Shown here piece after piece: positions 1 through 46,216 of a DNA stretch of 46,216 nucleotides. The DNA comes from Promethearchaeota archaeon (lineage in GTDB: Archaea; Asgardarchaeota; Lokiarchaeia; Sigyniarchaeales; SOKP01). Each line of letters starts with the position of its first letter. The stretch's first letter is position 1. Both the position numbers and the translations under genes were made by a program. Where the stretch lies: contig JAHLWH010000174.1 of the NCBI GenBank assembly GCA_019058015.1, positions 1 through 46,216 on the forward strand. The letters are read 5' to 3'. Under the pieces are notes generated by a model. It saw only the letters and a list, made by a program, of their open reading frames with translations, had not been told where the DNA came from and did not search any database.

Positions 1-232
1 ATCCAGCTCCTTTAACAAAATCTTCCCACATGAATTGAAAACGTTCTTGCCCCCCCATATCCCATATGGTTATTTTTTCACCATTATTTAATTTTACTTG
101 CTCAATAGCAACTCCAATTGTTTGATCACGACGTTCCGAAATTTCCTTACATTGCATTAAAGAAAGAATAGTGGATTTGCCTACGCCACCTTTTCCTATG
201 AACACAACTTTCTGTTTGATATTACCAACCAT
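1..232 (-). CDS. Small Ras-superfamily GTPase (Rab/Arf-like), N-terminal part; runs off the window edge
   Basis: Not in the ORF track. Manual translation from ATG at 232 gives MVGNIKQKVVFIGKGGVGKSTIL...DQTIGV...ITIWDMGGQERFQFMWEDFVKGAG, with G1 (GKGGVGKS), G2 (T) and G3 (WDMGGQ). Confidence 0.9.
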   Translation of the reverse strand, partial: MVGNIKQKVVFIGKGGVGKSTILSLMQCKEISERRDQTIGVAIEQVKLNNGEKITIWDMGGQERFQFMWEDFVKGAG

Positions 233-550
233 TATTACTATATTAAAATTTTTTAAAAGGATGAATATCAATTCCCATAAAAATTTCAAAAAATAAAGTA
301 TCATACAGATGTTATTAAACCATAATTTTAAATTTGAAATTACACAAAATGGTGAAACATCTGTTTTAATTTAAGGATTAGTAGAAAAAATGAGGGGTCG
401 GAATTTCTAAGTATTTTTTTTGTGTAAAAAAAAAGTTTATATATTTAACAATTTAACTTATTTTTATCCAATAAATAGTCCTAATTTCTAACTATAAATA
501 AGCATTAATAAAAAATTAAAGATTTTATCTGAAAATTTGAAGGTGAAATT

Positions 551-1150
551 ATGTCTGGAAAATCAGTTGTAGGAAGTATTATCGCTTCTGTTATAATTAT
601 GAGCGCACTCACCTATTTTGCTTTGCCCTTTCTATTTCCAGTACTTAGAGCGGAGAATCTAGCTTATCAAGAAGATTTAGTTTCTGAAGAAGGTATATTA
701 CTTCAATCTAAATATGGAGAATGGAATTCTGAAGCCGTACTCTATGATTCTAACATTTCTTCATATGAAAAGATCCCGGATACCGAATTACAAATTACCA
801 TTCAAGTAAATTCCTCACTTAATATGGTTTTTTCCGGTATGGGTTTGATATATCTTGATTCTAGTTTCAGCGGAGCAATTGCATATAAAATTGCTCTAGT
901 GGTAGAGGGAGTCGATAATCGGACTTTAATGGTTAATTACTACGATGGAAATCCAACTTCAGGGTATCATTGGTTGACATATAACTTATACATGAATTTT
1001 ATGACTAATCCTTTACCAGCAGGAACTTATAGCATCTCAATGTTCTGGACTTCTTGCCAGAATCCATCAGGTGACAATCATTTAATCTTAGCCAATTCTT
1101 ATAATAATTATACGCGAACATTATTGGTACAAGAAATAAAAACATTGTAA
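551..1150 (+). CDS. Hypothetical membrane-anchored/secreted protein
   Basis: 199 aa with an N-terminal hydrophobic helix and a beta-rich remainder. SD-like AGGTGA at 541-546. Confidence 0.75.
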   Translation: MSGKSVVGSIIASVIIMSALTYFALPFLFPVLRAENLAYQEDLVSEEGILLQSKYGEWNSEAVLYDSNISSYEKIPDTELQITIQVNSSLNMVFSGMGLIYLDSSFSGAIAYKIALVVEGVDNRTLMVNYYDGNPTSGYHWLTYNLYMNFMTNPLPAGTYSISMFWTSCQNPSGDNHLILANSYNNYTRTLLVQEIKTL

Positions 1151-1159
1151 AATTATTAA

Positions 1160-1173
1160 TTTTTTTTTTTTTT
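1160..1173 (+). terminator. Oligo-T tract, putative archaeal intrinsic terminator
   Basis: 14 consecutive T starting 10 nt after the stop of 551..1150. Confidence 0.4.
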
Positions 1174-1261
1174 AATTGTAATAAATTCAGAAAAAATCAA
1201 GGAGATATAATTTAATGTTTTAATAGTATCTTTTATATCTATAATTTATAGGTCTGGAAAA

Positions 1262-2053
1262 ATGGAGAAACATAAAGAACTTTATTCAATTAATGAAATA
1301 GATGGAGTAACTTCTATCAGTAGCCCCCATAAAAAAGAATTAAAGGAAATTGGGGAGAGAAAAGCTAAAAACTTCAGAACACTCACCGAAGAACAACTTA
1401 AAAATGTGACAAAAAATATTATCGGGGGCACACTTGAAAACATAGGGTTGAATGAAGACTGGACATTAACTAAAGTTTTCTTTCCTTATGTCAAAATTCA
1501 CACAATCTATTTTTATTATGGAGATGAGTTTGGGTCAGATGAAATAGATCAATTAAAATTTCTCTTTTCAGGTGAGCGTGTAAGGTGGATTTCCGGGGAA
1601 GACCTCGCAAATTTTATAGATATTATGATGAATTACGCCGAAAGAATAATTATAAATAAAGAACCATTTAAACCCGGTAAAGAAAATCAATCTGAAATGT
1701 TAAAAAATGCCATTGAGGAAAGAAGCCCCTCGTTCTATTTTATAATTAATGAAGATATTCCAAATATCGCAGAATTTATTGGCGGGACGTTTGTTAAAAA
1801 TAAAGACTACTGGGAGTTAAATAAAGAAATCTTTCCTGAAATAACAATTAGAATAAAATATACTGAAAATCATGAATTAATGCCCCTTATTTTTGGAGAA
1901 AAATCTAATATGCTCGAAAATTACGAGAAAGATATTCTAAAAATCTTAACAATTAATCATATCTTGCGATATATCACTATAAAATATGACGAGAGAGACC
2001 TCCCCGAAATCTGTAAAAAAATGTTCGCGTCAGGTTATCTAAAAAAGAGATAA
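1262..2053 (+). CDS. DUF3786-like protein with an internal duplication
   Basis: FFPYVKIHTIYFYYGDEFG...FLFS...ISGEDLA resembles the DUF3786 LP.VP...W.GDEEFP...ILFD...EDI pattern. IIGGTL...W.L.K.FFP recurs as FIGGTF...W.L.K.IFP. Confidence 0.5.
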   Translation: MEKHKELYSINEIDGVTSISSPHKKELKEIGERKAKNFRTLTEEQLKNVTKNIIGGTLENIGLNEDWTLTKVFFPYVKIHTIYFYYGDEFGSDEIDQLKFLFSGERVRWISGEDLANFIDIMMNYAERIIINKEPFKPGKENQSEMLKNAIEERSPSFYFIINEDIPNIAEFIGGTFVKNKDYWELNKEIFPEITIRIKYTENHELMPLIFGEKSNMLENYEKDILKILTINHILRYITIKYDERDLPEICKKMFASGYLKKR

Positions 2054-2164
2054 CATAAAAATCTTCTTTTTATTAAGACAATAAATTAAAAGAAGATAGA
2101 AAAAAATAATATAAATGAAAATAAAAGAATAAATGGAAATCTCTTAATTAAAAGATTTGAAATA

Positions 2165-3253
2165 ATGAATAAAAAAAATTTGAAAATTTTTATTTTACTT
2201 TTTACCTCTCTTATATCTATCTTATTTCCTCCTATTCTGAGCTGCAAAAATCCTGATAACAAGAACGGAGATGTATTGAGTTGCCTAGAAATAAATAAAA
2301 TACCAAAAAAATCAGAATTTTTGAATCTTACTGGAATCACAATACTTATCGATGATGATGACCCAAATTTTAATTGGACTAAAGTAGTTGCTGAAAATAA
2401 TTGGTGTAGTGGTGCTGGTACTTGGAACAACCCCTATGTCATCGAGAATATAACAATAAATAGCGTAAATTATAGTAGCTGTATTGAGATTAGAAATTCT
2501 GATGCATATTTTATTATTAAAAATTGTGAGGTTTTCAATTCAGGATCATATACTAACATCTATGAAGCAGGGATCAAAATTAACAATACAGATAATGGAA
2601 AATTAATTAATAACAATTGTTCTTTTAATCAAAATGGGATATTTTTAGAAAAAAGCCAAAATATTACAATTTCTGGAAATTTCATAAACAACAACGATAA
2701 AGGGATTTATTTAAGATATAGTAAATACAATAATATCAGTTGCAATAATATAGTTGATAATACTGGGGGGATATGCCTTTTTTTCTACAGTGATGACAAC
2801 TCCATCTTAAAAAATTCTATAAATAATAATTATGCAGGGATCGAATTTCATTCAATTAATGATAATAACGTATCGGAAAATACCATACAAGATAATACAA
2901 ATGGTATAGTATTTATTCGAAGTAATGATAACACAATCTCAGGAAATATAATAAATAATAACCGAAAAGGAATTGAATTTTGGAGCTGCGCTCATAATAA
3001 TATATCAGGAAACACCGTAAGGTTCAATTATTATGCTGTTAATTTAATAAATTCCCATATTAATTATATAATCGGAAATATATTAACTGATAATTATTTA
3101 TTTTGTATTTGTGAAAATGATGAATGCCGGTATAATAAATTTGAAAATAATTTCTGTTTTTCTTATACATATTTAATATTAATTATAATAATTATCATGG
3201 ATGTACTTGTAATAATTTTTGTAATTTTATTTTTTAAACGACCTAAACTTTAA
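2165..3253 (+). CDS. Right-handed parallel beta-helix (NosD/PbH1-repeat) surface protein
   Basis: Signal peptide, the GAGTWNNPYVIENITI motif, about seven 22-aa N..GI....S.NN.ISGN.I repeats, a C-terminal TM helix and a basic tail. Confidence 0.88.
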   Translation: MNKKNLKIFILLFTSLISILFPPILSCKNPDNKNGDVLSCLEINKIPKKSEFLNLTGITILIDDDDPNFNWTKVVAENNWCSGAGTWNNPYVIENITINSVNYSSCIEIRNSDAYFIIKNCEVFNSGSYTNIYEAGIKINNTDNGKLINNNCSFNQNGIFLEKSQNITISGNFINNNDKGIYLRYSKYNNISCNNIVDNTGGICLFFYSDDNSILKNSINNNYAGIEFHSINDNNVSENTIQDNTNGIVFIRSNDNTISGNIINNNRKGIEFWSCAHNNISGNTVRFNYYAVNLINSHINYIIGNILTDNYLFCICENDECRYNKFENNFCFSYTYLILIIIIIMDVLVIIFVILFFKRPKL

Positions 3254-3314
3254 ATAGAAAATAATTCGATAATTCCTATAAACGAATATAGTAAATTAGA
3301 GAAATTATCAAAAA

Positions 3315-3632
3315 GTGATTAGGTTTATGAGCAAATCAAAAATTGTCAGTAAAAATAACAGTAATGAAATCAGATGGTTCGGATTTAAACTAACTGACAC
3401 TCAAACGCTAATTTTTTTTACAGTTAGTCTAATAGGAGTAATTATCCTTTCATTCTTTCTGATTTTTACTGTGTTTTCAATTATTACATTTATAATGTTT
3501 CCACCTTCTTATCCTGGCCAAGAAGAAATTTACATTCAATGGTTAATATTAAACATCCCAGTTAACGGTCTCTTCATCGTTTTCTTAATTATTTGTGCCT
3601 ATACCATAAAAAAATGTAGGGAAAAAAGATAA
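3315..3632 (+). CDS. Small 2-TM membrane protein
   Basis: Two hydrophobic helices. The start may be ATG 3327. Confidence 0.65.
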   Translation: MIRFMSKSKIVSKNNSNEIRWFGFKLTDTQTLIFFTVSLIGVIILSFFLIFTVFSIITFIMFPPSYPGQEEIYIQWLILNIPVNGLFIVFLIICAYTIKKCREKR

Positions 3633-3656
3633 AATTGAGCCTGATATTTAATTAGT

Positions 3657-3726
3657 AAAAAATGGTGAGAGAGACCTCTCTAAAATCTGCAAAAAGATAT
3701 TCGTACATTTTTATTTGGAAAAATAA
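3657..3726 (+). repeat. Degenerate copy of the 3' end of gene 1262..2053
   Basis: 3657-3703 matches 1981-2027 at 38/47 nt by hand alignment. It translates as KNGERDLSKICKKIFVHFYLEK* versus KYDERDLPEICKKMFASGYLKKR*. Confidence 0.8.
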
Positions 3727-3796
3727 TTCAGAAAAGAGTACATACTATTTTAAGATTATTTTATTATTTATCTCCAATTAGTTAAAATTTTAGGAT

Positions 3797-6436
3797 TTAT
3801 CTCACTTTTCTTTTGAATTGCCAATACAAAATAGTTAACACTACTAATAGAGACGATGTAATAATAATCCCTATAATTCCAGGAAGAATTACAAAAGGAT
3901 CTTCGCATCCGGGAATAACATAATCAAAATCATTCAATCGATAAGTGAAAAACTCTTTACCTCTATAACTCCAAGAAAAAACATCTAATACTCCATATGG
4001 AGTATATGTATATGACATTTCTGAAATGTTTCCCTCAATTAGATATGATATTTTGTAGCCATTATTAAGACTAGTAAAATTTATGCCGTAACTTTGTTCT
4101 GAATCAATTGCATCTTTTAATGTTAAAATATAATTAGTCCAATTAATGTTATTTCTGACAATAAAACTAAAAAAAGAGTATTGTATAATATCGGAAGTAT
4201 AATTTTCATAAATATATAATAAATTAGAGTATAGAGGCATAATATACGGTGAAAAAGAAAATGTTTCAGTCCATTCTCCATCAGTTATCATCTTATAAAT
4301 TTTTGTAAAAACAGTAACTCTTTTAAGAACCGGATCCCCTCCATCTATAAATTTTATTTCTATTTTTATTCTTTTCAAATCAAATGAATCTTCATAATAG
4401 AAATTAGAAGGTGGATCATTATTTGGGCAAAAAAAAACCCCGTATTCATAAACATCACTTACATTAATTCCCACATATGGTGGTTTTGGACCATCAAAAA
4501 AATTAACCATCTTAAAAATTGTAGCCATTTCCGAGATAGGGTCATAATAAGGATTAATATTAAATTCTATATACTTTAAAATACCTTTTGCGTTATAAGT
4601 TGCCGTACCGTATAAATACAAATTTCCAATATTTAAATTAATATCGATCATAGTAGAATTATCAAAAGGGTTGAAAAGAATATTATTATAGAAACTCGTG
4701 TTTAAATAAGCAAATCTCAAATAAAACTCAGAAGGACTTGGAACAAATAATGGAAAAATGTTTACTAAGTTATGTATATGATTATAATTAAAGGGATTTA
4801 CTCGATATAACAATGAATCTTCCCTGTTTGATGTTGAACTGAAATTATTCTCAATCCCAATCCAATCCCATATTGAATATTTTATATTCCAATACGTTGA
4901 ATTTTCAATAATAGAAGTTATTTTGATTTTTGTTTTGCTAAATTCTATAGGATCTGATGAAAATCCAAAATTTTGTTCCCATTTCGCTCCAAAAAATGTT
5001 TCCATTAAAGTGTCATTAATATCAGATAATACCCAAGAATATTCATTATTTAATTCAACTCCTAAAGTATAATCTGTTAAAAAATTTGAAGAAAATATTT
5101 CCATTTCAAAAATTATAATATTTTCAGAACTAGTGTAATTATGAATTTTAAAATGTAATTTCCTTAAAAATCCATCTAAATTATATATAGCACATCCTTG
5201 TATACCGAGTCGATCTCCAGTTATAATCTTATAATCATCATAATTTAAATGAGTGAAATTATCATCACTATCTAGATAAATCCAAGAGTAATGACTTGAA
5301 AGTCTAGCAAATTTCAAATATTTATATGTTGGAATTGGAAGAAATAATGGAAAAATATTTGGTAAATAATGATCATTTGGATACTCTCGAGGATCTAGTC
5401 GATATATAATTGAATCATTACCATTGGATATCGAACTGTGATCCTCTAAAATATGAACCCAATCCCACATAGTAAAATTAATTTCCCAATGAGTAGAGTT
5501 CTTATCTATTGAACTTATATTTATTTTAGTTTTATGATATCTCATTGGATTTGATAATAATCCATACGATTGTTCCCAATCTGTTCCAAAGATGGTTTCC
5601 ATTTTTGCATTATTTAAATTAACGATAACCCAAGAATATTCATAATTAACACTAAAATTTAATGAAAAACTTACCTCCACCATTTCATCAAACGTAAATT
5701 CAATTGTTTTTGATGAGAGTGGTAAAGGAAGGTCATAAAAATTATAATTCGTGAGGTCACCGTGGTCTAATCCAATAATATGGTACAGAAATCCCACATT
5801 ATTTACATTTTTATATTGAAATTTTATATTACCAGTCTCATAAAATATTACCTCAAAGTCACCAATAAATTCTTCGCTATAAAATTGAACCATATTATAA
5901 TATTCTATTACTAAATATCTATTAGGAGCGGTCCCAAGAAATTGGTAATATATATATCCTCGCGCACTAGGATCTAAGTCTGTACATAATAATGCAACGC
6001 AATCGTAATTTTCTAAATTAGTTTCAGGAATTTTATAAATCTTATAACTAGTATCTCCTAAATTTGTGAAACTCATCCAACCATTAGTACTAACGAATAT
6101 TTTATCATATTCCGTTCCGTAAAAAGTAAAATTCCATCCTCCAATAAAGGAAATTTCCTCATAATCATCATTTGAGTTTGAAATTTCCAAATGCATACCT
6201 GTTTTACTGATTTCTACCCAAGAATAAGGAGTATCAATATTCATGATGTACCCTCCCCCACTTTCCGTTGAAATCTCTATATCCTTAATGTTAATATTTT
6301 TTAAAAATTCAGGTGTAGATATTATTATATTGCTTGTTTTTGTTGGAATAATAACTAAGGAAATAATAAAGGAAATTAATAGTACCCAGAGTCTTATCTT
6401 TTTCATTGATTTCAAAAATTTTATATTTATATCCAA
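3797..6436 (-). CDS. Large cell-surface protein: nidogen-like N-terminal domain, ~199-aa internal repeats, C-terminal TM anchor
   Basis: Signal peptide. FTFYGTEYDKIFVSTNGWMSF and FEVIFYETGNIKFQY are nidogen-like motifs. The 16-mer ACCCAAGAATATTCAT occurs at 5031 and 5628. Ends in a TM helix followed by KRKVR. Confidence 0.8.
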   Translation of the reverse strand: MDINIKFLKSMKKIRLWVLLISFIISLVIIPTKTSNIIISTPEFLKNINIKDIEISTESGGGYIMNIDTPYSWVEISKTGMHLEISNSNDDYEEISFIGGWNFTFYGTEYDKIFVSTNGWMSFTNLGDTSYKIYKIPETNLENYDCVALLCTDLDPSARGYIYYQFLGTAPNRYLVIEYYNMVQFYSEEFIGDFEVIFYETGNIKFQYKNVNNVGFLYHIIGLDHGDLTNYNFYDLPLPLSSKTIEFTFDEMVEVSFSLNFSVNYEYSWVIVNLNNAKMETIFGTDWEQSYGLLSNPMRYHKTKINISSIDKNSTHWEINFTMWDWVHILEDHSSISNGNDSIIYRLDPREYPNDHYLPNIFPLFLPIPTYKYLKFARLSSHYSWIYLDSDDNFTHLNYDDYKIITGDRLGIQGCAIYNLDGFLRKLHFKIHNYTSSENIIIFEMEIFSSNFLTDYTLGVELNNEYSWVLSDINDTLMETFFGAKWEQNFGFSSDPIEFSKTKIKITSIIENSTYWNIKYSIWDWIGIENNFSSTSNREDSLLYRVNPFNYNHIHNLVNIFPLFVPSPSEFYLRFAYLNTSFYNNILFNPFDNSTMIDINLNIGNLYLYGTATYNAKGILKYIEFNINPYYDPISEMATIFKMVNFFDGPKPPYVGINVSDVYEYGVFFCPNNDPPSNFYYEDSFDLKRIKIEIKFIDGGDPVLKRVTVFTKIYKMITDGEWTETFSFSPYIMPLYSNLLYIYENYTSDIIQYSFFSFIVRNNINWTNYILTLKDAIDSEQSYGINFTSLNNGYKISYLIEGNISEMSYTYTPYGVLDVFSWSYRGKEFFTYRLNDFDYVIPGCEDPFVILPGIIGIIITSSLLVVLTILYWQFKRKVR

Positions 6437-6650
6437 TGAAAATGTAATACGTAATTATTTAAATATTATGATAAAAAGAATATTTATTAATAAGACATAT
6501 ATGAGTAGATATGTTTGACTGTTTATATCAATTTAAGAAAACAATTATTTCATACAACTGGAAGAAAATACATAAATTGTTTTTTACCGCTCAAAGAATT
6601 TAAATTCAGTTTTTGATTAAATACTCCTTAGAAAGATTGATTCTATAGCT

Positions 6651-7235
6651 ATGAGTCCAATAAAATTTAAAATAAAATCAAAAGACCAACAAGATGCTTC
6701 ATTTAAAAAATTGTTCATAAGTATATTTTTTGTGATCGGTTACACATTTTTAAGCACGCTCTTATTTTTTTTTATATTACAAGCTGTTCTAAATACGATA
6801 ATGCCAGTAGGTATAGCTATCACGGATTCAATGGAACCTTATATCAATAAAGGTGATTTAATATTCATAAAAGGAGTGGACCCTGCTGAAATTCAATGTG
6901 GTACAATACAGGATAAAGATGGAGATGTCATAGTTTTCGATGCAAGAGGATTATGGTATGATGCTCCTAATACACCAGTCGGGCATCGAGTTGTTCAAAA
7001 ATGGTATGGGGAAAACGGTTGGAATTTTCGTACAAAAGGGGACGCAAACCCTAAAATTGACCTAAGTATTATACCAGAAGATCGAATATTTGGTGTCGTA
7101 TGCGGTACAATTCCCTTTATTGGTTGGATATTTATATATCTGACAAATCCAGGTATCTTAATTCTACTTATTATTATTGCAGCTCTTCTCATACTACATT
7201 CCAGAATAGAGATATCTAAATTAGAAATTAAATGA
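6651..7235 (+). CDS. sec11: Signal peptidase I, archaeal/ER (Sec11) type
   Basis: Catalytic Ser in DSMEP, then KGDLIF, His in VGHRVV, and RTKGDAN. N- and C-terminal TM helices. Confidence 0.92.
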   Translation: MSPIKFKIKSKDQQDASFKKLFISIFFVIGYTFLSTLLFFFILQAVLNTIMPVGIAITDSMEPYINKGDLIFIKGVDPAEIQCGTIQDKDGDVIVFDARGLWYDAPNTPVGHRVVQKWYGENGWNFRTKGDANPKIDLSIIPEDRIFGVVCGTIPFIGWIFIYLTNPGILILLIIIAALLILHSRIEISKLEIK

Positions 7236-7385
7236 TAATAATTAGTATGTATATATTAATATTATTTAAGCAGTATCATTTCACATTTTAAAATAAATAA
7301 ATATAATCATAGGAATTATAATGTTGTTAAATCCCGATTAATAAATTTTTAACAGTGTGCTATTACTAAGATTACATATATTTAA

Positions 7386-7631
7386 TTATAATTGCTTATC
7401 CTGCCTGAAAGTCTTGATTTTTTTATCAATATGTTCAAGAAAAAGACAAATTAGACCAAAAATAGTTAGAATTATTCCAGATAATGAATTACTAAAAACA
7501 AGGTTTATATCCACAGGTCTACCAAGAAGTTTTATTCCATATATTATCGAACCAACTCCTAAGATCTGCAAAAATACGCTAAAATACCTTAAGTTTTTAT
7601 AAATTTTTCGTTTATCCACCATATTTACCAT
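7386..7631 (-). CDS. Small 2-TM hypothetical protein
   Basis: 81 aa with two hydrophobic segments, downstream of tuf on the same strand. Confidence 0.5.
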   Translation of the reverse strand: MVNMVDKRKIYKNLRYFSVFLQILGVGSIIYGIKLLGRPVDINLVFSNSLSGIILTIFGLICLFLEHIDKKIKTFRQDKQL

Positions 7632-7850
7632 TTTATATTTTCATTTTCAATTCCTATATCTTTAATCTATACTTCATGTTTTTTTTTTCTATCCATTTTT
7701 ATTTAACAATTATTTATTTTATAATTGAAAGATTACTTTAGTTGATACGTAAAAGAAGAAAAAACATACTAAAAAGAAAATAAAAAGCATTGAAAAATTA
7801 GACACAAAAAAAATATAAAGGAATAAAATAGATTTAAAAAAAATAAATTT

Positions 7851-9155
7851 TTACTCGGGTGTAATCTCCTTTATGATTCCAACCGCTACTGTTCTTCCCA
7901 TATCACGTACAGCGAATCGACCTAGTTCCGGGATCTCTGAGTATTTCTCAACACAGAGTTTCTTCAATGGTTGTAACTCAATAAATGCAACCTCGTTTCT
8001 TTTTATAAATTTTGGGTTATCCTCAATTACTGCTCCAGTTTTTTGGTCAATTTTTTTAACCAGATTAATAAACTTGCAAGCTGTTTGTGAAGTATGAGCG
8101 TGCACAACTGGCGTATAGCCTTGGGCGATGGCTGTAGGGTGCCATATAACCATTAATTGTCCCATAAATTTACCTGTTTTGTTAATAACTGTGGGCGGGT
8201 CCCTGGGATGACCTAAGACATCTCCACGATGGACATCATCCATAGTTATACCTCGAATACTGAATCCAATATTATCACCTGGTTCCGCCTTATCGTAGCC
8301 TTCATGATGCATTTCGATGCTCCGAACCTCCCCTTTGAAGCCTGTGGGCATTATAAGAATTTCTTCTCCAACCTTCATTACACCTGTCTCAACTCTGCCA
8401 ACGGGTACAACGCCTGTACCCTTTATTATATACGCATCTTGAATTGGGAGTCTCAGAGGTTTATCCAATGGCTTATCAGGGACTTTAAATGTGTCCATTG
8501 CTTCGAAAAGTGTTGGTCCATCATACCAAGGTGTTTTATCACTTTTTTCAACGACATTATCACCCATAATTCCACTAACTGGTACAAAATCAATATTTTT
8601 AATGTTAAAGCCAATTCTTTTTAAGAGATTAGAGACTCCATCTTTTACTTCATTGAACCGATCTTCGGAATAGTTAAATGATGCATCATCGGATTTATTA
8701 ACTGCAACAACCAATTGTTTTATACCTAGAGTTTGGGCTAAATATGCGTGTTCTGTAGTTTGTCCATTAGCAGCTATGCCAGTTTCGAATTCTCCTTTTT
8801 TACCGGAAACTACGAGGATTGCTGCGTCTGCTTGAGAGGCACCAGTTATCATATTTTTAACAAAATCCGCATGTCCTGGTGCATCAATTATAGTGAAGTA
8901 AAAGTTATTTGTATTGAATCTTCTGAACGCAAGATCTATTGTAAGACCACGTTCTCGTTCTTCTTTTAGTCTATCAAGTACATAAGCGAATTTCCAGGAT
9001 TCACGGTCGAGTTCTTTCGCAAGTTTTTCAAGTTCCCTTGCTTCGCGGTCTGAGATAGCTCCCGCTAGTATTAGCATGTGTCCCATCATGGTTGACTTGC
9101 CATGGTCGACATGACCGATTATGATCAAGTTTAAGTGTGGTAATTCCTTAGGCAT
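7851..9155 (-). CDS. tuf: Translation elongation factor 1-alpha (aEF1A)
   Basis: GHVDHGKST, ERERGLTI, DAPGHADFVKNMITGASQAD, NKSD, KPLRLPIQD, GRVETG, LGRFAVRDMGRTVAVG. Confidence 0.99.
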   Translation of the reverse strand: MPKELPHLNLIIIGHVDHGKSTMMGHMLILAGAISDREARELEKLAKELDRESWKFAYVLDRLKEERERGLTIDLAFRRFNTNNFYFTIIDAPGHADFVKNMITGASQADAAILVVSGKKGEFETGIAANGQTTEHAYLAQTLGIKQLVVAVNKSDDASFNYSEDRFNEVKDGVSNLLKRIGFNIKNIDFVPVSGIMGDNVVEKSDKTPWYDGPTLFEAMDTFKVPDKPLDKPLRLPIQDAYIIKGTGVVPVGRVETGVMKVGEEILIMPTGFKGEVRSIEMHHEGYDKAEPGDNIGFSIRGITMDDVHRGDVLGHPRDPPTVINKTGKFMGQLMVIWHPTAIAQGYTPVVHAHTSQTACKFINLVKKIDQKTGAVIEDNPKFIKRNEVAFIELQPLKKLCVEKYSEIPELGRFAVRDMGRTVAVGIIKEITPE

Positions 9156-9552
9156 TTATCATCACTTTTTTGTTATTTTATATAGATTTGAAATTATATA
9201 GATTTAATTAATAAGTCTCCTTATTTTTTAAAGTTTTAAAATTTTTGGATAAATTAATATTTTTTGCTCTTTTTTAATTTGGATTTCAACAAAAAAATTA
9301 ATGTGATATGAGATAAAAAGCATTGAATTTCAATGAATTATTGGCAAAAAAAAATAGGAATGTTTTTAAATTCCAAATTCGAAAATGTAAAAAGGATGAA
9401 GGTAAATATAGATTTATAGAGCAGATGGTTCTCTTAATATTGCCCAATGGCCAAGATTAATAGCCAGAATTGTGGATATTTCAAGTAATTTGAATCCAGA
9501 GTGCTCGTAAATCGGTATATTTTTTTTATTATAAATCTTTATTTTTATTCCT

Positions 9553-10011
9553 CTAATTTTTCAAATTTTTAATTAATAACACGCCCCAATATATAAAAAT
9601 GCATATGCTCATCAAAGCAAATAGAAAAATCATATCTAGACCAAAAAATACTCTTAAGATGATATAAATACCTGAGAAAAAAATCAATATTAACCCAAAT
9701 GGTATAAAAATTTTACATATAACATTTTCAAATTCAATGAGATCTTCTTGATTTTGTTTCCTTGAACCTTTTAAATAATCAACGAGCGCGATGATTATAT
9801 ACGGTATTGATAATGCAAAAATTGATATGGGTAAAACTAATATAATAAGGAAAATTAAGGCTTGAAGAAATCCAAACAATTCAACGTATATTTCTTGGAA
9901 AGTCAATGCAATAGAACTAGTTATTAAATAAAGAAGAATTATAACGAGATAACCAAGAATCAAACCTAAGACATTCCAAAATAAGATTTTTTCTAACTGT
10001 TTTATCTTCAT
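9553..10011 (-). CDS. 4-TM hypothetical membrane protein
   Basis: 152 aa with four hydrophobic helices. Confidence 0.7.
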   Translation of the reverse strand: MKIKQLEKILFWNVLGLILGYLVIILLYLITSSIALTFQEIYVELFGFLQALIFLIILVLPISIFALSIPYIIIALVDYLKGSRKQNQEDLIEFENVICKIFIPFGLILIFFSGIYIILRVFFGLDMIFLFALMSICIFIYWGVLLIKNLKN

Positions 10012-10238
10012 TTTTTCACGTATTTATCTTGTTAAAATTAAATAGCTATTCAAAATTATAAAATTTTTTATCTCTGATGATTTGAGAAATAAGATTTGAT
10101 AAATCTTTATATTTTATCCCAATCAAGAGAGAATATTGTTATAATTCTATTAGGAAAAAACTTATATAGATCTAAAGAATTTACAATCTAATTAATTTTG
10201 ATAAGAAATAAGTATTTTTAAAATCACGAAGAAAAAAT

Positions 10239-11387
10239 ATGAATGAAATTAATATAATAAAAAGTGAGCCAGACAATTTGGGACAGAGCAAGACTCATTA
10301 TTTTCAAGTAGATGCAATGAAAGCGATAATGATATTTTTAGTTATATTCGACCATACAATACCATGGACGATAAAAGGTGAAATGGGGGTTGCGTTTTGG
10401 GAAAGAATTTCTATTCCGGTTTTTTTGGTGATTATGGGTTTTAACATGGGGAATTCATTTAAACAGAAGGGAAATGTCCCATTGAGGGAGTTATATTCGA
10501 AGAGTTACTTTAAAAATAAAATCCTACGTTACATTGTTCCTTTTCTAATACTATATATAATATCAACCATAGTTGGCTTGGTTCTTTATAATTTCGATTA
10601 TGATGCAATGATTGAAACTCAATTATTGCCTCATTTTGGCCAAGTTAATATGATTATGGGAATTCTTCCATTTTGGGGTCCGGGCAATTCGTTTATTCCA
10701 ATAATTTTACAATCTATTTTAATCATGCCATTACTATATAAAGGTTTTTCAAGCAAACCCATTTGGAGTGTATTAACCCTAATTTCATGTTTTGTCATTG
10801 AAATTGTCGCTCAGTTGTTTATCTTTTTTTATTTTGGTACACCTCCATTTCCTTCCTGGGAAATATATTATAGCTTTCTTTTTATATTTTGTAGTGTTTT
10901 TATATATCTTTCTGCTATTGGGTTAGGTTTGTGGTTTTCTATGGGACACGGTATTACAGAGAAGAGGAATCTATTCATGTGGATCTTATTTCCACTTAGT
11001 GTCATTTATCTTGTAATATATATGTTTTTCGATTTTCGATTTGACTTTATTAGGGGAGATTATAATTTATTTGTATTTCCTTATTCAGCTTTCTTATTTC
11101 TGATTGGAATGAGATTATTACCTAAGAAATCGGAGAATAAAATCGCAAAAGCAATTGCTGTGATTGGGAAGGCGACGTATCATATCTTATTAACACAAAT
11201 CTTATATTTTGGGATTGTTGTTGCCATTTGGGGTGACCATTATTGTGCATCAATTATTGGAATCAACCCTTTTGACCTTATTGTATGTTTTACTTACTTA
11301 CCTATTAATTGGGTGATTTGTATCCCCCTTGGAGTTTTATGGTTTATTGTAGAAACTAAAATACGAAAGAGTCGATTGTATAAGTAA
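10239..11387 (+). CDS. Acyltransferase-3 (OafA-like) membrane O-acyltransferase
   Basis: DAMKAIMIFLVIFDH, IPVFLVIMGF, KILRYIVPF and IGKATYHILLTQ motifs, about 10 TM. Confidence 0.88.
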   Translation: MNEINIIKSEPDNLGQSKTHYFQVDAMKAIMIFLVIFDHTIPWTIKGEMGVAFWERISIPVFLVIMGFNMGNSFKQKGNVPLRELYSKSYFKNKILRYIVPFLILYIISTIVGLVLYNFDYDAMIETQLLPHFGQVNMIMGILPFWGPGNSFIPIILQSILIMPLLYKGFSSKPIWSVLTLISCFVIEIVAQLFIFFYFGTPPFPSWEIYYSFLFIFCSVFIYLSAIGLGLWFSMGHGITEKRNLFMWILFPLSVIYLVIYMFFDFRFDFIRGDYNLFVFPYSAFLFLIGMRLLPKKSENKIAKAIAVIGKATYHILLTQILYFGIVVAIWGDHYCASIIGINPFDLIVCFTYLPINWVICIPLGVLWFIVETKIRKSRLYK

Positions 11388-11392
11388 ATAAA

Positions 11393-11947
11393 TTATAATC
11401 TTTTTTTTTTTATTTCAAATCTATAATTTAATACATCTAATGTTTTAGGAATTTGATTTATTCTTTTGAAGGACAGTGCTGCAATTCCTAATTTGTATCC
11501 AATTTCTGAAGGGAAAATGTATCCATTTAATTTCTTAAACATAAAAGGATATTGTTTATATAATCCTCGGATTTTTGCAATTACAGGAATATTTGAATTT
11601 GAATTAATTTCGAAACCCTTTCCTTTTTGGATATTTTTGAAAAGGTAGATAATATCACTAAGATCTTCATAATCTCTGATACTTAATGATATTTTTTTGA
11701 TGTAGTTTTCAGAATAAGTAAAATATATTGAATTATTTAGAATTTCAATATTCATCGCGTTAAGATATTTATTGCTATAATCACAGGCGTAAATAAAAAT
11801 AGTAAATAAAAAGATTAATTCATTTTTAGTAAGACCTAGTTTTTCGGATAAAGCATTAAGATTAAAAGATTTTACCTCCGTATTTGGGAGATTTTCTCGT
11901 ATAAAATCTATAAATTTATTCCAATTTTCGAAACTAAACTCTAACAT
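11393..11947 (-). CDS. Hypothetical soluble protein, possible HTH (FNLNALSEKLGLTKNE)
   Basis: 184-aa ORF 25 nt downstream of the giant surface-protein gene, probably co-transcribed. Confidence 0.7.
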   Translation of the reverse strand: MLEFSFENWNKFIDFIRENLPNTEVKSFNLNALSEKLGLTKNELIFLFTIFIYACDYSNKYLNAMNIEILNNSIYFTYSENYIKKISLSIRDYEDLSDIIYLFKNIQKGKGFEINSNSNIPVIAKIRGLYKQYPFMFKKLNGYIFPSEIGYKLGIAALSFKRINQIPKTLDVLNYRFEIKKKRL

Positions 11948-11972
11948 GATGATCCAGAAAAAAAGATTAAAG

Positions 11973-14900
11973 TCAAGCTTTTAAAGCTTTATTAGCATTT
12001 GGACTCTTTTTATGTTTTTTACTTATTTTATTTTTAATGTCAGTTATTTGATTTTTCTTGTACTTTCTTCTTATTATGGTTGATGATACAGTTAAAATAA
12101 TTCCAAATCCAAAAATACCTGATATAGCAGGAATATTATAATTAGAATCATTTGGTTCTTCTGAATCATCTTCATTATCTTCATCATTGTCTGTGACCGT
12201 CGAATTATTATTATCTGAGGTATCATTATCAGGAATTTCAGGTAAAGTGCCATTTGAATAATATATATGAAATGTTAATTCCTTTTTTCCTATCTCTGGA
12301 TCAAATATATCAGGATCTAAGAACGGATGGATTATATAAAAATTAAAAATATACGAACCCGAATCTATAAAATCATATGTTATACTATAATGGTTTTTTA
12401 GCCCTATCTGTGATGATTCCAAAGAAATATTTTCGATAAAAGTATCGTTAATAATAATATTTACATACATACTTGTTCCCGACATTGGGGTATACCCCAA
12501 GGATGTATCAATAGTATAATTGAATTCTACGGTTATAGAATTTGAATTATTAGTATAGCAATGTTCTGAAATAATATCAATAGAAGTATTTATATCTACG
12601 GGGATTTCAATTATTTTTTTCACTCCTGAATATACGCATAAATTTCCATTTATTTTCGGAAGGTAGTCAGGGTTGAGGTCAAGGTAAATGTCTTTTTCAT
12701 ATAAATTCTCACCATTTTTATCTAAAATAATCGTTCCGAACTTATCGCTCTCAAATTTTACTGTTACCGTCGGTCCAAAACTGTCAAGAATTGGATTAGA
12801 AAGACTCGCTTCTAAATGGAATGAATGACCGAGGGTGGCATTATTGTCTATTTGATAGTACAATTCGTTCGAATAATATGTCTGAAGTGTCAATTCTTTC
12901 TTCCCTATCTCTGGATCAAATATATTGGGATCTAAGAACGGATGGATTATAAAAAAATCAAAAATATATGACCCTAGATCTACAAGACCATAAGTCAAAT
13001 TAAAATAATTCTTCTGTCCAATCTGAAACGATTCCAAAGAAACATTCTCTATAAAAGTGCCGTTGAGAAAAACGCTTGCATACATATCTATTTCGGACAT
13101 CGGGGTATACCCTGAGGATGCATTAACGGTATAATTAAATTCTACGGTTATAGAATTTGAATTATTAGTATAGCAAAGCTCGGAAATTATGTCAATATTG
13201 GTATTTATTTCTACGGGGTGTTCAATTATCTTCTCTGCTCCTGAATATACGCATAAATTTCCATTTATTTTCGGGAGGTAGTTAGGGTTGAGATTAAGAT
13301 AAATATCTTTTTCATATAAATTTTCACCGTTTTTATCCAAAATGATCGTTCCCAGCATATCACTCTCAAATTTCACCGTTACCGTCGGTCCAAAATTGTC
13401 AAGAATCAGATTGGAAAGACTCGCTTCTATATGGAATGAATGACCGAGGGTGGCATTATTGTCTATTTGATAGTACAATTCGTTCGAATAATATGTCTGA
13501 AGCGTTAATTCTTTTTTTCCTATATTTGGACTATATATATCGGGGTCTAAAAATGGATGAATTACGTAAAAATCAAAAATATATGACCCTAGATCTACAA
13601 GACCATAAGTCAAATTAAAATAATTTTTTTGTCCTATCTGAAACGATTCCAAAGAAACATTTTCTATAAAAACTCCGCCGAAAAAAACACTTACATACAT
13701 ATCTATTTCGGACATAGGAGAATACCCCGAAGATGTATTAACGGTATAATTGAATTCCATGGTTATAGAATTTGAATTATTAACATAACTGTATTCCGAA
13801 ATTATGTCAATATTGGTATTAATTTCTATGGGGGTTTCAATTATTTTTTCTATTCCTGAATATACGCATAAATTTCCATATATTTTCGGAAGGTAGTCAG
13901 GGTTGAGGTCAAGGTAAATATCTTTCTCATACAAATTCTCACCGTTTCTATCCAGAATAATCGTTCCTAATTTATCGCTCTCAAATCTTACCGTTATTGG
14001 TGATCCCAAACTGTCAAAAATCGGATTAGAAAGATTCGCTTCTATATGGAATGAATGTCCGAGGGTAGCATTATTGTCTACTTGATAGTGCAATTCGTTC
14101 GAATAATATATCTGAAGCGTCAATTCTTTTTTACCAATCTCAGGACTATATATATCGGGGTCTAAAAACGGATGAATTACGTAGAAATCAAAAATATATG
14201 ACCCTAGCTCTACAAGACCATAAGTCAAATTAAAATAATTCTTCTTTCCAATCTGAAACGAATTAAGTGAAATATTTTCTATAAAAGTGCCGTTGAGAAA
14301 AACGCTTGCATACATATCTATTTCGGACATCGGGGTATAACCAGAGGAAGTATTAACGGTATAATTGAATTCTACGGTTATAGAATTTGAATTATTAGTA
14401 TAGCAATGCTCGAAAATTATATCAATATTGGTATTAATCTCTACGGAGGTTTCAATTACTTTATCTATTCCCGAATACACACATATTTTACCGTCTATTT
14501 TTGGAAGATAATCGGGATTAAGGTCTATGTAAATGTCTTTTTCATATAAATTCTCACCGTTTTTATCCAAAATGATCGTTCCCAGCATATCGCTCTCAAA
14601 TTTCACCGTTACCGTCGGTCCAAAACTGTCAAGAATTAGATTACATAGACTCGCCTCAATTCTAAATGTATATCCAAGAGTGGCATTATCATCTATTTGA
14701 TAATATAATCTAATGTCATCATTTACTGCAATATCGCATATCCAAAAGACCATATCCGTGTCGATTGTTTCCGAAGTGCTTGTGGCAAAATACTCTTTCT
14801 CATCCTCAATATATAAACTATGTAGTAGAGTCCTAACTTTCACAATATCAAAGTCCATGGTAATATTCAAGACTTTTGAAATTTTGAAAACATAATAGAT

Positions 14901-16895
14901 GTCCCTAAAATTGGAATAATCCAACTGTAAAAAAATGTAATTTATTATTTTTTGGGTATCTAGATTATATCTCCCTACAGATGTTAAGACATAGACCATA
15001 TAATAAATATCTTTCAAAATATCACTGAAATCATCGGAATAATAGGAGTCATAATAAAGATATTGCGAAGATTCCATAACACCTCTGGAGATAAAGGTGC
15101 ACAGTGCGTCAATGTCTATCCCGTTATTAGTTATATCCCCGTCGTCTAAGAATGTATCGAGTATTTCTATGCATCTTATGGTAAAATAGGAGTAATGCAA
15201 ATAAATATGGTCCTCATAATTCTCAGGCGGATATAAAGTATATATATAATCCGGAATAAATCCGCCGTATCTGGTATATCCAGGTTCTAAGAATTGACAT
15301 GCTATTATATGCTCAAGTAACTCAGTCAGGTTGTTGACTGAAGAAAAATCGTCCAGTTTATATATATTGTCTAAAGCGGATAAAGCATAGAAGATATGCT
15401 CTACCGAATGAAGGAATCCTATCTCTTGGGAATAAATGTGTTTTTTTGTTCCTTTATATTCCAACGGGGCTGTTCTATAATTAACGGAAGTTAAATTTGA
15501 TGTGGCAGGTCCGTAAAAGGTACCTTCACCAAGATTACCGAAAGTATAATTTTTATGAGCCGATTCTATGAGTTCATATAACTCCTGCAGATTTAAATCG
15601 GATATTCTATAATTTAAATCGAAAGAGCTGACGGTATTCCAAACTACCTTTAGGGAAGTATAGTCTCTTGATAGAGATGAGAAACCTTCTATTTGCTGGA
15701 ATCTTAGAACAAATAAATAAATTTCCTCTTTTGTTAGTGCATCAAGATAGAAAAGTTTTTCGTTTCTCTTAAAATATCGAATAACTTCATACGTATCAAT
15801 TAATTCGTAATTCCCCAAATTTTGGGTGTTCTCCCAGCCTCCACCGTTCATTCTAAAATCTAACAAAAAATTTATTGAGAGCATATTATCATAAGTGTAT
15901 CCGACAATGTCTGCTAGTTCCATGCCTAGAGCCGTAGAAAATATATTATAAATTTTAGTTATTTTATTAAAATAATTATAATAGAAGCATCCTGAATTTG
16001 AATCGTATAAACCGCCAATATATTGTAAAAAATTTTCGATGTTTATCACGTCTAGCATTCCAAAAGAATTGAGAGTCGTAATGGCAAAAAAGGCTGAACA
16101 TAAGTTAGGATCGTACCTAAACACCGTATCCACAAGAGGTTCCAAATCATTATTAAATCCACCGTGCGTATAAGAATTATACGGACTCTGGATTTGAAGT
16201 GCATTCAGGAAAGAAATTATTTGATCTCTCTGAACAAGGTAATAATCCCAATTTATGTTAAGGGCATTCAATAATTCGACAGCAAAAAATGTATTTTCAG
16301 CTGTTGGAATATTTTGTGGGGAATTAATTGGAGAATGATAGCCAAAAAAACCCCCCGTGATTGGATCATAACAGCTCCATATATAATTCTTAATATTATC
16401 TTGGTTTAATGCACTTAGCTCATCCAATATGATCAAAGAAAAAACGGCATAACAATATGTTAGGAGGGGAGAATTTTGATAATAAGCTTCCGAGTCTACA
16501 AGATCATAAAACCTAAGTGAATAATCATCCTGAAATTCATTTTTCACGGGATCATAATGAGACATTATATATTGTAAGGCTTTTCCTTCATCGATTTGAT
16601 GTAATTTGCCGATTGCATCCAGAACATACAGAGCAAAATAAGTATCCCTGATGGATGGAGAATAATATTCTTGAAAACATCCATATTGATTATAATCAGA
16701 TATTCTGTCATCTAAAAGATCATTGATATTAGATTGGTTTAGACCTGATGCTGAGGAGTTTATACATTTCATATTTGCTTGGGAAAAATCAGTCGATACT
16801 GTTTTATTAGATGATAATATAGAAATAAATCCAGCCATCCCAAAAATGAATATTATTAGACTTCCAATCAATATTTTGTGTTTAAGTTTAGTCAA
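11973..16895 (-). CDS. Giant surface protein: prenyltransferase/squalene-oxidase (alpha/alpha barrel) repeats, 4 x 205-aa repeats, acidic linker, TM anchor
   Basis: GGF...T..A...L repeats (TGGFFGY, HGGFNND, RYGGFIPD). The likely start is the in-frame TTG at 16895, preceding a signal anchor and about 30 nt below a TATA box. The 17057 start in the ORF track overlaps the divergent gene. Confidence 0.85.
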   Translation of the reverse strand: MTKLKHKILIGSLIIFIFGMAGFISILSSNKTVSTDFSQANMKCINSSASGLNQSNINDLLDDRISDYNQYGCFQEYYSPSIRDTYFALYVLDAIGKLHQIDEGKALQYIMSHYDPVKNEFQDDYSLRFYDLVDSEAYYQNSPLLTYCYAVFSLIILDELSALNQDNIKNYIWSCYDPITGGFFGYHSPINSPQNIPTAENTFFAVELLNALNINWDYYLVQRDQIISFLNALQIQSPYNSYTHGGFNNDLEPLVDTVFRYDPNLCSAFFAITTLNSFGMLDVINIENFLQYIGGLYDSNSGCFYYNYFNKITKIYNIFSTALGMELADIVGYTYDNMLSINFLLDFRMNGGGWENTQNLGNYELIDTYEVIRYFKRNEKLFYLDALTKEEIYLFVLRFQQIEGFSSLSRDYTSLKVVWNTVSSFDLNYRISDLNLQELYELIESAHKNYTFGNLGEGTFYGPATSNLTSVNYRTAPLEYKGTKKHIYSQEIGFLHSVEHIFYALSALDNIYKLDDFSSVNNLTELLEHIIACQFLEPGYTRYGGFIPDYIYTLYPPENYEDHIYLHYSYFTIRCIEILDTFLDDGDITNNGIDIDALCTFISRGVMESSQYLYYDSYYSDDFSDILKDIYYMVYVLTSVGRYNLDTQKIINYIFLQLDYSNFRDIYYVFKISKVLNITMDFDIVKVRTLLHSLYIEDEKEYFATSTSETIDTDMVFWICDIAVNDDIRLYYQIDDNATLGYTFRIEASLCNLILDSFGPTVTVKFESDMLGTIILDKNGENLYEKDIYIDLNPDYLPKIDGKICVYSGIDKVIETSVEINTNIDIIFEHCYTNNSNSITVEFNYTVNTSSGYTPMSEIDMYASVFLNGTFIENISLNSFQIGKKNYFNLTYGLVELGSYIFDFYVIHPFLDPDIYSPEIGKKELTLQIYYSNELHYQVDNNATLGHSFHIEANLSNPIFDSLGSPITVRFESDKLGTIILDRNGENLYEKDIYLDLNPDYLPKIYGNLCVYSGIEKIIETPIEINTNIDIISEYSYVNNSNSITMEFNYTVNTSSGYSPMSEIDMYVSVFFGGVFIENVSLESFQIGQKNYFNLTYGLVDLGSYIFDFYVIHPFLDPDIYSPNIGKKELTLQTYYSNELYYQIDNNATLGHSFHIEASLSNLILDNFGPTVTVKFESDMLGTIILDKNGENLYEKDIYLNLNPNYLPKINGNLCVYSGAEKIIEHPVEINTNIDIISELCYTNNSNSITVEFNYTVNASSGYTPMSEIDMYASVFLNGTFIENVSLESFQIGQKNYFNLTYGLVDLGSYIFDFFIIHPFLDPNIFDPEIGKKELTLQTYYSNELYYQIDNNATLGHSFHLEASLSNPILDSFGPTVTVKFESDKFGTIILDKNGENLYEKDIYLDLNPDYLPKINGNLCVYSGVKKIIEIPVDINTSIDIISEHCYTNNSNSITVEFNYTIDTSLGYTPMSGTSMYVNIIINDTFIENISLESSQIGLKNHYSITYDFIDSGSYIFNFYIIHPFLDPDIFDPEIGKKELTFHIYYSNGTLPEIPDNDTSDNNNSTVTDNDEDNEDDSEEPNDSNYNIPAISGIFGFGIILTVSSTIIRRKYKKNQITDIKNKISKKHKKSPNANKALKA
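12255..14715 (-). repeat. Four tandem intragenic 615-bp repeats
   Basis: The anchor RAGRGTRGCATTAT recurs at 12831, 13446, 14061 and 14676, an exact 615-nt spacing. Boundaries are approximate. Confidence 0.95.
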
Positions 16896-17050
16896 TTTAA
16901 TCAAAAAAAGACTACAAATATAGATATATAAAGAAAAAATTAATATAATTTTCAAATTAGAAAGAAATTCATGAAAATTTTTATATATAAATTTAAATAA
17001 ATAAATCATATAAAAGCAAACTTTAAAGAAATCTAAAAGAGTTGTTTTTT

Positions 17051-17485
17051 TTGCCAAGAATGGATAAAAAAATAATAATTAAAGCGTCTGTGAATAAAGT
17101 TTATGATATTATGAAGGACTATTCAATTTTACCAAGATGGAATATTGTTATAAATGAAGCTACTGAACTTGAACCCGGTAAATATTTCTTTAAAACAAAT
17201 GTTGGAGATGTTACAAATACTGAAATAGAAAACATTCCAAATGAGAGAATGACGTCGACACAAGAGGGTAGCCCAATGACTTCAATAGGATATATTTTTA
17301 AACCTGTAGATGAAGGAACCGAAGTGACACTTTGGGCAGAATTTGAATTAGAGGATCAAAGAAGTGTTATGGAAATAGCAGGAGACTTATTTTTAAAGAG
17401 TTTGAAAGTATATGTTGATTATATTGAAGCTGGTGGAAATCCAGAAGCATATAGAAAGAAATTTTCAGCCATAAAGAAAGCATAA
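17051..17485 (+). CDS. SRPBCC (START/polyketide cyclase-like) family protein
   Basis: IIIKASVNKVYDIMKDYSILPRWN...FKPVDEGTEVT...LKSLKVYVD. Start is TTG 17051 or ATG 17060. Confidence 0.85.
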   Translation: MPRMDKKIIIKASVNKVYDIMKDYSILPRWNIVINEATELEPGKYFFKTNVGDVTNTEIENIPNERMTSTQEGSPMTSIGYIFKPVDEGTEVTLWAEFELEDQRSVMEIAGDLFLKSLKVYVDYIEAGGNPEAYRKKFSAIKKA

Positions 17486-17649
17486 AACATTCAATAATAT
17501 TCCTTAAATTATTAATATTTCATGTTTCTTGGAGATATGTAGCGATATTAATTGTAATTCAATCATTTTCCTTTCTTTTTATTATTGTAAGTCTTAATAA
17601 AAGAAATATCTGGAAAAAATAATATAATTAAAAAAAAAAATAATTATTA

Positions 17650-18162
17650 TTAATCTCTGCCTGCAAAACCTCCAATAAGACCTAAAAAGCCTCCTGCAAT
17701 TAATACGTATGTCCCAATATCCACTGTGTCGAGTTCTAATATTTTAAGCGGAATTATTCCTTCTATTAATGGCTCGCTATCCCAAAATAAAAATGAATAT
17801 ACATTCAATTCCGTAGGGAAAACCCCAAAACCAAATAACAAAATATATATACCTATTAAAATTGGTAAGATTGAGCCTATAATCACTAATGCGCGGCTCT
17901 TTACCCCAGCTAGTTGAAAGATGCCTTAAATCAAGAATAAAATCAAAACGACTGCAATTATATAAATTACCCAAGTATCTAAACCAAATATAGTTGCATA
18001 TGCATCTGGATTGGTAAACATATCTGGAAGATTTTTTATTAATCCTATACCTCCTACATATACCCTTACAAAGAAGAACATAAATGCCTCCCAAGATAAA
18101 ACATATGTTGCAACTATTGTTAAAATCCCAGCTAATACACTTAAAAATTTTCCTGCACCCAT
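17650..18162 (-). pseudogene. Membrane protein gene interrupted by one in-frame TAA (17928-17926)
   Basis: The two 78-aa ORFs share a frame and read through as ...VLILFLI*GIFQLAGVKSRALVIIGSILP... Confidence 0.8.
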
Positions 18163-18297
18163 TATTTAACAAACCTCTTAAAAAAGATTTCGATTACAAT
18201 TAATTTAATCATAATTATGTATAAATTATGTTATTTCTTTTACAAAATAAAGTATAAATTTAAAGCGATTTTTAAGTGAATAAATATTTTTTTTATT

Positions 18298-19485
18298 GTG
18301 ATACCACCTTGGCTAAGCTTTCTTCTGATAATTGCATTAATTATTATTTTTTCTAAAAAAGTGTTAGGTATCGTTTTATTTATTGGGGCACTATTATTTG
18401 GATTATTAACTCAAGTAGATATACTAAACTCAATTATTACAGTTTTTATAGATCCTTCAATTATCCTATTAGCACTTTGTGTAACTCTCATTCCTATTCT
18501 CGGTGGGATAATGGAAGAATCTGGCCTAATGCTTGAATTGGTTCAAAAAATGAAAGTTTCTAAGAAAATAGCCTTAATGGTTTCCCCTGGGCTTTTTGGG
18601 CTGCTACCCGTAGCAGGAGGTGCCTTAATGTCCGCACCAATATTAGATCAAATAGATCCAAACCTTAATCCTGATCGTAAGGTTGGAATCAATGTATGGT
18701 ATCGGCATGCATTAATTTTAATATATCCTTTATCATCAACTTTACTTGTAGCTAGTGTTTTATCTGGAATCTCATTGTATATTATCATTGTAGCTATGAT
18801 TATTCCATTCATCGTTATGATAATTATTGGATATTTCACATTACTCCGGCAAGTTGAAAAAACGGAAGAAATTAATACTCGCGATCTGAAAAGAGTTTTT
18901 ATTAATCTTATCCCTATTGTGATTGCGCCAATTATTGATTTTTTTGGTAGAACATTTCTAAATCTTTCCATTCCAGAGATTTTTCTACTTATTGGATTAT
19001 GTCTGAGTATTGGGGTTGCTTTAAAATTTGCAGAAATGCCATTCTCAACTATAAAAAGTATTGCCAAAAAAATGAAAGTGTGGCGATTTCCTCTTTTAAT
19101 TCTTGCAATGTTCTTATTTTTAGAGATATTTATAAAATCAGGGGTGCCTGAAGATATAGGAGCATTAGAGCTACCGTTTGTATTATTAATTTGCATCGGA
19201 TTTTTCCTTGGATTTGCTTTAGGGCGCGTTCTATTACCAATTTCAATTTTGATTCCGATTTATTTAATCCAAAACATCTTAACAATTATGCCCCTACTTG
19301 ATTTTGTATTTCTCTATTTTGCCACATTTCTAGGCTATTTAATGACCCCGCTCCATCCATGTGTTGCATATAGCATTCAATACTTCAAAACTGACTATAA
19401 AAAATCATTCAAATATGTTGCAATTCCCTCATTTATCTGTTTTGGAATATTATTAATTACATATTTGATTTTCAGTTTATTTTAA
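18298..19485 (+). CDS. DUF401-family (ion transporter superfamily-like) membrane protein
   Basis: About 11 TM, with PGLFGLLPVAGGALMSAP, INVWYRH...YPL and GYLMTPLHPC motifs. Confidence 0.82.
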   Translation: MIPPWLSFLLIIALIIIFSKKVLGIVLFIGALLFGLLTQVDILNSIITVFIDPSIILLALCVTLIPILGGIMEESGLMLELVQKMKVSKKIALMVSPGLFGLLPVAGGALMSAPILDQIDPNLNPDRKVGINVWYRHALILIYPLSSTLLVASVLSGISLYIIIVAMIIPFIVMIIIGYFTLLRQVEKTEEINTRDLKRVFINLIPIVIAPIIDFFGRTFLNLSIPEIFLLIGLCLSIGVALKFAEMPFSTIKSIAKKMKVWRFPLLILAMFLFLEIFIKSGVPEDIGALELPFVLLICIGFFLGFALGRVLLPISILIPIYLIQNILTIMPLLDFVFLYFATFLGYLMTPLHPCVAYSIQYFKTDYKKSFKYVAIPSFICFGILLITYLIFSLF

Positions 19486-19579
19486 ACCCTTCACACGTTT
19501 TTTCGAGCGCGGAAGAACTGATATTCTAAAATTTTAGATAATTTTAAAAAAAAAATAGAAAAAAAGAGAATCGAAATAA

Positions 19580-20857
19580 TTAAGAATTAAGAATTGGAGG
19601 ACCTTTTCCACATTTTCTTCTATAATGCTTCTTATCTAATTTTAAAATACCAAAACTACTCTTATTTACAATATTTGTATAATTTTTTAAAAAAGTAAGG
19701 TGATAACAATTTATAGTAAATTTGAGTGGTTCTGAATGCAAATTAAATGGAATTATATCTCGAAAATCTTCCAGACTTACATTAAAATGATGTTCCTTTT
19801 CATTTTTTAGGTCAATAATAACAATTTCACTTGCATCAGATTCTTCAATTTCTTTCCCAACCGAGAGATCTTGAGCAATTTCAGACTTAATTATTAGCGC
19901 ATCAAATACAACACCTTCGACTACTTCTTTTATCAAATCTGATGAATTTACTAAACTTTTGAACCCTGAAATTTTCTTTTTAACAAAAATATGATTTTTA
20001 ACCTGGTAATTAATTGTGCTCATTTTAATTCCAATCTTATCACAAATTCTCGAAATCGAAATGGAATTAATATCTTTAGCAATTAATGCTAATGTGGTCA
20101 CCACACCTGCGATCACATCATCTTTTGTATTCTTGATAAATGGCCAAAATTTTCGTAGTATAATATTTGCACTTTTTCCAAAATCATTGTTAAAATTAAA
20201 GAATTCACAAATTTCATTTATTTTTTTAAGGATCAATTGTTTTCTATCTCTCTTAGCGTAAGCTGGATAATAACGAGATGATTCCATTAAAATTTCTTTA
20301 AAATCATTTTTACTTACGTTTAAAATGTTTTTAAACTGTAGAAAATCGAAATTGATTGCTTTTACTTTTAAAACCATAAAGAGAATAACGGGGACTAACT
20401 TCTCGGCAGATCTTCCTTTAGTTCCTTTTTTTAAATTTTTCCAAACATTCTTGAAAACGAAGATACAATCAATTTTTAACGAATTAGGAAGATGAAGGGC
20501 AGTTATGATACGATTAAATTCTGAATCAGCTATTTGAAGTACTAAATTGCTATATTCATTACAAATCCTTTGCATCTTTGACATTCGCTCTAACTCACAA
20601 GAGCGTGAATTTGCTCTCCTTTCTAAATTAGTCCCTAATTTTGTAGTTTTCTTAAGTTCATTAGAATAAACTTGAATTGAATCTTGATTATATGGAGAGT
20701 TATATTGAAAGATCGGTAAATCTAATGTTAATCCACAATTTCTACAAACATAACCACCACCAGACTCTATAATCTCGTCTGATCTACAGCCGTCACAGAA
20801 AAAATCATTCGTTTTTTCTGGTAAATCAAATATTGGAAGGTTTTTATTAAACATCAT
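19580..20857 (-). CDS. Divergent TFB/TFIIB-like protein (Zn ribbon, two cyclin folds, C-terminal extension)
   Basis: Zn ribbon CDGC...VCRNCG. Cyclin 1: EFNRIITALHLP...KGRSAEKLVPVILF. Cyclin 2 HTH: ISRICDKIGIKMSTI. Confidence 0.85.
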   Translation of the reverse strand: MMFNKNLPIFDLPEKTNDFFCDGCRSDEIIESGGGYVCRNCGLTLDLPIFQYNSPYNQDSIQVYSNELKKTTKLGTNLERRANSRSCELERMSKMQRICNEYSNLVLQIADSEFNRIITALHLPNSLKIDCIFVFKNVWKNLKKGTKGRSAEKLVPVILFMVLKVKAINFDFLQFKNILNVSKNDFKEILMESSRYYPAYAKRDRKQLILKKINEICEFFNFNNDFGKSANIILRKFWPFIKNTKDDVIAGVVTTLALIAKDINSISISRICDKIGIKMSTINYQVKNHIFVKKKISGFKSLVNSSDLIKEVVEGVVFDALIIKSEIAQDLSVGKEIEESDASEIVIIDLKNEKEHHFNVSLEDFRDIIPFNLHSEPLKFTINCYHLTFLKNYTNIVNKSSFGILKLDKKHYRRKCGKGPPILNS

Positions 20858-21230
20858 TTTTTATAGATCCGAAATTTAATTATCACTTGAATATGATAGG
20901 GTAGGAGTTTTAATTTTAAAGATTACGATTACCCTCTGAAAATGGCTTCTATCATATTTTAAATGGAATAAAATTGAATTCTTAAGGAACAATCTAAGAT
21001 CTAGTATTCTTCATCAAAAATCTAAGATCCATTAAATTGTTTAAAAGACGTCTCTGATAAAAATATAAAAAGAAACTGCAATTATATTTAAAAATTAATA
21101 AGTTTATTATGTCAAAAGTTCTTAAATTATTAAAAAATTATTTATGTGTAAAAAACTAAAAATTAATTTTTATCTAAAAATATTAGCCTAAATCTATTAG
21201 GGTGCGTTATTTGATATGTTTTAAAAAAAT

Positions 21231-21974
21231 TTATTCTAAATTTAATAATTTATTTAATTTTGGGGTAATCTCATCAGAAAAATCATAATATTGAAGAAAA
21301 AGATCCAAAAATTCATCGTAATCATTTTCATTTAAATTAAAATTTTGAAATATCAGGTTGCGCGAAATATCAGAAAGAGGAGTATTACTCATCCAATTTA
21401 AAAACTTACTAAAAAAATCGACATCGCCAGTTAAAATGTAACCTAAATTAATCCAAACTTTATCAGGAACAAGTCCCTCATTATTAAATAATGTTTTTTC
21501 GATAATCTCTAAGCTTTCTTTATTATTTTTAATTTTCTGTAATGCTTTAAAATTAACCCCATTACTTATTTTAAAGCTTTCAATGAATAGCTTTTGTGCT
21601 TCTATTTTATTCCCTGCAATTTCTTCAGTCAATCCCAAATAATAATAATTTACATCAAAAAATTGATTGATTTTTTTAGAAGCAATGAAAAATTCTTTTG
21701 CAGTATTATATTTCTTTTGCTTAAATTTTATTTTTCCTAGAATGTATTGTGATTCAAAATCTTCAGGATCGCTCAGTATTGCTTTATTGAGAAAATCTTC
21801 ACTTTCTTCAAATTTTCTTAACTTATAGAGAACCTTTGCCATAAAACCATAAGCAGTACTGTAATCACTATCAATTTCAAATATGTTTTTCAGAAGTTTG
21901 TATGCTTCTTCGATGTTATTCTCACTATATCTGAATTCCGCTTCCAACAACATGTTTTCTAATTTAGAATTCAT
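21231..21974 (-). CDS. Tetratricopeptide-repeat protein
   Basis: Three to four TPR-like units, e.g. AYGFMAKVLYKLRKFEESEDFLNKAILSDP and YYYLGLTEEIAGNKIEAQKLF. Confidence 0.85.
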   Translation of the reverse strand: MNSKLENMLLEAEFRYSENNIEEAYKLLKNIFEIDSDYSTAYGFMAKVLYKLRKFEESEDFLNKAILSDPEDFESQYILGKIKFKQKKYNTAKEFFIASKKINQFFDVNYYYLGLTEEIAGNKIEAQKLFIESFKISNGVNFKALQKIKNNKESLEIIEKTLFNNEGLVPDKVWINLGYILTGDVDFFSKFLNWMSNTPLSDISRNLIFQNFNLNENDYDEFLDLFLQYYDFSDEITPKLNKLLNLE

Positions 21975-22116
21975 CTAATGGAACTCAAGAATTTTTTTAT
22001 CCAATATGGTTAATTTAATTTTATTATATTCTATTAATTAATTTTTCTGTAACTCATTATTAATTCCAATTTTTTTTTATTGAATTTAAAAAATCTGATG
22101 ATTTTTTCTTTTTATA

Positions 22117-24648
22117 TCATGCTAATGCATTAAATCCCTCAAATTCTTTCAATTTACTTTTATTTTTTCTTAATTTTGTTGATTGTATTATTGATTTACA
22201 GATTGTCAAGTTTAATCCTGTTTTATGCCGCAACATATGAGGGTTTTCAGAAAGAACTTTTGATGCTATGTGATATCCAGCATTAAACAAAATCCGACCC
22301 CTGACTCTTCCTACATTCCTTAACCTTAAAACTAAATCAAATAATTCTTCACGAATTCCGTGTGTAATTCGGATTATTAATGTTTCACATAAATTTGCAG
22401 TTTTATCATCATCTAGATAGGAAGCAATTATTCCAATAAATTTGATAATTCTGATAATGTTTTCTTTAATTGAAAATAAATCCCCCGCATAAATTTTGAA
22501 TTCATCTAAAACATTTTGTAAAGGTTCTTCATCTGCCCACCAAATGAGTGGTTTCATCATTTTCATATTTCTGATTCTCGATTCTGATTTCAATACAACA
22601 AAAGAACACTTAATTAAACTTTTATAATCATTAACCTCACCGTTTTCTAGCATTTTTCTAATTTTTACACCGCTTGATGGATACAGATATAATTTTATTA
22701 TTAATTTTCCAAAATTCGAGCAAATTAATTTATTTCTTTCTTTTAATAAAAGCCCTTTCTCAATTAAATAATCTAAAATATATTCTCCCCTGACGCTCTT
22801 AGGAATAATATCATTTACATATTTAGTTATATTTATATCCGTCTGAGAAACCAAAGATAAAAAAAAACTACTTACGTGATTGCAAAAAATAAAGCTACAA
22901 GAATTTTTTCCTAGTAGATCTTCTCCAACTCTATTATTAAAATTGCAACTACAGGTAATTCCGTTATCTATATTAAATCTTATATGAAAGATTCCAAAAT
23001 CAGTTTTGACAATTCCATCTATTGAATCCTTTGAAATATTTGTAATTTTTGTTTGATAGTTGGAATTTTTGATTTTTTCTAAAATTTCTGGATTTGAATG
23101 TAATTTCAATATATTTTCTGGTGTTATTTCTTTAATTCGTAGGAATTGATCTATGGGAATTATTTTATCCTTTATGCAATTCCAGTAATATGTTTTTTCA
23201 AAAAAATTTTTTAATTCATTAAATGAAATGGATTCTTGCTCAAAAACCCTTAATAATACTTGTTCTCTTAAAGTTTCAGTAGAATTTATGGCTGATTGAA
23301 TGGGATTGAATATAGGAACCAATCGCTTCCCATCCTCTCCAATTTGAAAATAGTGATCCTCCACCCATATTTTTTCTTCAATATTTTTTACAAGTATTAT
23401 TCCGTAACCTTTAAGATCTAAACCGGGTCTGCCTGCCCTGCCGAGCATTTGAAATATCTGATTTCTTGAAAAAGGCTCAAAATAAGTAAATCCATTGCTA
23501 AAATCTTCATAAAATTTAGAAAAATCAGTAATATTATCTACACTTGTTTGATACCTTTTAAAGTCTTTAATAATTACCATTCTTGCTGGTGTGTTTATTC
23601 CTGCCGAGAGAGTTGTTGTGGAACAAATTACTTTTAAAATTCTCTTATTGAAATATTCTTCGATTATTTGTCGTTCTTTTGAAAGAAGTCCTGCATGATG
23701 GAAAGCCACACCCGCTTTTATGCAGCTCTTTAATTCAGTAATTCCTCCCTTAATATTTTCTAATTGTTGGGATAATTTTTTACAAATTGATAGTTCTTGT
23801 GGATCCAACTTTTTCTTTATAAAATTTTTCAGGTAAAGAGCAAGCTTCTGTGCTTCCTTCCTTTTATTCATGAATATTATTATTTGGCCTTTTTTCTTTA
23901 AAATTTCATTTACATAATGTTTAATGGTCGAATCTTTATTTTGAGATACTTTAATATCATATTTTAAGGGAACCGGCCTTTCATTAGAAATTATTAAGAT
24001 AAATTCTTGCCCAAGTGAAGATAGCCAGTCGCAAAAAAATTCAGGATTTGCTACTGTGGCAGATAACGCAATAATTTGAGGATTAATCAAAAATTCATTC
24101 AATCTAACAATTAATGATTCTAACCGCGGACCTCTCTCGCTCTCACCAACACAATGTATTTCATCTATAATAATTGTAGTAATTTCATTAATCCATTTTT
24201 CTTCTTTATAATTTCTTAAGATTGAATCCATCTTCTCATAGGTAGTTATAATTATATCAGCTTTTTGGAGTTCCTTATCGTCAATGACAATATCCCCGAT
24301 TGATAATTCTGTTTTTATGCCATATTTGCTGTAGTTCTTTTTAAAATATTGATATTTCTCAGAAGCTAACGCTTTAAATGGTACTAAATAAACTGCCTTT
24401 CCGTAGTTTTTGAAAATATTATTAACAATACATAATTCGCCAATCAATGTTTTTCCGCTACCAGAAGGTGCGACAACCAAAAAGGATTTATTAAAATAGA
24501 GTCCCTTAATAATTGCTTCTTTTTGTATATCTCGTAAATAATAGATGTTATTTTTTAATAAGATTCTAATTATTCTCTCATCATCTATATATTGATTAAG
24601 TTCTGAGATTATTTCCTCCGGTGATTTTTCAAAATTAGTGGTTGTCAT
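22117..24648 (-). CDS. Ski2-like SF2 helicase (Hel308/Hjm family) with an inserted SWIM-like zinc finger
   Basis: APSGSGKT, DEIH, LSAT, GVAFHHAGL, TTTLSAGINTPA, QMLGRAGRPGLD, a C-terminal HhH (LRNVGRVRGRILFNAG), and a CSC-x-CNH insert. Confidence 0.93.
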   Translation of the reverse strand: MTTTNFEKSPEEIISELNQYIDDERIIRILLKNNIYYLRDIQKEAIIKGLYFNKSFLVVAPSGSGKTLIGELCIVNNIFKNYGKAVYLVPFKALASEKYQYFKKNYSKYGIKTELSIGDIVIDDKELQKADIIITTYEKMDSILRNYKEEKWINEITTIIIDEIHCVGESERGPRLESLIVRLNEFLINPQIIALSATVANPEFFCDWLSSLGQEFILIISNERPVPLKYDIKVSQNKDSTIKHYVNEILKKKGQIIIFMNKRKEAQKLALYLKNFIKKKLDPQELSICKKLSQQLENIKGGITELKSCIKAGVAFHHAGLLSKERQIIEEYFNKRILKVICSTTTLSAGINTPARMVIIKDFKRYQTSVDNITDFSKFYEDFSNGFTYFEPFSRNQIFQMLGRAGRPGLDLKGYGIILVKNIEEKIWVEDHYFQIGEDGKRLVPIFNPIQSAINSTETLREQVLLRVFEQESISFNELKNFFEKTYYWNCIKDKIIPIDQFLRIKEITPENILKLHSNPEILEKIKNSNYQTKITNISKDSIDGIVKTDFGIFHIRFNIDNGITCSCNFNNRVGEDLLGKNSCSFIFCNHVSSFFLSLVSQTDINITKYVNDIIPKSVRGEYILDYLIEKGLLLKERNKLICSNFGKLIIKLYLYPSSGVKIRKMLENGEVNDYKSLIKCSFVVLKSESRIRNMKMMKPLIWWADEEPLQNVLDEFKIYAGDLFSIKENIIRIIKFIGIIASYLDDDKTANLCETLIIRITHGIREELFDLVLRLRNVGRVRGRILFNAGYHIASKVLSENPHMLRHKTGLNLTICKSIIQSTKLRKNKSKLKEFEGFNALA

Positions 24649-24797
24649 TTTTTACTTAAGAGGTTCTTTAATTAATCTGGTTTGAACCTTTTTTAAATCA
24701 GTTAATTATTACTAAAATTGCAATTTATAAAGAAAAAATCTCAAATAAACTACAAATATCTCAATTAAAACCATTTAATACTTTTTTTTCTCACTTC

Positions 24798-24811
24798 TTT
24801 TATTTAAATAG
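24798..24811 (+). promoter_or_regulatory. TATA box with T-rich upstream element (TTTTATTTAAATAG)
   Basis: TTTAAATA at 24803-24810, 24 nt before ATG 24835. The same 13-mer occurs at 25297 and 35767. Confidence 0.55.
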
Positions 24812-24834
24812 TTTGATTTTATACTTCTACTAAT

Positions 24835-25260
24835 ATGGAATCAGAATTATTTGATCCAGATGACATAAAAATTTCATGCTCGGGAATATGGAAAACAGAA
24901 AGGGATCATGGTATTTTATATTTTGGGATTAAATTAGAGAATAACTCAGAATTTAATATTTATAATCTCAAATTTTTCTTACACAAAATTCCCATAGATA
25001 TGAAATTAGAGCCAAAACAAATTCATAGAATCCCAAATTTGAATCCAAAAACGAATATCTCAGTTTATTTCAGATTAATTCCTGGAAGAAATTATATTTT
25101 TGATACTGTAGAAGGGTTTGTTTCATATCGTGATCTGCGAGAAAAAATACATATTAGAGATATTGAGCCTTATGAAATCGAATTTCAAAGAGATTTTTAT
25201 ACAACGAATAAAATTTTCATAAGGAATTTGAATCAAAAAGTTAAGTCTTCTTCTATTTAA
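24835..25260 (+). CDS. Hypothetical beta-sandwich (Ig-like, adaptin-appendage-like?) protein
   Basis: FGIKLENNSEFNIYNLKFFL...IPNLNP...VYFRLIP...VEGFVSYRD alternating strand pattern. The fold call is tentative. Confidence 0.6.
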   Translation: MESELFDPDDIKISCSGIWKTERDHGILYFGIKLENNSEFNIYNLKFFLHKIPIDMKLEPKQIHRIPNLNPKTNISVYFRLIPGRNYIFDTVEGFVSYRDLREKIHIRDIEPYEIEFQRDFYTTNKIFIRNLNQKVKSSSI

Positions 25261-25296
25261 GTGTTTTCACCAATATAAAAAAAATTTTAGAGTTTT

Positions 25297-25310
25297 TTTT
25301 ATTTAAATAT
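25297..25310 (+). promoter_or_regulatory. TATA box with T-rich upstream element; putative promoter of the 4-gene operon
   Basis: TTTTATTTAAATAT, with TTTAAATA at 25302-25309, 27 nt before ATG 25337. Confidence 0.55.
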
Positions 25311-25336
25311 ACTTATTTGAACATCTATTTGATATT

Positions 25337-27709
25337 ATGGACAATTACTTATATCAAAGTGATACGACATTAGATACTCCGGACAGAGCAGATTATAAAT
25401 ATCATTATAATGAAGCAGAGAAATTGGAGAAAGAAGGAACTCTAGAAAGTCTTGAGTCGGCTATTGTTCATATTGAGATGGCAATCAATAATTTAAACGA
25501 GAATAAAACAATACTACCAGAAAAATCATTAGATTCTGAGTTAAAAAAATTCGCTGAACATCAATTAATGATTAAAACAAATTATCATGAGAAACGGATT
25601 ATTAAATTGTTAAAAGAGGTAGAAAATGAGGAGAAGAGAAAGGATTTTAAGAAATTGGTAAATTTTTATAAGAAAATAAGAGATTCAATGATTTTTTTAT
25701 ATAAATTAGGAAATAAAGGCATAAACATTAATGAAATAAATGAAGTAAAAGAGAAAATTAGTAAATTAACTAAAAAGATATTAAATGAGAATTTATCAAT
25801 CTCTTTGAACAAAAAATCAAGTAAAACTGAGCAGAAGCCACATTCAGTTGAATTTAAAGAGATTAATGCAGAATTTGAGGAAATCAATTTTGACACAAAT
25901 GATCAAATACCGTTACAGAATCATGATACTGAAGGAGAAATAAATATACCGGTAGAGGTTGAATCCATGGTAATTGATCAAAATGAATTAGCTCAATCAG
26001 AAATGATATTATTAAAGGATAATGAAGTGGAGGAGGATAGCATAAATTCACTTGAAAAAATCAACAATAAGAATTTCTTAGATCAAATGATGGTGATTTC
26101 AGATACTCCTGAAATTGAAGAATATAGCATGGAGAGTGAAATTTTAGATAAAAAATCGGTCAAAATGTTATTAGCCCAGTTAAGAAAAACGTTAATTGCT
26201 AATAATTACCAAATTTTCCCGATTGATTTTCAAGAATTATATAATAGGATTGATTTTCTTGCTATAAAGATCTTTCATATTAATGAATTTCTAGATATAT
26301 GTCATATTCTACCTTTGAGACTCGCTAAACTATACGGTTTATTACTTGTCTCAGAAAAAAAGATCGATTATAATAGTAATAATACAAATCTATCTCAGAT
26401 TGAGCGTAAAAATCTAGTAAAGTCATTAAAAGAAGATATAAAAGATGTTGTTCAGATCTTATCAAATGATCTTGAAAATGAGGGCCCAATCGCTAAAAAT
26501 TTCATTTCTTATATTAATGATGAAATTTCCTTACAAAAAAGTAGAATATCAAGTAAAGGCTATTTTTATTGTAGAGGTCGTATGCAATACAATTTCATAA
26601 TTCAGCCAATTATTATTTCCCAAAACAAAATTGGATTTTTGGAGAGGAATATTCCATATGCATTTCAACAATCTTCTGATTTATATATTATTAATATTAA
26701 TGATTTAAATGATCTATTAGGTTACTTGGAACAGAAAAAAAGTTCAATTGAAAAAATTTGTATCAAAAAGCAGCCACTTAATTTATTTATAGATAATAAG
26801 ATAAAATTAAGTAATGCTTTAAGGTTAATAAGCATCGTATTAGGAGTATTTGGGGTTTCTTACTTACTTTCATTGTTTGTAAATGATAAAATTTTTGTCA
26901 GTGTGTTTCAAGTATTACAAATTCCATTTATAATAGGAATAATACTTCTATTAGGTTTCTTTATATACATATATAAAAAAAACCAAGACAAGATCATTCA
27001 AAAATATAATCTACCTTTCGGATTTTCCCATCCTGATTTTGATGGGCAAAATTTATCTATTGCTTTGAATCAAATTAATCCTCCAGAAAGAGAGCAATTC
27101 CTATACGAAATTTACAATAAGCGTCCAATTCCCAATGATTTATTACAAAAGATCCAAAATCCTCACACTTTTTCGGAATTTGTTGAATTATTTGAAACAA
27201 ACTTAGTAAATATCGCATTAAATAATGAGAATTTAACTAAATTAAAACAATCTTTTAAATATTTTAAACAAAAACATAGTTTCTACAAAGCATATTGTAT
27301 TCTTCGGTCAATTCTTGTGTTGAAATTACGAGATTTTATAAGACATCGCTTGAATAAATCAACCGATGATATCCATAATATCCCTTCCCTACTAGATTTA
27401 ATATGCGCTGAATGTAATATCCCATTTAACAATGAGTCTATTAAAGCGATAAAAAGAATAGAGAAAATTCGGGAACTGAAGGGACAAATAAATCAATATT
27501 TTTTTACTCAAATTGTAAATATAGTATACGATATTATCGAAATAATTCAGAACAATACCAAATTGACTGAAGATCATAAAGAATTTAATAATTTTCATGA
27601 AGAAAATGTTCAAAAATTTGAAGAGAATACTATTTTTGAAAAAAGTATTGGTTATACGGGAGGAGACCCACCAGAAAATATATTTAAAGATTTCTTAAAG
27701 GATGATTAA
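25337..27709 (+). CDS. Hypothetical 790-aa 2-TM protein (operon gene 1)
   Basis: Helical N-terminus, acidic linker, alpha/beta domain, TM hairpin (LRLISIVLGV...LLLGFFIYIY) and helical C-terminus. Confidence 0.85.
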   Translation: MDNYLYQSDTTLDTPDRADYKYHYNEAEKLEKEGTLESLESAIVHIEMAINNLNENKTILPEKSLDSELKKFAEHQLMIKTNYHEKRIIKLLKEVENEEKRKDFKKLVNFYKKIRDSMIFLYKLGNKGININEINEVKEKISKLTKKILNENLSISLNKKSSKTEQKPHSVEFKEINAEFEEINFDTNDQIPLQNHDTEGEINIPVEVESMVIDQNELAQSEMILLKDNEVEEDSINSLEKINNKNFLDQMMVISDTPEIEEYSMESEILDKKSVKMLLAQLRKTLIANNYQIFPIDFQELYNRIDFLAIKIFHINEFLDICHILPLRLAKLYGLLLVSEKKIDYNSNNTNLSQIERKNLVKSLKEDIKDVVQILSNDLENEGPIAKNFISYINDEISLQKSRISSKGYFYCRGRMQYNFIIQPIIISQNKIGFLERNIPYAFQQSSDLYIININDLNDLLGYLEQKKSSIEKICIKKQPLNLFIDNKIKLSNALRLISIVLGVFGVSYLLSLFVNDKIFVSVFQVLQIPFIIGIILLLGFFIYIYKKNQDKIIQKYNLPFGFSHPDFDGQNLSIALNQINPPEREQFLYEIYNKRPIPNDLLQKIQNPHTFSEFVELFETNLVNIALNNENLTKLKQSFKYFKQKHSFYKAYCILRSILVLKLRDFIRHRLNKSTDDIHNIPSLLDLICAECNIPFNNESIKAIKRIEKIRELKGQINQYFFTQIVNIVYDIIEIIQNNTKLTEDHKEFNNFHEENVQKFEENTIFEKSIGYTGGDPPENIFKDFLKDD

Positions 27710-28451
27710 AATGATTGAGAATAGTGAGAAGATTGTAAGATGTTTCAAAATTTTGTTTTTCATAGGGATGGGACTGGTTATTGCATCCTTTTTCTCAGAG
27801 TGGTATTATTACGCTTATATCATCAATGGAACTACAATGATTTGGGGATATAATATAATCATAGGATGGAATAGCCTTACAAATAATTCTGAAAATTATC
27901 CTGGGATAGTTGAAATTGATATGATAATCCTTTCACTATATATGTTTATTTTTATTTTAGCAGCAATATCATTTATTTATATTTCACTTGAGCGTCCGCT
28001 TTTTAGCAGAAAAGATTTTTATAATAAGGTAAAGACGTTAAATTATATTTTTCCCGTATATCTTGGATTTAATCTTATAATATTAGCATTATTTTTATTT
28101 AGTTTATTCCAGGCTAATTTCTATTTTCCATTTTTGAAGCTTTATATTGTTTCCGAAGACTCTGAGACACTTTATTGGCTTGGTCCTGGATGTATTTTAC
28201 ATATGATATCTTTTATTATTATGTTTCCATTCTCTACTGCTGTTTTACAAATCCCTCGAAAATTTAAATTAAAGGAGAATAAAATTGAAATTGATGAAAT
28301 AATTGCAATAAGTTCTAGAAAAATAGATTTTGAGAAAATTATTATGAAAGAAAGGATAAAGAAAGATACAACATTCAATCAATCTTCTAACGGTAAATTC
28401 CAAAAAGAAAAATTTAATCTGGATAATATACGCTTGGAGAGTGAATCATAA
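27702..28451 (+). CDS. 4-TM membrane protein (operon gene 2)
   Basis: Four hydrophobic helices and a charged tail. Overlaps gene 1 by 8 nt. Confidence 0.85.
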   Translation: MIKMIENSEKIVRCFKILFFIGMGLVIASFFSEWYYYAYIINGTTMIWGYNIIIGWNSLTNNSENYPGIVEIDMIILSLYMFIFILAAISFIYISLERPLFSRKDFYNKVKTLNYIFPVYLGFNLIILALFLFSLFQANFYFPFLKLYIVSEDSETLYWLGPGCILHMISFIIMFPFSTAVLQIPRKFKLKENKIEIDEIIAISSRKIDFEKIIMKERIKKDTTFNQSSNGKFQKEKFNLDNIRLESES

Positions 28452-29333
28452 GTGTCAAAATTATTAGAAGCCACTAAATTGTTATTACACAATAAAAATT
28501 TCAATGAATTGTATAAAATTTATCTGGATTTGATTTATAACACGGTTATTGAAATCGGTGTAAAATTAAATATTAGAACTCCTAAATCCAATGAAAAGAT
28601 TTATGATTATATGATAATAATCGATAAGTTCCTCTTAAATAATATTAATATTGTTTTATTTGGAGAACATATTCAGAAAATAATTACTTTTTACAATTTA
28701 TATGATAAAGCTGAAAATTCTTCAGAAAATCTAATAATAGATCAGTATGATGTAAAAGAATTAGTAAAAGAATATTATGAACTTAAAGCCTTGCCCGTCC
28801 CTAATGTTTTTCAAGATATTGAGAGTTATAAGACAAGCAAATATGCCAATTTTCAAACATTAAAGGCTTGTAATTTAATTTTTGGTAAAAATATTAAAAA
28901 TTATAATAGTAGTACCAACATTGAAGATGCATTATATGAAATGATTTCCAATCGAATTCAAAATGATTCTGATAAAATCAGGAGAGATTATCAGAAGGGA
29001 AAGCTATCTTTTGATAAAAGTTTCAAAAAATTGGCAACCTTAGATTCAATAAAAAAAACAATAGAGACTTCAAAGAAAAAATCCAGCCAAATAGAGATCA
29101 GTGGAACCTTGTCTGATAATTTAGAATATAAAATCTATACATTACGGATGCCGGGATATCTCATATTATCTTTTGGAATTATTTCAGCGATATTATTGGG
29201 TTTTATATTTATGGAGATATTTTCAGTGCCAATACTGGCTATATCTTTATATCAAAGTGTGATATTTTCTGGATTAATTTGTTTTATTTGTTTTTATATC
29301 TTCATTAAATTCTTTATTAAAGAAAAAAAATGA
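28452..29333 (+). CDS. Helical protein with C-terminal TM hairpin (operon gene 3)
   Basis: The GTG start abuts the previous TAA. Two C-terminal TM helices. Confidence 0.85.
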   Translation: MSKLLEATKLLLHNKNFNELYKIYLDLIYNTVIEIGVKLNIRTPKSNEKIYDYMIIIDKFLLNNINIVLFGEHIQKIITFYNLYDKAENSSENLIIDQYDVKELVKEYYELKALPVPNVFQDIESYKTSKYANFQTLKACNLIFGKNIKNYNSSTNIEDALYEMISNRIQNDSDKIRRDYQKGKLSFDKSFKKLATLDSIKKTIETSKKKSSQIEISGTLSDNLEYKIYTLRMPGYLILSFGIISAILLGFIFMEIFSVPILAISLYQSVIFSGLICFICFYIFIKFFIKEKK

Positions 29334-32300
29334 GTAAATCACCAACAGAAATCACAACAAGTTTGAGTCCTTCAGAGAAAGAAGATTTAAATAGATTTGG
29401 AGCCGTTGCTGATATTAATATTTGGAATGAGCGTCCTGCCTTCAAAGACGTGAATAAATTTTTTATTTTTTTAAAAAGAGGTTTTATCATTGGTATATTT
29501 ATGATATTTACTTTATTATTATATTATTGTAGTGGAGCATTGGTAGTTTCATTCTTATTCCCAAGTTTGATAATTATTTCTTTTGTGTTAATATTTTTCC
29601 AAGATATTTTTTATTATTTTCCTAAATTCAGATATTCCGGAATAAAAAGAATTGAATTATTTAAGAATTGCTCATTTAGGATTAAAGATAAGAAATCTGA
29701 CACTTTATTCATTTTCAATAGAAAAGAAAATTTAGTTACTGGTATAAAGTTATTTAAAATAGACATATTACCTGAAACAATTCAAGGAAATGTTTATCGA
29801 TTTTTAAATTCTCTTGATAGAGTAGGAGTTCCTTATGTTTATCAAATAATTCAGACTTCAAATATTCAGTTAATAAAGAGAGCTTCGGACTTTTCTGATA
29901 AAGAAGAAAAATTAAGAATTCGAAATACTCTACAAAATTCTGAGGCGTCTTTTAATACTACTTTATTCTTGGCAACTTCTTATTGTAATATGAATAATAT
30001 AATTTCTGTTGCATTGGATGAAATTCAAAATTCATTAGATCATTACGGGAAAAGCATTATTTCCTCCTTTGTGGCTTTTTTTCCTCATTATCATTTAACA
30101 GAACTAAAAGGATTGGAATTAATAAATGGATTGTATACTTTATTCTTTAAGACAGAAGTTGAACCGAGAGAAGATAATAATAAATCATTTAAAAATAGAA
30201 ATTGTAGGTCTACAATAATCAGAATTGTTTATTTGTTTATTTTTATTAGTTTCGAAGCATTTTTATTACACTCGGTAGGCATTGGTGTTGATTTTAATAT
30301 ATTAATTAATTTAATTGTTTTGATTGGAATTGTATTCATCTACTGGCGAGAAGTATTTAGTTCTTTGACAGACAAATTCATCTTTAGGGATTTTTTTAGA
30401 TTACATCTTTTTAGTGATTATAAATTTTTTATGAGAGCTGGTATTCCAGATTCTGTTTTTGTTTGGAATGAAAAATTGAAATTATTAACCGGGATTAAGC
30501 TATTTACGGTTAGAGATATTATGTCGCGTGGTTATTGTAACCCCGACAAATTCATCAGAGCAATTTCGCCTTTTAAATTGTCTTATTCATATACTACAAT
30601 TCAAGCGCCTCTTTCTCAATTTGATATTGAAAAAGATTATATGAAATACTTTAGAAATAAGATTATTTACAGCATGCAAAAAAATTATAATAATGAGGAG
30701 AAACTTGTAGAATGGCTTTCTATGAGAGCTGGTATTTGGCGATTTATGTTTCTTATTTCTATAAATTCCTACAAATTTACATCCTATGTTTCAAATGAAA
30801 TTATTGATAATTTGGATATGGAATTACAGGAGAAATTTGAGACCATTCACCTTGCGTTTCAGGAAACATATAGTGATTATGTGCCATTAGTATTAAGAAA
30901 TCGAAGATTAATTTTAGGAATTAAAGTAATTCTTTTAAAAAACAAGTTTATCCGTCGTGGAGGATCAAATTTACCTTATTCTCTTATACAAGGTAAAATT
31001 TTGCAAGAAGTTAATAAAATAATGAATGAATTAAAGAAAGGAATTAAAACTCAAGTAGCTGCGGAGTTTAATTCACCCTTAAGCTTAAAAAATGAAATTT
31101 TAATTGGTAATACAATAAATACTGAATTTTTTAGGGAGGAAATACCTTTTGGTTTATTATTTAATCAGATTAATAACTTAATCATTAGTGGTGGAACTCA
31201 CAGACAAAGAGAAGATATTAGTTTGAAAATAATAATAGAATTGGTTAAAAACAAAATACCTTCAATTATATTTGATTTTAATGGAAAATATAGTAGGCTT
31301 ATTGATATTTTCTCTAAGACACAATTTTATCATGATTTCTATTATTTTAAACTAGGTCAAAGTTTTAATATCGAGTTATTGAATTCGGGAATAAAAAATG
31401 ACCCCAATAATTTAGAATATTTGGACTATATCTGTGAAGTGATCGGTTGTGTAAGAAAATTAAATGATAAAGAAATACAAACGGTTAGGGATTTGATATC
31501 AAAAGTCCCAATGGATTCTAAATCAATAACTATGGATATGGAAATGGAAGATAAGTGTAAAAAAAATAAAAATTATAATGAAAAGTATATTGCCTCAATA
31601 TTTAATGACTATACTCATCAAACTAAAAATACAATCAGTGCGATAGGTATTGTGGAGGGTAATATTAATTCAAATGATTTTCTAAAAGATGCTAAAACTG
31701 TTATTATTGATATGAGTATTTTACGCCCCCCATTTAATTTATTTGCAATGTTTGTGTTAATCTCAAGAATAATTCATTATACTCATGAGGGGGGAGATTA
31801 TATTCCTAAGTTGTTAGCAATGCCTAACGTTGAATATTTTTTCGATAAATTTTATCTTGATAAATTTGTTAAGCCTTATACAATTGATAGATTCCTTGAT
31901 CCATTGAAAGAAAAAGGATTTGGATTTATGTTCTTAGTTAATGAAGTAAATAAATTACATCCAACATCTTTTGATTATATTCAAAATTTTATGGCTCTAA
32001 AAACGGTGCAACCGGCAGACTTAATGGTTTTAAAAAACCTTCTTAACTTGCAAGAAATAGGTCAAGGATATTATACAAAATCACGAAAAAATACATATCA
32101 TATAGATTTTTTGAAACAATTAAGGGATAATAATGCTATAGTTTCAAGAGATGATATTTACCAACCCTTTCCCGTTAAAATCGATATTGATTCCCTTACG
32201 GCGATAGCCGCTCCAAAGTATTCGGAATTAAGTGAATATATGAAAAGATTTGGGTATAATTTTCAGAAGACGGAAGAACAAATTTTAAATTCGGTGAAAA

Positions 32301-33184
32301 AAACGATATTTGAAAAAGATTTCCACGAATATCTTTTTCTTTTAGATGATATTATCAATTTTCTTAGAGCCTTAAATCGAATAGACACAATTGGTAATAT
32401 TTATGAGTATAAAGTTAAAGAACAACTTTTTAAGTTTATACACAAAAAATTAGTAGCTAAAGGCTACAAGAGAAAACAAATTAGTAAAATTAGAGATAAT
32501 TTGTTTAATCTATTAATTTCCCATCAATATTTGGTTGAAAATCACCCAAGAGAAGCTGGTGGCTCTCAATCGATGAGGACATCGTATTCGGTTGGACATC
32601 AATTTGTGAAAGCATTGGATGATCATTATAAAACACAAGAATCTTTCGATCACCAGGTTGATTTACAACCTATTGAAGATGAAAAAATTGAAGTAAATAA
32701 AATTATCCCTAAAAAGGAAGAGATTTTTGAATATTTCGTTCCACCAGATAGTGAACAGAATAAGCAACAAGTGATAATAAATACTAACAAAAAGATTAGT
32801 AATTGTAAAAATATCTTGGCAAGTCTTATAGGAGCATTTTTAGTTAATGGAACTATAAGGGCTGGTAAAGAATTAAATAGAAATCATTATAAAGATACAA
32901 TTTTAAAAGTGAGAAATGTATTATCTAAATTTTTATATAAATTATATGATTTTAAATTTGATGAAAAAAGTAATGTAAAAATCCACAGTGATGTACTATT
33001 AGAAGCGGTAGATTTTATTGCTGAATCTAATATCATTCCTTTCAAAGGGCAAGAATTATATGACATTCTCAAAAAGATTAATATTATTGAAATTAAAAGT
33101 GGAGAGTTAGAAAATACTGCAAAAAATCATTATGAAATGCTTTATGATTTTACACAAAAAATTTTGATAGGGGTCTTAGATTAG
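29330..33184 (+). CDS. Membrane-anchored HerA/FtsK/VirB4-superfamily protein with degenerate ATPase motifs (operon gene 4)
   Basis: ATGA overlap with gene 3. HerA-like landmarks appear in order: ILIGNTIN, NLIISGG, SIIFDFNGKY, FNIELL, TVIIDMS, KGFGFMFLVNE, NFMALK, DFLKQLRDNNAIV...PFPVKI. Confidence 0.75.
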   Translation: MSKSPTEITTSLSPSEKEDLNRFGAVADINIWNERPAFKDVNKFFIFLKRGFIIGIFMIFTLLLYYCSGALVVSFLFPSLIIISFVLIFFQDIFYYFPKFRYSGIKRIELFKNCSFRIKDKKSDTLFIFNRKENLVTGIKLFKIDILPETIQGNVYRFLNSLDRVGVPYVYQIIQTSNIQLIKRASDFSDKEEKLRIRNTLQNSEASFNTTLFLATSYCNMNNIISVALDEIQNSLDHYGKSIISSFVAFFPHYHLTELKGLELINGLYTLFFKTEVEPREDNNKSFKNRNCRSTIIRIVYLFIFISFEAFLLHSVGIGVDFNILINLIVLIGIVFIYWREVFSSLTDKFIFRDFFRLHLFSDYKFFMRAGIPDSVFVWNEKLKLLTGIKLFTVRDIMSRGYCNPDKFIRAISPFKLSYSYTTIQAPLSQFDIEKDYMKYFRNKIIYSMQKNYNNEEKLVEWLSMRAGIWRFMFLISINSYKFTSYVSNEIIDNLDMELQEKFETIHLAFQETYSDYVPLVLRNRRLILGIKVILLKNKFIRRGGSNLPYSLIQGKILQEVNKIMNELKKGIKTQVAAEFNSPLSLKNEILIGNTINTEFFREEIPFGLLFNQINNLIISGGTHRQREDISLKIIIELVKNKIPSIIFDFNGKYSRLIDIFSKTQFYHDFYYFKLGQSFNIELLNSGIKNDPNNLEYLDYICEVIGCVRKLNDKEIQTVRDLISKVPMDSKSITMDMEMEDKCKKNKNYNEKYIASIFNDYTHQTKNTISAIGIVEGNINSNDFLKDAKTVIIDMSILRPPFNLFAMFVLISRIIHYTHEGGDYIPKLLAMPNVEYFFDKFYLDKFVKPYTIDRFLDPLKEKGFGFMFLVNEVNKLHPTSFDYIQNFMALKTVQPADLMVLKNLLNLQEIGQGYYTKSRKNTYHIDFLKQLRDNNAIVSRDDIYQPFPVKIDIDSLTAIAAPKYSELSEYMKRFGYNFQKTEEQILNSVKKTIFEKDFHEYLFLLDDIINFLRALNRIDTIGNIYEYKVKEQLFKFIHKKLVAKGYKRKQISKIRDNLFNLLISHQYLVENHPREAGGSQSMRTSYSVGHQFVKALDDHYKTQESFDHQVDLQPIEDEKIEVNKIIPKKEEIFEYFVPPDSEQNKQQVIINTNKKISNCKNILASLIGAFLVNGTIRAGKELNRNHYKDTILKVRNVLSKFLYKLYDFKFDEKSNVKIHSDVLLEAVDFIAESNIIPFKGQELYDILKKINIIEIKSGELENTAKNHYEMLYDFTQKILIGVLD

Positions 33185-33278
33185 ATGATCTATTTTTACT
33201 ACTACTCCTAAACGTCAATTACGGCTACAGAGTTTTAAAAAAAAGAGATTAATTGAATTTTTATTTTTAAGATTTTTC

Positions 33279-33593
33279 TTATTCTTTTATTTTTTTACCA
33301 AGTTTCATAATAATTGGAAGCATTTTAGTCAATTCCATAGCAGGCGTAGTTTTTATGAATTTAAAAACACCCGGTTTGGCGAGTCTCCAAACTGCTGTGC
33401 CTTGTACCATTTGTTCTTCAGTGTCCGCTTCTGTTATTGATATGCCCCAATAATCAGAGGTGCTGATATACCAAGCAATTGTCTTTGTGCCTTCAACTGG
33501 ATACAGTTTCTTGCTAATAATCATTTGCGCCATCTCCGATAATTCTGATGGATCAAAATCTGGATTTAACTCCCAATATGAAATAAATATCAT
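33279..33593 (-). CDS. DUF3303-like small alpha/beta protein
   Basis: MIFISYWE...EGTKTIAWY...WGISITEADT...TTPAM pattern. Confidence 0.65.
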   Translation of the reverse strand: MIFISYWELNPDFDPSELSEMAQMIISKKLYPVEGTKTIAWYISTSDYWGISITEADTEEQMVQGTAVWRLAKPGVFKFIKTTPAMELTKMLPIIMKLGKKIKE

Positions 33594-33874
33594 TCTTTTT
33601 TACCACCTTTTTTATTTTAATTGGATTCAATAAAGGTATAGTTTTCAAAACTATATAACATTTTTTCCTTCTATTTTTGATTATTTAATATTGCTATTAT
33701 AAATTATTAATTATTTTAGGAGGATTATCAGTTATGTGATGATCTAATTACATTTTAAAAAATTGATATAAAATTATCAAGCATATTTTTTTAAATACAA
33801 AAAGAGAGTAATAATCGTAAAGAAAATTTCATTTTAAAAATTCTAATAAAAAAAATTAATTAAAGTGAGAAGTA

Positions 33875-34309
33875 ATGAGAATTAAAAAAAATCAGATGAA
33901 TTATTATTTCTTAATTACACTTGGATTAAATCTTACTTCTATTGTGATGGGAATTCTCTATTTCGTGATTGGACCTGATTTAATATTTGGATTTTTATTT
34001 AGTATTATCTTAGTCATCTCATGGTTTCTTGACATCGGTCTAGTTTTATTAAATGATTTCAAACTCGCAAAAAACAATGCAACTGGAAAAATTCTTAATC
34101 GACTTGGTTATAGTTTTGTTATTTTCCAGATATTTGGGGCGGTTTGCATGGTGGGTGGACTCTTCTTTTTGAATGCAGATTGGACATCGCCTTTAGTTCA
34201 ATATTCATTGATATGTATTGGCTTTTTTGGCTTTTTTCTTTTTGGCAGCATCTTGGCTTACTTGAATATAAAGAAATTAGATATTCGGGAGGCATGGAAC
34301 TTTGAATAA
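33875..34309 (+). CDS. 4-TM membrane protein coupled to the downstream hydrolase
   Basis: Four hydrophobic helices. Overlaps the next gene by 8 nt. Confidence 0.8.
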   Translation: MRIKKNQMNYYFLITLGLNLTSIVMGILYFVIGPDLIFGFLFSIILVISWFLDIGLVLLNDFKLAKNNATGKILNRLGYSFVIFQIFGAVCMVGGLFFLNADWTSPLVQYSLICIGFFGFFLFGSILAYLNIKKLDIREAWNFE

Positions 34310-35573
34310 ACTCAAGATCTTCAAGCTATTATTGATAATTTTTTGTATCATAATCTTAGTTTGGGGTTGCTTGTGGATATATTTATTATTTGTCGGAGGT
34401 GGGCAGTTACGGGGTGTTATGATATTACTAGAGGAATTTGTCGCGCAAAGTGCGACTTTAATGGTTGGTCTTTGCGTTTCAGCCACAATTTTATTGTTGA
34501 AACTCTTTTCTTCTAAAAGAATCCGTCATCCAAAACAATATTATACTCTCGCTATTATTGGTTTTACAATTGCTGGTTTGAATTCTATTTCCTTACTAGC
34601 CACCCCCTTCACAATATTGCATGCCAATGCTGAATTCGATGAAGTTTTTGGACCTAATTGGGAAAGTACCATCCCTGAAGATGTTAAACAACATTTCCTC
34701 CAGACACCTTATATTCTGCCTGCGCATATTCTAACAATTCCCGAAAAACCAATTCATGTAGAAAAAGATGTTCTATTTTATGAAGGTGAAAATATCACAC
34801 TGTTCTTTGATGTATATATGTCTGCTCAATCATCCTCACAATTGCCTGGTAATGGGAGTGTCATTATCAATCTACACCCAGGTGCTTGGGTTTCTGGGGG
34901 AAAAGGTACTTGGAATATGATTTCAACTAGTAAATATTTGGCAGGTCAAGGTTATGTTGTATTTGACATTGAGTACGGATTGATCGAGGGTTTCCATTAT
35001 TATGCTCAAGCTCCCGATACACCCGAGCATGTGATGGGTAATTTCACTATAGAAGATCAGATTCGACATATAGGTATCTTCACGAAGCTACTTGAGACTA
35101 ACTTTTCGATGACATATGGGGCAAATTTGGATTCCGTTTATTTTATGGGTCGATCAGCTGGAGCACATCTTGCAGGTGTAATGGGATTAGGATGTAATGA
35201 AGAATATCATAATGGTACGTTTAGTCCTAACTTGAATGTGAAGGGGATAATTCCTCTGTATTCTCCTTCAGCAGCTCCAGAAATATTCTTAAAAGAAAAT
35301 AAAACTACAAATCCCGAGATGTACGATGCTTACGACCTTACTAAGCTTGCTGACCCCCAAGACCCACCTGCACTTTTCTTTCAAGGAACAAGTGATGGTC
35401 AAGTATCGATCACAAGGGTTGAAACTTTAGTATCAGAGATGGAATTGAAAGGGGTTAAATGCTGTCTTTTAATATTCCCATTCGCAGGACATGCTAATGA
35501 TTTCGTTTTAAGTACGAACATTGGTCAAGTATGGGTTTATTACTTAGAACGTTTTCTATATTTAACACAATAA
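34302..35573 (+). CDS. Membrane-anchored alpha/beta hydrolase (esterase/lipase, HSL-like)
   Basis: Three N-terminal TM, oxyanion LHPGAW, nucleophile GRSAG, Asp in QGTSD, His in AGHA. Confidence 0.9.
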   Translation: MNKLKIFKLLLIIFCIIILVWGCLWIYLLFVGGGQLRGVMILLEEFVAQSATLMVGLCVSATILLLKLFSSKRIRHPKQYYTLAIIGFTIAGLNSISLLATPFTILHANAEFDEVFGPNWESTIPEDVKQHFLQTPYILPAHILTIPEKPIHVEKDVLFYEGENITLFFDVYMSAQSSSQLPGNGSVIINLHPGAWVSGGKGTWNMISTSKYLAGQGYVVFDIEYGLIEGFHYYAQAPDTPEHVMGNFTIEDQIRHIGIFTKLLETNFSMTYGANLDSVYFMGRSAGAHLAGVMGLGCNEEYHNGTFSPNLNVKGIIPLYSPSAAPEIFLKENKTTNPEMYDAYDLTKLADPQDPPALFFQGTSDGQVSITRVETLVSEMELKGVKCCLLIFPFAGHANDFVLSTNIGQVWVYYLERFLYLTQ

Positions 35574-35836
35574 TTTACTTCGAGATATCTTATATCCACA
35601 ATGATAAAGAATATGGATTTGAATCAACATAATTTAAATACCTTCCCTTTTTTTTAATTTCTATTTTTAATATAAATTCATTTTATTTTCTGGTTAATAA
35701 CCGAGTTAAAATGGAGGATCTATCAAAATATATTGTAAATAATAAATCATTAAGCCGGGAGTCTTTTTTTATTTAAATAGTTTCTTTCTAAATTGACGAT
35801 AACTTAATCCCAAAAATACAAAATAATTTTATAAAA

Positions 35837-36229
35837 ATGGAAGCAGAATCGAGAGCAAACAGAAAATTTGGTTCCATGAACCTCTTTTTGGATGAAGATT
35901 TCATCAATACATTTAAGTGGAAGCAACCAAAATGGGATGAGTTTGAATATCAAATTTTTAAAAGGCATTATGCTCATTATATAGAAGAAGAAGAGCGCAC
36001 AGAAGAATTTTGGGAAACCTTAAAAAGAGTGATTGAAGGCTGTTTTAGTATTCAAAAGGAACATTGTATGAATTTAGGAATACCATGGGATGAACAAGAC
36101 GCTCAAAGATCAGGCCAATTAATGTTCCAAAAAATGTGGCATTTTAAATTTCTAGATCCTGGTAGATATATGCTAAAATTTTCTGAAACTCTTTTAAAAT
36201 ATTCTAACTCAGTTAAGAAATGTAGATAA
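35837..36229 (+). CDS. Stand-alone N-terminal fragment of a class II (B12-dependent) ribonucleotide reductase; possibly a pseudogene
   Basis: YQIFKRHY...RTEEFWETLKRVIEGCFSIQKEHC...W....AQRSGQLMFQKMWHFKFLDPGR matches the monomeric NrdJ N-terminus, then the ORF ends. Confidence 0.75.
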   Translation: MEAESRANRKFGSMNLFLDEDFINTFKWKQPKWDEFEYQIFKRHYAHYIEEEERTEEFWETLKRVIEGCFSIQKEHCMNLGIPWDEQDAQRSGQLMFQKMWHFKFLDPGRYMLKFSETLLKYSNSVKKCR

Positions 36230-36268
36230 TAACTTTAAAAAAAAGTTTATTATTTCAGCGCAATTTGT

Positions 36269-36529
36269 TCAAGTAATTCCTGCACCAAATAATTTCTGAG
36301 ATTCTAATAATTTATTTTCGTACTGTTTTGATTTAATCATAGCCCGAAACAATGAAATATCTAATTTTAATTCAAAAATTTCATGTTTACTAACAAAATC
36401 TTCCAATTTATCCAATAACCAGTTTGATTCGATTATTTGATTTTTACTAAGGTATATGTTTACAATTTCCAACAAATTTTTTATTCGTTTTATTTGACTT
36501 TTTTTGGTTTTCTTCATATCTATTCTCAA
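36269..36529 (-). CDS. Small helical hypothetical protein
   Basis: 86-aa ORF with a TATA-like element at about 36580-36593 on the minus strand. Confidence 0.55.
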   Translation of the reverse strand: MRIDMKKTKKSQIKRIKNLLEIVNIYLSKNQIIESNWLLDKLEDFVSKHEIFELKLDISLFRAMIKSKQYENKLLESQKLFGAGIT

Positions 36530-36656
36530 AATTAAATAATTTAATTTATTTTATTATTTGCAAAATTATAGAGCGAAGCTATATAAATAAAAAGGACACG
36601 TATTAGCGTTCTTTACAAAAATTTTTTTTTAAATATATTTATTTTAGACAAGAAGT

Positions 36657-36881
36657 ATGGCACAAATAACTTCGATAATTTTAATAATAATTGCATCTTT
36701 GGTAATTGGATATATATTTTTCTTTATCAAAAATGTTATATCATTTTATATAAATTCAAATTACAACTCCTTGATTTTTTACAGAGAGTTTTTTTTTCTT
36801 TATATAAATCATTTTTATTTTATTTTTATAGATAAGAGATATCAAATATTGTATTATGAAAGAAACAATAAGAAATATTAA
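36657..36881 (+). CDS. Small hydrophobic hypothetical protein
   Basis: ATG lies 21 nt after TTTAAATA (36628-36635). N-terminal TM. Low-complexity sequence. Confidence 0.4.
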   Translation: MAQITSIILIIIASLVIGYIFFFIKNVISFYINSNYNSLIFYREFFFLYINHFYFIFIDKRYQILYYERNNKKY

Positions 36882-37230
36882 AAATATATCAGCATATACA
36901 GCAAACACTCAATTAAATACTTTAAATTTCATCGTAGAATCCATAAAAGATATTATTTTTGACACTCAATATTTAGCAATATTAAAAGAGACAATTTTAA
37001 AATTAATTGATGGGCAAATTGAACAAAAGGACTTAAAAAAATTGATAATTGAGCATGGAGTTAGTTCGGTGGAAGATATTAAAAAATTGATTGAATTATA
37101 TACTGAAATAGAGATTAAAAGAATTATTAAAAGGGTTGAAGCACAAAAAGATAAAATTAAAAAATATAATCAATTGCTTTCAAAAATTGCTCCTAGAGTA
37201 GAAAAAATTTATAACAAATTGAGTTTATAA
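36856..37230 (+). CDS. Hypothetical helical/coiled-coil protein upstream of hef
   Basis: 124 aa, ending 7 nt before the helicase start. Confidence 0.7.
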   Translation: MKETIRNIKNISAYTANTQLNTLNFIVESIKDIIFDTQYLAILKETILKLIDGQIEQKDLKKLIIEHGVSSVEDIKKLIELYTEIEIKRIIKRVEAQKDKIKKYNQLLSKIAPRVEKIYNKLSL

Positions 37231-37237
37231 AGAGTGA

Positions 37238-39295
37238 GTGAAAATTAGCAATTCAAGGACTTTAAAAAATGAAGAGAATAATCTATTTAAATTCAATTTT
37301 CTTAAAAACGAGAAAATTGATCATAGAGAGTATCAAATAAATATTGCTAAGAAATGTTTTGGTAATAATTCCTTAGTTGTGATTCCAACTGGATTAGGGA
37401 AAACGATAATATCTATAATTGTTGCAGCTCATACTCTTGAGAATTCTCCACCACATTGTAAAGTGATAATTTTAGCACCAACACGTCCTTTGATTAACCA
37501 ACATCGTGAAAACTTCTTAAAATTCATGAATATTCCCAGTGAAAAATTCAGTATTTTAACTGGACAGATTGAACCAAATAAAAGAACATATGAATTTATG
37601 AATAATCAGGTCTTATTTTATACTCCTCAAACATTAAGGAATGACATCTTAAATAACAGATATTCTTTAATGAATGTTTGTTTAGTTATATTCGATGAGG
37701 CCCATAGAGCCCAAGGAGATTATGCTTATTGTCAAATTGCCGATGAATATATTGAGCATAATAATGATGGAATTATACTTGGTCTTACTGCCTCTCCTGG
37801 ATCAAATAAAGAAAAGATTTCTATTTTATGTAAGAATTTACACATTCCCTTAAACAACATTTATCTAAGAACACGTAAAGATAATGATGTAAAAGATTAC
37901 ATCCAGCCAATGAAAATTTGGAAAGTTGGTGTTGATATGACAGATTTAATGAGATTAGTTCATTCAGCTTTAAAAAATATGATTCAAGAAAGATTAAATT
38001 ATCTAAATTCTCTTGGATTTCTCGATTCTAATAAGGGACAATTGGAAAATATCTATAAGAAAGATTTAATAAGATTAAATAGAGAACTTTTAGAAATAAT
38101 TAATGGAGATAGAAGTAAAACAGGTGTTTATAAAGCATTATCGATTAATGCACAAATACTTAGGCTGTTTCATATGTTAAGCTTAGTTGAAAGTCAAGGA
38201 CTTGATTCATTATTATCTTATTTAAAATCTATGAAAAATCAATCTTCAAAAAAAAATGCCTCTAAAGCGTTAATTAGTTTAGCGAATGATTATGAAATCA
38301 ATAAAATCTTCAATGAACTTCAACAATATAATGAAATAGATGAACTACTATTAATCCATCCAAAATTTAATATTTGTAAACAAATAATCCTAAAGGAGCT
38401 GAAGGTAAATCCTGATACAAGAATTATAATATTTTCAAAACTAAGAGATTCAGTAGCAACTATCACTTCTAAATTAAAAAAAAATAGTTTAATAAGACCA
38501 AAAAGATTTGTGGGACAAGCAACTAAATCAAGTCAAGATAAAGGACTTTCTCAGAAAAAACAGATAGAAATTCTTAATGATTTTAAAGAAGGGAAATATA
38601 ATGTTTTAATTTCTACAAATGTCGCAGAAGAGGGGCTTGATATTGCAGAATGTGATCTTGTTATATTTTATGATGTTGTTGCTTCAGAAATTAGACTTAT
38701 ACAGCGTAAAGGGCGAACAGCTAGAATTCGTGAGGGTAAAGTAGTTATCCTTTATTGTAGAGGAACTTCAGATGAGATATATTTACATATTTCTTTAAAT
38801 AGACTTAAAAAAATGCATGAATTATTAAAAACCCCGAAAAAAATCCCTGAAATTATTAAACCAAAAAAAAAAAATGATAATTTAGATAAGTATCTTTCTC
38901 CTATTGTAAAATTAAGTAAAAATATTCCTTTATTTTTTGGAATTCGACAATTTCTGAGAAATTCCGGCATTATGTTTCAGATATCTTCCTGCCAATATCA
39001 CATTCATATTGGAAAAAAATTAGGGATTCATATTTTTCCAGCAAGAAAGATTACTAAATTGAACAGTGAAGGTCTTCTTAAAGACTGGATTCATGAATTT
39101 CAAAGCAAGTTCGATCTAGCTGTGATAATTGCAGAATTTCTTGATTTCGAATCGATGTTTGAAGAAGACCTAAATCTCGTAAGACATAAGATTTCTAGAA
39201 TTGGAGATGGTTATGAAATCCCAGTAATTTTTATCGGTAAACAAGAAGAACTTCAAAAGATTTTAAAAGGTTTTTTCGATAAGATTCTAAAATAA
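37238..39295 (+). CDS. hef: Hef/FANCM (MPH1)-family SF2 helicase with a degenerate C-terminal ERCC4-like domain
   Basis: REYQ, PTGLGKT, LAPTRPLINQH, DEAHRA.G.YAY, LTASPG, HPK, FVGQA...GLSQKKQ, STNVAEEGLDI, IQRKGRTAR. Confidence 0.92.
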   Translation: MKISNSRTLKNEENNLFKFNFLKNEKIDHREYQINIAKKCFGNNSLVVIPTGLGKTIISIIVAAHTLENSPPHCKVIILAPTRPLINQHRENFLKFMNIPSEKFSILTGQIEPNKRTYEFMNNQVLFYTPQTLRNDILNNRYSLMNVCLVIFDEAHRAQGDYAYCQIADEYIEHNNDGIILGLTASPGSNKEKISILCKNLHIPLNNIYLRTRKDNDVKDYIQPMKIWKVGVDMTDLMRLVHSALKNMIQERLNYLNSLGFLDSNKGQLENIYKKDLIRLNRELLEIINGDRSKTGVYKALSINAQILRLFHMLSLVESQGLDSLLSYLKSMKNQSSKKNASKALISLANDYEINKIFNELQQYNEIDELLLIHPKFNICKQIILKELKVNPDTRIIIFSKLRDSVATITSKLKKNSLIRPKRFVGQATKSSQDKGLSQKKQIEILNDFKEGKYNVLISTNVAEEGLDIAECDLVIFYDVVASEIRLIQRKGRTARIREGKVVILYCRGTSDEIYLHISLNRLKKMHELLKTPKKIPEIIKPKKKNDNLDKYLSPIVKLSKNIPLFFGIRQFLRNSGIMFQISSCQYHIHIGKKLGIHIFPARKITKLNSEGLLKDWIHEFQSKFDLAVIIAEFLDFESMFEEDLNLVRHKISRIGDGYEIPVIFIGKQEELQKILKGFFDKILK

Positions 39296-39305
39296 AAATA
39301 AAAAT

Positions 39306-40343
39306 TTGAGTCTAAAGATGAAGAGACTAAATATTAATATCAATAGAATAATACAACTAAAAAAAAATGGAAAAACTAATGATGAAATTGCTCAAGAATT
39401 TAAATGCACTCTAACTTCAATTAGAAATTATCTCAAAAAATTTATGTTGGATTATAATAAATATAAATATTTCAGGAGATCTCGACAAGAGATCAATGAA
39501 ATGATAAAAATGAAAAAAAAAGGAAAATCAAACAAAGAGATTGCTCAAAAACTTGAACGTTCTATCCCAACAGTTGGGAGATATCTTCAAAAGTTTATAT
39601 CTGATTATAATAAATATACAAACAATAGAATTCTACAAAAAGAGATTACTAAAATGATTGTACTGTAAAGAGAAAGATTATCATACAAAAAAATTGGCAA
39701 AGAATTAAATTATGCTGAAAGCATGGTTGGAAAATATATTAAAAAATTCATGTCAGATTAGAAAGAGTTTCTTAATTGTAAATTTACGAAAAAAGAGATC
39801 GAAAAAATGATTGTTTTAAAACAAAAGGGAATGGCTAATTGGGAAATCGCTGAAAAAATGAAATGTGATAAGATTACAGTTGGAAGATATCTTAGTAAAT
39901 TTATGCCTGATAATAATTTTTTCCCTCATATTTTAAATGAAGAAGAATATTTACATAGAAAGAAGGTTAAAGAAAGAAAAATCAAGAAATATAAACAATC
40001 ACTAGAAAAAATTGAAAAATTGAGGGAATGTTTTAAAGATAGGGTAATTACAAGCCAAGAATTATGGATAATAAATTACCTTCTTCCAGCACAAAAAAAG
40101 CTTAAATAATTTTTAAATATTTCGGAAATTGCAGAAAATAAGGAAGAGATCCTAAAATGTTTAAAAATAATTACCCATATTTTGCTTAAAATTAACAAAA
40201 ATCGCTCATCTGATTTGATTTTGGGTAGTTCTATATATTTAAATCCATCTTTTAATTTAAAAAATGTCTTGGATCTCTTAAATATTTCAATTACTCCTAT
40301 TAATAAATTATTAAAGACAACTGGATTAAGAAAATTTCAATAG
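39306..40343 (+). pseudogene. Four 51-aa HTH repeats plus a TFIIB-cyclin-like C-terminus, broken by three in-frame stops
   Basis: One continuous frame with TAA 39666, TAG 39759, TAA 40107 and a final TAG 40341. Repeat consensus I..MI.LK..G..N.EIA..L......VG.YL.KF..DY. Confidence 0.85.
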
Positions 40344-40831
40344 ATAAGAGATTTGAATAGAATTGGAATATGTTGTATTTTCATGTTCAAAAATTTAAGA
40401 AGTGTGGTTTGTTCTATCTTAATGGGAGCCAAATTTCTTCTGAATTTGTAAATTCGCATAATAAATTCAAAGAAATGGTTCTTCTTAAATGTTTTTTCTC
40501 TGCTCAACCTCTCTCCAGTGGAGATCGACCCTCATTCTGAAAGATCACTTAAAATCTTTTCTACATTAAGAAGTTAGGTTATAAATTCCGATCAATTCCA
40601 CCAGAAATCACTGGATTTCGTACCCAATCCGATTTTTTTCTTTATAAAGTTTTAATTTAAAAGTCTCTCAAAAAAAAAATTTAAAACTATGGGTTGAATA
40701 AAAAGATGAACGGAAAAAAATCAATGGATGATATAGCAATATGGAAGGTAATCGTTGATATTACTCAAATACCAGCCAAGCCACAAAAGGAAGATTCTTG
40801 GTTGTTTTAAAACCTAATTATAATTATCCTA

Positions 40832-41050
40832 TTGGATTATTGTTATATTGAAAAATTTAAGAAAAACTTTAAAATCATTGTAATTATAGCCCAATTTCTT
40901 GATTTTACCGAGATTTTTAAAAATGAGAAAAAGTATGTCAAAAGAAACTTATTAAAAATTTCTCAAAAATATGAAATTCAAATTATTCCCATTGATAATA
41001 AAGATGAATTATTTCTATTATTGAGAGGATTTTTCAAAAAAAGAATTTAG
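40832..41050 (+). pseudogene. Orphan paralogous copy of the Hef C-terminal ~67 aa
   Basis: VIIAQFLDF..IF...YEIQIIPI...EL...LRGFFKK aligns without gaps to Hef VIIAEFLDF..MF...YEIPVIFI...EL...LKGFFDK. Confidence 0.85.
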
Positions 41051-41052
41051 AA

Positions 41053-41598
41053 ATGATTGAAAAAAATACCCAAATAAGAAAGTATATTGTATTTCCTTGT
41101 AAGAAATGCTGTCAATATACTTACGCTAGAGTGAATCAAAAAGGAAAAAAATGCCCACGTTGTGGAAAAAATCACAAAATTTCAGAAATCTCTGGAGAAA
41201 TTGTCAATAATTTGAAAGAAGCAAATTTATTAGTAAGAAAAAAACAAGATGGATTTGCTATAAAAAATGGATTTAAAAATCTTGATTTATCATCTTTAAC
41301 ATCTGGTTTTACCATACCAGGATCTGATAAATCTACATTCAATTTCCAGCAATTCAGAAAAATGAATAAAGAAAATAATAAAAATTTATACAATAAATTT
41401 ATATTTGGGCTGAAACAATTAAAATCCAATTTTTCTACTTTTTCTACAATTCCAGAAAATATTTTTACTTTATTTTTTATAAATAATGGTTTTAAGAGTT
41501 CAGAAATAAAACAATTAATAAAATTGGCCTTAAGAGACAAAAAAATCGATCAATATTTAAAAAATAATAATGTTAAATATTACCAAATAATTGTTTAA
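41053..41598 (+). CDS. DUF1922-like Zn-ribbon protein with a possible C-terminal winged helix
   Basis: YIVFPCKKCCQYTYA...KKCPRCGK. Confidence 0.75.
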   Translation: MIEKNTQIRKYIVFPCKKCCQYTYARVNQKGKKCPRCGKNHKISEISGEIVNNLKEANLLVRKKQDGFAIKNGFKNLDLSSLTSGFTIPGSDKSTFNFQQFRKMNKENNKNLYNKFIFGLKQLKSNFSTFSTIPENIFTLFFINNGFKSSEIKQLIKLALRDKKIDQYLKNNNVKYYQIIV

Positions 41599-41628
41599 AC
41601 TTTCCTTTAGAGTATATGATTTTTTTAA

Positions 41629-42162
41629 CTAAAGCAAATTTGCATTTTCCATCATTACACGAGTTAAAGCAATGAAGACCGATTCAACATTTTCGCCAGA
41701 TTTAGAAGAACATTCAGTGTATCCAATAAAATCACGAGATTTTGCCGTTTCTATTGCTTCTTCTCTATTCACAGTTCTTTTTAGAGAAAGATCTGCCTTC
41801 CCTCCGACCATTAAGATTGGAATTTTGTTATAATCTTCCTTTAAACCTTGACTTATTACTTCAAGCCATTGATTTAAATTTTTAAAACTGGAATATCTTG
41901 TTATATCATACATGAAAATGCCTCCAGAAGCCCCAATTATATAACCAGGTAAAAGAAATCTGAATCTTGACTCTCCTGCAAAATCCCAGATTTGTAAAGA
42001 GATTTTTTTCCCGCCAAGATTTATATTTTTTAAGTGAAAATCAAGACCTATTGTCATTAATGAATCACTTTTAAAAATACCAGTTACATAACGATAAGTT
42101 AATGCAGTCTTTCCTACTCCACCCTCCCCACAAATAAAAATCTTAAAAACTGCATCTCGAAT
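41629..42162 (-). CDS. Rab-like small GTPase; true start appears to be ATT at 42162
   Basis: The frame extends upstream of ATG 42057 as (I)RDAVFKIFICGEGGVGKTALTYRYVTGIF. Also TIGLDF, LQIWDFAGES, GGKAD and ECSSK. Confidence 0.93.
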   Translation of the reverse strand: MRDAVFKIFICGEGGVGKTALTYRYVTGIFKSDSLMTIGLDFHLKNINLGGKKISLQIWDFAGESRFRFLLPGYIIGASGGIFMYDITRYSSFKNLNQWLEVISQGLKEDYNKIPILMVGGKADLSLKRTVNREEAIETAKSRDFIGYTECSSKSGENVESVFIALTRVMMENANLL

Positions 42163-42429
42163 TTTGGTTACACCTTGGTTTTATCAAAAGTTTTTTTTTC
42201 CTTTAATTGAAATTAATAATTTATGTATTTAATTTTATAGATATCAAAATTATAAAGTATAGATATTGTCATTCACGATTAATAATCCAAATATTCAATT
42301 ATTTTTTAATTTTATTTTATTTTAAAGGATTAATAAACCCCATTTAAGTTACTCATTCACAATAAATTTTTTATTCAAAATGTTAATCAATTTTATCGAT
42401 ATTAGAATTACACAAATTAAATATATATA

Positions 42430-43521
42430 TTAGATAAAAGAAAATAGTTTCCTCTGCGTGAAAGTTATTAATTTCTTCTTTTTAAAATAAATAATGCTTT
42501 TTTCGTAATTATTAGTAAATTTAATTATATTATTTTTAATTCTTTTTGAATTTAATGTATGATCCTCACACAGAAATTCCATAATTTTCTCTATTTGGGG
42601 ATAATTCCAGTTAAAATTAGAATATTTGCTAATTACTTCGGGAAATAGAAATATTTTTCTAATCTCTGCGATTTTTTTTTCATTTAACCTTGAGAAATCA
42701 AATTTAGACGCGCAATTTTTGATAACTGATTCAATATGGCCAAATTTTTTAATAAACCGTAATGCTAATTTGGGACCTATTCCCATAATTCCTTTATTAT
42801 AATCTGTTCCAATAAGCATTGCGATATCGACTAATTGAAATATATCAATGCCCCATTTTTTTAAATTCTCGTTTAATTTAATGATGGATGGTTTTACTTT
42901 TGCATATTGCCAACTATTATTTATTTTCCTTACTCTCGATTTTGATAAATTTCTAACTTGTCTCAAACTTCCGAAGACTAAACAATCAAAATCCTGACTA
43001 ATTGTAAAATCTACAACTTTATCTTTGACCAAACAAGCACATTGTGACTCCGCTGATGCAGGAGATTCCACGTAAGGAATTCCCAAATATGATAACATCT
43101 TTTTTGATTCTTGAATTGTATTAATCCACAAAAATTCTTTACCAGTAGCGATTTGTTGAGCAAGTTGGTAATTATGATTTTCTATTGATTCTTTGTATTT
43201 TTGTTTAATATATTGGAAATCATGTAATTTATCTTTGGTTATCAATCGTTTATATGGATGTACACAACCATCAAAGCAAAAAATTGGGAGTATTTTTTTA
43301 AAATAATAAAAATTTATTCGATTTAACAGTCCATAAAGATGAGAAATAATCCTTCTTGTCCGATCTATCATATATTTTGAGTTGAAATAACTGGATTTTT
43401 TATAAGAATAATTTAATAAAGACATGACTACATTAGGTCCATCTACTGCAACTATACTGCCTTCCAAATCCTTTAATTCAATTTGATGAATAGTCAGAAT
43501 ATCTTTAATTTTTACTCCCAT
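42430..43521 (-). CDS. fen: Flap endonuclease 1 family protein (atypical active site)
   Basis: MGVKIKD, VAVDG, SHLYGL, FCFDG, SQDFD, IGTDYNKGIMGIGPK and a C-terminal PIP box QRKLFSF. Confidence 0.9.
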   Translation of the reverse strand: MGVKIKDILTIHQIELKDLEGSIVAVDGPNVVMSLLNYSYKKSSYFNSKYMIDRTRRIISHLYGLLNRINFYYFKKILPIFCFDGCVHPYKRLITKDKLHDFQYIKQKYKESIENHNYQLAQQIATGKEFLWINTIQESKKMLSYLGIPYVESPASAESQCACLVKDKVVDFTISQDFDCLVFGSLRQVRNLSKSRVRKINNSWQYAKVKPSIIKLNENLKKWGIDIFQLVDIAMLIGTDYNKGIMGIGPKLALRFIKKFGHIESVIKNCASKFDFSRLNEKKIAEIRKIFLFPEVISKYSNFNWNYPQIEKIMEFLCEDHTLNSKRIKNNIIKFTNNYEKSIIYFKKKKLITFTQRKLFSFI

Positions 43522-43672
43522 TTCGATAAAATGTTATAAAATGGGAATTTAAAAACAAAAAAACACTAGATTAGAAAAATCTTTTAATTTCTTAGCATTT
43601 TAAAAATTTTTGTTTAAATATACTCATTTTATTTTTTATCTGATTAATATTAAAAAAAATTGGAGATATAAA

Positions 43673-44218
43673 ATGCAAGCAATACCGAAATTATTATATA
43701 AAAATAAAATTTCAGAAATTTTGGGTGAAATTAGATTTAATTATGGGATTTTAACGCGACACGGTTACATTTATGGTTTAATAGCAGTGGATCAAGATGC
43801 AAAAATTATTGCAGTTGATGCTAGATTTGATAAAAAATTAAATTATTGGGATCTTGCATCGATTGGTGCAGCATTATATGGAGTTGCAAAACAAGGTCAA
43901 GATTTTTTCGAGGCAGAGGAACTTGAGCGCGGTGCTTTAATTTATAAAAACATGCAGTTATTTGTTAAGTCTATCGGTAATGTCTATATTGGGGATAAGG
44001 GTAAAAGAGATATTCTTATTGTCATTTTAGCAGATAATGAAGTAAATATCGGAATTATTATCTTACAAATGAGTAAATTTGCAAATAAGATAAAAGCATT
44101 GATTGAAAAAAGCGGAAATATTAAGAACACATTGAAAATGACAGAAAGCGAACTTAGAGAACACATAAAAGAATTAAAGAAGCAAATATTTTCGGATAAA
44201 ATCGGAATTATCTCATGA
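43673..44218 (+). CDS. Roadblock/LC7 (MglB-like) protein with a C-terminal helical extension
   Basis: LIAVDQDAKIIA...LASIGAALYGVAKQ...ILIVILADNEVNIGIII. Start ATG 43673. Directly upstream of the MglA-like GTPase. Confidence 0.82.
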   Translation: MQAIPKLLYKNKISEILGEIRFNYGILTRHGYIYGLIAVDQDAKIIAVDARFDKKLNYWDLASIGAALYGVAKQGQDFFEAEELERGALIYKNMQLFVKSIGNVYIGDKGKRDILIVILADNEVNIGIIILQMSKFANKIKALIEKSGNIKNTLKMTESELREHIKELKKQIFSDKIGIIS

Positions 44219-44236
44219 TTAGGAGGTCTATAGCCT

Positions 44237-44884
44237 GTGATTATCAAATCTGACAATGATTCTAGCAAATCAGAACTTCCAGATTTTAATAAAGATGAGT
44301 ATATAATTCAATTTAAAATTGTATATTGGGGTCCAGGTGAATCAGGAAAAACAACAAATTTTCTAAGATTAAAGGAAAAATTTAGTCTTTTGAAAATTTC
44401 TAATGGATATTCTATAGATACTACTGATGGCAGAACACTCTGGCAAGATTCGATATTTTTTACATTTAATTTACGAATTAAAGGAAAAAAATATAATATT
44501 ATTACTCAAATAACCACTTGTACCGGTCAAGAGCGTTTTTTACCAACTCGAGAATATGTTATCGATGGTGCTGATGGAGTTATTTTTGTTGGAGATTCCT
44601 GTCCGGATAAAATAGAGGAAAATAAACGAAGCTATCGGGAGCTAATAAGTTTTGTCAATAAAAATAATGTGCCTATTTTTATTCAATTAAATAAGCGCGA
44701 TTTACCAGATGCAATTTCTTTAAAAAAATTTAAAAAACATATTGGTCTTCCAAATTTAGATAAAAATGAAGATGGAACACCAATTGTTTATGAAACTGTA
44801 GCTTTAAAGGGTGAAAATGTTGTAAGGATTTTTGAAGATTTGGTTATGAAAATATTCATCAATTTTTTTATAAAGAATAATTGA
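44237..44884 (+). CDS. mglA: MglA-family small GTPase
   Basis: FKIVYWGPGESGKTTN, GRTLWQD, TCTGQ, GADGVIFVGDS, QLNKRDL, VALKGENV. SD AGGAGG at 44221. Confidence 0.88.
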   Translation: MIIKSDNDSSKSELPDFNKDEYIIQFKIVYWGPGESGKTTNFLRLKEKFSLLKISNGYSIDTTDGRTLWQDSIFFTFNLRIKGKKYNIITQITTCTGQERFLPTREYVIDGADGVIFVGDSCPDKIEENKRSYRELISFVNKNNVPIFIQLNKRDLPDAISLKKFKKHIGLPNLDKNEDGTPIVYETVALKGENVVRIFEDLVMKIFINFFIKNN

Positions 44885-44899
44885 AGGTATATTGTTAAT

Positions 44900-46069
44900 A
44901 TGGATACTGAATATGACATTATATCCCCTGAATTCTTTTATTTATTATTTTTTAAGCAAAAAAGTCTAATTATTTACCCATATATTGATTTAAAGCATTT
45001 AATTCCCCTTGAGTGCTTTTTAGTTAGTTATAATATTGAAAAATTAGATGGAACAGCATTATATAATTTAAGTGAGATTATTGAATATGGTTCAATTTCT
45101 ACTCATAATCATAATCCTACATTTTTTATCATCACAAATGTTAATCGAGAAGAAATTGAAAAATTAATTAAGATAAAGAATTTTCATTGTATAATTAACA
45201 CAAAAGAAGAAGTATCTGATAATCTAATTTCTAATTCCGATTTTATTGTATATAATAAAAAAACGAAAACATTTCTAAATCAAGATTTTTCTAACATTGA
45301 TCTATCATTTGAAACTGAGATAATACAAAAATCTTCTTCATTAGAATTTTTAGCTGATGAGATTCAATCTATTAAAAATCTTGGCAATAGGATATATCTG
45401 GAATTTAATAAAACCGGAAAAATTAAAGATAATATTTACTTACTGAGTGAATTTAAACCTCAATACCATAAAAAAATTTTAGAATTTGTTTCAAGTTATT
45501 ATGATATTGTTATTCCTGTTTATATTCCAAAAGAACTAAACCAACCTAATAAAAACACAGGCTCCAAAATAATTAAACAATATCAAAAAATTCAAAAGAT
45601 AAATTTAAAAATATTTTCAATTTTTAAGACCCTATTGCAAGATTACAAGAAGAATTTTGATGATAGCAATCTAACAACTAAACAATTATTTCCGAAAAAC
45701 TTTTTCGTGTATTTAAGAGAGCATCATTGGAAAAATGGCATTCCTCGAAAATTTTTAAATAATTGGCATTCTCGTCTTATTAGTCAAATGAACCCAAACG
45801 ATGAGGATCACACAGAATTCAAACAGATTTTAACCATATTAGACGTATCTGAACAAGAAATTAACTCTCTTTTTAAAAAGAACTCATCGATTAAGGACAA
45901 AACAAAACCACTGATAATAAATAACTCTAATTCCTCTATTGATTTCAACCTTAAAGATATTGATAATAAAGAGATTCCAAGTATTAATAATATAACCAAG
46001 TTTGAGAAATGGATCCTTAATAAATTAGATCAGATTGATTCAATACTAGATAAAAAACATCTTCCTTAG
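44900..46069 (+). CDS. Hypothetical soluble protein, third gene of the mglBA-like operon
   Basis: 389-aa ORF 15 nt after mglA. No motif recognised. Confidence 0.8.
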   Translation: MDTEYDIISPEFFYLLFFKQKSLIIYPYIDLKHLIPLECFLVSYNIEKLDGTALYNLSEIIEYGSISTHNHNPTFFIITNVNREEIEKLIKIKNFHCIINTKEEVSDNLISNSDFIVYNKKTKTFLNQDFSNIDLSFETEIIQKSSSLEFLADEIQSIKNLGNRIYLEFNKTGKIKDNIYLLSEFKPQYHKKILEFVSSYYDIVIPVYIPKELNQPNKNTGSKIIKQYQKIQKINLKIFSIFKTLLQDYKKNFDDSNLTTKQLFPKNFFVYLREHHWKNGIPRKFLNNWHSRLISQMNPNDEDHTEFKQILTILDVSEQEINSLFKKNSSIKDKTKPLIINNSNSSIDFNLKDIDNKEIPSINNITKFEKWILNKLDQIDSILDKKHLP

Positions 46070-46216
46070 TTTTCCTTTGGGTGGTTACAAAAGATAGTGA
46101 TGACATTTAAATTTTTTCGCAATCATTTTATTTCAAATTATAGCGAGATATTGCTCCCAGAATTGAAAATAATTTTGATACCACCTATTCAGTTTAATTC
46201 TTCTATGTTTGAAATA

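Follow-up and report, generated by a model that had tools for sequence, protein, structure and literature searches.

The Ced system of Sulfolobales (CedA, CedA1, CedA2, CedB, CedD, and CedE) is an archaeal, chromosomally encoded membrane system for DNA transfer that is based on VirB4/HerA-type proteins and tied to DNA repair. The published account assigns CedB and CedD to the VirB4/HerA type, divides the VirB4 N-terminal domain between them so that the N-terminal domain of each matches parts of it, ascribes common sequence features to their ATPase domains, and describes the system as UV-induced (PMC11868833). VirB4 itself, the inner-membrane ATPase of T4SS (type IV secretion systems), is represented by TrwK of R388 (8rtb, 8rtd, 7o41-7o43) and by the protein of T. 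pseudethanolicus (4ag5). Further proteins of this superfamily are HerA, which occurs with NurA or as SIR2-HerA and DUF4297-HerA, and FtsK/SpoIIIE, in which four transmembrane (TM) helices, an FtsK-HerA-superfamily domain, and a winged helix follow one another. In Gram-positive competence, ComEA is the HhH DNA receptor and ComFA the SF2 helicase-like motor.

We analyzed a window of 46,216 nucleotides, the whole stretch of archaeal DNA under study, in which four plus-strand genes (g1 to g4) spanned positions 25337-33184:

25302-25309, plus strand: TATA-like octamer TTTAAATA, 28 nt before the ATG of g1
25337-27709, plus strand: g1, a membrane protein of 790 aa
27702-28451, plus strand: g2, a protein of 249 aa with four TM helices
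28452-29333, plus strand: g3, 293 aa, with a GTG start
29330-33184, plus strand: g4, a VirB4-like putative pseudo-ATPase of 1284 aa

Their open reading frame (ORF) coordinates agreed exactly with the original prediction, which had described the genes as overlapping or abutting, and direct reading of the junctions confirmed it: g1 and g2 overlapped by 8 nt (ATGATTAA, with a further in-frame ATG nearby at 27711), the GTG of g3 directly abutted the TAA of g2, and g3 and g4 overlapped in ATGA. The array ends at g4, because the downstream gene (33279-33593) is on the opposite strand. The predicted numbers of hydrophobic helices (2, 4, 2, and 4) were reproduced by hydropathy analysis. A single TATA box had also been proposed; however, the octamer is indistinguishable from background, since its pattern had 57 matches in the window versus 48 expected, including six plus-strand matches inside the operon.

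Comparison with a locus of the same genus (L031) gave dN/dS values of 0.21, 0.28, 0.23, and 0.18 for g1, g2, g3, and g4, respectively; thus, all four are real genes under purifying selection. The tightly packed order g1-g2-g3-g4 was kept in 16 of the 20 related loci examined, and the unit was present, with stable gene order, in 103/134 genomes of the family. Only one weak match to the family was found on viral contigs, PADLOC had no matches across 11 proteins, and PHROG contained no meaningful match for the proteins of the system. These data support a chromosomal and vertically kept unit rather than a conjugative one, as had been expected.

The largest protein, g4, combined two TM hairpins and the complete N-terminal domain of VirB4 with a HerA/VirB4-fold domain, which was followed by a winged helix and a helical extension at the C-terminus:

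29459-29623 (residues 44-98), plus strand: TM hairpin 1, from hydropathy (AF2 helices 43-68 and 71-96)
29648-31009 (residues 107-560), plus strand: VirB4-type N-terminal domain, from the fold match of the model
30203-30379 (residues 292-350), plus strand: TM hairpin 2, from hydropathy (residues 294-346) and the AF2 model
31052-32227 (residues 575-966), plus strand: HerA/VirB4/TraG-type RecA-like domain, from fold and profile matches
31190-31213 (residues 621-628, GGTHRQRE), plus strand: degenerate Walker A, R627 replacing the lysine and E628 replacing Ser/Thr
31808-31843 (residues 827-838, KLLAMPNVEYFF), plus strand: degenerate Walker B, aligned to ..LLLEEAHHY.. of HerA
32405-32593 (approximately residues 1026-1088), plus strand: winged helix behind the ATPase-fold domain

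The AF2 model of residues 1-560 (pLDDT 81.3) contained four TM helices forming the two hairpins, the first of which presumably corresponds in position to the fused VirB3 of VirB3-VirB4 proteins. Two homologous halves made up the N-terminal domain (hhalign of half 1 versus half 2: probability 99.1%, E 1.3e-18), and the second hairpin was inserted between them. The model matched TrwK residues 13-393 by VIA (Z 26.0, rmsd 4.5 over 325 residues), the next unrelated match being a membrane component of the ESX type VII system (6umm_A, Z 13.2). Foldseek returned 14 matches at E <= 0.001 for the same model, and the 11 listed (ranks 1-10 and 13) were all R388 T4SS chains. Thus, among the matches listed, the N-terminal domain resembled VirB4 only and no HerA chains.

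The model of residues 560-1110 (pLDDT 81.5) was almost equally close by VIA to HerA (4d2i_A, Z 24.8), DndH-C (24.5), and VirB4 (4ag5_A, 24.3); Foldseek gave a TM score of 0.65 on the VirB4 target, and the family profile matched HerA among PDB sequences (8j4u_M, E 5.1e-6). The RecA-type fold that had been predicted for g4 was therefore recovered, and the conserved blocks between the Walker positions were laid out as in HerA. The assignment to the HerA/VirB4 superfamily stands for the fold; it does not extend to sequence families, since no significant Pfam or NCBIfam model (including VirB4 and DUF87) matched g4 of the window and the nucleotide-binding motifs were missing. Judged by these models, g4 is a structurally complete VirB4, predicted to sit on the cytoplasmic face of the membrane like VirB4/TrwK.

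Behind the ATPase fold, the C-terminus of g4 carried the winged helix (helices 467-484 and 489-505 and a beta-hairpin at 509-529 in the model) and a 175-residue extension, both of which distinguish it from VirB4, as do the built-in TM hairpins and the chromosomal, vertically inherited setting. The winged helix was found in long and split forms alike; the HTH of BsuBI_PstI_RE_N was weakly matched in 4/11 relatives, and HTH_24 scored above its cut-off (29.4 bits) in one split-form relative. The order of the parts is that of FtsK/SpoIIIE, and we take the winged helix to be an analogue of the FtsK gamma-domain. However, the fold match to FtsK was far weaker (6t8o, Z 14.2), and g4 differs from it in the VirB4-type N-terminal domain and in having no active ATP site. 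HerA differs from g4 in its NurA, SIR2, or DUF4297 partners, its ATP site, and its lack of TM hairpins.

The Walker A lysine motif GxxxxGK[ST] was found in 0/147 family representatives; it was absent from the P-loop column of 43 aligned relatives as well as from 7 split forms and 5 proteins of family f31. In the long form, P-x-[IV]-[DE] stood in place of the Walker B acids at the position determined by HMM alignment to 8j4u_M and 8xau_A. In spite of the lost motifs, g4 is under purifying selection (dN/dS 0.18). The conserved R627 and two invariant arginines, R919 and R940, would leave room for some binding of phosphate or nucleotide. Since Walker A is absent throughout the family and the long form has no Walker B either, g4, as far as its sequence indicates, cannot be an ATPase motor of the Ced/T4SS type.

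This result bears directly on the original prediction, which, taken literally, makes g4 the membrane-anchored ATPase motor of a Ced/T4SS-like translocator. The full VirB4 architecture of g4, the VirB4/HerA type of CedB and CedD, and the DNA-repair neighbours, as described for UV-induced Ced (PMC11868833), speak for such a motor, but the motif loss largely refutes it and the missing Pfam matches add to the difficulty. In addition, no CedA-like, pilin-like, VirD4, or relaxase genes were recognised in the window, and we now consider this reading highly improbable. VirB2, VirB3, VirB6, and VirB8 were likewise not recognised beside g4, and the search for CedA- or VirB6-type partners, a pilin-like protein, or a coupling protein identified none for the Asgard unit. 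Homologues of CedA, CedA1, and CedA2 were not recognised either, Ced being compared by description and not by sequence. Just as Ced divides the VirB4 N-terminal domain between two proteins, the Asgard family occurs in forms with one or two halves of this domain, fused or split; unlike Ced, it has lost the ATPase motifs.

No recognised family was found for g1, g2, or g3. In g1, hydropathy placed a TM hairpin at residues 493-548; the N-terminal region is predicted to be cytoplasmic, and a central domain (approximately residues 270-470) and the extreme C-terminal tail (..FLKDD in the window; KYxSFLED as the family consensus) were conserved. HHH_5 was detected in 13/16 homologues (best E 8.6e-15), and the g1 profile matched only HhH domains in the PDB (RadA/Rad51, NusA, Topo V, and Pol beta). 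The RadA-like (HhH)2 domain of most relatives is thus a predicted DNA-binding module, although DNA binding by g1 would not be universal, because the copies of the window, L031, and L044 lack it.

Four TM helices of g2 were placed at residues 10-33, 67-97, 113-145, and 157-184. Among the subunits, g2 alone had sizeable outward loops (approximately 35 and 25 aa), which were conserved and aromatic-rich, and its relatives shared a C-terminal motif, DLDKLIAxEEL, predicted to be cytoplasmic; neither a family nor a PDB match was found. A helical domain of approximately 230 aa, also predicted to be cytoplasmic, preceded the C-terminal TM hairpin (residues 231-290, two helices) of g3, for which there was no PDB match and for which DUF2207_C was matched only below threshold, in 7/15 homologues scanned. 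No HEPN or other effector domain was found in these 15 homologues.

The surroundings of the operon were as predicted with respect to Hel308, Hef, and FEN1, and the link proved to be a conserved feature and not a coincidence:

22117-24648, minus strand: divergent Hel308-like (Ski2-type) helicase, 843 aa, with Pfam DEAD, Helicase_C, and Helicase_dom4_arc
36856-37230, plus strand: ORF of 124 aa, 7 nt upstream of the Hef-like gene, a weak homologue of a "fifth gene"
37238-39295, plus strand: Hef-like helicase, which recurs, though loosely, near the module (L045, L047, and L126 as well)
42430-43521, minus strand: FEN1 (XPG_I), 9 kb away, also near the module in the distant loci L052 and L121

The Hel308-like helicase is transcribed away from the operon and was the only close copy in the genome (G000); in 6/6 genomes checked of the window's family, the neighbouring helicase was the sole Hel308-type gene. 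An orthologue adjoined the operon in 13/20 fused loci, that is, in 13/16 loci with the full operon versus 0/4 paralogue loci without g1-g3; the exceptions were L033, L045, and L048, the last being cut by a contig end. In split-form loci of other families, the gene was adjacent in 4/7 and 8.4 kb away in a fifth, the remaining two (L054/L055) belonging to one genus. In family f31, it lay immediately downstream of the module in 5/5 genera, overlapping it by ATGA in L121 (read directly) and by 4 nt in L122 and L123 (by ORF coordinates), and the neighbourhood ran RadA, XPD, module, helicase, RadA paralogue, and FEN1. Because genomes of the same family share their descent, the 13 loci do not count as separate events; independent weight comes from the seven Asgard families, with three arrangements and both fused and split forms, in which the link was kept. 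No such dedicated SF2 helicase is reported for Ced. At three other loci, the "fifth gene" overlapped g4 at its end; membership of the 124-aa ORF, which matched no family, is uncertain.

The helicase of the window matched P. furiosus Hjm with 282 bits over residues 22-506 only and scored about the same against ASCC3 and Brr2. Adjacent helicases as a group reached 250-282 bits against Hjm, versus 513 bits over the full length for a non-adjacent one (L128). A quick tree, its backbone unresolved, placed the non-adjacent paralogues from six families, L128 among them, in one clade (SH-aLRT 99), whereas one non-adjacent helicase (L134, genome G005) grouped with the clade of the window. Grouping of the 13 adjacent helicases into a single clade was not rejected (p-AU 0.28). 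By sequence, the adjacent helicase is a distinct paralogue.

The helicase linkage argues against a function unrelated to DNA, such as protein export or membrane remodelling, in which the neighbourhood would be a meaningless inherited order. The missing family assignments of g1-g3, the g1 of the window without HhH, and the resemblance of the TM-hairpin-plus-alpha/beta module of g4 to ESX type VII components are compatible with it. Nevertheless, a link retained across seven families, translational coupling included, the HhH and winged-helix modules, and the recurrence of RadA, XPD, FEN1, and Hef nearby leave it with very little probability.

A nucleic-acid-sensing defence system on a HerA-fold scaffold, similar to SIR2-HerA and DUF4297-HerA and with effectors varying by lineage, was also considered. 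HerA-fold rings are scaffolds in the antiphage complexes 8xav, 8j4u, and 8zit, which headed the Foldseek list of the g4 560-1110 model. Paralogues of g4 were found with a CDC48_N-domain protein and a TPR protein (L034, L035) and next to a fragment of an Eco57I-type methylase and a PD-(D/E)XK gene (contig C211 of G000), and a PLD-type nuclease followed the split form in L054. On the other hand, the proteins had no PADLOC match, no effector domain was found in g3, in four homologues of the fifth gene, or in the g4 C-terminus, and the stable unit is unlike patchy defence islands. Moreover, its neighbours are core recombination genes, the adjoining helicase is the family's only Hel308-type gene, and the N-terminal domain of g4 was unmatched by HerA defence scaffolds among the matches listed. 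We therefore regard a defence role as improbable.

We failed to find a description of this family in print. The explanation that we favour, with a probability of about 0.55, is a helicase-linked membrane dock on a pseudo-ATPase VirB4 scaffold: a chromosomal, cytoplasm-facing complex whose ancestor would be the VirB4 core of machines for DNA transfer of the type IV secretion or Ced type. As its nucleotide-binding and catalytic residues are lost while the whole VirB4 build is kept, g4 would serve as a scaffold instead of a motor. Like its relatives, it would probably form a ring; its own two TM hairpins would anchor it, and g1, g2, and g3 would probably join it in the membrane, contact among the four being suggested by gene order. 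The winged helix of g4 would hold the DNA, as would the (HhH)2 domain that most relatives have in g1. The enzyme at work would be the dedicated Hel308-like helicase, a 3'-5' DNA translocase docked at the membrane. In outline only, we assume a parallel to ComEA/ComFA, where a membrane protein with (HhH)2 and a membrane-associated SF2 translocase could reel in ssDNA; however, there is no sequence relation, a ComEC-like channel was not found, and the Asgard HhH is predicted to be cytoplasmic.

A membrane-tethered scaffold for repair or segregation shares the dock and excludes a channel: a ring of dead VirB4, with its partners, would do no more than tether chromosomal DNA or stalled forks to the membrane, and the helicase, RadA, and nucleases would act on them there. 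The positive-inside rule, which predicts that every large domain, including HhH and the winged helix, faces the cytoplasm, is consistent with it, as are the confinement of outward loops to g2, the lost ATP site, and the failure to recognise a pilin-like or surface component. We consider it the less likely explanation, though one of some weight, in view of its translocon ancestry, the conserved aromatic-rich g2 loops, and the polytopic partners added elsewhere (TM proteins of 200, 519, and 331 aa in L121).

Within the favoured helicase-linked dock, 12 TM helices per protomer set fit a channel better than a mere dock, because they far exceed what anchoring needs. Passage of DNA across the membrane, by import or exchange in the manner of Ced and with the helicase for a motor, is plausible and is what we lean towards, at roughly one chance in three overall; the further suggestion of cell-cell contact found no support in our analysis. 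Taken together, the operon points to an Asgard membrane complex built on a dead VirB4, an undescribed machine handling DNA at the membrane, which would pass DNA to or from the recombination and fork-repair enzymes RadA, XPD, FEN1, and Hef.

The window's four-gene membrane operon (g1-g4) and the genes on its 5' side were located as follows:

22117-24648, minus strand: Hel308-like helicase, divergent from g1
24835-25260, plus strand: 141-aa open reading frame between the helicase and g1
25337-27709, plus strand: g1, 790 aa, two hydrophobic helices
27702-28451, plus strand: g2, 249 aa, four hydrophobic helices
28452-29333, plus strand: g3, 293 aa, GTG start, two hydrophobic helices
29330-33184, plus strand: g4, 1284 aa, four hydrophobic helices

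The positions, the junctions and the helix numbers (Kyte–Doolittle scan) agreed with the original prediction of a compact operon of membrane proteins. The g1/g2 junction, read directly, was an 8-nt overlap, ATGATTAA; the GTG of g3 directly followed the TAA of g2, and g3 and g4 overlapped by ATGA. The gene 3' of g4 was convergent with the operon. Comparison with L031, the locus of the same genus, gave dN/dS values of 0.21, 0.28, 0.23, and 0.18 for g1, g2, g3, and g4, respectively; thus, all four genes are real and constrained. A single TATA box had also been proposed. The motif TTTAAATA was indeed found 28 nt 5' of the g1 start, but TTTAWATA occurred in the window at background frequency (57 observed versus 48 expected at 27% GC), including some sites inside the operon, and the motif is therefore no evidence of a promoter.

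The gene order g1-g2-g3-g4, tightly packed on the same strand, was found in 16 of the 20 loci fetched around g4 homologues; among these 16, one g3 was found by profile only, and one locus ended at the contig end after g3. The other four loci (a paralogue of the same genus, two loci of a second paralogue type, and one from a distant genome) contained a g4 homologue without g1-g3. The 141-aa open reading frame at 24835-25260 had no family match and is probably not part of the system because it was conserved only in L031, the closest relative. The source organism is a Loki-type Asgard archaeon; the metagenome-assembled genomes with related loci were labelled Promethearchaeota/Promethearchaeia, with a few Hermod-, Hod-, Thor-, or Odinarchaeota. 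The reading of the region as a mobile element was rejected: there was one weak viral-contig match (27% over 117 residues), GC content was even, and the chromosomal neighbours were conserved.

No significant Pfam or NCBIfam model was found for any of g1-g4, and g4 matched neither CagE_TrbE_VirB nor DUF87 of Pfam at E ≤ 1. DUF87 matched 3 of 11 g4 relatives (best E 9.5e-5); in the window's own genome, its model (PF01935) matched eight other places, five proteins being above the Pfam cut-off, and g4 was not among them. The g4 family profile matched several PDB sequences: 8j4u_M (E 5.1e-6), 8xau_A (4.1e-5), STIV B204 (4e-3), and 4d2i (5e-3).

The fold of g4 was analyzed using two predicted models: residues 560–1110 (alignment of 43 sequences, pLDDT 81.5) and residues 1–560 (AF2, alignment of 35 sequences, pLDDT 81.3, pTM 0.81). 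The former had 144 Foldseek matches in PDB at E ≤ 0.001, with HerA of S. solfataricus in first place (6.4e-13) and HerA defence scaffolds and VirB4 (4ag5; 6.1e-9, TM 0.65 on the target) also at the top. By VIA-align, HerA 4d2i (Z 24.8, rmsd 4.6, 315 aligned), DndH-C (Z 24.5), and VirB4 4ag5_A (Z 24.3, rmsd 4.2, 329 aligned) were tied, followed by TrwB (22) and FtsK (14). The HerA/VirB4 RecA-type fold ascribed to g4 in the original prediction was thus recovered in the model of residues 560–1110, with Z of 24.3-24.8. Since the C-terminal scores tie, the N-terminal model decides among HerA, DndH-C, and VirB4. It had 14 Foldseek matches at E ≤ 0.001 (rank 15 had E 0.095); the 11 listed (ranks 1–10 and 13) were all chains of R388 type IV secretion system (T4SS) entries holding TrwK/VirB4, and no HerA chain was among the matches listed. 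In VIA-align, model residues 107–560 were superimposed on TrwK residues 13–393 (Z 26.0, rmsd 4.5, 325 aligned). Residues 47–557, a module of a transmembrane (TM) hairpin plus an alpha/beta domain, also resembled membrane components of the mycobacterial ESX type VII secretion system (6umm_A, Z 13.2; 7b9f_E, Z 8.1); all other matches had Z of 6.6 or less.

As both models match VirB4, g4 is a complete VirB4 in build with three additions. The first is a TM hairpin ahead of the N-terminal domain; the second is another TM hairpin between the two halves of this domain; and the third, after the ATPase fold, is a winged helix (~1026–1088) followed by a 175-residue helical tail. The hydrophobic helices of g4 formed two helical hairpins in the AF2 model. 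By hhalign, homology was detected between the two halves of the N-terminal domain (probability 99.1%, E 1.3e-18).

The ATP site of this fold has been lost. The Walker A position of g4 was occupied by GGTHRQRE (residues 621–628), in which G622 and R627 were invariant among 11 close relatives. The motif GxxxxGK[ST] was found anywhere in 0 of 147 family representatives, and the aligned P-loop strings likewise lacked it; arginine at the position of the Walker A lysine was common among them, not universal. Walker A was absent from the P-loop column of all 43 aligned relatives, as well as from seven split-form relatives of other Asgard families, in which the N-domain half and the ATPase fold are separate proteins, and from five ~790-aa proteins of f31, a distant Asgard family. 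The Walker B position of g4, KLLAMPNVEYFF, aligned to LLLEEAHHY of HerA; in the long form the Walker B acids were replaced by P-x-[IV]-[DE], while the split forms retained D-D/E-x-D/E. The HerA/VirB4 blocks flanking the Walker positions (PSIIFDFxGxYS, KTVIIDLS, and the Walker B strand) were intact in g4. Because the P-loop lysine and Ser/Thr are both missing, the usual Mg-NTP hydrolysis by g4 is not expected from established P-loop chemistry.

This loss goes against the original prediction taken literally, namely, a Ced/T4SS-like translocator driven by ATP hydrolysis in its VirB4-like subunit. The VirB4-like fold speaks in favour of such a machine, but with no Walker A in any of the 147 representatives and the Walker B acids lost in the long form, we consider this literal reading highly improbable.

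Comparison with known systems places g4 nearest to the VirB4 ATPase of T4SS: the modelled g4 shares its N-terminal domain and the RecA-like C-terminal domain of the FtsK-HerA superfamily but lacks Walker A, the Walker B acids, and a match to the curated Pfam models. At the sequence level, searches of g1-g3 and the window with Pfam, NCBIfam, and PDB profiles identified no VirB3, VirB6, VirB8, VirB2-type pilin, VirD4/TraG, or relaxase. FtsK/SpoIIIE is a more distant match of the fold (Z 14.2); g4 has a winged helix and, again, no Walker A. HerA is characterized by an N-terminal HAS barrel and the partner NurA; no NurA gene was found in the window. When set against Ced by its published description, the operon has a VirB4-like protein, but the ATPase motifs of this protein are lost. 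Ced, a DNA importer induced by DNA damage, consists of CedB/CedD-type ATPases with the membrane proteins CedA, CedA1, and CedA2, and the N-terminal domains of CedB and CedD each match another part of that of VirB4 (PMC11868833). The split and one-half forms of the g4 family recall CedB and CedD.

For the partner proteins g1-g3, nothing usable was found in Pfam, NCBIfam, PADLOC, and PHROGs; the sole PHROG match was phrog_34854 (E 9.7e-5) to 40 low-complexity residues of g1. Of the 16 g1 homologues, 13 contained an (HhH)2 domain at the N-terminus (Pfam HHH_5, best E 8.6e-15); this domain was absent from g1 of the window, of its close relative L031, and of one further locus (L044). The g1 family profile matched in PDB only HhH domains (the RadA/Rad51 N-terminal domain, L32e, NusA, Topo V, and Pol beta). 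Also part of g1 are a TM hairpin and two conserved regions, a central domain and an extreme C-terminal tail (KYxSFLED; window 27640-27709). The tail was kept in 16/16 homologues as K-Y-x-S-F-L-E/D-D with K769 and D790 invariant, and its sequence resembles that of a docking peptide. For the central domain (D306..K311..P326), a PD-(D/E)XK-type nuclease fold was considered, the sole support being a sub-threshold match of AF1548-like_C in one of 16 homologues.

In g2, the four TM helices were accompanied by two conserved aromatic-rich outward loops and a conserved cytoplasmic DLDKLIAxEEL motif (residues ~205–220); g3 consisted of a 230-residue helical domain and a C-terminal hairpin. Neither g2 nor g3 had a match in PDB profile searches, and hhalign revealed no relation among g1, g2, g3, and the N-modules of g4 beyond TM segments. 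By the positive-inside rule, all large domains would be cytoplasmic. The complex prediction for g4 residues 1–560 with g3 scored 0.00, below the mark, a value with no bearing on contact either way. Assignment of g3, and of a small fifth gene overlapping the end of g4 in three loci (L036, L039, and L042), to HEPN proteins was rejected: Pfam gave no match, and R-x(4-6)-H was not conserved in the alignments. A weak homologue of the fifth gene was found in the window itself as a 124-aa helical open reading frame (36856-37230, plus strand; 25–27% identity), located 7 nt upstream of the Hef-like helicase.

The operon was linked to a helicase gene. An orthologue of the window's Hel308-like helicase adjoined the operon in 13 of the 16 full-operon loci and in 0 of the 4 that lacked g1-g3. 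Among the seven split-form loci of other families, four had an adjacent Hel308-like gene (E 1e-75 to 3e-115 against the window helicase), which was on the same strand and upstream in L051 and L057 and divergent in L052 and L053; in a fifth split-form genome (G117) it was 8.4 kb away. In f31, the helicase directly followed the VirB4-like gene in 5/5 genera examined, with an overlap of 4 nt in L121, L122, and L123 (ATGA, read directly in L121); in L124 and L125 the helicase was in two open reading frames. Genomes within a family are kin, so these adjacency counts are not independent events. The L121 locus of f31 contained an array of recombination and repair genes.

Gene order in the array of L121

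Order 1–4: RadA; two small open reading frames; XPD; two small open reading frames, one with TM helices
Order 5–7: VirB4-like gene; helicase; 519-aa TM protein
Order 8–11: AAA-like protein; 7-TM protein; RadA paralogue; FEN1

The f31 genomes also encoded a second RadA outside the cluster. In L052, FEN1 was located two genes downstream of the module; in L056, RadA was three genes upstream of it; and Hef was a neighbour in the window, L045, L047, and L126. The presence of Hel308, Hef, and FEN1 nearby, pointed out in the original prediction, is therefore a conserved family trait, as the same genes recur across related loci. A function unrelated to DNA is, in our estimate, very unlikely.

Other genes of the neighbourhood were observed as well. 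A prenyltransferase alpha-alpha toroid domain was present in a 1694-aa protein of the window (11973-17057, minus strand); the homologue of this protein in L033 was directly upstream of the operon, at the usual place of Hel308. FEN1 of the window was flanked by Ras-family and Arf-like small GTPase genes (41629-42057, minus strand; 44237-44884, plus strand); such genes are typical Asgard eukaryote-signature genes.

Judged by sequence comparison, the module-linked helicase is a distinct paralogue, not the canonical Hel308. A second Hel308-type gene was found elsewhere in genomes of six other families. One such non-adjacent copy (L128) matched P. furiosus Hjm and other solved archaeal Hel308-type helicases over its full length (513, 484, 482, and 450 bits), whereas the window helicase reached 282 bits over residues 22–506 only and matched ASCC3, Slh1, and Brr2 about equally; the helicase of the f31 cassette reached 250 bits against solved archaeal Hel308/Hjm. 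In a quick maximum-likelihood tree of 29 helicases with an unresolved backbone, the non-adjacent Hel308-type copies formed a clade with an SH-aLRT of 99, and the helicases of a third group (~860–890 aa) formed a clade with 100. All 13 module-adjacent helicases were outside both clades, on the unresolved backbone; the non-adjacent copy of L134 grouped with the clade of the window helicase. A single clade of the 13 adjacent helicases was not rejected (p-AU 0.28, for a group named after the tree was seen). The window's own genome and five good genomes of its family (G146, G148, G184, G188, and G206) contained only the adjacent ~845-aa helicase and no canonical Hel308, while in other Asgard families the canonical Hel308 and the divergent helicase were both present. 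This absence from Loki-type genomes matters for users of "Hel308" annotations there.

The g4 family is widespread. A word-indexed search gave 11 members; an exhaustive profile search gave 143 representatives with a cut-off of E ≤ 1e-30 and 525 with E ≤ 1e-10. Of 400 genomes of the phylum, 137 contained a member; for the window's own family the figure was 103 of 134, and two copies per genome were frequent. In the split form, found in distant Asgard families, a membrane protein of ~280–350 aa comprises a hairpin and one N-domain half, a second protein of ~480–535 aa comprises the dead ATPase fold and the winged helix, and small membrane proteins accompany them; further forms, of ~780–850 aa, have a single N-domain half. 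In two other Asgard families (L054:3497-4432 and L055; L056:1309-3975), the split module was preceded by an 888–1016-aa protein with an M28-peptidase domain, and in one of them it was followed by a PLD-type nuclease. In genome G148, of the same genus as the window (C5:218471-218827), a degraded piece of the g4 N-terminus with 66% identity and four stop codons was found ~5 kb from the Hel308-like gene; an intact g4 homologue was located elsewhere in this genome (L032, contig C10), without g1-g3. The operon of this genome seems to have degenerated in place.

A second, partial copy of the g4 family was present in the window's own genome (C211:17368-18792; L058:6640-8793), with 56% identity over residues 456–931. 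It was truncated by the contig end, with one N-terminal module visible, and had no g1-g3 neighbours; an Eco57I-type methylase fragment was found on its 5' side and a PD-(D/E)XK endonuclease gene nearby. Two loci (L034:5356-7346 and L035:5087-6757) contained the second paralogue type, 34% identical, without a Hel308-like neighbour; its upstream partners were a protein of 171 or 186 aa consisting of a CDC48_N domain alone and a TPR protein of 500 or 368 aa. For some branches, a role in conflict (defence) is possible, as indicated by these CDC48_N/TPR-partnered loci and by the restriction-modification-like fragments next to the second copy. For the family as a whole we regard a conflict system as improbable: no effector or HEPN domain was identified in g1-g4, 15 homologues of g3, four homologues of the fifth gene, or the g4 C-terminus, and PADLOC gave 0 hits for 11 proteins. 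Unlike the defence systems in which HerA is combined with a SIR2, DUF4297, HEPN, or nuclease effector, no such effector is encoded with g4.

Taken together, the g4 family is of VirB4 descent, has lost the defining catalytic features, and has acquired new partners. The explanation we favour, with a probability of roughly 0.55 for the model as a whole, is a membrane complex derived from a T4SS/Ced-type core. Its VirB4 subunit would be a non-catalytic scaffold, probably a ring like its relatives, and through its putative DNA-binding modules this scaffold would serve as a dock for the dedicated Hel308-like 3'-5' translocase, which would work there with recombination and fork-repair enzymes. Of the elements of this model, the fold, the motif loss, the gene order, the selection, and the helicase linkage were demonstrated by the analysis; oligomerisation, protein contacts, DNA binding, and topology are inferred.

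The same parts could form a channel through which the helicase would actually move DNA across the membrane. Arguments for it are the descent from a translocon, the twelve TM helices of each subunit set, to which other lineages add more polytopic partners, and the conserved g2 loops that face outward; every recognised DNA-binding module, however, would be cytoplasmic, no surface or pilin-like part was recognised, and g1 of the window lacks the HhH domain. We view such transfer as possible but doubtful. In its fullest version, equally tentative, the complex would be a third DNA-transfer apparatus beside bacterial T4SS/competence and crenarchaeal Ced/Ted: a passive VirB4 ring would act as the gate and the Hel308-like SF2 helicase, whose gene is in some lineages translationally coupled to that of the ring, as the motor, single-stranded DNA would pass through a channel of polytopic proteins to RadA, XPD, and FEN1, and the helicase would have replaced canonical Hel308 in Loki-type lineages. 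A pure membrane tether, to which we give slightly less credit than to transfer, is rather unlikely.

To our knowledge, VirB4 is the one protein common to all T4SS and conjugation systems, and its ATPase activity is considered essential. In a full-text search of openly available articles (including PMC10946056, PMC13623763, PMC12993045, and PMC13748450), neither this family, nor a clade of VirB4 proteins lacking the ATPase motifs, nor any membrane partner for Hel308 was described. An Asgard-wide clade of full-length VirB4 relatives appears to have given up ATP yet stays under selection; it has gained putative DNA-binding modules, and its genes are linked to a Hel308-like helicase gene of their own and to genes of recombination. 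If the docking scaffold proposed here is true, it would be an example of a secretion motor domesticated into a scaffold; DNA exchange among Asgard archaea would become testable, and the finding would bear on the origin of sex and on membrane-chromatin tethering.
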